A stretch of 42,699 nucleotides of DNA from Candidatus Woesearchaeota archaeon (GCA_016181275.1 JACOZQ010000029.1:696-43394), one strand, 5' to 3'; shown: positions 1 through 42,699, numbered from the stretch's first letter. Translations and numbers: made by a program. Notes: generated by a model from the letters alone, not told the origin.

Positions 1-689
1 GGCTCTAATGAGCATGTTGAATAAACTAAAGTTCCTTTTTCTTTCAATAATGAATATGCTTTTAGAATCAGCTTGCGCTGCTGATAACCTAATTTTTTTA
101 TCATGCCTTGATTATAAATATTAACCGTGTTCGGAGACTTTTTTATTGTTCCTGTTCCTGAGCACGGAGCATCTAAAAGTATCCTGTCAAATTTAATCTC
201 TGGAAAATTTTCCCCCCTGTAGATTGTTATCATTGCATTTGAAATGCCGCATCTCTGCAGATTCATTGATAGTGCTTTTACTCTGTCCCATTTTATATCA
301 TTTGCAATTATAGCTCCTTTATTTTCCATGATAGCTGCCAGCTGAGTTGTCTTTGACCCGGGAGCTGCTGACATGTCCAAAACGAGCTCGTTATTTCTTG
401 GAGCTAAAATTTGAGCCGGGATCATCGATGCTGCTTCCTGGACATAAAAATATCCCAAAAAATGCTCTTTTAAATTTCCAACTGCTATCTTTTTTCTTTC
501 AATGTAAAAACCTGAGCTGCACCACGGCACTTGCTTTAAATTTTCTATCCTTTTCTTAAATTCTGAAACTGAAATCTTTAATGTGTTAATTCTAATAGAT
601 TTTTTAATCGGAGATGAGAAAGATTCTTTTAATTCTTTTAAATTTGTCAATTCAGAATATCTTTTTTCGAAGGATTGTTTGTATTCCAT
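1..689 (-). CDS. NOL1/NOP2/RsmB-family RNA m5C methyltransferase (3' end runs off the window)
   Basis: Not in the ORF track. Manual translation from ATG 689 gives MEYKQSFEKRY...YVQEAASMIPA...VLDMSAAPGSKTTQ...FDRILLDAPCSGTG...LVYSTCSLE, which contains the SAM-binding motif and both catalytic Cys motifs (PC and TC). Confidence 0.93.
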   Translation of the reverse strand, partial: MEYKQSFEKRYSELTNLKELKESFSSPIKKSIRINTLKISVSEFKKRIENLKQVPWCSSGFYIERKKIAVGNLKEHFLGYFYVQEAASMIPAQILAPRNNELVLDMSAAPGSKTTQLAAIMENKGAIIANDIKWDRVKALSMNLQRCGISNAMITIYRGENFPEIKFDRILLDAPCSGTGTIKKSPNTVNIYNQGMIKKLGYQQRKLILKAYSLLKEKGTLVYSTCSLE

Positions 690-699
690 TTGCTGCTCA

Positions 700-1329
700 T
701 TACTCTTTATTTTTAAACTTGCTATACTTTATATTATTGTTGATGAATAATAAGATTCTTAAGACTATTTCCATGCAGACTATAAACAGCAGATAATACA
801 AAATTGTTTTCCATAAACCATGGATTTCTTTCATCGATTCTATTGCCGTTTCAAGCGAGAAATATGATAGTCCAGAAACTAGAAACACTGCTAATAATGC
901 CAAAGGCAATGTTTTTGCTATATCTCTTGCAAGCTCCTCATTATAATATGATGTGATCCTCGTTGTTGCAACTATTGCCATTGAAAATAATAGAAGTGTA
1001 TTTGTCTGCTGGTTCTCTGATAAAAATATTAGCAGTATTGATAATACTATAAACCAGAAGAATGTAAATAAAGGAAATATTATCAAGTGCTCTAAAATAT
1101 AAAATAAAAAAGCAACAAAGTCTTTTACATTTTCCCATCTTGACCTACTGTACTCTACAAGATTTAATTTGAAAATATCTCTAGTTGCTAAAAACCTGTA
1201 GAACTTGAAAATAAATATTGAATAAATAACCATACCAATTATAAATAATATTAAAGGCTTTCCTGCTATTATTGCTTCATTTAAAGAAAGATTACTACCA
1301 ACGAAGTCAGCTATAATTTTAAATACCAC
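700..1329 (-). CDS. Hypothetical multi-pass membrane protein
   Basis: 209-aa ORF with about 5-6 hydrophobic segments; ends 10 bp upstream of the methyltransferase start. Confidence 0.7.
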   Translation of the reverse strand: MVFKIIADFVGSNLSLNEAIIAGKPLILFIIGMVIYSIFIFKFYRFLATRDIFKLNLVEYSRSRWENVKDFVAFLFYILEHLIIFPLFTFFWFIVLSILLIFLSENQQTNTLLLFSMAIVATTRITSYYNEELARDIAKTLPLALLAVFLVSGLSYFSLETAIESMKEIHGLWKTILYYLLFIVCMEIVLRILLFINNNIKYSKFKNKE

Positions 1330-1411
1330 ACTAAACGGTTGTTATTTATAAAATATAAATCTTATGTTTAAGCCAACAAATCTTTAAATATAATCCTGTT
1401 ATTTTATTTTC

Positions 1412-2206
1412 ATGAAAGTTGAAATTAAAAGGGGATACACTATTTATTCAAAAGACAATAATGAATTTGTTTTCGTTGCTCCTCATTCAGGGCATGCAAT
1501 TGTCAATCCTGTTCATCGAGATGATCATTCTGAAACCATCGCTAGCTTATGTTGGAAAGAGCTTGGAGGAAAGCTAATAATAAGCGGGATAAGCAGAGAC
1601 AGGTTGTGGGGAATTGACTTTAACAGAAAAATACCCTCATTAAAAGAAGCTATGAAAAATTATGATTCATTTAACAATACAGAAGAAAGAGGGAGCTTGC
1701 TAGATTATGCAAAGAAATATGCATGGGTTGCAATCGATGAAAGTGATTACAATGAGAGGCTTAAGATTTACCAGAATTTTTGGAATGAAGTCGGCGACGG
1801 CAAATACATAATTCTGCTTCATAAAAATTTTCCAAAGATGAAAGCTGTTCCGAGCATAATGGATATTATAACTTTTTCTGATGCCGGTATTAAAAGAAAA
1901 ATAATTAAGAAAATTGTGAATGAGATGAACAGCAAATACTTTGACTTCTTTGAGAAAATCAAGACAGATTACAGGAATGCCATTCTTGCTGATACTAGAA
2001 GGTTTGTTCTAAACCTGATTAGAGTATATGAGCATTTCAATCCTAATGACATGAGCAAAGGGCATAAAAGCTCTATTGAAAAAGATCTTGACAAGATAAC
2101 AAAATATGCAGACAAGATTGCAATGAACAGTCTAAATTTTTGGCATCCCCATATGGCTGCTAAGATAATAAAGGATGTTGTTGAAAAGATTAAGAATGGG
2201 AATTGA
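1412..2206 (+). CDS. N-formylglutamate amidohydrolase-like (Zn-carboxypeptidase fold) protein, possibly internally deleted
   Basis: FVAPHSG, RDDHSE, ISRDRLWGIDFNR and ILLHKNF resemble the FGase motifs PHSG / D..T / SR..D.NR / xxH. Confidence 0.55.
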   Translation: MKVEIKRGYTIYSKDNNEFVFVAPHSGHAIVNPVHRDDHSETIASLCWKELGGKLIISGISRDRLWGIDFNRKIPSLKEAMKNYDSFNNTEERGSLLDYAKKYAWVAIDESDYNERLKIYQNFWNEVGDGKYIILLHKNFPKMKAVPSIMDIITFSDAGIKRKIIKKIVNEMNSKYFDFFEKIKTDYRNAILADTRRFVLNLIRVYEHFNPNDMSKGHKSSIEKDLDKITKYADKIAMNSLNFWHPHMAAKIIKDVVEKIKNGN

Positions 2207-2251
2207 TTTATGGATATATTTATAAAATTTTTCCTCTTACAGAGTAATAAA

Positions 2252-2602
2252 ATGACAGAGAGATTTCATATTGAAGGAAAAGTAACCGGTTTATCCAGAA
2301 TCCCATCTCAAGTAAGATTTGATGGAAAACAAGAAGTAGATACTTTTGTTACTAAATTAGATTTAAGATGTCCTTTTGATAGTAAAGGTAGAATTACTCA
2401 AGTTATTTATCCTGATTCCACATCAATACGCCCTGGTGATTATATTTCTGCAGAAGGAGCAGAGGTTCAACTCGATGGAATGAATTACAGAGGATTAGCT
2501 GAAAAGGTTCGGGTTTTAGATAGAGGATTATTTAGAAATAAAAGATGGATTAAGCATGATTATGAATGTTCTTCGTATACTGTGAAGTCATGGCATTGGT
2601 AG
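2252..2602 (+). CDS. Hypothetical protein, possible OB-fold
   Basis: ATG 2252 lies about 25 bp after TTTATAAAA (2219-2227); beta-rich pattern IEGKVTG...IRPGDYISAEG. Confidence 0.5.
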   Translation: MTERFHIEGKVTGLSRIPSQVRFDGKQEVDTFVTKLDLRCPFDSKGRITQVIYPDSTSIRPGDYISAEGAEVQLDGMNYRGLAEKVRVLDRGLFRNKRWIKHDYECSSYTVKSWHW

Positions 2603-2666
2603 TAATTTTTTAACATCTTTTAAATCCTTAATTCCAATTCTTCCTTTGAATAATAAATCTAAATCT

Positions 2667-3497
2667 TTATGTTAAATTATAAGCTTCCTCATCAGAAAAA
2701 TAATTCTGCAGAAAATTAAAAGTTTCCCTGAATGAATTCTTCAAAGCCAAGTCTATTGCCAAAACCCTTCCAGCATAATTTTTCAAGTTTTTATTTCTCA
2801 AGAGATTATTCTTTTCTTCAATATAAACTGCCAGTCCCTCTTCTGTTTCTTCATAATTTGCCGTCCCATACTGAAAAATATTATATCTTTGCTTTTCCCC
2901 ATTTGAGCTACGAGTTGTATGAACTCCTATCTCATGAATTATCAATCTTTTTACATCTTCTTTTGAAAAACCTTCTCCCGATTTTACATACAATATTTTT
3001 TCCATCGTGACATTATCAACTCTCGAGCCGAGATTTTCCTTGACAATTGAGCTCCATCCTGGAAATTTTTTTAGTTCTCTATTTAGGATTTCTGTAACTT
3101 CTTCAGTTGATAAATTATTATCTTCTTTTTCTTCTTTTAATCTTAATAATCTCTTTGCATCTCTTACTAATTTTGGTGTTGTCTTTCCATAATACTTTAT
3201 TGAATTTTGAGTAAAGTTGGAGTATCCAACAGAATCTAAAATATCAATCCAAATTATTAATTTTTTAATTTTCTTTTTAAATAGAGAATCTTCTACTTGT
3301 TCATAAAATTTTTCAAGCATTTTTCTGTATCTATTAAGCTTTAGGTTTTTTTCTAAATACCTAAATTTTGGATTGTAATTGCTAGATGAGAAGAATTTCT
3401 TTTTTTCAGAATCCTGGTTCATCGGATTTATATATTTTAATTTCAGAATATCCTGGCAGATTTCAAGCATTTGCGAATCTATTTCATATAGGTTCAT
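2667..3497 (-). CDS. DUF1704 / MATCAP-like gluzincin metallocarboxypeptidase, C-terminally broken
   Basis: HEIGVH zinc motif, ETEEGLA, YAGRVLA. The ORF stops at AYNLT; a family-like tail (KDLDLLFKGRIGIKDL) follows in another frame at about 2610-2670. Confidence 0.8.
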   Translation of the reverse strand: MNLYEIDSQMLEICQDILKLKYINPMNQDSEKKKFFSSSNYNPKFRYLEKNLKLNRYRKMLEKFYEQVEDSLFKKKIKKLIIWIDILDSVGYSNFTQNSIKYYGKTTPKLVRDAKRLLRLKEEKEDNNLSTEEVTEILNRELKKFPGWSSIVKENLGSRVDNVTMEKILYVKSGEGFSKEDVKRLIIHEIGVHTTRSSNGEKQRYNIFQYGTANYEETEEGLAVYIEEKNNLLRNKNLKNYAGRVLAIDLALKNSFRETFNFLQNYFSDEEAYNLT

Positions 3498-3550
3498 TTT
3501 ACGATAGTTTTATTAAAGTTTTTTCTTTTTATTCTTGTTGGTGATGAAAG

Positions 3551-3961
3551 ATGGATTTGATTAGAAATTATCCGAGAAGCCCGTTTGAGATGATGGCTGG
3601 AATCGTAATGCTTCCAAGAACTATTGATAAAACCAAAGCATTTAATGCAAATAAACTTGGAGAGTATCATTATAATTGTCCTTTAGATCAGGCTGTTTTT
3701 GAATTTTTGAGTATAAGCTCTGAAGAATTTGCTAGAAAAGTTGCTGATTTGGAGACTGATGAGAAGATTGAGAAATGGATTAGCTCAATAATGAAGGACA
3801 AAACTAAGGCGGAGAAGCACCAATTCAATAATTACATGAGGCATTCCAAGCCTGAAACCCCCAATAAAATCAAATGGATGGAAAATGAGAAGAAAAAAAT
3901 AGGAAGGAATGATTACTTCAGCTATTTTGACAACATAGATGCTGATGAAAAAAGATTTTGA
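3551..3961 (+). CDS. DUF5069-family protein
   Basis: PRSPFEMMAGIVMLPRTIDK...LGEYHYNCPLDQAVFEFL pattern; GGTGA Shine-Dalgarno-like sequence at about 3540-3545. Confidence 0.75.
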   Translation: MDLIRNYPRSPFEMMAGIVMLPRTIDKTKAFNANKLGEYHYNCPLDQAVFEFLSISSEEFARKVADLETDEKIEKWISSIMKDKTKAEKHQFNNYMRHSKPETPNKIKWMENEKKKIGRNDYFSYFDNIDADEKRF

Positions 3962-3995
3962 GTAAGTTTAAATATTTCTATTTCTTTTTTATTTC

Positions 3996-5930
3996 ATGCT
4001 TTTTAAAAGATTGAAAAAAAAGAGATGGATTTTAATTTCTGCAATAATTATTCTAGTATTATTAATTATTTTTTTAGGAGCTAAATTTTACTTACTTTTT
4101 AATTTTCTAATTGGTAATGATACTGTCATAAAAATTGATTCCGGAGATGAATATTTATTTTTGAAAAATCGGGAATCAAGAGATGTTGATTTTGAAGCGA
4201 AGGTTACTACAAATCCTTTTTGCTCTGCTGCATGCTCAATAGAATTCCTAGACCTAAATGACATGAGCTTGATTGATTATGATGAGTTTTCATTAAAGCC
4301 AGGAAGCCCTTTTAAAAAATCATATCAAATTTCTGCTGATGGAGATGGAAGAGGAAAAGATTTTTATAGATTTAAAGTTGAATGTACGAGCAGTGGCGGA
4401 TTTTTATGCCATAGTGACAGAGAAAAAACTACAAGGAATTTGCTAATTGTGGCTGAGCATGACTTAAATGAAATTGAGCAGGAAAATAAAAAAGCATTTG
4501 AGGAATTGTCATTAGAGATATTGCAAGATATAAATGAAATGGAAAAAAATATTTTGATATTTAATGATGCTACATCAAAACTAAACAGAACAGTTATAGT
4601 AGATATTGATGATGCATTTGAAATTGACAACTTTTATGATGGGCTGATGAATTTAAGTTCTGATGAAAATTACTACTTAAAACTTCCTGAGCTCAATGAA
4701 CTTAATGAAGGATTTTTAGATACAAAAAAAGAATTTGAAGTTGCTAATAATAAAATATTAGACTCTGTAATTACATATAATTCTTTGATTGATGCATTAT
4801 TATTTTCCAAATCTTTCCTTGATAATTTAAGCAATCTCAGCCTAGAATTAGATACTGCTGAAAATACTAAATTATTTTTTGATGAATTTAATAACATTGC
4901 AGCTAATTTTGATCAGAGAGATTACCTAGAAAATAAATCATTTTTGGTAAATAACTTCCTTGATAGATTGCATAATTTTGATCTTGAAGAAGCTGATAAT
5001 GGAACAATTGTTGATGGAAAAGCAAATGAAATAAATTTTGAGAAAATTGAATTGCTAAATATTTCTGCAGATGAATCAAAAATTGATTTTCCAGAAATAA
5101 AATTGAAATGCATATTAAATAATATTACAGGCAATTGTGGCGAGGATGGAAATAATTCAGTTGTATTTGTGCATGGACATGCTGTCACAAAAGATGCGCC
5201 TCTCGAATTCAGCTTGGAAGGTTTTGGAAAATTACAAAATAAGCTAGAAGATGAGGGATATATTAATGCCGGCACTATTACATTGTATACCAAAAAAGAA
5301 GTTCCTGTTGGCATTTGGAACGTTCATGCTCCATTCTCAATTAGAGCAAGTTATTATTTTGATTTATTTGATGAGCCTGAAAACTATAAAGTTGTTTTAA
5401 CTAAGAGCGAGAATATAGATACATACGCTGTCAGAATGAAAGAAGTTTTTGACAATATCAGATATAGAACTGGAAAAGATAAAATTGATGTTGTTGCATT
5501 CAGCATGGGGGGGCTTGTAATTAGAAGGCATGTCCAATTGTTTGGCAGCGATGGTTTTGGAAAGATAATTTTACTTGGCACACCAAATAAAGGAATTGTT
5601 GGAGATGTTGCTACATTATGCCCTATTGTCGGCGGAGAAAAAAGGGAATGTGATGATATGCTTTCTGGAAGTTTGTTTATGCAAAAACTTAACAGAGATA
5701 AAATTCCTAAAAACCTGCACAATATATACGGAACTGGCTGTGAAATGACTGGTGGAAGTGGAGATGGAATTGTATTAGAAGATAATGCAAAGCTTGATGG
5801 CGCTAAAAATTACATTGTTAATGGGACCTGCATGGGGAGATTTACTCCTTTGCATCTGGACTTGCTTGATTTAGATGGGTATCCTGAAGTATATAAAATT
5901 ATAAAGGAAATTTTGAGTTCACAGTCGTAG
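3996..5930 (+). CDS. Membrane-anchored protein with C-terminal alpha/beta-hydrolase (lipase/PGAP1-like) domain
   Basis: Basic N-terminus and TM helix, Cys-containing beta region, acidic helical stalk, then VFVHGH, nucleophile elbow AFSMGG, GTPNKG, GDGIV and a C-terminal His (PLHLDL). Confidence 0.8.
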   Translation: MLFKRLKKKRWILISAIIILVLLIIFLGAKFYLLFNFLIGNDTVIKIDSGDEYLFLKNRESRDVDFEAKVTTNPFCSAACSIEFLDLNDMSLIDYDEFSLKPGSPFKKSYQISADGDGRGKDFYRFKVECTSSGGFLCHSDREKTTRNLLIVAEHDLNEIEQENKKAFEELSLEILQDINEMEKNILIFNDATSKLNRTVIVDIDDAFEIDNFYDGLMNLSSDENYYLKLPELNELNEGFLDTKKEFEVANNKILDSVITYNSLIDALLFSKSFLDNLSNLSLELDTAENTKLFFDEFNNIAANFDQRDYLENKSFLVNNFLDRLHNFDLEEADNGTIVDGKANEINFEKIELLNISADESKIDFPEIKLKCILNNITGNCGEDGNNSVVFVHGHAVTKDAPLEFSLEGFGKLQNKLEDEGYINAGTITLYTKKEVPVGIWNVHAPFSIRASYYFDLFDEPENYKVVLTKSENIDTYAVRMKEVFDNIRYRTGKDKIDVVAFSMGGLVIRRHVQLFGSDGFGKIILLGTPNKGIVGDVATLCPIVGGEKRECDDMLSGSLFMQKLNRDKIPKNLHNIYGTGCEMTGGSGDGIVLEDNAKLDGAKNYIVNGTCMGRFTPLHLDLLDLDGYPEVYKIIKEILSSQS

Positions 5931-5996
5931 CGTAAAATTTATAAATGAGTGATTGAGCTGAAATCGAATTCTTAAATATTTGGAGACATTAAAAAA

Positions 5997-6491
5997 ATGA
6001 GACTCGGAAGATTGCTGTATATTGCCTTTATTGGCAACACTTTGTTGGGACCAATAGATTCTAATGCAAAAGAATCTACTAAAAAATATATTGATAGCAT
6101 TGTCGAAGAAACTATTGAAAAATATGATGCTCATAGATATAATATAACTCCGGAATTAGTTTCTTCTATGATATTTCATGAGAGCACTTATGACAGTCTT
6201 GCTGTATCTAAAAAAGGTGCTATGGGATTAATGCAGCTAATGCCGAAAACTGCTGCAGAACTTGGTGTCAAAAATCCGTTTGATCCTAGAGAGAACATTG
6301 ATGGAGGGGTTAGAATGCTGATTGGACTTTCTAAGAGATATGACAATAATAGAACTGCATTAGCAGCTTATAACCGAGGCAAAACCAAAGTCGATACTTT
6401 AATGGCTGAATACGGACATAGGTGGTGGAATGAGCTTCCATCTATAACAAGAAGATATGTAAAAAATGTTTTGGGTTATGCTGAAGAATAA
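5997..6491 (+). CDS. Soluble lytic transglycosylase (SLT domain) with N-terminal signal-like segment
   Basis: Catalytic HES motif, AVSKKGAMGLMQLMP, FDPRENIDGG, ALAAYNRG, TRRYVKNV. Confidence 0.92.
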   Translation: MRLGRLLYIAFIGNTLLGPIDSNAKESTKKYIDSIVEETIEKYDAHRYNITPELVSSMIFHESTYDSLAVSKKGAMGLMQLMPKTAAELGVKNPFDPRENIDGGVRMLIGLSKRYDNNRTALAAYNRGKTKVDTLMAEYGHRWWNELPSITRRYVKNVLGYAEE

Positions 6492-6511
6492 TTGTTTTTT
6501 ATTTTTGAAAC

Positions 6512-6583
6512 TGCGCTGACGGAGATTTGAACTCCGGTCGCTGCCTTGGCAAGGCAACATTCTAGCCACTGAACTATCAGCGC
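6512..6583 (-). tRNA. tRNA-Gly(GCC)
   Basis: Reverse complement GCGCTGATAGTTCAGTGGCTAGAATGTTGCCTTGCCAAGGCAGCGACCGGAGTTCAAATCTCCGTCAGCGCA folds as a cloverleaf; anticodon GCC; CCA not encoded; TTTAAATA box about 27 bp upstream. Confidence 0.95.
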
Positions 6584-6770
6584 AATAAAAGACTAATAAA
6601 AAAGGGTTATTTAAATATTATGAAAATTTTCTTTTATATCAATCTGTCTTATCTCTTATAAGATCAGGGGATAATCTTCATTATAGTCTTCTAATATTTA
6701 TGTGCCTATACATCTATATAATATTGACGGAGATTATATTAATTTAATAATTATATTTATTGGTGGTGAG

Positions 6771-6806
6771 AAAATGAAATATAAAATGAAATATAAAATG
6801 AAATAT
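6771..6806 (+). repeat. 12-bp tandem repeat (AAAATGAAATAT)x3 spanning a start codon
   Basis: Seen directly; encodes MKYKMKYKMKYK right after GGTGGTGA (6762-6769). Confidence 0.9.
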
Positions 6807-7646
6807 AAATACGTTATTGCGTTAACTTTTGTATTGCTTGTTTTGCCTATTGTATATCCCCAGCAGGCATTAGTTGAGGAGTCATCCAATATTAAAATTG
6901 ATCTTCCAAACCTACAATGGAAAAAGATAAAAGAAAGATTGAACGATGTTTTCTTTGATATAAAAGAAATGATTACAATCAATAAAAAAGAGAAAGTTGA
7001 GCTCATAAAAGAAAGAAATGAAGAGCTTAAATCGAGGCAAAAAGAATGGCTTGAGATAAAAGCACTGGCTTTTGCTAAATTTAATTCTGAAAATTTAACT
7101 TCTGAGGAAAAACAAGAGATTATTGCAGAGATTCAAGCTGAACATGAGGCAATTATAAAGCATCATCTTGAGCTTACAAGAGAAATAAAGATGCTTAAAG
7201 CTGAAGCTGATTTTGAAAACAATACTGAAGTTTCTGGCAATGCTGAAAATGCAGGCAAAGAAATGGATAAATCAAAGCTAAACATGGGCTTGGAAATACC
7301 TGTTATCGGGCAAGCAGCTATTAGATTTAGCAACTATGATTATGGCTATGATGATGAAGATGAAATAATTACTGAAAATCAAGCTGAAATAATCGCTGAA
7401 TCCAAATTCGGCTTTAAATCAACAGGGGTTATAAAAAGCAGTGAAAATGGCAGAGTAGTATTCATAATCAAAGGAAGCAGAGATAAGTTCAAAGGCAATG
7501 TTATGATTAAAGAATTCTATGAAGTATATATTGATAAAGAAACTGGAGAAATAATTTATGCCAATGTTGATTTAGATATGGGAAATAATATTAATGCTGC
7601 TGGATTAAATGTAAAGTCTGATTTAAACGTAGAACTGGGGGTTTGA
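6774..7646 (+). CDS. Secreted/surface protein with coiled-coil and PepSY-like C-terminal region
   Basis: SD-supported ATG 6774, signal peptide, helical region, then ITENQAEIIA...YEVYIDKETGEII (PepSY-like). Confidence 0.6.
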   Translation: MKYKMKYKMKYKYVIALTFVLLVLPIVYPQQALVEESSNIKIDLPNLQWKKIKERLNDVFFDIKEMITINKKEKVELIKERNEELKSRQKEWLEIKALAFAKFNSENLTSEEKQEIIAEIQAEHEAIIKHHLELTREIKMLKAEADFENNTEVSGNAENAGKEMDKSKLNMGLEIPVIGQAAIRFSNYDYGYDDEDEIITENQAEIIAESKFGFKSTGVIKSSENGRVVFIIKGSRDKFKGNVMIKEFYEVYIDKETGEIIYANVDLDMGNNINAAGLNVKSDLNVELGV

Positions 7647-7648
7647 AT

Positions 7649-7757
7649 TTATGTCCACCAATATAGCATGGTTATATAACCTATTATTCCAGCTATAAAA
7701 ATTAATCCAGCTAAAGCTAGTATATATTTGTATAACCAATTTTAAATAAAAATTCAT
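7649..7757 (-). CDS. Possible small single-TM protein (frameshifted near start)
   Basis: Frame NWLYKYILALAGLIFIAGIIGYITMLYWWT*; the nearest ATG (7757) is out of frame across T/A homopolymers. Confidence 0.25.
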
Positions 7758-7807
7758 AAAAAGATTTAAGCCTGATTATATAGAATTAAAAATTTGTGCC
7801 TGTATAC

Positions 7808-8104
7808 CTATGCAACTATATTGTCTATTTTTTTAACAAAATCAACATCTGCTATCGTTATCGCATTTTTGCTATGGGTTGTTACTGAAATTTTTATTAT
7901 TTTATTTTTGGTATCAAAGAACAAATCTGAATGATGATTTTGTTCGTCCATTGCAGAAATAACTTTTTTTAAGAAATTAACTAAATCCAAAAATTTGAAA
8001 AACTGAAATTCTTTTTCTAGCAAGTTGTTTTTGTAAATCCAATTACTTAAATTTTTTAGCTCTTCAATAATTTCTTCTTTTTTCAGAATTGTTTTATCTT
8101 CCAT
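7808..8104 (-). CDS. phhB: Pterin-4a-carbinolamine dehydratase
   Basis: W...LEKEFQF..F...NHHSDL...TTHSKNAITIADV matches the PCD/DCoH motifs (HHP, THS..G.T..D). Confidence 0.85.
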   Translation of the reverse strand: MEDKTILKKEEIIEELKNLSNWIYKNNLLEKEFQFFKFLDLVNFLKKVISAMDEQNHHSDLFFDTKNKIIKISVTTHSKNAITIADVDFVKKIDNIVA

Positions 8105-8157
8105 AATATATTTAACAGAAGATAAAGTTTTTAAAAGTTTGGTTAATATAAAGTAAT

Positions 8158-8946
8158 ATGACTACGGTCTTAGGAATAAAGACAAATTCTGGAATTGATT
8201 CTGTGATTTTGGTTTCAGACACACAACACACTATAGATTATGGAGATTTTGAAAGGAAAACTATTGGCGGAAAGATTAGGGTTGGAGAAAACCATGCTAT
8301 TGCTTTTACTGGAAATTCTGAGAAATTTGTAGAAAGATTTTCTAGCTATATCAGCGGACGTACCTCGGCTAAAAATTTTGTTAAGGAAATTTTTAAAGGA
8401 AAGGTTCATCCTCTTTTTTCAGATTTGCCAAAAGATCCAATTAAATTAGCAATAGAAGCAGGATTTTTTCCTGAATTGAGTTTTACTAATAGCGCTTATT
8501 ATAGGAGCCAAGAGAATGAGAGCAATGGAAAGGAAGTTTTTGACTATTTTACAGAACTGATACTGGCAGTGAATAAGCCGGATTTAGGATTATATTATGT
8601 AGATGGATTTGGAAACTTAAGCTCATCATCTTATGGTATAGAATACTTGGTTGCTGGCTCTGGAAGAGAAATTGTTCAAACATATATAGATGAAGAGGAA
8701 TTCAGAAATGATCCTGCAATAAAAGAGGAATTTAGTGAGGATAGAATAACAACGCCTTTAGCAATGAAATTAGCAATCGGTGGTTTAAGAAAAGCAACAA
8801 AGGACGGCAGCACTGGCGGACCAATAGATTTAGTAGTTGTAACCGCAGATTCAATAAATGTACATGGGTCAGAAATAAGAAGATCATTAGACGTTGCGGA
8901 AAGAGAGATCTATCAAAAGATAGTAACTAAATATTTAACTGATTAA
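8158..8946 (+). CDS. Divergent proteasome beta-like Ntn threonine protease without propeptide
   Basis: MTTVLGI (Thr1), VSDTQ (Asp17), GGKI (Lys33), AFTG, VAGSG, KDGSTGGPIDLVVVT. Confidence 0.8.
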   Translation: MTTVLGIKTNSGIDSVILVSDTQHTIDYGDFERKTIGGKIRVGENHAIAFTGNSEKFVERFSSYISGRTSAKNFVKEIFKGKVHPLFSDLPKDPIKLAIEAGFFPELSFTNSAYYRSQENESNGKEVFDYFTELILAVNKPDLGLYYVDGFGNLSSSSYGIEYLVAGSGREIVQTYIDEEEFRNDPAIKEEFSEDRITTPLAMKLAIGGLRKATKDGSTGGPIDLVVVTADSINVHGSEIRRSLDVAEREIYQKIVTKYLTD

Positions 8947-9534
8947 TTTTTTTACTCGAAATTCAATATTTTTCCCAAATAATTTACTTTTAATAATTAT
9001 AAAATTATTTTTTTTCAGCAATGATCTTAATTCAAAATACCCTATGAAATGATAATACCTCATTAATGTTTGTGATTTTTGCTTCCATGGAACATAAGTC
9101 TCTTTTCTTTTAAATAATAATTTTAGTTGTAATTTGTTCCATATTGTAATATATGCTTCTCCATTGTTTTTTAATACACGATGAATTTCCTTTATTCCTA
9201 TTTCTGGATTTTTTAAATGATGTAAAATTGCTATTGCCAAAACATAATCAAATAAATTATCTTTATAAGAAATTTTTTCTGCTGAAGCTAATTTTAAATT
9301 CACTTTGAAATTGTTTTTCTTTGTAAAATTTTTCGCTTGTTTTAGCATCTCTTCTGAAAAATCAATTCCATAACAACCAAAATTTTTGAAGGGTAATAGA
9401 TTTCTACAATTTCCACAGCCAATATCTAATATTTTTCCTTTTTTCCAATTTAAACTTTTTAATTCTTCTAGGGGTTTGTGGCGAAAATTGTCCCAGCTTT
9501 TTGCTATTTGATTCCAAACTTGGCTTTGATCCAT
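8935..9534 (-). CDS. Trm9/ALKBH8-like class I SAM methyltransferase
   Basis: LDIGCGNCRN, GIDFSEEML, LAIAILHHL, TIWN, YVPWK...MRYYHF; the VPW...RYYH motif is typical of Trm9/ALKBH8. Confidence 0.75.
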   Translation of the reverse strand: MDQSQVWNQIAKSWDNFRHKPLEELKSLNWKKGKILDIGCGNCRNLLPFKNFGCYGIDFSEEMLKQAKNFTKKNNFKVNLKLASAEKISYKDNLFDYVLAIAILHHLKNPEIGIKEIHRVLKNNGEAYITIWNKLQLKLLFKRKETYVPWKQKSQTLMRYYHFIGYFELRSLLKKNNFIIIKSKLFGKNIEFRVKKLIS

Positions 9535-9577
9535 AAAGATGAAAGAATTTTTAAAGCCTTATAAATGTTTTTTAGTT

Positions 9578-11176
9578 ATGAACATTGAGCAGTATAAAAC
9601 AAGATTAGCCAAAGAAAAAGGTCTGAACAAATATCCTAAGAACATAGAGATTTCTTTAGATTCTGGAGAAGAAATTAAAACTAAACCCATGAGAACCCAA
9701 TCAGGGGTAGCACCAGTTGCAATTATGACAAAACCAAGAGAATGCAGTCATGGAACTTGCACTTTTTGTCCTGGCGGAGTTAATAGTTTTTTTGGAAATA
9801 TACCCAAATCCTATACGGGAAATGAGCCAGCTTCAATGAGAGCAATCAGGAATAAGTTTGATGCTTATCTGCAAGTATTTAACAGATTGGAGCATTATAT
9901 TTTACTTAACCAAATACCTGAAAAAGTTGAATTAATAATAATGGGCGGTACTTTTTTATCTTATCCATTAGAATATCAGGATAAATTTGTTAAAGATGCT
10001 TTTCTAGCAATGAATGATTTTTCAGATTTATTTTTTGTTGATGGTAAACTAAATAAAAAAGAGTTTAAAGATTTTTTTGAATTCAGTTTGGAATTTAAAT
10101 CTAAAGAGAGAATTGAAAAGATTCATGAAAAGCTTTTACAGCTCAAGAAAAACTCTTCTTTGGAAATTGAGCAGGAAAAAAATGAAACTTCTAATATAAA
10201 ATGTGTTGCTCTGGTTATTGAAACGAAGCCAGATGTGTGCAAGAAGGAACATATAAATCAAGCTTTAAAACTAGGTGCTACCAGAGTTGAAATTGGAATT
10301 CAAACTTTAAATGATTCTATTTTGAAAAAAGTTAATAGGGGGCATACTTTGCAGGATTCAATTGAAGCAGTTAAATTATTGAAAGATGCTGGCTACAAAG
10401 TGATAATGCACATGATGCCGGGTTTGCCGAGCTCAACTACTCAAGAAGATATAAATAATTTTAAAGAACTATTTTCAAATCAAGATTATCAGCCGGATGG
10501 ATTGAAAATATATCCTTGCATGGTTATGCCGGGAACTCCCTTGCATTTGCAATATCAAAAAGGATTATTCAGACCATTAAGAACAAAAGAAGCTGCTGAG
10601 ATTGTCGCTAAAGCTAAAGAATTTATTCCAAAATATTGCAGAGTTTACAGAGTTCAAAGAGATATACCTACTAAAGTTACGATTGATGGTGTTGGATTAA
10701 CTAATTTCAGACAGGTAGTTCGCGAGCTGATGATAAAAAATAATAAAAAATGTGAATGCATAAGGTGCAGAGAAATTAAAAATGATAAAGTAAATTGGGG
10801 CAATATAAAATTGAACAGGATTGATTATGATGCATCCGATGGGAAAGAAATATTTCTTAGTTTTGATGATGATGATAGATTATTAGGTTTCTTGAGATTA
10901 AGAATTCCAAGCAAAGATGTTTTTAGAAAAGAGATAACAAAAAGCAGTGCTATTATTAGAGAAATTCATGTTTATGGAGAAGCGGCAAAAATCGGAGAAG
11001 AAGGAAAAATCCAGCACAGAGGGCTTGGCAAAAAATTATTATTAAAAGCTGAAGAAATTGCCAAGAATGAATTTGGAAAAAATAAAATAATAATAATTTC
11101 CGGGATTGGAGTCAAAGAATATTTTTACAAACAAAGATATGAAAAAGATGGAGTTTATGTATCTAAATTTTTATGA
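9578..11176 (+). CDS. elp3: Elp3 tRNA uridine(34) carboxymethylase (radical SAM + KAT)
   Basis: RTQSGVAPVAIM, CSHGTCTFCPGG (CX4CX2C), SYTGNEPA, ETKPD, LKIYP, RVQRDIP, CECIRCRE, REIHVYG, QHRGLG. ATG 9578 is preferred to 9539. Confidence 0.96.
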   Translation: MNIEQYKTRLAKEKGLNKYPKNIEISLDSGEEIKTKPMRTQSGVAPVAIMTKPRECSHGTCTFCPGGVNSFFGNIPKSYTGNEPASMRAIRNKFDAYLQVFNRLEHYILLNQIPEKVELIIMGGTFLSYPLEYQDKFVKDAFLAMNDFSDLFFVDGKLNKKEFKDFFEFSLEFKSKERIEKIHEKLLQLKKNSSLEIEQEKNETSNIKCVALVIETKPDVCKKEHINQALKLGATRVEIGIQTLNDSILKKVNRGHTLQDSIEAVKLLKDAGYKVIMHMMPGLPSSTTQEDINNFKELFSNQDYQPDGLKIYPCMVMPGTPLHLQYQKGLFRPLRTKEAAEIVAKAKEFIPKYCRVYRVQRDIPTKVTIDGVGLTNFRQVVRELMIKNNKKCECIRCREIKNDKVNWGNIKLNRIDYDASDGKEIFLSFDDDDRLLGFLRLRIPSKDVFRKEITKSSAIIREIHVYGEAAKIGEEGKIQHRGLGKKLLLKAEEIAKNEFGKNKIIIISGIGVKEYFYKQRYEKDGVYVSKFL

Positions 11177-11240
11177 GCAGATAGCTTTAAATATTTGTTT
11201 TGATTAAATTGATAAATGATTCTATACATCGAGGATTAAA

Positions 11241-11891
11241 ATGATATTAGAGCAGAAAAAAAACCGTCTGATTGAGTATTGGAGGAGGGATTTTGATTTC
11301 ACAAATGAAGAGCTTGAAGCATTCAGAGAAGTAAAAAGAGAAAATTTTGTGATTGATGACATGATAGATTATGCTTATGAAGATACCCCCCTCCCATTGG
11401 TTAGAGGAAAAACAATTTCTCAGCCAACTACTGTGATGATGATGACTTCTGCCTTGGAAATAAATCCTGGAGAGAAGATATTTGAAGTTGGAACCGGATC
11501 AGGATATCAAGCTGCTTTGCTAGCAAAATTAACAGGAGAGAATGGAAAAATTTTTTCAACCGAAGTAATCCCTGAATTGGTTATTTTTTCCAAAAATAAT
11601 TTTGCTAAATCCGGGATAAAAAATATTGAAGTACATGAAATTGATGGAAGTAAAGGCCTCGCAAAAGAAGCTCCTTTTGACAAAATAATAATTACTGCTG
11701 CATGCAGGGATTTTCCACAGATTTTAATTGATCAATTGAAAGTAGATGGATTCATTATAGCTCCAGTTGGAAACAAGGATGAACAGACAATGATTCGTGG
11801 CAGGAAATTGGAAAATGGAAGGCTCGAATTAGAATTTCTTGGGCCATTTTTATTTACTCCAATGTATGGAGAGTATGGGTTTGAAATTTGA
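11241..11891 (+). CDS. pcm: Protein-L-isoaspartate O-methyltransferase
   Basis: AYEDTPLP..GKTISQP, EVGTGSGYQAA, APFDKIIITAA, QLKVDGFIIAPVG. Confidence 0.93.
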   Translation: MILEQKKNRLIEYWRRDFDFTNEELEAFREVKRENFVIDDMIDYAYEDTPLPLVRGKTISQPTTVMMMTSALEINPGEKIFEVGTGSGYQAALLAKLTGENGKIFSTEVIPELVIFSKNNFAKSGIKNIEVHEIDGSKGLAKEAPFDKIIITAACRDFPQILIDQLKVDGFIIAPVGNKDEQTMIRGRKLENGRLELEFLGPFLFTPMYGEYGFEI

Positions 11892-11997
11892 ATTTTCTTC
11901 TATTTTTTTCTTAAAGATTATAAAATTTGAAGATTTTTACCTATATCATTTACAAAGAGATAAGCTTATAAACAAATTTTATGATTATTTCCCCGCC

Positions 11998-12674
11998 ATG
12001 ACTTATAATCAAAGAACAACTACGAATCTTCTCGATTATTCATTATCTCCTGAGATAAATTTATTTCTTATGGGAAGGTTGAATAGAAACACTAAGGTAA
12101 GAATACATAGATTGAATGAGCTAGCACAGGAAACCCCTTGCGAAGTACTTGCTGACCAGTTATTGGTGGCTGATAGGATTATATCCTTGATAGCTAGAGG
12201 AATTAGGAGTTCTCTTGAGGACCTTGCTACAAAATTTTATGAATCTTTTGTGAGCGGAGGGAGCAGGCATTCTTTTTGCATAATGGGTGCTTACAACAAG
12301 AATCCTTTAGTTGATTATAGTCTAGGAAAGTTTGATGGCGGCGATTTTCTTGATGGAAGTGAGATAGATTTATTTGGAGATAATAAAACAGCAAGGGAAA
12401 CTCTCAGAAGAATAAGAACTGAAGAAGGCGTTGGGTTATTGAAAATTAATGATGGAGATTATAGAATTATTAACAGCGGAGTGTTGCTTTTCCCTTTGAA
12501 ACTAAATCAAAGAAATATAATCCTCTTGAGAAAAGAGGCATGATGATAAGCTCGGTTCTTGATTTTTCTGGAAAATATGATTCAAGAAGTGACAATCCTA
12601 TCTGGTTTTTCAGGCTTAATGAAAGATTCTCTTTGATACAGAGCGGGAAAGTGTATGATATTGATTACAAGTAA
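11998..12674 (+). CDS. Hypothetical protein, weakly DisA_N/diadenylate-cyclase-like; apparent frameshift near 12490
   Basis: ORF from ATG 11998 stops at 12543, but the -1 frame stays open from 12483 (FETKSKKYNPLEKRGMMISSVLDFSG...SLIQSGKVYDIDYK*) to 12674, next to the tRNA. Confidence 0.4.
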
Positions 12675-12675
12675 A

Positions 12676-12761
12676 TGGGCCCGGGCAGATTTGAACTGCC
12701 GACCTTCACCTTTCTTAAAATATTTGTAAGGGTGACGTCATAACCACTAGACTACGGGCCC
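12676..12761 (-). tRNA. tRNA-Val(TAC) with 13-nt intron at 37/38 (12712-12724)
   Basis: Reverse complement GGGCCCGTAGTCTAGTGGTTATGACGTCACC-CTTACA[AATATTTTAAGAA]A-GGTGAAGGTCGGCAGTTCAAATCTGCCCGGGCCCA. CTTA pairs with intron TAAG and is flanked by 3-nt bulges. Confidence 0.92.
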
Positions 12762-12870
12762 GTAAATCTTTGATTAAAATTTTATTTATTAAATGTTTCT
12801 GTTTTTGAATTGTATACTGCATCATATAAATCCAAAGGTTTTTAAATAAAAAAAATAAAATCTTTTTGAG

Positions 12871-14646
12871 ATGAAAAGCACTAAGGTTGAGAAAGGTTTG
12901 GAAGCGATTAAGGATGAGAATTTAGACGATTTGAGGAAAAATTTGCAAGAAGCCAAAAGCAAGATTGACAAGTTCCAGAAAAACCTTCTTAAAAAATTTG
13001 ACAAATATGTTCTCGGGATTTCATTGTTTCCACCTAAAAAAGAAGACAAAGGCAAAGTTGACTTGTTTGTTTTGTTTGATGACACTGACAGCAAAAAGAT
13101 GAACAAATTAGAGCTGAGAGACAAGCTTTTTTCTATAACTAAAGGCCTTGCTGCCGAAATAGACAAGAATTTCATAATAGAAGTTGCGATGCTGAGCGAG
13201 CTCAGGCAGGACTGCTATGACTCCAAATGGGAATTGGTTGGATTAATAGGATTAGGAATGATTATATATGATCCTAGCGACTTGCTTGCTGCCGTGAAAA
13301 TTTCTGAAGTGCATAAGTCAATGGTGCTGAAAAAATTTGACAAGTATATAGTAAGCTATGTTGCTGCCGGATCTTTATTCAGGGGAGAAAAGGCAAATGA
13401 CATCGATGTTTATGTGATTGTAGATGATACAGATGTCAAAAGAATGAGCAGGTTTGAGCTGAAAGAAAAATTAAGAGCAATAATTATAAGCCAGGGATTT
13501 GAAGCAGCTGCAATAACAAAAGTTGATAAAAAATTCCATATCCAAGTTTATATTCTTACAGACTTCTGGGAGGGAATCAAAGATGCCAATCCAGTATTCT
13601 TTACATTCTTAAGAGATGGAGTTCCATTATATGATAGAGGAGTTTTCATGCCATGGAAATTGATGCTTGAAATGGGAAGAATCAAGCCAAGTCCGGAAGC
13701 GATTGATATGTTTATGACAACAGGAGAGAAAATCTTGGAGAGCGTTAAATACAGATTGAGAGAAATTTTAGAAAAAGATATTTATTGGGCTGTGCTAAAT
13801 CCAAGCCAGGCTGCTCTTATGCTTTATGGAGTCAATCCTCCGACGCCAAAAGAAACAATAGAACTAATGGAAGAAATATTTGTTAAAAAAGAAAAACTTC
13901 TCGAGAAAAAATATGTTGCCATCCTTGCTAAAATAAGAAAATGGTACAAGGATTTGGAGCATGAAAAAATCAAGGAAATTTCTGGAAAAGAAATTGATGA
14001 TCTGCTGAAAGAAAGCGATGATTACCTAAAAAGAATCAGAAAATTATTCGATCAGATTGAGAAGAAAAAAGAAGAGGAGGACGTTGTACAAATATACGAC
14101 ACCTCAAAAAAAATTGTTGATGACGTCTTGAAATTAAACAATATAAAAAGCAAAGACGTTGAAAAAGGATTTGAAAAACTAATCGAGAAAGGCGAGCTGG
14201 ATAAAAGATTGCTTGTTATATATCAAGAGCTGGTTAAGGCAAGAACAGACTATAAAAAAGGAAAATTGTCGAGAGCTGAAATTGACAAAGTAAGAAAAGA
14301 AAGCAGATTATTTATGAGAACTCTGATTGACTACATACAATTTAAACGAGCTCGCGAGCTTGATAGGGTTACATTAAAAGTAAAATATGAAAATAAATTT
14401 GGAGAAGTTATATTATTTGATGACATTGCTTTCGTGATTGAGGATTCATCCAGAAAAGATAAAATCGGAAAAGGAAAGATTGGAGCTGATGGAAGCATAA
14501 TCGGAGTCGAGAACAGCGGCTTGGAAGAGCTAGAGAAATTTGTTGCTGACAAAAAAATACCGAAGAATGTTTTCATAAAAGAAAAAACTTTTGAATCTCT
14601 CAAAACTATTTTTGGAAACCAGGTAGAATTACTGGTAGGATATTAG
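12871..14646 (+). CDS. Tandem nucleotidyltransferase (Pol-beta/MNT) domain protein with HEPN-like helical domain
   Basis: Degenerate first NT domain (VDLFVLFDD) and intact second domain (AAGSLFRGEKANDIDVYVIVDD), followed by IYWAVLNPSQAALM; paralogous to 33308-34084. Confidence 0.8.
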   Translation: MKSTKVEKGLEAIKDENLDDLRKNLQEAKSKIDKFQKNLLKKFDKYVLGISLFPPKKEDKGKVDLFVLFDDTDSKKMNKLELRDKLFSITKGLAAEIDKNFIIEVAMLSELRQDCYDSKWELVGLIGLGMIIYDPSDLLAAVKISEVHKSMVLKKFDKYIVSYVAAGSLFRGEKANDIDVYVIVDDTDVKRMSRFELKEKLRAIIISQGFEAAAITKVDKKFHIQVYILTDFWEGIKDANPVFFTFLRDGVPLYDRGVFMPWKLMLEMGRIKPSPEAIDMFMTTGEKILESVKYRLREILEKDIYWAVLNPSQAALMLYGVNPPTPKETIELMEEIFVKKEKLLEKKYVAILAKIRKWYKDLEHEKIKEISGKEIDDLLKESDDYLKRIRKLFDQIEKKKEEEDVVQIYDTSKKIVDDVLKLNNIKSKDVEKGFEKLIEKGELDKRLLVIYQELVKARTDYKKGKLSRAEIDKVRKESRLFMRTLIDYIQFKRARELDRVTLKVKYENKFGEVILFDDIAFVIEDSSRKDKIGKGKIGADGSIIGVENSGLEELEKFVADKKIPKNVFIKEKTFESLKTIFGNQVELLVGY

Positions 14647-14681
14647 ATAAATTTTTATTCTTTATTCTATTTTTATTTTTC

Positions 14682-15294
14682 ATGAACTATAAGGAAACAA
14701 ATACAGATGCATATAATGCTTATTCTAATAGGTACGAAGAAAGAACAATTGTATGTGAATGGATAGCCGATGATTTAAACAAATTCTTTGAAAACCTTTG
14801 TGGGTTTAGAATACTTGATGCTGGAGCTGGACCTGGAAGAGATTCTGGATACTTAAGGAAAATGGGGGGGCGTTGTTACCAGTTTGGACTTGTCTGTAGA
14901 AATGCTGAAGCTATGCAGAAATAAAAACCCAAGAATTGTCCTTGCTGATCTAGAAAATTTGCCTTTCTTGGATTCAAAATTTGACGGCATCTTGGCATAT
15001 ACCTCTCTCCTGCACATTCCGAAATCGGAATTTCCAAAAGCTTTAGAAAACATTCGCAGGTTATTAAGAACTTCTGGATTATTTTACATCGGTATGAAAG
15101 AAGGAGACTTTGAAGGGTTCATCGAGAGCAAAAATTATCCGGGAAAGAAAAGATTCTTTTCCTTATATCGAGATAAGGATATAAGAGAGCATCTTGGAAA
15201 ACATTTTAATATAATACATCATTCTTGGAATTATGCTGGGAACGATCTATTTCTGAATTATTTATGCAGAATTATCCCTAATTATCACTATTGA
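14682..15294 (+). pseudogene. Class I SAM methyltransferase split by a +1 frameshift in a G7 run (14864-14870)
   Basis: The N-half has ILDAGAGPGRDS and the C-half has LDLSVEML...FDGILAYTSLLH. Removing one G gives the continuous reading MGGVVTSLDLSVEML. Confidence 0.85.
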
Positions 15295-15727
15295 TTTCAG
15301 CGTCATAGCTTTCCTGTCCAGATTTTTTACAATTTTCGCATTCATAAATTATTTTTCTTTCTCTTATGTGCAGAAGAGCTTCACCGCTGCAGCGATAGCA
15401 TCTTCCATTCAATTCATATTCCAAATTCTCCGGCAGCAACTTTGCAGCAACTTCTAATTTTCTATACAATTCCGGCCGCTTTCCTCTTTCCATATTTGAT
15501 ATGTCTTTTAATATATCCTTTATTTGTACTGGAGATGATTCGAAAAAAACTTTTGCGACAAGATCATGGCTTCCTATTCCCAAACTGCATTGGTAGATTA
15601 ATGAATTCACGTCTCTTCTTGTATGATAATAGCCGCCTGAAAGATTATTTTGCTGACATGAAAAGCACTTCTGCCCTATAATCTTTAAGGCTTCGCTTAA
15701 TGATTCGATTCTTATGCTTTGGTCCAT
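15278..15727 (-). CDS. Hypothetical Cys-rich (zinc-ribbon) protein
   Basis: CFSC, CYRC and CENC motifs. Confidence 0.55.
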   Translation of the reverse strand: MDQSIRIESLSEALKIIGQKCFSCQQNNLSGGYYHTRRDVNSLIYQCSLGIGSHDLVAKVFFESSPVQIKDILKDISNMERGKRPELYRKLEVAAKLLPENLEYELNGRCYRCSGEALLHIRERKIIYECENCKKSGQESYDAEINSDN

Positions 15728-15803
15728 AGTCTTCTAGAGATATTATCTGTATTTATTTATTTCTGCTTTAGAAAATGATGATTAGAAACCTTTTTTGTTT
15801 TCT

Positions 15804-17024
15804 CTAGAAATGCCCGAAACATCTTTCTAGTGTTGCACACATTGCTATATTATATTCATTTGCAGCATCAATAACTTGATTATCATGTATAGAACCAAAT
15901 GGCTGCACAACCGCAGATATTCCTGCTCTTGCTAATAGATCAATTGAGTCTCTAAATGGGAAAAATCCATCTGATGCACATACAGCGTTTTTAAACGGTT
16001 GATCTTGTAACTTTTTATGGCCTTCAATACCATATAAAGGGTCATATTTAATTCCTTCACGATCCATTGCTTTTTGCATTCCTTTTACAATCATTTGCTC
16101 CACTGCTCCAACACGTTCAACCTGCCCTGCTCCAATAGAAACAGAAATTCCATTTCTTACAGCAACCAATCCATTACTTCTCGCGCTTGCAACATTCAAC
16201 CACCATGCTGTTAATAAATCATCTTTTTCCTGATCTGTCGGGTCACGGGCAACAATGTATTTTTCTTTAGTTTTTTTATTTATAACCATCGGGTTTGTTA
16301 TCAAATCTTCTGATGTTTTTATTGCAGTGAGATAAACATCTTGTATTCCTATCCTTCCTGTAGGCATCTCTTTAACAGAAACAAGTCCATATGTTTCATC
16401 GCCTATGAATTTAGGAATGGCTTCTAATCCTGAAAAAGAAGCAATGCGAATATTTCTTGATTGATTTTCTATATAAGATAGAACACCTCCCTCATAACTA
16501 GGAGCTGCTAGTACATCAACAAAGAATGGGGTTTCTCCTTTTAGTTCATATAAAGCCCCTGCGGTTTCTCTATCAATTGTGTAATTAAATACTGCAGTAC
16601 CTCCAAAATTACTTCTTCTGTCTGAATCTCTTGCTAATCTAAATAAATCAGCTAAACTCTGTCTCTTTGTTTGCTTTGCAAATCCAGATAAAATATTATG
16701 CTTCATAATTGCAACTGCCGGAACATTAAAATATTTTAAGCTGTCCATGGCACGTGTGATATCCATTGTATTTGTTAATGATAATCCACCTTTGCCATAC
16801 CCGTCAGATCTAATAGAATTAATATTGGCGATATTAGAAATTCTTGATGCATTCTGTCCATTTATTGTATCAAGAAAATATATTGCTCCTTGCTGATGCG
16901 GATTTTCTCCATATTTTAAATTCCATTCTCTTTGCAAGCTGATAACATAAGTGCTTGGAAAATCTCCTTCATTTCTTTCCCTATATTTTCTTTGAAATTG
17001 ACTTATATCTGTTCCTCTTGACAT
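15804..17024 (-). CDS. purH: AICAR transformylase (PurH C-terminal domain only)
   Basis: LKYGENPHQ, LSLTNTMD, MKHN, SNFGG, RSNG, IGAGQVERV, ASDGFFPFRDSI, QPFGSIHD; no N-terminal IMP cyclohydrolase domain. Confidence 0.92.
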   Translation of the reverse strand: MSRGTDISQFQRKYRERNEGDFPSTYVISLQREWNLKYGENPHQQGAIYFLDTINGQNASRISNIANINSIRSDGYGKGGLSLTNTMDITRAMDSLKYFNVPAVAIMKHNILSGFAKQTKRQSLADLFRLARDSDRRSNFGGTAVFNYTIDRETAGALYELKGETPFFVDVLAAPSYEGGVLSYIENQSRNIRIASFSGLEAIPKFIGDETYGLVSVKEMPTGRIGIQDVYLTAIKTSEDLITNPMVINKKTKEKYIVARDPTDQEKDDLLTAWWLNVASARSNGLVAVRNGISVSIGAGQVERVGAVEQMIVKGMQKAMDREGIKYDPLYGIEGHKKLQDQPFKNAVCASDGFFPFRDSIDLLARAGISAVVQPFGSIHDNQVIDAANEYNIAMCATLERCFGHF

Positions 17025-17810
17025 TTACTCTCCAATCTCACTTCTGTTTCTTATTGCTACTTCTGCCTTTCTGTTTTTTATCATCATGACTGCAGCTGCT
17101 ACTCTATAATTATCTCCCGGATTTTGCCCGCCTTTTATTGCTGCATAAATTGAATCTATAATTTCTTCAGGATTATCAGAACCAATTTTTATATAAATCG
17201 GATTTCCTTCAAATGATAAAAGGGGATTTTCATTACCTCCTTTATATGTTGTCATTAATCTTCCCATACCCGGTGTTAAGACAATAGGATCAACATAACC
17301 CATTTTTTTATCATCAATTCTTTTTACAATGTACATTGCTGCCATCTTTGAAGTTAAACAAGCACTTATCCTTGGTGTGAAATTCGGAGCATCTGGCTCA
17401 TAACTTATAAGGTCAATTCCATCTTTTATTATTTCATCTTTATGGTATTTTTCCGAGAATGCATCTCTCAATATTTTTTCTGGAAATCTATGGCTTGTAT
17501 CTCTTCTTAGTTCTGAAAGAATTAATTCTGTTTGAGTACCATTGCTTGCAATTAAATTATCTTCAAAGCGAGCAACTGCTGGATACAATAATAATGCAGG
17601 ATTTCCTTTTTCTAATTGAGCTAGATCTGTAACACTTGTTCTTATCACTCCACTCTTTTCATCATAAATCAGCTTTCTTGCTTGACTAGATTGACTTCTA
17701 CCTGTTAAAGAATATCCAATAAATGGATGGCTGCTCGGAGTTAATCCTGCTGTGATTCCTCTTCCGCTGTAAATCATTTTTTCCAATGCACTAAAATCAT
17801 TTGATGGCAT
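17025..17810 (-). CDS. purO: IMP cyclohydrolase (PurO-type, Ntn fold)
   Basis: YSGRGI, YSLTGRSQSSQAR, LLLYPA, SNGTQT, YEPDAPNFTPRIS; position within the pur cluster. Confidence 0.85.
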   Translation of the reverse strand: MPSNDFSALEKMIYSGRGITAGLTPSSHPFIGYSLTGRSQSSQARKLIYDEKSGVIRTSVTDLAQLEKGNPALLLYPAVARFEDNLIASNGTQTELILSELRRDTSHRFPEKILRDAFSEKYHKDEIIKDGIDLISYEPDAPNFTPRISACLTSKMAAMYIVKRIDDKKMGYVDPIVLTPGMGRLMTTYKGGNENPLLSFEGNPIYIKIGSDNPEEIIDSIYAAIKGGQNPGDNYRVAAAVMMIKNRKAEVAIRNRSEIGE

Positions 17811-17811
17811 T

Positions 17812-19275
17812 TTATTGTCCTGTTATAGCAGATCTTGCATATTCGATATTTATTCTTGTTCTTTTATCAGCCGAACCCAAATAATATTCCAATTTTCCTT
17901 CCAAAATTCCTTTTTTCATTTCCGAAAGAGAATAATATAATTCCCTAAATTCTGGAACCTTTAATGAAATATCTAATAACTTATCTCCATTTTTCTTAGC
18001 TATCTTGCCCATTTCTTTTACAAAATCATGACCTATACCATATTTCGGATGAATCCAGCCTTCTCCTCTTAATATTGCAACCATTGCCTCACTTGGATTT
18101 CTTCTTATTGGTTCTAGATTTCTTTCCATAACATCTTCATTGATTGAGAGCTGCGGTAAAATTTTGTTTAATCTTACAAATGATTCATATGTTTCTGCCA
18201 TCATTAACTGCGGCTGGTATCTTGCTTGTTTTGAACCCCTCAAATCTCTTTGCAAATCTGACTTTATCATTTCATATAAAACACGCATTCCACTTTCAAC
18301 TACGGCAGGCGTTCCGGAAATATTTTCATAATCAACCGGATTATTCTTTGTTGCATCTGCACTTGATCCTCCAAGCCTTTCCGCATTATCTCTTGAAGTT
18401 ACTTCATTAATAGCAGAAGAATATAAAATCCTAATATCATTAGTAAAATCTCCCAGAACATGCATTAATGTAGTTAAACCATGCCCTACATCTGCCAATC
18501 TCTCTTTCTGAACTACTTGAGATGCTGTATAATCCGGCTTTAGACCTAATTTTTCAAGAGCTCTTTTTTCAAATTCAATTGATGTATTCTCTCCAATAAC
18601 CATATCTATACTTGCTCCAGTTCCAACAATGCCTGAAACTTTTCCGCGAAGACTGCTAAAACTTTTATCTAATACAATTAATCTGTTAGCTATTCTTGCT
18701 GCATAACTTGAAATTGTCAATCCAAATGTGACTGGAGATGTGTCCTGCAGATGCGTTCTTCCAACCTGCAATATATCAATAGATTCTTCTGCTACATCAC
18801 ATAATTTTTTTATTGATTTACTTACTTCGGGTTTTATTACTTCATTCCATGCCTTCCTAAAAAGATAAGAACGAGCTGTATCTAATATATCATAAGATGT
18901 TGTCCCAGGATGCAACAATGCTTTAGTTTCTTCAGATACAAATCTTCCCATTTCTTCAATTACAGCTAATTGATCATGCCTTGTAACTTGAGCTTCAAGA
19001 AGAGTTATGTTTAATGGATCTATTTTTTTTAATGCTTCTGCAACTTCATCAACATGTCTTTGCTCTGCATTCCCAAATTCTACTCTTGTCTCTAATAGAA
19101 TTTTCTGAACATATACACAACTAAGCCATTCTGCTTCAGCACTAAGATAACCAGATAATTTAGCTGATGTTGCTCCATACTTGCCGTCATCTGGAGAAAT
19201 GCATCTTAATGAATGCCTTCTAATAATAATTTTGTCTTCACTTAATTTTGAAACTAAATCATTTGCCATGTTCAT
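17812..19275 (-). CDS. purB: Adenylosuccinate lyase
   Basis: ISPDDGKY, TRHD, LHPGTTSYDILDTA, GRTHLQ, GGSSADATKNNPVDYE (fumarase-superfamily signature), LQRDL. Confidence 0.9.
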   Translation of the reverse strand: MNMANDLVSKLSEDKIIIRRHSLRCISPDDGKYGATSAKLSGYLSAEAEWLSCVYVQKILLETRVEFGNAEQRHVDEVAEALKKIDPLNITLLEAQVTRHDQLAVIEEMGRFVSEETKALLHPGTTSYDILDTARSYLFRKAWNEVIKPEVSKSIKKLCDVAEESIDILQVGRTHLQDTSPVTFGLTISSYAARIANRLIVLDKSFSSLRGKVSGIVGTGASIDMVIGENTSIEFEKRALEKLGLKPDYTASQVVQKERLADVGHGLTTLMHVLGDFTNDIRILYSSAINEVTSRDNAERLGGSSADATKNNPVDYENISGTPAVVESGMRVLYEMIKSDLQRDLRGSKQARYQPQLMMAETYESFVRLNKILPQLSINEDVMERNLEPIRRNPSEAMVAILRGEGWIHPKYGIGHDFVKEMGKIAKKNGDKLLDISLKVPEFRELYYSLSEMKKGILEGKLEYYLGSADKRTRINIEYARSAITGQ

Positions 19276-19298
19276 TTTATAAATTCAAGATGCTAATA

Positions 19299-20414
19299 TT
19301 AAGCTGCTAATTGATAAATAATTTTTTCTATGCCTGATACGACCCTTTCTTCATTAGATCTCATATCTGGTTCGAATCTTTTTCCTAATAAATGCTGAAC
19401 TCCTTCAATATACCTTACTGCTATTTTTGCTCTCTGCTCATCAGTATAGCCTTTTTCTCCCTCAGAAAATCCTCTCGCAAATTCTTTTGAATATGATCTT
19501 GGATCAAGCTCTTTTATCTCTCTCCTATCTAATTTTTTGAGCTGCTCATTGTAATCATCTAAAAGCCAGAATCTCGATGAATCCATTGTCCAAATTTCAT
19601 CTTGCGAGACAATTTCCCCTCTTTTGTTTATTCCATGTTCTGTTTTTGTATCAACTGCAATCAGTCCTTTTTCTTTTAGAAATTGCGAAATCATTCCGAA
19701 TGCAAATAATGAGCTGTTTTTTATTTGTGAATATTGGGCTGGTGTGCATATATTCCTTTCAAATAATTGCTCTGGCGAGACGGATTCATCATGCTCATCA
19801 GATTTTGTAGAAGGTGTGTCCATAACATATGGCAAAAGACCATTAGTAATTAAATTTTCTGGAAGATTATGCCCGCAGAAGTTTCTTCCGCCACTGATAT
19901 AATATTGGTATAAAGAAGTTGATGTTGAGCTCTTTGCCATATAAGCTCTAAGTACATTTTCAAAAGGAATCTGCTTTAAATTTTCTGCTGCAACCACGAT
20001 TGAATTGTCTTCTAAACCTTCTACTTCAAATTGAGATGTTCCTATTGCAGAGCTAAGCATTCTTCTCATATAATTATGATTTGCTGCTAAAATCTGGTCT
20101 TTAAATGGTATCTCTCCTCTACTTATATCGTGAGTTGAAATCCTTTGAGTCCTTACCATAATTCTTAAGGGAATTCCGTTTTTTGTTTCAAAATGAGGAT
20201 TTTCATATTCAACTCTTTGTCCTTTTTTATCAGCATAGCTTACCATTCCGCCAAAAATAGAATCAGAAACTTTTCCAGGCCGAGCTTTAAATTCTTTTAA
20301 TTCAGGAATTAAACCAGAATCTAAAATTTCCTGGGTAGATTGAATTTTGTCTCCTTTTTCCATATACTTATCGACTAGTTTTCTTGCTTCATCTTGTGTT
20401 AAGAAATCTTTCAT
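19299..20414 (-). CDS. purC: SAICAR synthetase
   Basis: GKVSD, RISTHD, IPFKDQIL, IPFENVLRAY, TPSTKS..HDE, VDTKTEHG, DEIWTMDSSRFW, SKEFAR. Confidence 0.93.
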   Translation of the reverse strand: MKDFLTQDEARKLVDKYMEKGDKIQSTQEILDSGLIPELKEFKARPGKVSDSIFGGMVSYADKKGQRVEYENPHFETKNGIPLRIMVRTQRISTHDISRGEIPFKDQILAANHNYMRRMLSSAIGTSQFEVEGLEDNSIVVAAENLKQIPFENVLRAYMAKSSTSTSLYQYYISGGRNFCGHNLPENLITNGLLPYVMDTPSTKSDEHDESVSPEQLFERNICTPAQYSQIKNSSLFAFGMISQFLKEKGLIAVDTKTEHGINKRGEIVSQDEIWTMDSSRFWLLDDYNEQLKKLDRREIKELDPRSYSKEFARGFSEGEKGYTDEQRAKIAVRYIEGVQHLLGKRFEPDMRSNEERVVSGIEKIIYQLAA

Positions 20415-20930
20415 TTAATCACTTCCATATCCTATTTGAAAATTCGCATCTTGTGTTCTTAGAGATTTTATTTTATCCCTAATTTCTTTCTCTAATATTT
20501 CTTTAAATCTTGGATTCACTCTTGAATATATCTGCGCTATAAATCTTCCAATGTTTGCAGCTCTATAAATTGTTGCATTGGAACTGCCTATCGGATTCAG
20601 CAAACAAGTCCTGTTTTCCAAACCATCTGGAGGGCAGCTTATAACTGGACCAAATGCATGATATGATAATGTTCCTGACAAGGCATCTACTCCTCCAGCG
20701 ATAGCAACGTAAGCAGCTGAACCGTTAATATCATTATATTCTCTAATTGCTTCTTCTAATTGACTAGGCTGCTTGTGTGCTGATAGAATTCTTACATCAA
20801 ATAATATTTCATATTTTTGCAAGGATTTAATGATTTCTTCAATATAATTTTTATCGCTGTCAGAACCGGCCATGACAACTGCACAACCTTTATTTGATTG
20901 CATTATAGACCTAAATTTTTCACTTATCAT
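20415..20930 (-). CDS. purE: AIR carboxylase / N5-CAIR mutase
   Basis: VVMAGSDSD, ILSAHKQP, AIAGGVDALSG, PVISCPP. ATG 20930 (alternative 20942) follows a TATA-like box at about 20956-20964. Confidence 0.9.
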   Translation of the reverse strand: MISEKFRSIMQSNKGCAVVMAGSDSDKNYIEEIIKSLQKYEILFDVRILSAHKQPSQLEEAIREYNDINGSAAYVAIAGGVDALSGTLSYHAFGPVISCPPDGLENRTCLLNPIGSSNATIYRAANIGRFIAQIYSRVNPRFKEILEKEIRDKIKSLRTQDANFQIGYGSD

Positions 20931-21057
20931 GAATATAATCATTTTTTATAGCAACCTTATAAAGATTTATATCTCTTAATTTCTATTTTTTAAAATTGAA
21001 GATCATTTATTTTATTCATTAGAAACCTTTTTAAATTAAAGAAAAGAGAGAAAAATT

Positions 21058-21315
21058 ATGAAAGCGAGAATTGTCAGTTTTAGAAGAAGCAGGAGAAGAC
21101 AGCATACCAAGCAAATAATCCTTAAAGTTGAGGGTATAACCAGCAAAGAAAAAACAAAAGAATTAATTGGAAAAATAATGATTTGGAGAAGCCCTGCTGG
21201 AAAGGAAATTAAAGGAAAGGTGAGCAATTTTCACGGCAATTCAGGAAATGTTCGTGTTGTTTTGGAAAGGGGAGTTCCTGGGCAGGCAATCGGCGAGGAA
21301 GTAGAAGTGAAATAA
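21058..21315 (+). CDS. rpl35ae: 50S ribosomal protein L35Ae (eL33)
   Basis: SFRRSRRRQ, GKVSNFHGNSGNVRV...GVPGQAIG. Confidence 0.93.
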   Translation: MKARIVSFRRSRRRQHTKQIILKVEGITSKEKTKELIGKIMIWRSPAGKEIKGKVSNFHGNSGNVRVVLERGVPGQAIGEEVEVK

Positions 21316-21316
21316 A

Positions 21317-21406
21317 ATGAAAAGAGAAACTGATTGGCTTAATGTTGTAATGATTATTTTACTTATAGTCTTGATAATATGGTTTATCACTCGGTTGGTG
21401 AATTAA
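21317..21406 (+). CDS. 29-aa single-TM microprotein
   Basis: MKRETDWLNVVMIILLIVLIIWFITRLVN*; fills the gap exactly, with 1-bp spacing to both neighbours. Confidence 0.6.
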   Translation: MKRETDWLNVVMIILLIVLIIWFITRLVN

Positions 21407-21407
21407 G

Positions 21408-21638
21408 ATGGATTGGAAAAAAATTTTTTATTGGATGTTAGTGCTTTTTGTCATATATTTGATAATAGAGATAGTTAGAAAAATATTTGGTGGCAGTTTG
21501 GATTATGAAGATTTGGTGATTGGATTATTGGTTGCTAATCTTAGTTATGTAATAGCCCTTCATATTAAGGTCTCTGATATTAATGCTAAATTATCAGGAC
21601 ATCTTGGATGGCACAAAGGAAAAGGAGAAAAAAATTAA
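21408..21638 (+). CDS. Small membrane protein
   Basis: Two hydrophobic segments; GGTGA upstream; stop abuts the rpl10e start. Confidence 0.7.
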   Translation: MDWKKIFYWMLVLFVIYLIIEIVRKIFGGSLDYEDLVIGLLVANLSYVIALHIKVSDINAKLSGHLGWHKGKGEKN

Positions 21639-22220
21639 ATGGTAACTTTAAGAAAATTCAGCTGCTATAGAAATGTAACAAGAGCATATACTAGAAAAAG
21701 CAAATATAAAACTAAAGGCTATGTTAAAGCCATGCCGAATTCTCGATTAGTGAGATTCAACATGGGAGATGTGCATAAAACCTTCCAGTATAAAGTTGAT
21801 CTTGTAAGCAAGGATAAGGTACAAGTAAGGGATAATGCATTGGAAAGTGCAAGGCAAGTCAGCAACAGAAGACTTGAAAGCTCACTTGGAAAAAACGGCT
21901 ATTATCTGAAAGTCATGGTTTATCCTCATCATGCTTTAAGAGAGAATAAAATGCTTGTCGGAGCCGGAGCTGACAGAATGCAGACAGGAATGCAGAAGGC
22001 ATTTGGGAAAGTAATTGGAATTGCTGCTAGACTGAAAGAAGGGCAAAACATATTTACTGCCTATGTCGACAAAAGCGGATTGGAAGTTGCTAAAGAGGCA
22101 TTCAGAAAAGCAAACCATAGGCTGCCTGCAAGATGCACTATAAAAATAACTGAGATTAATCCAGCTGAAAATTCAAATAAAAATGAAGTTGAGAATGAAA
22201 TACAGATGCTGCAAGGATAA
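21639..22220 (+). CDS. rpl10e: 50S ribosomal protein L10e/uL16
   Basis: CYR..RAYTR, QVRDNALESARQ, YPHHALRENKMLVGAGADRMQTGMQKAFGK. Confidence 0.96.
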   Translation: MVTLRKFSCYRNVTRAYTRKSKYKTKGYVKAMPNSRLVRFNMGDVHKTFQYKVDLVSKDKVQVRDNALESARQVSNRRLESSLGKNGYYLKVMVYPHHALRENKMLVGAGADRMQTGMQKAFGKVIGIAARLKEGQNIFTAYVDKSGLEVAKEAFRKANHRLPARCTIKITEINPAENSNKNEVENEIQMLQG

Positions 22221-22253
22221 TAATTTTAAAAAATAATTTAAATTTAAATTAAT

Positions 22254-22655
22254 ATGTCTAGATTTTGCCCAAAATTATCAATTAATTACCTTGAAAATTT
22301 AAGTCCGGATAGTAATCCTGATATAGAAGACATTGCTGATTATTTTGAAACTGACAAGAATGCTGTTATTGATGAAATGAACAGGCTTGGTATGCTTGTT
22401 AATGCTGCTAGAAGCAGAAATGAAAGAGTTATCATGATGAGCGGCTTTGACAGCGTCACTTTAAACAGGATTAAAAGAAGAGAAGATTTGCTTTCTGTAG
22501 GATATATAGCTTATGAAGGCTGGAAAGATGGAAAGATGGAATTTGGAATTTATTTCTTCAGAAAAAACAGGGCATTTAAATGGCATCCATCTCACCTTGT
22601 AAATAAAAGAGATTTGCTTAGATCGCTTAAAGACAATATTAATTATTATTCTTGA
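22254..22655 (+). CDS. Hypothetical protein
   Basis: 133-aa ORF with ATG start; no recognised motif. Confidence 0.55.
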   Translation: MSRFCPKLSINYLENLSPDSNPDIEDIADYFETDKNAVIDEMNRLGMLVNAARSRNERVIMMSGFDSVTLNRIKRREDLLSVGYIAYEGWKDGKMEFGIYFFRKNRAFKWHPSHLVNKRDLLRSLKDNINYYS

Positions 22656-22720
22656 CTTTCGAAGAACTTATAAGCCAGTATTTATTTTCTATCTTAAATT
22701 ATTTTAAGAGGAGATTTGAG

Positions 22721-24031
22721 ATGAGCATTTTATGGCTGAAAGAGATTGATAAAAATAATTTGAGAGAAGCTGGAATGAAAGCAGCTTACCTTGCTGACTT
22801 GTATAATAATGATTTTCCAGTCTCCAATGGATTCGTTGTTGAATCAGATGCATTTAAAGAATTCATTAATTCTCACGGATTGAATACTAAAATAAAAATT
22901 CTTCTAGACAAAATTGACGGTAATGATTTAAATTCTTTAGCCGGGATTTCTGAAAGCATTAAAAAAATAATTTTGAGAGAAGAAATTTCTCCTGGATTAA
23001 AAGCAGAGATATTGGAGGCATATGAAAATCTTAATGTTAATTCTGAGCTGCACAACGCTAAAATAGATGTTTTGAATTTTATAAAATCAGGAAGAGGAAA
23101 TGCTATTGTCTCAGTTAGATCCAGTTTTGTTCATGATATTCCTGGAGCTGGAGAAAACTTTTTGAACATCCTCGGAAATAACAATTTAATTAATGCTGTC
23201 AAAAACTGCTGGTCTAGTCTTTATAGCATTCCAAATCTCCTTCTTAATAAAGACAAATTGCTCGATAATAATCCTGGAACAGGTGTCCTTGTTCAAAAAA
23301 TGGTTGATGCCAAAAAATCAGGAATCGCATTGAGCAATAATCCAATGAGCAGAAATGATGAGATATTAATCGAAGCTGGCTTTGGTCTTGGGCAGATAAT
23401 TACAAAAGGAGAAATAACTCCAGATACTTTCATCGTCGACAAGAAATCAAAAAAAGTCTCTGAAAAAATTGGAATGAAAAGCTTGAAATTAATAAGAGAT
23501 GTTAATAATAACAAGACTGTAAGAAAAAAATTATTTTCAGATGAGCAAAAGAAAAGAGTTTTAGATGATTGGGAGGTTGATGAAGTTGTAAAATTAGCTG
23601 AGAAGATAGAGAATTTTTACAATGAAAACTTTGCTATAGAATTTGGTTTTGGAAAAAAACTGGAAGTATTTCATGCAAGACCATATAAGCTGCCGGAGAT
23701 AATTGAGAAAAATAATCTAGATGGAAAGATTTTGATTGAAGGAAAAGGTGCAAGCCCGAATATAAACAGCGGGATTGCTAGAAAGGATATAATTGTTTCT
23801 GAATCTGCTAATCTAGGAATTTTAAATAAGGCATTTTCTTCCAAAGGAATTGCGGTAAACTCTGGAAGCGTCGGCAGCAGTATTGCTTTGCTTTGCAGGC
23901 AGCTCGGGATACCCTTTATAATCGCTGAGAATTCAACCGCACTTCTTGATAATGGATTGCTTGTAACCTTGGATGGTAGAACTGGAAAAATCTATGAAGG
24001 CGATGCGAGAAGAGTTGAAGTCATCGGCTGA
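22721..24031 (+). CDS. PEP-synthase/PPDK-like N-terminal (ATP-grasp + swivel) protein, degenerate
   Basis: GMKAAYL, VSVRSS, CWSSLY, VLVQKMV, IEAGFGLG, ITPDTF, HARP, RQLGIP, VTLDGRTGKIYEG; GAGGAG upstream of ATG 22721; phospho-His and C-terminal barrel absent. Confidence 0.8.
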   Translation: MSILWLKEIDKNNLREAGMKAAYLADLYNNDFPVSNGFVVESDAFKEFINSHGLNTKIKILLDKIDGNDLNSLAGISESIKKIILREEISPGLKAEILEAYENLNVNSELHNAKIDVLNFIKSGRGNAIVSVRSSFVHDIPGAGENFLNILGNNNLINAVKNCWSSLYSIPNLLLNKDKLLDNNPGTGVLVQKMVDAKKSGIALSNNPMSRNDEILIEAGFGLGQIITKGEITPDTFIVDKKSKKVSEKIGMKSLKLIRDVNNNKTVRKKLFSDEQKKRVLDDWEVDEVVKLAEKIENFYNENFAIEFGFGKKLEVFHARPYKLPEIIEKNNLDGKILIEGKGASPNINSGIARKDIIVSESANLGILNKAFSSKGIAVNSGSVGSSIALLCRQLGIPFIIAENSTALLDNGLLVTLDGRTGKIYEGDARRVEVIG

Positions 24032-24130
24032 GCTTTATAAAATAAAATTTTTGAAATTGATACTCTATAAATGCTTCATTTGAACCAACAATCTGATTCC
24101 ATCTGAACTTATTTATTCTAGAATTAATTA

Positions 24131-24805
24131 CTATTTACTATATGCTTTAACAACTCTTGATAAATCCTTTATAAGATATTTTACTTCCTTAATACCATAT
24201 TCTTTTGCTGTTTCAGCTATAGATTCAAGCCTTGGCACCAAAGATAATAATAGGCCTTCTTCTCCATATACTAATTTACACAATTCCCTATTTTTATTAG
24301 TTTTATTGATTGATACTGCAACAAGCGGCCTGAAAATTGGCCTCATTCCCATAACAAAAATATATGGTGATATTAATTCTTCTGAAGAAGATTTAGCTAT
24401 CTCATCTAAATTTCTTTTTATACCAAACAATTCTGGAATTGGCAAATCTTCTAACTTAAAACTTGATTCTTGTCCATAATCTTTCATATCTGTTGTTTCT
24501 AAATATCCTCCTGCAATGGTTTTTAAATAATAAGACCATGTTAATGCATCAATGCTTTCTCTTAATGAAGGACTATAAATTTTAGATTCACCAGGTGCAA
24601 TATCAATGACAAAAGGTCCTAATGTTTTTAAGATTGAATTAATATTGCTTGATTGTCTCGGGAACAACTTTATAAGAAACGATCCTAAAATTTTTTGAGC
24701 TTCAACGAATAATTCATAACTCCTGTCTTCAGAAGAGATTGTTCTTTTTTCTGCGCTATTTTCTTTTTTGTCTTCTATTTTTCCTAAAGCGTCGTCGATT
24801 GGCAT
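24131..24805 (-). CDS. MPIDDALG-tagged protein D (224 aa), paralog of protein C
   Basis: Starts MPIDDALGKIE; shares PYIxVM...RPL and A..YGIKEV with 24808-25512. Confidence 0.8.
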   Translation of the reverse strand: MPIDDALGKIEDKKENSAEKRTISSEDRSYELFVEAQKILGSFLIKLFPRQSSNINSILKTLGPFVIDIAPGESKIYSPSLRESIDALTWSYYLKTIAGGYLETTDMKDYGQESSFKLEDLPIPELFGIKRNLDEIAKSSSEELISPYIFVMGMRPIFRPLVAVSINKTNKNRELCKLVYGEEGLLLSLVPRLESIAETAKEYGIKEVKYLIKDLSRVVKAYSK

Positions 24806-24807
24806 TT

Positions 24808-25512
24808 TTAAACCCACATCTGCTTGTATAAATTAATTGCATGATCAAAACTATCCATTATTGGCATAACTTCTTTTATGCCGTATTTCTCTGCTACCGA
24901 CAGATAATTTTTAGTTAAGGGTCTTTTTAATTGCAGGATCTCTTCGAAATAATCGCTTTTTTGCTCCAGTTGTTTTTGGACAGCCAATACAGATAGAGGC
25001 CTACACTTAAAATCTATACTCATGACCATTATATAAGGATCTAAAATAGCCAGATCTTCTTCTTTATCCGGGTCGCATAGATATTCTGATAATATTTTAA
25101 TTCCAGTAATATATTTGCTTGCTTCTTTAATCCTATCAACCTTAACAAATTGCGCCAGGTCAGTGTTGAAAATATGATCGCCATACATTAATCTGACAAT
25201 GCCTTCTAATACGGAATTTTCAGCTGGAGCAAATTTAATTTCTAGCTTCCTATTATTTGCTGGTCCGGCAGGAAAGATTTTATAAGACATAAATCCAAAT
25301 CTTTTAATTGCTTCTCCTGTTATGGCATGAATTTGATATCCTCCTGATTGATTTCCTAAGATTCCATTGAAGAATCTAAGCAAGATATCTCCAATTACTA
25401 AATTTGCATCCTCGAAAATCTGCCCTGGCTTGGTTTCTTGATTAACCTTGCTTGGTTCTCTGGCTGGCTCTTCTCTAACTTCTATATTCCCCAAAGCGTC
25501 GTCGATTGGCAT
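24808..25512 (-). CDS. MPIDDALG-tagged protein C (234 aa)
   Basis: Starts MPIDDALGNIE; its ATG overlaps the MoxR stop (TAATG). Confidence 0.8.
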   Translation of the reverse strand: MPIDDALGNIEVREEPAREPSKVNQETKPGQIFEDANLVIGDILLRFFNGILGNQSGGYQIHAITGEAIKRFGFMSYKIFPAGPANNRKLEIKFAPAENSVLEGIVRLMYGDHIFNTDLAQFVKVDRIKEASKYITGIKILSEYLCDPDKEEDLAILDPYIMVMSIDFKCRPLSVLAVQKQLEQKSDYFEEILQLKRPLTKNYLSVAEKYGIKEVMPIMDSFDHAINLYKQMWV

Positions 25513-27029
25513 TATATACTCTCTACTCCTCTTGCTTTTTCCATTGCTTTTGACAGAAGATATTTCTGAGCATGCGGCTTTAACTCAGTCGATAATGCTA
25601 ATCTTCCTTGAATGTCTTCAAGCTTTTTTCCCTTCATTTCTTCAGATTCAATCTCACTATATAAATCCCTGAATTCCTGCCTGTCAGCTTCTTCAACCAA
25701 AGGCTTGAAGTGATATTGCACTACCAAATCCTTGTCAATGTCATTAATCTTCGAATCTCCAGGGGCTATTTCTCCACGCAATACCATCGGCACTTCTTTC
25801 AAAGCATCTTTAACAGTGCTGTAATCTCCTGTTGCTTTAGCTACAACTGCTTCCAGAAATTTCATCTTCTGACCACTATAAGGATCTTTTGATATAACTG
25901 TTTCGCTTGGCTGGATTCTATGATACATAAGATAAGGCGCGATTGTCTGTAGTGTTTCTAATTGCACTTCTGGCTTTGCGACATCGACTTCTACTTTATT
26001 TCCTTTTTTATCTTCAACAACAGCTTTATATGAAAATGCATTTAAGAACCATGCATAAGCCTTTCCCCATCTTTGGAAATCCAAAAATGCCCTGCCGCTC
26101 AATCCATCCTGAGTCATCTTGCAAATGCTAACTGGTGTATCAAACCCGCAGCCCTTGCATCTTTCTCCTACAGGTATTTCATTATGCGACTTGTCAAAAT
26201 CATCTCCTCTTGCACAAGTTGAAACTGCTTGAGTGAGATAAATTGCATATATTAGAGCATCTGAGCTCATCTTAACATCTTCAGAAATTAATTTTCTTGC
26301 TTCAAGCAGCTCCTCCAGTGTCATCACCGGCTTTACAACTAATTCTTTTAATTTATCATCAGGCCTTTCTGCAAGCAGATATTGATCTGAAGCAGATGGC
26401 TGCTGCGGAGCTGGAACACAAAAGCTAAACCTGTCAACAAACGGCCTGCTCAATGGATATGTTCCTGAATCATTTGGATTCTCTGTTGCAAATGCCATGA
26501 AATCCGATATTTGATAAACCTGATCAATAAATTCAACCCTTCCTCTGTTTAAAATTTCAAACAAAGCATTCTGAGCTGGAGGCGGAAATCTATTTACTTC
26601 ATCCATGATCTTAACATAAGATGTCACAAAATTTCTCCATTTAACTTCTTCCTCTCCATGAACTATTAATTTTCCCAGTTTCAATGTTGCCAGTAATGTA
26701 TTAACATTCTGATCATCATTGCCACGAATCATTGCACTAGTTATTTCTTTTTCAGGAATTCCAGTGAGCATGTGAGCTACTTTTTCCACCATCGTGGTTT
26801 TACTTCCACCATGCCCTCCTCTATATATCACTCCGCTTTTTGGAACTAGTCCATTAACAACAGCCGAGCTCGTCATTGGATCAAGATATGTCTTCCTGAC
26901 TTTTCCATCAGGTCCTTTATAAGTAAATTCCATCCTGCCTCTGCTATTATAATAAACTCCTTGCACCGGGATTTGGGTATAAACTGTTCTTACCTTTTCC
27001 CTTAAAGTATTATGTTTTTGCTTGTTCAT
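25512..27029 (-). CDS. MoxR-family AAA+ ATPase with Cys-rich insertion
   Basis: Walker A GGHGGSKTT, Walker B IMDEVNR, AQNALFEIL, ATENPNDSGTYPLSRPFVDRF, GLSGRA, APYLMYHRI; GGAGG SD upstream. Confidence 0.9.
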   Translation of the reverse strand: MNKQKHNTLREKVRTVYTQIPVQGVYYNSRGRMEFTYKGPDGKVRKTYLDPMTSSAVVNGLVPKSGVIYRGGHGGSKTTMVEKVAHMLTGIPEKEITSAMIRGNDDQNVNTLLATLKLGKLIVHGEEEVKWRNFVTSYVKIMDEVNRFPPPAQNALFEILNRGRVEFIDQVYQISDFMAFATENPNDSGTYPLSRPFVDRFSFCVPAPQQPSASDQYLLAERPDDKLKELVVKPVMTLEELLEARKLISEDVKMSSDALIYAIYLTQAVSTCARGDDFDKSHNEIPVGERCKGCGFDTPVSICKMTQDGLSGRAFLDFQRWGKAYAWFLNAFSYKAVVEDKKGNKVEVDVAKPEVQLETLQTIAPYLMYHRIQPSETVISKDPYSGQKMKFLEAVVAKATGDYSTVKDALKEVPMVLRGEIAPGDSKINDIDKDLVVQYHFKPLVEEADRQEFRDLYSEIESEEMKGKKLEDIQGRLALSTELKPHAQKYLLSKAMEKARGVESI

Positions 27030-27030
27030 T

Positions 27031-27304
27031 TTAATAATCCTCCAATTTCATTCTTTCATAAAATATTACCCACCTTTCTTTTTTCAATGATGCTATTTCC
27101 TGCCTGTTTTGATTGAGCTCTTTTTCATACTCTCTTCTTTCTTCACAGACATTTTTCCTATTCTTTCCATTGCAGAAATTGTGAAATCTGTTAGAGCATC
27201 AAGCCTTTGATTAATTTCTTCAGTTCTCATTTCTATTTTCCTTATTTCTTCTGAACCAGATTTTCTCCTGAATTAAAATTTCCTAAAGCATTATCTATTA
27301 TCAT
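27031..27304 (-). CDS. Tagged protein B (about 91 aa, coiled-coil), interrupted by two single-base frameshifts
   Basis: Starts MIIDNALGNF. Adding one A at each of two A-runs (about 27261-27264 and 27152-27156) gives one ORF ending ...ERMKLEDY* 1 bp before the MoxR ATG. Confidence 0.6.
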
Positions 27305-27306
27305 TT

Positions 27307-28071
27307 TTATTCCCGAAAAAACTTAAATAATTTATTTCTAAATCTTCCTGGAGAGATATCCTTAAGACCCTTTGGACCATGATAATATATATGATACTTT
27401 ATTCTTGTTTTGCCTATAGCATATCTTTCTAATTGATACAATCTCTGTATAACTTGCTTAGCTACAAATGAACCAGCACCTAAATTCTTATTTATTAATT
27501 CAAAATTTGAAACTAAAGCTCTTTCTAAAAGGATAACGCCCAATAAATCTGTTGTGTTATATAATTCAACTAATGTCTCATTTGCAATTTTTACTCTTGT
27601 TAGCAATTGCTGATTACTTGGAGCATTACTTGGCAGTGTCTTGGCTTCTTCATTTATCTTGGCTAATGGATCCTCAATTATTCCTAACAGTTCTTTAGAT
27701 AGTGCATCTGGAATCTTAACACCAGCAGCAGACCTATCACCTGTTAATTCTGGTGTTAAAACTCCTTCAAAATATTTATTCCATCTATCCAATTCAGAAT
27801 TTATACTATCAAGACCACCTCTTAATCTTAAATAAAAAGTTGCATATGGCCAAAAACTATCTAATACAACCTTGAGATCTGAAGTATCTATCTTATATCT
27901 TCGATCATCTTCCAAAAATGCTCTTGCTTTTAAAAACCTGTCATGCAAGTCTCCAATTTTTTCAGCTGGAAGTAAATTAGGAGGTTCTATAATCCTTGTT
28001 CTTTCTGCTTGTTTCTCTTCTTTCATTTCTTTTGAAAATTCTATATTCCCTAAAGCGTCATCAATCGGCAT
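27307..28071 (-). CDS. MPIDDALG-tagged protein A (254 aa)
   Basis: Starts MPIDDALGNIE at 28071, overlapping the end of the vWA gene, with GGAGG upstream. Confidence 0.8.
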   Translation of the reverse strand: MPIDDALGNIEFSKEMKEEKQAERTRIIEPPNLLPAEKIGDLHDRFLKARAFLEDDRRYKIDTSDLKVVLDSFWPYATFYLRLRGGLDSINSELDRWNKYFEGVLTPELTGDRSAAGVKIPDALSKELLGIIEDPLAKINEEAKTLPSNAPSNQQLLTRVKIANETLVELYNTTDLLGVILLERALVSNFELINKNLGAGSFVAKQVIQRLYQLERYAIGKTRIKYHIYYHGPKGLKDISPGRFRNKLFKFFRE

Positions 28072-30121
28072 CTTCTTCCTCCTGAGCTGAGTCATATCTT
28101 CTTTTTACCTGGCCGATAACAATCCCTACTAAGTCTTCTATCTTTTTGGCTTTATGAACAACTGCTCCTCTTTCTTCAATACATTCTGCAAATTTCCTGC
28201 CTGTTGATGGATTTAATTTTACAACAAAAACATCATCATATTCTGAGATGCCTTTTGCAAATGCATCACATGCTTCTTGCCAATTACTAATATCACAGTC
28301 AGACATAAGGCATGTTTGCAGAGGGTTGGTTGTTTTCTTGATTATTTCTTCTACTTCTTTAACAGGAACTACTGTTCCTCCGCTGTAATTTGTCATAACT
28401 GCCATTTCAACTTTGTTTATATCATCTGTATAATCCTGCACAGTTATATTATCTTCGCCTGAAAAATTTATTGCTGCAACTTTCCCGCCATTTTCAATTG
28501 CATACAAGGCAGCTCCCTCAGCAGCCAATATTGCCTTATCAAAATCTCCTCTTGCTTCTGGATTATCTGCCCATTTATCCCAGCCCATACTTCCAGATGA
28601 GTCTATGGAAATAAATAAGTCAGGAATTCTTTTTAATCTTCCAACGCCTTCAGATACTTCTGCTTTTCTTTTATAAGTAGTCAGCCCAGGAATTGGTTTT
28701 CCTGAAGCCATTATTGAAGGGATTATTTCCAATCCTCCTTTTCCTATTATTGGATCTCCAACATTCCATGCTGTCTGATATGAGGGTGCTTTCTCTGCTC
28801 TTTGATTATCAGCTTCTTTCATAGATATCAAAAGCTCTTTTGCCCTTGCCCTGTACATTAATCTCAATGCATCATCTGGCTCTAATTTATGCAATACTCC
28901 CATTGTGCCTGCAAATTTTCCAGGTGATCTCTCATTTCTATGATAAACCTCATCTAATGCGTTTTCATCTATATTCGCAGCTTCATCATCATCGCTGTTT
29001 TCATGATTATCATTTTTATTATTCTTGCCACTTTTTCCTTTTCCATCTTTTCCTTTATCCCTGGAAACTTTTTCTCCGCCTTCTTGCTCTCCTAGCGGGC
29101 TTTTTGTAGGCTCACCCATTTGTGATTTGACGTCATCAGGAATTGGCATTCCATCATTCTGCTCGCCGCCTTGCTGTTGATTTTTTCCCTGTCCGCTTTT
29201 TCCCTGTCCGTTCCTGCCATATCTGCTATTACCTCTTTGGTTTTTTGTATCTTGAGCAGTTTGCTTTATTATTGGTTCAAGGATTGTGGCGAATTTTCTT
29301 ATTTTAGCTTCCCATGTAGTTCTGTCTTTCCAATCACTTCCTAATATATCAACTAATCCTTGAGCTACTTTTTCAGCATTATTGTCTTTTTTCTGGACAT
29401 GGTCTTTTAACCCTAAATCTTCATTCCATAATTTTTCATAAGCAGATACTAATGTCCGCCATAATAATGACGGCGCTTGCTGAGTTTTTCTTGCGTCTTT
29501 AACTGTTTCTTTCTGTCTCCATAAAGTTAAATCTCCGAAATCATCTCTTCCGTATTTTTCTTTAGCTAGGAAAGTATCTCCAATTAAATCACCCATGATG
29601 TTCAAAACTAAATATGCATAATCTGAAGCAAGTTTTTTATTCTGCACAATATTTTGATCTTTAAATCCTTTTAATGCTGAATCTACTAAAATTGCTTCTG
29701 TTACTCTATCCCCAGGAACCTTTGTAAAATGAGTTGTTTCATGCTGGAATATACTCCTAGAATATTGCCTATTTTCTACTCCTGGAGATGCTCTTTCTGC
29801 TGCTGCAACATACTTATCCAATGAAGCTGTGTACTCTAGATTATTTGGAACATCATCGCTGTTGAAATACGTTGTCCATGTCTTAGGCACTATATAAAAT
29901 CCTCTTGGAACAGCTACTCTAACATTTTTAGGCAGCTTATTTTTCTCCCTCGCTGTTTCAGCATTTACTATTTTAGGATCCGGCAAGTTAGAAACAAACA
30001 AGTCCCAGCATGACTGCCTGAATGACTGCAAGATTTCTTTTTCTGTCAAACCTGGCTGCGGGGTTACTTTTGATTGATTTCCTAAATCTTTGTTTCCTGT
30101 TAATTTATCTAAAAGACCCAT
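28061..30121 (-). CDS. HExxH metallopeptidase-like + vWA (MIDAS) domain protein
   Basis: QHETTH...LNIMGDLIGD, a long G/Q/N/K/D-rich linker, then ISIDSSGSM, AINFS, SGGT, LMSD. Confidence 0.88.
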   Translation of the reverse strand: MGLLDKLTGNKDLGNQSKVTPQPGLTEKEILQSFRQSCWDLFVSNLPDPKIVNAETAREKNKLPKNVRVAVPRGFYIVPKTWTTYFNSDDVPNNLEYTASLDKYVAAAERASPGVENRQYSRSIFQHETTHFTKVPGDRVTEAILVDSALKGFKDQNIVQNKKLASDYAYLVLNIMGDLIGDTFLAKEKYGRDDFGDLTLWRQKETVKDARKTQQAPSLLWRTLVSAYEKLWNEDLGLKDHVQKKDNNAEKVAQGLVDILGSDWKDRTTWEAKIRKFATILEPIIKQTAQDTKNQRGNSRYGRNGQGKSGQGKNQQQGGEQNDGMPIPDDVKSQMGEPTKSPLGEQEGGEKVSRDKGKDGKGKSGKNNKNDNHENSDDDEAANIDENALDEVYHRNERSPGKFAGTMGVLHKLEPDDALRLMYRARAKELLISMKEADNQRAEKAPSYQTAWNVGDPIIGKGGLEIIPSIMASGKPIPGLTTYKRKAEVSEGVGRLKRIPDLFISIDSSGSMGWDKWADNPEARGDFDKAILAAEGAALYAIENGGKVAAINFSGEDNITVQDYTDDINKVEMAVMTNYSGGTVVPVKEVEEIIKKTTNPLQTCLMSDCDISNWQEACDAFAKGISEYDDVFVVKLNPSTGRKFAECIEERGAVVHKAKKIEDLVGIVIGQVKRRYDSAQEEEDAD

Positions 30122-30253
30122 TTATTTCTCCAAAAATTTTGATATAGCATATTCCACAATATGGCTTCTATTACGAAACATTCCTTTCTTTAATTCTCTC
30201 TCTATTTTCTCTACAATATTTCTCTCTACGCTTACGCTGATTTTATCTTTCAT
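30122..30253 (-). CDS. Ribbon-helix-helix (CopG-like) regulator, 43 aa
   Basis: Not in the ORF track: MKDKISVSVERNIVEKIERELKKGMFRNRSHIVEYAISKFLEK*. Alternating beta strand plus FRNRSHIV turn; the stop abuts the vWA ATG. Confidence 0.85.
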   Translation of the reverse strand: MKDKISVSVERNIVEKIERELKKGMFRNRSHIVEYAISKFLEK

Positions 30254-30290
30254 ATCTACTTTTTATATTACTTAGTAGGAAGGCTTCATA

Positions 30291-30308
30291 CCCTTTATAA
30301 ACCTTTTC
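30291..30308 (-). promoter_or_regulatory. BRE/TATA promoter of the RHH-vWA-MoxR operon
   Basis: Minus strand reads GAAAAGG-TTTATAAA, about 40 bp upstream of ATG 30253. Confidence 0.65.
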
Positions 30309-30335
30309 AATGTATTAACTTTAAAGTAGTATCAA

Positions 30336-30354
30336 TAGAAACCTTTATAAAGGG
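30336..30354 (+). promoter_or_regulatory. BRE/TATA promoter of the divergent hypothetical operon
   Basis: AGAAACC-TTTATAAA, about 23 bp upstream of ATG 30374 (leaderless spacing). Confidence 0.6.
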
Positions 30355-30373
30355 TTTTTCTATGATTATGATT

Positions 30374-30769
30374 ATGAACAAAGACAATGAAGTTCCAAGA
30401 AGTGTAGAGAGATTCATCAAAAGAGCTGAAGAAAGAATTGAATCCCTTAGAGAGAAATACGACGTCGAGAAAAACTGCAACTTTGATGACATTACAGGAA
30501 CATTATTCAGCCAGGTTCAAGGGTTTACACAAATTTTTAAATCCCGAGATGGAAATTCATGGAGAGACAAAAGAGATAGCATTGTTGCTCCTGCAGTTGC
30601 ATTGAATGGATATCTAAACGTGCTTGAAAGAAATCCTGAATTTGCAAGGGCAGAATTTGACAATAGGATTGGACCTTATTTTAGAGACATTAGGGATTTG
30701 TGGAATGAAGGAAAAGTTCAGCATTATCAATTAAAGTATGCACAAGAAACTTCAGAGAGATTAAAATGA
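30374..30769 (+). CDS. Hypothetical protein
   Basis: ORF 30362-30769; ATG 30374 fits the promoter spacing; ATGA overlap with the next gene. Confidence 0.6.
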   Translation: MNKDNEVPRSVERFIKRAEERIESLREKYDVEKNCNFDDITGTLFSQVQGFTQIFKSRDGNSWRDKRDSIVAPAVALNGYLNVLERNPEFARAEFDNRIGPYFRDIRDLWNEGKVQHYQLKYAQETSERLK

Positions 30770-31077
30770 AACAATATATACAAAAAATAAGAGAATTTTT
30801 AAGTGATTATAATAAAGTTAATGCTGAAATATTTGCAGAGAGTATTAGACAAAGAGCAAAAGGTTTAGAAAAAGCAGTAGATGATAATTGGTTTATTCCT
30901 TTTCTTAAAGGAGGAGAATTAACAGGAGTAGTTCTTACGGGTGTGGGTTATTTAACAGATAGTCCTTCTTTAACCGGATTTGGAATCGGAATTGCTTCAG
31001 TGGCTGGAATAGAGCATGTTGGTATAAGATATGCTTTACAAAGAAGAGATCAATTAAGAGAAGGTGAAAGAAAATGA
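30766..31077 (+). CDS. Hypothetical protein with Gly-rich hydrophobic hairpin
   Basis: GGELTGVVLTGVGY...GFGIGIASVAG; ATGA overlaps at both ends. Confidence 0.6.
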   Translation: MKQYIQKIREFLSDYNKVNAEIFAESIRQRAKGLEKAVDDNWFIPFLKGGELTGVVLTGVGYLTDSPSLTGFGIGIASVAGIEHVGIRYALQRRDQLREGERK

Positions 31078-31178
31078 AATGTTTAAAATGTGAATATGAA
31101 TGGACACCAAGAGTTGAAAATCCAAAAGAGTGCCCCGAATGCAAAATAAGATTGAGCAAATTTAATGGAGGAAATTAA
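31074..31178 (+). CDS. 34-aa zinc-ribbon microprotein
   Basis: Not in the ORF track: MKCLKCEYEWTPRVENPKECPECKIRLSKFNGGN*; AGGTGA SD and ATGA coupling. Confidence 0.75.
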   Translation: MKCLKCEYEWTPRVENPKECPECKIRLSKFNGGN

Positions 31179-31179
31179 A

Positions 31180-31875
31180 ATGCCAGAAGAAAATCAAAAT
31201 CAAAGAGAAATTCCAACTTTGGAAACCATTGTTGGAGAGATGAATAGAATAGCTAATTTGTCAAATATCTATAATCAATATGACTATGCCGAAAAGCCGA
31301 GCGAAAAAGGAGGATTATTGAGAGCAGCTGCAACAGTATTGAGCAGAGCAAGAGATGGAGCTGAGTTCAATGCTGTTTATAATCAGTTGGAAGGAGAAGG
31401 TTTTTCTGATAAAATAAAATCTTCAAGAGATGAAAGAATTAGGCTGATTAGCGAAACTTATGAAGCAAGAAAAGAAGAACTCTTGAATGAAATAGTTGAC
31501 AAATTAAACAAGGATTTGAGGGAAGCTAAGAATCTTAGAGAAGCTACGCAGAAAATAGGATATGCCTTTGCTCCATTAGTTTCAAGAATGACTCAAGAAG
31601 ATGCAAACAAGCAAATGACCCAATATTTAGAAAATAAGGCAATGATACCTGTTACTAAACCAGTTTATGCTGACAGGGATTCTTTGTATGGATTGAGAGT
31701 TGCTAGATACATCAGTGAGTTCATCAATGAATCTGGAGAAGGAGAAGAAAAATCTTACAGCATTAACAGAGAAAAATTAGCTGAGATTGTAGAAGATCCG
31801 GTTATTGGCTCAACACTATACTCAGCTGAAAAGCCAAGGGAAAGAGAGCAGCAAAATGAGCAGCAGTATGAATAA
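31180..31875 (+). CDS. Hypothetical acidic helical protein
   Basis: GGAGG upstream of ATG 31180; T-run after the stop. Confidence 0.65.
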   Translation: MPEENQNQREIPTLETIVGEMNRIANLSNIYNQYDYAEKPSEKGGLLRAAATVLSRARDGAEFNAVYNQLEGEGFSDKIKSSRDERIRLISETYEARKEELLNEIVDKLNKDLREAKNLREATQKIGYAFAPLVSRMTQEDANKQMTQYLENKAMIPVTKPVYADRDSLYGLRVARYISEFINESGEGEEKSYSINREKLAEIVEDPVIGSTLYSAEKPREREQQNEQQYE

Positions 31876-31920
31876 GCTGCTTAGCTTTCTTTTTTAAGGA
31901 AAAGATAAACGGAGAGATAA

Positions 31921-32655
31921 ATGCTAGATGAAATAAAAAATTCAAAGCCTGCAAGAGCTGTTAAAGCATTGGATCGGGAAGTATTGAGACAGTATAGCAA
32001 AGTAGCTAAGAGATGGGAAGATAAAGGAAGAGATATTTATCATTTAAGCTCTGCTGTTGGAATATCTTCATTAATTTTAATAGGCATTACTGGGAATAGA
32101 TTTTTTGATATTCTTGGGATATCAAGCGAAAATTTTAAATTCATGTATTTATTTCCAGCTTGTTGGGATAATGTAGATAATTTGCATGGATTGAGACGTA
32201 AAAGAAATGAAGAATTATCTGATTCTTCTACCAAAGCAATTTATCCTGCTGAAAGATTTTATACTACAGTAAATCGAGCAATAAGATTGCCCTGTTTTTT
32301 ATCTGGTATTGGAATGGTTGGTAAAACAGTATATGATGCTTATAATTATCTTCTCAATGGAGAACCTATTGCATTAGGTGAAGATTTTATTCTAGCTCAA
32401 ACTGGATTGGGCTTTATTGGGACTGCATCTTCAATGTATCTAAAAGATAGAGATCCAAAATTATTGCAAAAAGATCCTTTGTGGAAAAGAGCTTATGAGT
32501 CTGCTAAAAGCAAATATCATGAAACAAAAGAAAAAATCGGTGAGCTAGTTCCTAAACCAATTTTAGAACCTGCTCGAACAGTTCATATTATGTTTGGAGC
32601 GGGGATAAACAACCGGAATATTATCGGAAAGATATGCCGATATATGCTCCATTAG
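31921..32655 (+). CDS. Hypothetical membrane protein (C-terminus possibly chimeric)
   Basis: Several hydrophobic segments; the last ~25 codons overlap a better coding frame of the next gene. Confidence 0.55.
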   Translation: MLDEIKNSKPARAVKALDREVLRQYSKVAKRWEDKGRDIYHLSSAVGISSLILIGITGNRFFDILGISSENFKFMYLFPACWDNVDNLHGLRRKRNEELSDSSTKAIYPAERFYTTVNRAIRLPCFLSGIGMVGKTVYDAYNYLLNGEPIALGEDFILAQTGLGFIGTASSMYLKDRDPKLLQKDPLWKRAYESAKSKYHETKEKIGELVPKPILEPARTVHIMFGAGINNRNIIGKICRYMLH

Positions 32656-32917
32656 TTGGAGAATGGGTAAAAGTCTGCCAGAATTCTGGAAGAGTAACTA
32701 TTGGAATACTGGAATTAACTGAATTTGCTTCAAGCTATTTAAGACCAAGCATTGTTAATGAAGGATTAGCTAGTGAAGAAATTACAGGTTAGAAGAAAAT
32801 AAGCCTACTATTGTAAATAATTTCCAAGTTCTGGACATGCAGAGAGTTGAACAAAGCTACGTTGAAAAAATCCTCAATAGAAAAAATCATTTAAAAATGG
32901 AGATTTTAGGAGAATAA
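32634..32917 (+). pseudogene. Frameshifted small hypothetical gene (possibly Sm-like beta fold)
   Basis: MPIYAPLVGEWVKVCQNSGRVTIGILELTEFASSYLRPSIVNEGLASEE, frameshift near 32781, then YRLEENKPTIVNN...MEILGE*, ending 1 bp before the next ATG. Confidence 0.4.
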
Positions 32918-32918
32918 A

Positions 32919-33294
32919 ATGGCTAAAATATTTTATATTGATGATGATGAACTTATTAGAAACCTACTTGCAAGAACTTTTAGATCTAAACATTATGATT
33001 CTGAAGGATTTTCTAACTGTGAAGAGGCTTTATCAAGGCTTGAAGCTCTTGCAAGTAATCAAAGGCCTGATTTAGCTTGTTGATGCAGGGGGTGTTATGA
33101 AAGGTTATGAATTGTGTAGAGAAGTTAAGACAGGATATCCAGAAACAAAAGTCATCGGAACTAGCGGAGCTATTGGAGAAGAAAGAAGAGAATTTATTGG
33201 CCAATATCGAAAAGCTGGAGCTGATGCATTTATTGAAAAACCATTTGAGCTTAAAGATGTCTTGAGTAAGATTAAAGAACTTTTAGGAGAATAA
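32919..33294 (+). pseudogene. Stand-alone response-regulator receiver (CheY-like), frameshifted near 33075
   Basis: MAKIFYIDDDELIR...RPDL / LVDAGGVMKGYELCREVK...VIGTSG...AGADAFIEKPF. Confidence 0.8.
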
Positions 33295-33307
33295 TTTTTT
33301 TGTTTTT

Positions 33308-34084
33308 TTATTCAAATCTTTTAACCTGCTTCTTCATTTCATTCACAAATGATTCTGCTTTTTCTTTCAGCTCATCAATCTGTTTCCCGTGCAATGATTT
33401 TATATTTCCATGAGTTATGTTGTGAGCTACTAAATATACTTCCTTGAAATAAGCTGGATACTTTGCTGGTAATCTTGGAAGAACTTTTTTCAGCATATCA
33501 TAAACATGCTCTGGACTTGGAGGTGAATGACCAGCTGACATTAGAGCTGCATGAGCTGAATCAACCATTGCCCAATACAAACCTTCCATAGCTCCTAAAA
33601 TTGCAAACTTTGATCTTGACAAATGCATTGGAGCTCGCTGTAATGCTATATAAATTGCCTCTGCTGTCGGCCTTATCTTTCCTCTCCTTAATAAAACTTT
33701 TAATGGAGAAAACAAGCCGCCATAATCAATCAAAGGTTCTCCATATCTTAAAACATTTATTGCTACCGGATCTCCTTCTTTTATTTCCTTCCAAAATGTT
33801 GATAATGTAACTGTGTTAATGTGCAAATCTTTTTTATAATTCTGCTGGGAAATCAAACGAGCTAATTCTTCCCTATACCAAGCAATCAATTCTTCATCCC
33901 ATAATACTGTGCAGTCATCAACGATTATTATTATATCAATATCAGATTTCTTTGTTGCTGTGTGCTTTGCAGCTGACCCGAATAAAGCTATTGATTTTAC
34001 TATGTTCTGGAATTTCTTGTATGCTTTAATTGCAAAATCATATGCTATCTCTTCATCTGCTTGCAGTGTTTTTTTTGCTGGCAA
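33308..34084 (-). CDS. Nucleotidyltransferase (MNT) + HEPN-like fusion protein
   Basis: LFGSAAK...SDIDIIIIVDD; LYWAMVDSAHAALM; canonical HEPN RxxxxH absent (AHNITH). The start codon is TTG, so the start is uncertain. Confidence 0.8.
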   Translation of the reverse strand: MPAKKTLQADEEIAYDFAIKAYKKFQNIVKSIALFGSAAKHTATKKSDIDIIIIVDDCTVLWDEELIAWYREELARLISQQNYKKDLHINTVTLSTFWKEIKEGDPVAINVLRYGEPLIDYGGLFSPLKVLLRRGKIRPTAEAIYIALQRAPMHLSRSKFAILGAMEGLYWAMVDSAHAALMSAGHSPPSPEHVYDMLKKVLPRLPAKYPAYFKEVYLVAHNITHGNIKSLHGKQIDELKEKAESFVNEMKKQVKRFE

Positions 34085-34132
34085 TATTTCACCTCTTTGT
34101 TTTCATTATGAAATCTTTATTCTATATTAATC

Positions 34133-36064
34133 TTACTGCTCTTCTCCTTGAGACGACGCAAACCTTCCCCTTTCTGGAGACCCTGCCGAGCCACCTAACT
34201 CTCTTGGCAGCTGAGCAAATCCTGGAGCTCCGTATAAATCAAAATACTTTTGCGGCATTATTTCGCCAAAGCCTGCCATGTAATGACCATGAGTATCCCA
34301 AATTTCATCCCATCTTGGACCTACATCCTCTGTATACAAAGGGCTGTTTAAATTTGACAATGCATAAAGATGAGGCACTTCCTTGAAGTTTGCAACAAAC
34401 TCTCCAGCCTCGACAATGGATTTTATTTTCCCTTTCTGCTCATCGCTTAGAGATTCTTCAATTTCCTTTAATTGCTCTTTTATATTCACCGTGCCTTCTC
34501 CTGGAGGAAGATGAGAATCTTCAAACCCGAAATTATCTGTCAGATGAATATGGGTTACATGCTTTCCAATTTTGGCGGCTTCCTTTCTTATATCCTCGTC
34601 GGTGTAGCCGTGCTTTTTAAGCATGTAAATATGGCCGACATCCCAAGTTACTCCAATTATTTTGTCTGCTATTTTTTCAGCTTCTTTTTTGCTGAGATCT
34701 TTTTTCTTTATCAGCTCATCTACAAAATTCCCTTTTGCAAGCTCAACTGTTTCCTTTAATGAGTCTGCTCTTGATAATGCAAATTCCGGATAGACATTTT
34801 CCATTGATATAATTGGAGCATCTTTTCCATATTTGCCATAAGCATATAAAGCTGCTTCTGTAATTGAATTTGAAACTTTTTCCTTTGCAAAATCATCTGC
34901 GGATATCCATGTCTTTGGTGGAGGTAGATTCTGAATTACTCTTGTTATTGCATCTACCTGATCAAATTGGGCTTTAGTTAATTCTCTTCCTATCTGTCCC
35001 CTTTTTTCCTCATCTTTTGTTTTCCTATATTTTTCATAATATTCTTCGACTTCTTCTTCTTTATTTTTTATGCCTTCAAATAATCTTTTGAAGCCTTCAG
35101 TTTTTTCCAATTCAATTTTTTCACCAGCGCCATATTTCTTGAATCTGCTGTACATATCTTCTGTCAACGAACGTATATGGGTATAAATTTCTTCTTTATG
35201 TTTTTCTACCATCTCTTCTTCGCTTTTCAAAGTAGCCAGTTTCCGTTGCTCTTCTTCTGTAAGAAGATTTTTCTTTTCCCCCAATTCCAATTCTCTTAAC
35301 ATTGCTTCATTCCTTCTAAATCTGTCTTCAACTTCATTCATCTCTTTTTTCCACTGTATTATTTGCAGCTTTTCTCTATCCCATTCTGTCCTGTTCAGAT
35401 TATCCATTCTTCTCTCAGGTGTCCAAGCTTGCTTTTCTCCGGAAATATATTCTTTAATTTCATATCTTGTATTCTGCATCTGCCCTGTTTCTCTGTTTAC
35501 AATCATCATCTCAGATCTCTGGTCTGGCAATGTTTTTTCTCCTTCAGCTATTGTATAATCCTTGATTTTTCTTCCATCTTCTGTTTTTATTTCTTTAGAC
35601 CCATATAATCCTTCTTTCTGCCATTTTTGAGCTGGAAAGCCTCCTGCATGAACTGTAATCGGAATGTTTCCCTTAATATCCATTTGACGAGCTCGATCTA
35701 TTGAAGACTTTAATTTTTCAACCGACTCCTTCCTATTGAATTCGCTCCATCCTTGTTGTGAAAATCCTGCCAGATCCAAATCCTGAATCGGAGCATGCAA
35801 AGTTGCTTCAGCTCCTGTCAGCTTATTCATCCTGCGTATTTCATTGAAGTGCTCCAGTGGAACTTGATCTAATAGACGCTGATTCATTGCTCCTATCTCA
35901 ACTGCTTTTAATCCTTGATTCAATCTCGAAGTCAGCTCGCCGATCTGGTTTGGTGTTTGAGGAGATGCTGTTGCTCCAACTTTTCCAGCTGGGATTTTTT
36001 CTGCTGAGAAATAATATTTTGAATCCATAGATCCTGCATATTCCTTCTTGAAATTATCTGCCAT
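34133..36064 (-). CDS. Xylose-isomerase/AP-endonuclease-2-like TIM barrel protein with large coiled-coil insertion
   Basis: TLHAP, TVHAG, SMENV, TWDVGH, HIHLTDNFGFEDSHLPPGEG, IVE metal-ligand motifs; about 250-aa charged insert between the H and EN motifs. Confidence 0.8.
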   Translation of the reverse strand: MADNFKKEYAGSMDSKYYFSAEKIPAGKVGATASPQTPNQIGELTSRLNQGLKAVEIGAMNQRLLDQVPLEHFNEIRRMNKLTGAEATLHAPIQDLDLAGFSQQGWSEFNRKESVEKLKSSIDRARQMDIKGNIPITVHAGGFPAQKWQKEGLYGSKEIKTEDGRKIKDYTIAEGEKTLPDQRSEMMIVNRETGQMQNTRYEIKEYISGEKQAWTPERRMDNLNRTEWDREKLQIIQWKKEMNEVEDRFRRNEAMLRELELGEKKNLLTEEEQRKLATLKSEEEMVEKHKEEIYTHIRSLTEDMYSRFKKYGAGEKIELEKTEGFKRLFEGIKNKEEEVEEYYEKYRKTKDEEKRGQIGRELTKAQFDQVDAITRVIQNLPPPKTWISADDFAKEKVSNSITEAALYAYGKYGKDAPIISMENVYPEFALSRADSLKETVELAKGNFVDELIKKKDLSKKEAEKIADKIIGVTWDVGHIYMLKKHGYTDEDIRKEAAKIGKHVTHIHLTDNFGFEDSHLPPGEGTVNIKEQLKEIEESLSDEQKGKIKSIVEAGEFVANFKEVPHLYALSNLNSPLYTEDVGPRWDEIWDTHGHYMAGFGEIMPQKYFDLYGAPGFAQLPRELGGSAGSPERGRFASSQGEEQ

Positions 36065-36689
36065 GATATGTTTGAATTTCCTTTTTTCCTTTTCTTGCCT
36101 GCCTCTGGTCGAAGCTCATTACTTCCATCCTTTCCTGGTGCTGGATAAATTCTTCTCTCTCGCTATATTGATTTACACTAAAGTTATCTGCTTCCATATA
36201 TTCTTTTCTATCTCCGGCCTGTCTTCTTATTGCTTCCTTTGATTCTGCTGTCGTAATAAAACCAGTTCTTGTTGTTAATCCAGATGTTTCCAGCTTGCTT
36301 GAAAAATCACCTTTGGTCATTATATAATCTGATTTTACATTCGCTCCGTAATCATCATTGTAACCTCTTTGAGTTATTTGCTGAGTTGCCGGAACCTGAG
36401 CTGGAGCCGCTGCAACCCTCATCCTGGACCTTGATTGATAATCTCGCAATTGTATTGTCTCTGTTGGAGCCATTCTACTTGGGATGGATATGGACTGAGC
36501 TATCTGCTCTAATGAAGGAATTTTTGCCTCTGATTTTTTTCCTTCTTTTTCTTTCCTGCTGAATTTTTCAATCAGCTTTTCCAGCTCTATTAAAATTTTT
36601 TTATCTTTAATTTCTCTTTTTAACTTCTGCAAATATTTCAAAGGGTCTTTTTCTTTTTCCAATTGCTTGAGAATTTCTTTAATGTCCAT
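36054..36689 (-). CDS. Hypothetical protein (Lys/Glu-rich N-terminus, low-complexity remainder)
   Basis: 211-aa ORF overlapping the start of the TIM-barrel gene by 11 bp. Confidence 0.65.
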   Translation of the reverse strand: MDIKEILKQLEKEKDPLKYLQKLKREIKDKKILIELEKLIEKFSRKEKEGKKSEAKIPSLEQIAQSISIPSRMAPTETIQLRDYQSRSRMRVAAAPAQVPATQQITQRGYNDDYGANVKSDYIMTKGDFSSKLETSGLTTRTGFITTAESKEAIRRQAGDRKEYMEADNFSVNQYSEREEFIQHQERMEVMSFDQRQARKGKKEIQTYHGR

Positions 36690-36741
36690 AACATATTACA
36701 AGAGAAGTGTTTATTTAAAATTATTGATTTATTTTTTAATT

Positions 36742-38451
36742 TTATTCTGTTATCATTCCATGGGATTTCTTATAAACATTATATATTAAATAAGAAGAAA
36801 CTGCTGCACTTCTTTTTGCTGAATTCCTTGTCATTGCTGCAACTTTTTCCTTTTCCATTTTCGGCTTCCAGAGATTTTTCAATGGATCTGTAATTTCATC
36901 AAAGCCTTTTGCTATTGCTTCAAATGGAGCAAATTTTTCTTTGGGCCTTAATTCTTTTTCCAGCTCTTTTATTTCCTTTTGGACTCTTTCTGCTGTTCTT
37001 TTGTCGTCGATAGTGTTCAACAATTCTTGCAGTTTTTCCAGTCTTTCTTCTTTAGTCTCGGGAAGATTTTCATCCCTGTCAAGATATTTGCTTATCTCTT
37101 CTTGGATTGCTTCCAATGAATCATGAGTCATGCTTTGTATCAATTCCAATCCTTGATATAACTCTTCTTTCTCAACTGCATCTACCTCATCCTGGTCAAG
37201 TCCAAATGCCCTGAATTTTATGTAAACTTTTCCTCCCTGAGCATAATGCGTTCCTGATTCTCCTCTTGTTATTGTGTGTGGTATAGTTCTAAAAACCATT
37301 GTTACTTCAACGCATGCATATAAACCCTTGTCCAATTTTACGGCAGCATATTTATTTTTTATAAAAGGCCTTGTTGAGACTATTGCTTCAGGTTTTACAG
37401 ATCTTTTTCCGAAAACACTTAACTGAACCTGCATGTTATTAAAGATTGAAACTAAATTTGGAGTCCTGTAATCCGATGCTGTTAATTGCTGAGCTGTTTT
37501 CAAATAAGGACGAGCCCACTGAGAATATAACTTCAATGAATTCACTTGCGATTTCAAATATGACTTTTCTATTTTATATCTTCTTGTCAATTCTGCTTCA
37601 GATAATTTTTCCCAAGCCAGATATTCCTGCAACCTGGGAGCTAAGATTCTCTTTACCCTGTCATTCAGATCCATGTCATCAACATTTTCAACAGATTCTG
37701 CTGTCATGAACGCATCTCTTAAAGTTACAAACTGCAGCTGCTGAGCCAGCATATTAATGCTCCCCCTACCTCTTTGCATATCAACCCTATCCATCCAAAT
37801 CTGTTTTAATGACAAGCGAGCATTTTTCTTTTCAACATCATTATCTGATTTTAATTTTTTATATAAATCAAGCCTTTGGTCAAACTCCTTCAAATCATAA
37901 AGAATATTTATTATTGATCTTACAACTGAATTTATTGTCGTGAGCATCTTCATAGCACGATCTTGCATTATCGAAGCTCTTGTTCCCAGATCGCCGAAAA
38001 AACCAGAGCCTACTGATCCTTGGAATTCATCAAGAGTTTTCTGAACATCCATTCCCAATCCCCAATAATTATCCCTCATCCAATCAACAATCCAAAAATA
38101 AACTGGCTCTAATCCCTCTGAAAAAGAATCATAAATCAATGTGTAGCCTACTTCATTATCGATGAATTTCTCTACATCGCTTAAAGACCTAATATCAGAA
38201 TAATTTTTCCCGATTGCATATCCCATTTTTGTCAATCCCTGCTCTACCTGGTCTTTCATCTCTCCAGGAACCGTATTAATTAATTCTTTTACTATTCTCT
38301 TCTCCATCTCCTCTTTTGAAAGATTCCTGTATTTTTGAGAATAAAACCTTATCAATGCCCTTTTTACAGTCGATTCTGAGAATTTTTTTTCCTGCAACTT
38401 TTCAAATTCTTTTTCGCTTTTGTTTTTGGATTCTGATTTCGCTTCTGGCAT
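36742..38451 (-). CDS. Large hypothetical helical protein
   Basis: 569-aa ORF with GAGGTTGA SD; motif-like blocks LEPVYFW, LKQIWMDRVD, LRDAF, LKLYSQWARPYL, YKKSHGM; function not recognised. Confidence 0.75.
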   Translation of the reverse strand: MPEAKSESKNKSEKEFEKLQEKKFSESTVKRALIRFYSQKYRNLSKEEMEKRIVKELINTVPGEMKDQVEQGLTKMGYAIGKNYSDIRSLSDVEKFIDNEVGYTLIYDSFSEGLEPVYFWIVDWMRDNYWGLGMDVQKTLDEFQGSVGSGFFGDLGTRASIMQDRAMKMLTTINSVVRSIINILYDLKEFDQRLDLYKKLKSDNDVEKKNARLSLKQIWMDRVDMQRGRGSINMLAQQLQFVTLRDAFMTAESVENVDDMDLNDRVKRILAPRLQEYLAWEKLSEAELTRRYKIEKSYLKSQVNSLKLYSQWARPYLKTAQQLTASDYRTPNLVSIFNNMQVQLSVFGKRSVKPEAIVSTRPFIKNKYAAVKLDKGLYACVEVTMVFRTIPHTITRGESGTHYAQGGKVYIKFRAFGLDQDEVDAVEKEELYQGLELIQSMTHDSLEAIQEEISKYLDRDENLPETKEERLEKLQELLNTIDDKRTAERVQKEIKELEKELRPKEKFAPFEAIAKGFDEITDPLKNLWKPKMEKEKVAAMTRNSAKRSAAVSSYLIYNVYKKSHGMITE

Positions 38452-38523
38452 ATCAACCTCTTCTGTTTAGTAATTGCTAATCTTATAAAAACCTTTTTAT
38501 ATAATAAATGTTTCCATATTATC

Positions 38524-38868
38524 ATGGGAATTTTCAGCATACTTGCTTTCTGGAGAAAAAAAGAGAAAGATGACAACGTTGGAAATGAGAATGAGCAGGA
38601 CTTTGAATATGGCGAGCAGCAGACAGAAATTCCTCCCTGGAATAATGAGTATGACAACACTGGAATGAAAAGAAAAAATTTCCAGCAGGAGAATATTCAA
38701 AGAGAATGGCAACAGCCAATGCAGCAATCACAGCAAGGTTATGGAAATGGTCATGAGATAATACTTGCAAAACTTGACGTGATAAATATAAAATTAGACA
38801 GCTTAAACCAGAGGCTTGCTAATCTAGAAAGATATGCCGCTGAAGATGAGAAGAAATCGAGATGGTAA
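38524..38868 (+). CDS. Hypothetical protein with C-terminal coiled coil
   Basis: Q/E-rich middle, EIILAKLDVINIKLDSLNQRLANLE; overlaps the lspA start. Confidence 0.65.
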   Translation: MGIFSILAFWRKKEKDDNVGNENEQDFEYGEQQTEIPPWNNEYDNTGMKRKNFQQENIQREWQQPMQQSQQGYGNGHEIILAKLDVINIKLDSLNQRLANLERYAAEDEKKSRW

Positions 38869-39251
38869 AAAAACTTTATTTAATTGCATTGCTTGTTTTC
38901 TTGATTGATAGGATTTTTAAAATTATTTTCATTGAAAATGAATTTTTTATTTTTAAATTCAGCTTGAATACGGGCGCTGCTTTCGGACTGCTGAAAAATT
39001 TCAATACATTTCTGATCTTTTTTGGAATAATTGTAATTGGAATTATTTTGTATCATAGAAATGAAAAAAAGCTACAAGTTGGAATGGGATTTCTGCTAGG
39101 AGGTGTTGTTAGCAATGTTCTCGACAGGATTTTTTATCATGGAGTTATTGATTACATCCATTTAGATTTCATAAATAATGTTTTTAATTTGGCAGATGTT
39201 GCAAATGTAATAGGAGCATTAATTTTAGCTTGTCATTTTTGGAAGGAATAG
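38862..39251 (+). CDS. lspA: Signal peptidase II (lipoprotein signal peptidase), compact form
   Basis: DRIFK, NTGAAFG, GGVVSNVLDRI, GVIDYI, VFNLAD with both catalytic Asp residues; four TM segments. Confidence 0.88.
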   Translation: MVKKLYLIALLVFLIDRIFKIIFIENEFFIFKFSLNTGAAFGLLKNFNTFLIFFGIIVIGIILYHRNEKKLQVGMGFLLGGVVSNVLDRIFYHGVIDYIHLDFINNVFNLADVANVIGALILACHFWKE

Positions 39252-39282
39252 ATTTAAAAATTTATTTTCTTAAAGATTATTT

Positions 39283-39504
39283 ATGGAGATAGGCTATTTA
39301 AGATGTATTGATGGAGATTTAATTCCTTTGAGATTCTCTGGTCAAGACGAGCTTGAAAAATTTCGTGAAACTTTAATTGATGTAATGAATGATGATTATT
39401 GGCTTAGAAGTCATGGCTTTGATGGGAAGAGATATGAGCCAGATTCTGCTGAAATTGGAAGGGTATTATATTCTGAAATTTATGGTGAAGAAGAATTATC
39501 CTAA
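39283..39504 (+). CDS. Hypothetical small protein
   Basis: 73-aa ORF with ATG about 25 bp after TTTAAAAA. Confidence 0.5.
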   Translation: MEIGYLRCIDGDLIPLRFSGQDELEKFRETLIDVMNDDYWLRSHGFDGKRYEPDSAEIGRVLYSEIYGEEELS

Positions 39505-39768
39505 TTTCTTGAATTCTTTTTCTCCTTTTATTTTTTTTTCTATGACTTTAATGTTTTCAACTTTAGCTCCCGCTGGTCCTTTCTTGCATAACTTGATAAT
39601 TTTTTTCAGATCTGTTTCTTCGCCTTCAAATACAGCTTCTACTTTTTCATTGTTCCTGTTTTTTACATAACCTTTCAATCCCAAATTAACTGCATTTTCA
39701 AAAATAAATCTCCTGAAGAAAACACCTTGAACTCTTCCAGAAATTATTATTTTATTTCTTTTTAGCAT
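39496..39768 (-). CDS. acyP: Acylphosphatase
   Basis: ISGRVQGVFFR, GYVKN, VEAVFEG, GPAGAKV. Confidence 0.93.
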   Translation of the reverse strand: MLKRNKIIISGRVQGVFFRRFIFENAVNLGLKGYVKNRNNEKVEAVFEGEETDLKKIIKLCKKGPAGAKVENIKVIEKKIKGEKEFKKLG

Positions 39769-40270
39769 TATAATTTTTCCAGCTCATTTTTGAAGTTAAA
39801 TATATTATATTCCTATTCCGATTCCTTATACTTCTTAAATTTTCTAATTTATTTAATGCTTCTTTCTTATTCAAAATTTTTGCTAAAGTGAATACAATAA
39901 GGAAAAATGTGCTAAAATAAATTTCTATTTTTTCCCTAGAATGATGATTTAATTTATGATCATCTGTTATCAATGAGAATTTTTCTTTTAATGCTAAATT
40001 AAACAATTCGTTATCTGTTTTTTCTAAGAAAATTATTTCTTCTATAATTTCAGCATTTTTAATTATAAATTTACTTTTATTTTTTAAAACTTTATTTGCT
40101 ATTTTACCTGCTTTGTCTTTATGTCTAGAAAACTCCCGCAATTCATTAACCACAGAATTTGTTGTAATTATCTTAAAATTCTTTAATACTTCATTTAGAA
40201 GATCAATTGCTTCTAAACTAATAAATGCTGATGTATCAACTATTAGTTCTTTTTTTGAGAATTCTTGCAT
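39752..40270 (-). CDS. PIN-domain (VapC-like) ribonuclease
   Basis: IVDTSAFI, VVNEL, TDNEL, LITDD acidic quartet. Confidence 0.85.
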   Translation of the reverse strand: MQEFSKKELIVDTSAFISLEAIDLLNEVLKNFKIITTNSVVNELREFSRHKDKAGKIANKVLKNKSKFIIKNAEIIEEIIFLEKTDNELFNLALKEKFSLITDDHKLNHHSREKIEIYFSTFFLIVFTLAKILNKKEALNKLENLRSIRNRNRNIIYLTSKMSWKNYNAKKK

Positions 40271-40553
40271 ATTTCTTACCAATACTTACTGTTTTCTTAG
40301 CAGTTTGCAATGTTGACTGCATTTCTTCAGCAATTTCTTTCCCTACAAGCATCTTAAGTTGATTTGTTGATACTATTCCACTAGTATAAAGTGTGCTTAA
40401 TTCCATTAATAACTTATTTTTCTCTTTATGCACTTCTTCAGCCAGTTTAGTTTTGACCCATTCAGATTTGTTTACTTTTAGAAGATTAGAAATTATATCC
40501 AAATCTTGCATTAAGTCCTTTGGCATTCTTAGATTAAATTGTTCAGTTTTCAT
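40236..40553 (-). CDS. Putative antitoxin with N-terminal ribbon-helix-helix
   Basis: MKTEQFNLRMPKDL...VNKSEWVK; directly upstream of and overlapping the PIN gene. Confidence 0.75.
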   Translation of the reverse strand: MKTEQFNLRMPKDLMQDLDIISNLLKVNKSEWVKTKLAEEVHKEKNKLLMELSTLYTSGIVSTNQLKMLVGKEIAEEMQSTLQTAKKTVSIGKKYARILKKRTNS

Positions 40554-40597
40554 ATGTTATTATATGATAGCAAATGCTATATAAACTTTTCTATGAA

Positions 40598-41197
40598 TCA
40601 TTTCTTTTTAGCATAGATATTTATCCAGGAAAAATCTTCTCCGTCTTGCGTAAAACTGTTTAAAATTTCAAAGCCTGCCATCTTGAATAAATTTTCCAGC
40701 TCATGCTGCTCAAAAAATGAAACCTTTATCTGTGACTTCCCTAGCTTCTCATATTCTATAATTTGCTCTCCTTCGCCATGCCTGACTGATACAAAAATAA
40801 TGCCTTCTTTTTTCAAAATATTATTTATTGATTCTAAAATTTTTTGCATGTCTTTTTTTTCTGCATACGAAAGAGCATCCAATGCCCATATGCCATCAAA
40901 TGACTGATCTTTGAAATTTAGCGATTCAATGTACATGATTTTAAAATCGCCATTAGGAACTCTTTTTTTTGCTTCATTTATCATGTTCTCACTTGCATCA
41001 ATTCCAATCGGCTGCAGACCATAGTCCAGGAAGTATTGAACATCTCTTCCTGAGCCGCATGCCAAGTCAAGGATTTCCGATTTTTTCGGAATTAGAGAAA
41101 TAAATCTATTCAACTCATATTGTAAAATGTTTGAAAATGTAAAGTCTGCGTACTGCTCTGCAAAATTATCAAATGATTTTATTGTTTCAATATTCAT
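40598..41197 (-). CDS. Class I SAM methyltransferase
   Basis: ILDLACGSGRD, GIDASENMI, FDGIWA; resembles the split methyltransferase at 14682-15294. Confidence 0.88.
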   Translation of the reverse strand: MNIETIKSFDNFAEQYADFTFSNILQYELNRFISLIPKKSEILDLACGSGRDVQYFLDYGLQPIGIDASENMINEAKKRVPNGDFKIMYIESLNFKDQSFDGIWALDALSYAEKKDMQKILESINNILKKEGIIFVSVRHGEGEQIIEYEKLGKSQIKVSFFEQHELENLFKMAGFEILNSFTQDGEDFSWINIYAKKK

Positions 41198-41273
41198 TTA
41201 AATAGCTTCTATGTGGTAAATTTATATAGATTGTGGGTCTTTAAAGCAATAAAGCAATAATGCAAATAGTAAA

Positions 41274-41588
41274 ATGGATAAAAAAAGTTTGGAAAAGAAA
41301 ATCGAAAAGAGCTTTGTTAAAGACCTTTGCCTATCATTATATTCCAATCTTCAGCTGAATGGAGCTCCAATTAGAATAAAAACTTCTGCTGCCAAAACTG
41401 CTTCTTGTTCAGAGCACAGGAAAGGCAATTTGATAGGGGTATTTTCTTCAAGATTTAATTCTTATGACTCTGGAAACTCTCCAAAATATGAAATATTTAG
41501 TGAATATAAATTAAGAGACCCTATTGGTTATGAAAAATTAGTGGAGAATATACTAGAATCTGTGAATAGTTTTGGGATGAAAGTTTAA
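41274..41588 (+). CDS. Hypothetical protein
   Basis: 104-aa ORF with ATG start; no recognised motif. Confidence 0.45.
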   Translation: MDKKSLEKKIEKSFVKDLCLSLYSNLQLNGAPIRIKTSAAKTASCSEHRKGNLIGVFSSRFNSYDSGNSPKYEIFSEYKLRDPIGYEKLVENILESVNSFGMKV

Positions 41589-42022
41589 TTCTTTAATCTT
41601 CTTTCCTTTGGAATATAATTCAAGATTTTCCCATCCTTGTATTTTCCAGAGCCGTAGAAATCATTCTTATTTTTTATGATTACAAATCCATGAAATTCTT
41701 TTTCAGAGTTTATATCTTTTCCATATGTCCAATCAGCTAAACTCTCATTGCCAATTTCTAAAATATTTTTCTTAGAATTTTTTCCGATTAACTGCGAGCC
41801 TTCTATTGTCAATCTTATTTCCGGCTCTAAATTTGCAAAATACAATCCTAGAGAATTAATTTTAATTTTTGAGAAATCAATCTCCAAATCTTTGTTCAAA
41901 ATAAATATCTTTTTCTTATTATTCATGAAGAAATTGTAATCTAACTTTCCTGAAAAACCAAACTGCTCTTCCAGCTGCTTTAACAGAATTTTTTTTTCTT
42001 TGCTCCTTAACCTTTCTAACAT
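41585..42022 (-). CDS. NIP7 / RsmF C-terminal PUA-like RNA-binding protein
   Basis: LEEQFG, KINSLGLYFA, IRLTIEGSQLIG, W..GKDI, FYGSGK, ILNYIPKERR. Confidence 0.75.
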   Translation of the reverse strand: MLERLRSKEKKILLKQLEEQFGFSGKLDYNFFMNNKKKIFILNKDLEIDFSKIKINSLGLYFANLEPEIRLTIEGSQLIGKNSKKNILEIGNESLADWTYGKDINSEKEFHGFVIIKNKNDFYGSGKYKDGKILNYIPKERRLKN

Positions 42023-42053
42023 CAACAAAAATAGATAGAATTAGTTTAAAAAG

Positions 42054-42347
42054 TTATTTCGAGTAAAAAGCTAGGCCTGCTAAACTAGTCAAAATTCCGA
42101 TTGCTGTCCATTTGATTCTTTGTTTATTCCTATCTTCTTCAGTTATTCCTCTTCTTGTTAAAGAATCTTCAAGATGATATAATGGCCCAATAACTTGCTC
42201 TTCTAAAAACATCCTCATTCTAGTGTACAAATCAAGACTTGATCTTGGCTCTACTAATCTTCCAACATATCTTAAATTTTCTAATCTTTCTTGATCTGTT
42301 GAATTCTGGTCTAATGGGAAATGAAACATTCTGTCTGACATTTTCAA
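42054..42347 (-). CDS. Hypothetical tail-anchored membrane protein
   Basis: C-terminal hydrophobic helix WTAIGILTSLAGLAFY. Confidence 0.55.
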   Translation of the reverse strand: MKMSDRMFHFPLDQNSTDQERLENLRYVGRLVEPRSSLDLYTRMRMFLEEQVIGPLYHLEDSLTRRGITEEDRNKQRIKWTAIGILTSLAGLAFYSK

Positions 42348-42586
42348 GCTAAATATAATCTTTCATATCTTTCTATTGTTTCTCTTGGCGCTTCAGGATA
42401 ATTTATCTTTTCTATATCTTTATTTTTATAATTATTATTATCATCGTTGTTGCTGAGAAATGCACCAAGAATTAATCCTGAAAACATCACTAGTGAAGTC
42501 AATAAAACTTTTTTTCTAGAAGGCCTTTCAAACAAGCCAAGGTCTTCTTCTGTATCCATTAAAGGAATTCCTCTTATTGTTATCAT
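42344..42586 (-). CDS. Hypothetical single-TM protein
   Basis: RKKVLLTSLVMFSGLILGAFL segment. Confidence 0.55.
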   Translation of the reverse strand: MITIRGIPLMDTEEDLGLFERPSRKKVLLTSLVMFSGLILGAFLSNNDDNNNYKNKDIEKINYPEAPRETIERYERLYLA

Positions 42587-42594
42587 TTCACTTC

Positions 42595-42699
42595 TTAAGC
42601 TATCCTTTCATCCAGCCTTACTTCTTTCTGCTTCTTCATCTTTTCCTGAAATTCTTTTGCCTGCTTTTCAAGATCGACTCCAAGTTTCTTCAACGATTC
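42595..42699 (-). CDS. C-terminal fragment of a gene starting outside the window
   Basis: Open frame ESLKKLGVDLEKQAKEFQEKMKKQKEVRLDERIA*. Confidence 0.5.
   Translation of the reverse strand, partial: ESLKKLGVDLEKQAKEFQEKMKKQKEVRLDERIA

Follow-up and report, generated by a model that had tools for sequence, protein, structure and literature searches.

A short N-terminal motif on otherwise dissimilar proteins, encoded beside a MoxR ATPase and a vWA/HExxH protein in Woesearchaeota, as a candidate docking tag

In the NorQ-NorD, CbbQ-CbbO and RavA-ViaA systems, the gene for a MoxR ATPase adjoins that for an adaptor in which a disordered linker connects an N-terminal domain to a C-terminal VWA domain bearing a DxSxS-T-D MIDAS, and each pair serves one enzyme complex and has no known client tag. 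Two papers (PMC9976466, PMC13036017) propose that the sixth ligand of the MIDAS in MoxR/VWA pairs comes from the target, in the form of an acidic residue. A related arrangement is reported in PMC6624252 for Rea1 (Midasin), an AAA+ protein whose MIDAS binds a glutamate in the ubiquitin-like (UBL) domains of two different factors, Ytm1 and Rsa4, so that one MIDAS meets the same N-terminal module, with its conserved acid, on different proteins. The VMAP/iSTAND ternary conflict systems of Kaur et al. 2020 (PMC7159879) are built on a MoxR + vWA core, to which come a third component and partners that vary; proteins of neighbouring genes are coupled by identical adaptor modules at their N-termini, and the systems have a diversified repertoire and a patchy distribution. 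The locus that we describe here resembles all of these in part, and differs from each of them.

The window, that is, the whole stretch of DNA analysed, comprises 42,699 nucleotides (JACOZQ010000029.1:696-43394, assembly GCA_016181275.1) of a Woesearchaeota archaeon, a tiny groundwater organism of the small-genome DPANN archaea whose assembly amounts to 942,196 bases (0.94 Mb) in 50 contigs. Its minus strand carries an operon encoding, in this order, an RHH protein, an HExxH+vWA adaptor, the tagged protein A, a MoxR ATPase and the tagged proteins C and D (Table 1). A sequence-only reading had proposed seven genes with overlapping or 0-2 bp junctions. Six of these genes are intact; the supposed seventh, 'B', is a polymorphic mini-ORF or remnant, and the junction from B to MoxR is in fact a gap of 212 bp.

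Table 1. Features of the tagged MoxR-vWA operon (positions counted from the first nucleotide of the window)
Feature	Position (nt)	Strand	Basis or detail
RHH protein, 43 aa	30122-30253	-	RHH_1 match, E 1e-4, 22.6 bits (cut-off 20.5)
HExxH+vWA adaptor, 686 aa	28061-30121	-	HExxH and MIDAS motifs, alignment of 11 homologs
Linker motif PIPDDVKSQM in adaptor	29117-29146	-	Homolog alignment
Tagged protein A, 254 aa, family c2	27307-28071	-	Tag MPIDDALGNIE at nt 28039-28071
'B', 20-codon ORF, degenerate tag MIIDNALGNF	27242-27304	-	Stops follow in frame
MoxR-type AAA+ ATPase, 505 aa	25512-27029	-	AAA_3/AAA_5 matches, Walker motifs
Tagged protein C, 234 aa, family c0	24808-25512	-	Tag MPIDDALGNIE at nt 25480-25512
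Tagged protein D, 224 aa, family c0	24131-24805	-	Tag MPIDDALGKIE at nt 24773-24805

The assignment of the ATPase to MoxR is confirmed by the MoxR-class Pfam models AAA_3 (38.3 bits, cut-off 27; E 1.5e-9) and AAA_5 (32.4 bits, cut-off 22; E 1.1e-7), together with the Walker A (GGHGGSKT, nt 26796-26819) and Walker B (IMDE, nt 26598-26609) motifs; in the PDB it matches 2r44 (E 1.2e-12). Unlike NorQ, CbbQ and RavA, it reaches 505 aa and has a four-cysteine cluster (C272, C291, C294 and C303, invariant in 3 orthologs) and a long C-terminal extension of ~230 aa. The adaptor has the general architecture of NorD, CbbO and ViaA, with a low-complexity linker (residues ~290-400) between its N-terminal and C-terminal vWA domains, but, unlike theirs, its N-terminal domain carries an HExxH motif (HETTH, residues 127-131, nt 29729-29743). 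All 11 homologs have H127 and H131, and ten of them keep E128, the exception being a homolog with HGVGH. The MIDAS is complete: DSSGS at residues 507-511 (nt 28589-28603), T583 (nt 28373-28375) and D608 (nt 28298-28300) form the DxSxS...T...D pattern, and D507, S509, S511, T583 and D608 are invariant throughout the alignment of the 11 homologs. The linker (residues 290-400) is 86% polar or Gly and aligns poorly, with a motif of the type P.P[DE]DV..Q[MLC] kept in 9/11 homologs. Pfam contains no vWA or peptidase domain matching the window protein at E up to 1; among the homologs, VWA_2 is found in 5/11 (best 2.7e-4) and VWA in 1/11 (2.6e-5). No peptidase family was recovered from Pfam or NCBIfam at E up to 1 (for Pfam, with the homologs as well), and the adaptor profile hit no PDB chain at E below 0.2, nor was homology of the N-terminal domain to NorD, CbbO or ViaA found. 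The protein has the HExxH motif of zincin metallopeptidases and a complete MIDAS, and it matches no peptidase family.

Three full genes, A, C and D, begin with MPIDDALG[NK]IE, just as the sequence-only reading had it (N in A and C, K in D). In a six-frame translation of the whole assembly, D[DNE]ALG occurs four times, always in this operon and always directly at an ATG. A charged, unconserved linker joins the tag to the body of each protein. C and D are paralogous from end to end (25% identity, E 2e-13) and belong to c0, an accessory family present in most related loci and represented by 129 sequences in a profile search of 1.84 billion proteins; the best relatives of D appear at E 1e-23. A matches C and D over the tag only. 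Its relatives are four tagged genes of one related locus (G183; E 2e-15 to 3e-6), with no Pfam family at E up to 1 and no further protein in a word-indexed search. Altogether, at least five families without detectable homology can be told apart among the tagged bodies: BLAST of the tag-stripped sequences yields five, and hhalign probabilities between families are all ≤1.6%. At the level of sequence, BLAST and hhalign thus agree that A is apparently unrelated to C and D beyond the tag.

These results bear on the simplest explanation of the tag, namely that it is a relic of ancestry, without addressing role, on fast-diverging paralogs of one fold. All tagged proteins are indeed similar in size (about 220-300 aa), but we hold this explanation to be highly improbable, as hhalign finds nothing between families and the tag tracks the locus, whereas the conservation of a relic would track the family: tag identity is 0.62 for the same locus and different families (n=108) versus 0.44 for different loci and the same family (n=101). 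The codons are informative as well. Between A and C, 29/33 nucleotides of the tag DNA are identical, with 4 synonymous and 0 non-synonymous codon differences; between C and D, 30/33 are identical, with 2 synonymous and 1 non-synonymous differences. The variation at synonymous sites reported from the sequence is thereby corroborated. Over the related loci, identical residues are encoded by different codons in 388/897 cases in the tag (0.43) versus 738/1556 in the bodies (0.47); the synonymous divergence of the tag matches that of the bodies and, therefore, the peptide itself is under selection. In families c0 (0.53), c2 (0.67) and c3 (0.79), no window is more conserved than the first 10 columns, which in c1 (0.47) rank among the three best windows; conservation falls to 0.19-0.27 in the next 10. 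Judged from codon divergence, unrelated bodies and conservation windows, the resemblance of the tags is due to selection on the peptide, as originally claimed, and not to gene conversion.

The tag co-occurs with the machine. In related Woesearchaeota loci, 2-17 genes located beside an orthologous MoxR and/or HExxH+vWA gene open with one locus-specific dialect (MTIEDSL, MPIDxxL, MGTxDxALExLP or MAIDDAI). There are 17 such genes in the G183 locus (L072/L031, MPIDxxL), eight together with the vWA gene in G509 (MAIDDAI), six in L024 (MTIEDSL), five in L026/G180 and four in L034, and a single one in L027/L039, L028, L036, L037 and L038. In more distant systems, N-termini of other kinds are shared, by four genes in G238, three in G173 and two in G522. 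The refuting results that the sequence-only reading had named for homology and linkage did not appear: the motif is neither confined to this genome nor unlinked to the MoxR/vWA clade, and A is no detectable paralog of C and D. Across loci, the tag follows the consensus [PT]-I-[DE]-D-x-L-x-x-[LI]-[EP], which is short, amphipathic and acidic, with an acid after the first hydrophobic residue in 34/34 tags. Its helical hydrophobic moment is 2.00 versus 1.09 ± 0.53 in shuffles, a weak test in which 5.4% of shuffles reach the observed mean. The distant G173 system has Asn at the aligned position (MKINPNLL...); therefore, the acid is not universal in such systems.

The distribution along genomes is more complex. 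The 1-Mb genome G183 contains 34 tag-pattern matches against 0 in the control, and its congener G182 (96% complete) has no tag match and no MoxR, vWA or c0, a 34-versus-0 contrast that comes from a single pair, genomes within a genus being kin. Half of the G183 matches (17/34) lie outside the locus, at least 14 of these 17 opening ORFs of 149-274 aa among unrelated genes, and most tags of G180 are also far from the machine; physical linkage is therefore partial and another receptor is possible. Such dispersal would suit a tag that addresses proteins to another component of the cell, such as the membrane or an export route, the MoxR-vWA link being indirect, as in cargo preparation; PMC4810496 reports that a MoxR is needed for the Tat export of one protein in M. 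tuberculosis. We consider this improbable, since the tag is acidic and lacks a hydrophobic core, a membrane segment is absent from A, C and D (their hydropathy over 19 residues peaks at 1.25-1.39), no further gene is consistently linked, and tags are absent from the machine-free congener G182. Another genome that had appeared machine-free, G179, has 10 tag matches; its contig breaks off 200 bp short of the point at which a 99.8% identical metagenome contig, which carries the system, has its vWA gene. G008 has MoxR and a tagged gene, with vWA not found (genome 78% complete, contig cut), and in G138, which lacks the machine, there is a single tag-like ORF of 19 codons.

The tag looks like an address label recruiting proteins to the MoxR-vWA machine, and our literature searches found no description of it in print. 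We give about even chances to its being a short motif by which proteins dock on the vWA/HExxH-MoxR machine. In favour of this are the selection on the tag, its presence on unrelated bodies, its change of dialect from locus to locus, its co-occurrence with the machine, and the invariance of the MIDAS and of the acid in the 34 tags. The operon supplies a MoxR AAA+ ATPase, a NorD/CbbO/ViaA-like adaptor and a variable set of soluble tagged proteins of ~25 kDa; the tag, as a short linear motif, would bring these interchangeable clients or partners to one receptor on the machine, and the ATPase would then remodel, assemble or release them, while the HExxH domain may clip them. We infer that the vWA/HExxH protein, and not MoxR, is this receptor, that the conserved acid of the tag serves as the sixth MIDAS ligand and that the tagged proteins are what the ATPase works on. 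The G509 locus, which keeps vWA and eight tagged genes and has no cognate MoxR, suggests that the tagged proteins partner more closely with the vWA/HExxH protein. Unlike in NorQ-NorD, CbbQ-CbbO and RavA-ViaA, there are 3-34 tagged proteins of unrelated families. The likeness to Rea1 is an analogy only: what Rea1 recognises is a folded domain, ubiquitin-like and carried by two ribosome assembly factors of eukaryotes, and the tag is a linear motif of ~10 residues on many proteins. The encapsulation peptides of microcompartments and the cargo-loading peptides of encapsulins are short amphipathic terminal helices on a poorly conserved linker, common to unrelated proteins of a locus. The tag shares this design, a short terminal amphipathic motif on an unconserved linker, but its proposed receptor is a vWA/AAA+ machine, and no shell or encapsulin gene was seen in the related loci.

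Two further roles of the tag have to be weighed against docking. The tag might be a leader or pro-peptide for the HExxH domain, the tagged proteins being inactive or tethered until the linker is clipped for activation, release or degradation, with MoxR unfolding or presenting them, a scheme that is compatible with docking. The conservation of H127, H131 and, in 10/11 homologs, E128, the position of the tag at the extreme N-terminus before a flexible, unconserved linker, and the retention of vWA/HExxH with eight tagged genes in G509 without cognate MoxR are in agreement with it. Yet it seems unlikely, given that Pfam offers no peptidase family at E up to 1, that HGVGH in one homolog makes catalysis less than universal, and that no conserved cleavage-site motif follows the tag. 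Alternatively, the tag might be a homotypic or heterotypic assembly element, its N-terminal helices bundling into a mixed complex or scaffold that MoxR-vWA only chaperones. The amphipathic i, i+4, i+7 spacing speaks for this, as do the single dialect of all members of a locus, the many tag copies per locus and a similar logic in effector-associated domains (EADs), which, according to PMC7159879, pair the same domain on neighbouring proteins. However, ten residues are very short for a stable bundle, single-tagged-gene loci exist, and the invariant acid and the invariant MIDAS would be left unexplained, which makes assembly quite unlikely.

The suggested kinship with VMAP/EAD ternary conflict systems did not survive the comparison. 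Neither A, C and D nor 17 c0 members match VMAP-C, iSTAND or EAD in Pfam (the copy searched presumably holding the VMAP models), and no effector domain lies C-terminal to vWA in any of the 11 adaptor homologs, all of which end about 20-30 residues past the vWA domain; we therefore reject the identification as a VMAP ternary system. The ecological settings differ too, as VMAP/iSTAND systems are presented in PMC7159879 as enriched in multicellular bacteria, and the present system belongs to a DPANN archaeon and uses a 10-residue motif instead of a domain. Among known anti-phage defence systems, PADLOC gave only two weak partial matches, PtuA on D (6.4e-4) and CARF on the vWA protein (4.5e-3). 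The archaeal MoxR + vWA pair of the Acidianus two-tailed virus acts on a structural partner protein. It is placed in tail development in PMC7159879. Unlike this viral pair, for which no tag is described, the tagged system has no relative among viral contigs in the pattern scan, and the phage protein families of PHROGs returned 0 matches for 9 proteins.

The RHH protein, probably a regulator of local scope, does not belong to the conserved parts of the system, being replaced or absent in the six related loci compared: a Zn-ribbon mini-gene of ~35-61 aa (CxxC...CPRC) takes its place in L024, L026 and L034, L109 and L021 have unrelated ORFs, and the position is empty in L072. As for 'B', its rank as an accessory protein equal to the others is ruled out, its 20 codons being followed by stops in that frame. 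The ORF matches the c1 profile weakly (E 0.001-0.006), and a population variant, present in run X4 (contig depth 19.1) but in none of the other three DNA runs, has an extra C behind position 27249 that extends it to 70 codons, ending at 27092/3.

Our comparative analyses show that the tag noticed in the sequence-only reading, an acidic N-terminal peptide of about ten residues (MPIDDALG type), is real in all its cases except gene 'B' and extends well past the window. A and C differ in 4 of 11 tag codons, each difference being synonymous as had been reported. C is a paralog of D (25% identity, E 2e-13). A aligns with C and D over the tag only; beyond it, their bodies (the proteins minus the tag) indeed show no homology by sequence methods, BLAST giving nothing and hhalign between families at most 1.6% with the tag stripped. 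Translated in six frames, the entire assembly contains D[DNE]ALG at four places, each of them one of these operon N-termini, and the three MPID-pattern matches in this genome all lie within the operon. With the first 15 residues stripped, BLAST divided 45 tagged proteins into five families, one pair and three singletons: c0 (18 proteins, C and D among them, present in most related loci), c1 (10, without a representative in the window), c2 (5, A and four genes of genome G183), c3 (5) and c4 (2). According to a rival explanation, the tag is a mere relic of ancestry and these bodies share one fold past the reach of sequence methods. A, C and D, like families c0, c1 and c3, gave nothing usable in Pfam, NCBIfam, PDB profiles, PADLOC and PHROGs, and no membrane segments were found in A, C and D. 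The best matches for the tagged bodies, such as 4bwr (E 6.7e-4 over 60 residues), were rejected as chance-level. A word-indexed protein search with C and A, a weak test since it depends on shared 5-mers, returned self-matches only, and an exhaustive profile search among 1.84 billion proteins recovered 129 representatives of c0, with N-termini in a few motif classes and no name beyond 'hypothetical protein'. Its distant representatives (P0061-P0129) possess other conserved N-termini (..IVDGKPP.., MAILLDG.M, ..LIQGE.., TIEPQG) followed by an acidic low-complexity linker. Family c3 is recognizable by the motifs YIILEG..HGTYSYPDLLVS, RQFVDFLKLLKSG, GEWLD and LGVR.A, for which no known family matches were obtained; it is expanded and scattered in G183, and is found with other tag dialects (locus-specific versions of the tag) in genomes G173 and G158.

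Using MoxR and the adaptor, the protein with an N-terminal HExxH domain and a C-terminal vWA domain, as queries, we found orthologous loci in 3 of 41 close genomes, on seven genome contigs and on 11 metagenome contigs. The full-length adaptor occurs in 7 of 240 genomes of the order (E ≤ 1.5e-71), and such loci turned up in 12 of 401 genomes sampled across the phylum (E ≤ 1e-30); the distribution of the machine (adaptor plus MoxR) is patchy. Close loci carry genes of 220-300 aa beside MoxR and the adaptor, with one tag dialect per locus. Of the more distant systems, some have a single c0-type gene and others (G238, G173, G522) several accessory genes that share an N-terminus of another kind.

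Features of the operon in the window and of related loci (L, related loci or contigs; G, genomes)
Feature	Sequence	Position	Strand	Remarks
RHH gene	window	30122-30253	minus	
Adaptor	window	28061-30121	minus	686 aa
Adaptor linker motif PIPDDVKSQM	window	29117-29146	minus	residues 326-335
A	window	27307-28071	minus	tagged, starts MPIDDALGNIE
'B'	window	27242-27304	minus	20-codon ORF, starts MIIDNALGNF
'B' as read in run X4	window	27092-27304	minus	70 codons
MoxR	window	25512-27029	minus	505 aa
MoxR C272, C291, C294, C303	window	about 26121-26216	minus	
C	window	24808-25512	minus	tagged, starts MPIDDALGNIE
D	window	24131-24805	minus	tagged, starts MPIDDALGKIE
Four orphan ORFs	window	30362-32655	plus	135, 103, 236, 244 aa
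Six tagged genes	L024			MTIEDSL.KI
17 tagged genes	G183 locus			MPID..L..LE; 2 before adaptor, 10 between adaptor and MoxR, 5 after MoxR
Five tagged genes	L026/G180			MGT[IFL]D[DE]ALE.LP or MPIDSALEQLP
Four tagged genes	L034			
Eight tagged genes	G509 (another taxonomic order)			MAIDDAI
One c0-type gene	L027/L039, L028, L036, L037, L038 (more distant)			M..W[DE]..[IV]; between MoxR and adaptor
Four accessory genes	G238			MK[VIL]P..F.P.K.L[DE]
Three accessory genes	G173			MKINPNLLKLAEQTYDPDLK
Two accessory genes	G522			M[SG]LVP...SPEERKRI.[ED]ELL
c3 genes	L080-L087 (G183)			
c3 gene region	L072 (G183)	12242-13700		
c3 gene region	L077 (G183)	6956-8604		
c3 gene region	L076 (G183)	2483-3328		
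Dispersed tagged genes	L088 (G180:C5)	2902-3513 and 4067-4435		
Dispersed tagged genes	L092, L094, L095, L097, L098, L099			
CxxC...CPRC ORF	L024	about 1370-1815		
CxxC...CPRC ORF	L026	about 4840-5290		
CxxC...CPRC ORF	L034	about 2400-2850		
FtsZ-like gene	L021 (G032)	11988-13061	minus	directly after system
FtsZ-like gene	L037	1031-2140	plus	about 4 kb upstream of system

The first ten columns are the most conserved window of c0, c2 and c3 (0.53, 0.67 and 0.79) and within the top three in c1 (0.47); the ten columns that follow the tag are among the least conserved (0.19-0.27). Tag identity is 0.62 when proteins of one locus but different families are compared (n=108), and 0.44 when the family is the same and the loci differ (n=101), which shows that the tag tracks the system. 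Recent gene conversion as the source of this likeness was rejected, given that codons at identical residues differ in 388 of 897 cases in the tags (0.43) and in 738 of 1556 in the bodies (0.47). The consensus of 34 tags is [PT]-I-[DE]-D-x-L-x-x-[LI]-[EP], with an acid after the first hydrophobic residue in 34/34. Hydrophobic residues fall at i, i+4 and i+7, and the helical moment is 2.00 versus 1.09 ± 0.53 in shuffles, 5.4% of which reach the observed mean; homotypic assembly through such tag helices is a rival account of what the peptide does. In 33 tags of the 34 the second residue is small (P, T, G, S or A), and a small residue at this place permits removal of the initiator methionine.

The motif is not confined to this genome: across 240 genomes of the order, the exact form MPIDDA[LF] gave 11 matches, in 4 genomes, and the control pattern none. 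One of these matches, in G138, is a 19-codon ORF; the machine was looked for in that genome and not detected. In G183, MPIDxx[L/I..] matches 34 times (reversed-pattern control, 0), with 17 matches on the contig of MoxR and the adaptor and 17 spread over nine other contigs, one of the dispersed ones being a chance match. At least 14 of the dispersed matches start ORFs of 149-274 aa, many of c3 type and the rest from further families. The congeneric genome G182, 96% complete, yielded no adaptor, cognate MoxR or c0 and zero tag matches. A second pair of congeners consists of G180, with 13 matches over two patterns, mostly outside the main locus, and G179, with 10 matches and a MAG in which the machine was not found. 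This absence is an assembly gap: the G179 contig C58 stops 200 bp before the adaptor gene and matches the metagenome contig L034 at 99.8% identity across 2648 bases, and L034 runs on into adaptor, c1, MoxR, c1, c0 and c0. Dispersed tagged genes of G179 and G180 form orthologous pairs (about 160, 205 and 239 aa, the last coiled-coil-like), and tagged genes beyond the main locus are therefore conserved and not debris. That the tag addresses its proteins to another machine is a further rival reading. G509, which is 100% complete, combines the adaptor with eight tagged genes and lacks a cognate MoxR (the best match in the MoxR search, E 2.2e-21, spans the AAA core only and lies on another contig), and this suggests that the adaptor is a closer partner of the tag than MoxR.

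The core of the operon belongs to the MoxR-VWA kind. MoxR belongs to the MoxR-class AAA+ proteins, with Pfam AAA_3 and AAA_5 above cut-offs and both Walker A and Walker B, and its closest solved structure in a PDB sequence profile search is 2r44. Ordinary MoxR proteins have about 300-350 aa, beyond which this one carries a C-terminal extension of ~230 aa. Its four cysteines C272, C291, C294 and C303 are unchanged in three orthologs and may form a zinc site. A Pfam search with the adaptor of the window was empty, 5 of 11 homologs match VWA_2, and the alignment of these 11 homologs shows the MIDAS residues D507, S509, S511, T583 and D608 to be invariant. Its HExxH residues H127 and H131 are unchanged in all homologs, and E128 in 10/11; a rival reading makes the tag a leader that this domain recognizes and cuts. 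A linker of low complexity, 86% of it polar or Gly, spans residues 290-400. Together, the HExxH and MIDAS conservation, the VWA_2 matches and the linker indicate a predicted layout of N-terminal domain, disordered linker and C-terminal VWA. NorD has the same layout (PMC9976466, PMC13036017). The adaptor linker also bears a conserved acidic motif, PIPDDVKSQM, loosely similar to the tag and kept in P.P[DE]DV..Q[MLC]-like form in 9 of the 11 homologs; speculatively, it might serve as an internal pseudo-ligand for the tag's site. Among 5.8 billion proteins, the adaptor homologs found group into 19 clusters, all unnamed or 'hypothetical' and all devoid of a Pfam domain.

The reading with the best support is docking in general, in which the tag, as a short linear motif, would bring a variable set of clients or partners to a single site of the adaptor-MoxR machine. 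It appears plausible, and we give it about an even chance. It withstands what the sequence-only reading had named as speaking against it (full-length paralogy of the tagged proteins, or a motif restricted to this genome or unlinked to MoxR/vWA). In a more specific form, the conserved Asp/Glu of the tag would complete the metal coordination of the MIDAS, the hydrophobic face of the tag helix would pack beside it, and force would be passed by MoxR through the VWA domain. This MIDAS-acid version, argued by analogy, we regard as tentative and rather doubtful; its models are NorQD and the Rea1 MIDAS paired with the Ytm1 and Rsa4 UBL domains (PMC9976466, PMC13036017, PMC6624252). The G173 dialect has Asn at the position where others carry Asp, which makes the MIDAS-acid version weaker for distant systems. 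Docking on the MIDAS or the HExxH domain would make the tag a defined, transferable ligand for studies of MoxR-vWA force transmission and a handle on the orphan proteins that form a visible part of some very small DPANN genomes, and the peptide could become a portable recruitment tag. Much bolder, and in our opinion improbable, is the possibility that in some DPANN archaea the tag works as an address code across the whole proteome, about 33 proteins being tagged in one 1 Mb genome. It would route unrelated proteins by the dozen to a vWA/zincin/AAA+ machine dedicated to them, which sorts, processes and delivers them, for example to build or load a host-contact structure. Every lineage would have a dialect of its own that co-evolves with the receptor; if true, this would amount to a new pathway of protein sorting.

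To our knowledge, client choice by MoxR-vWA machines is poorly understood, the known pairs serve one enzyme complex each, and no linear recognition motif has been described for them. The present system supplies a natural test set in which one machine goes with 3 to about 34 unrelated proteins bearing one short tag, in several lineage dialects. We found no description of the tag or of its clade in the papers searched; archaeal systems may be listed in the source data that accompany PMC7159879. Nothing on MoxR in Woesearchaeota was retrieved, none of the papers listed for MoxR, von Willebrand domains and DPANN deals with this system, and the tag strings matched irrelevant papers only. In public records every component of the system is unnamed or labelled 'hypothetical'. 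The suggested kinship with ternary conflict systems (VMAP, iSTAND) was not borne out, with no VMAP-C or EAD match and no effector fused to the VWA domain. Effector-associated domains do provide a parallel, as identical N-terminal adaptors likewise couple neighbouring proteins there (PMC7159879). A pattern scan of viral contigs for a virus link gave no vWA relative; it covered the vWA protein, the c0 alignment having no conserved stretch to scan with.

The host assembly comprises 0.94 Mb in 50 contigs (~33% G+C), and the window DNA is present in groundwater metagenome runs, with no RNA run among those listed. The tight junctions described for the operon hold as overlaps or gaps of 0-2 nt, except that 212 bp separate the 20-codon ORF 'B' from MoxR; likewise, the four tagged accessory proteins reduce to A, C and D, because 'B' has no full gene in this genome. 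Among four DNA sequencing runs, compared as contigs of one study and three of which may be the source of this DNA, X1-X3 agree with the window over 'B', and X4 (contig depth 19.1) has one extra C behind 27249 that lengthens the ORF to 70 codons. The most fitting label for 'B' is that of a polymorphic mini-ORF or a remnant. For 'B' as a possible remnant of c1, the profile matches are weak (E 0.001-0.006, 1-3 sequences) and fall in lysine/glutamate-rich sequence. A promoter and terminator scan gave the same counts as shuffles and, its consensus being bacterial, is uninformative. Four orphan ORFs divergent from the operon gave an empty Pfam search and are not counted among its parts.

Genomes G498, G299, G394 and G473 (L110-L113) share a separate conserved six-gene operon with a distant MoxR of 513-558 aa and an adaptor, also distant, of 538-575 aa; its partners, of 380-910 aa, have no common N-terminus. 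Putative FtsZ-like genes, identified by eye from an N-terminal GGGG.N motif, lie near the system in two loci, a proximity that may be coincidence. In three loci, a small zinc-ribbon-like ORF (CxxC...CPRC, about 35-61 aa) lies directly upstream of the adaptor, the place taken in the window by the RHH gene.
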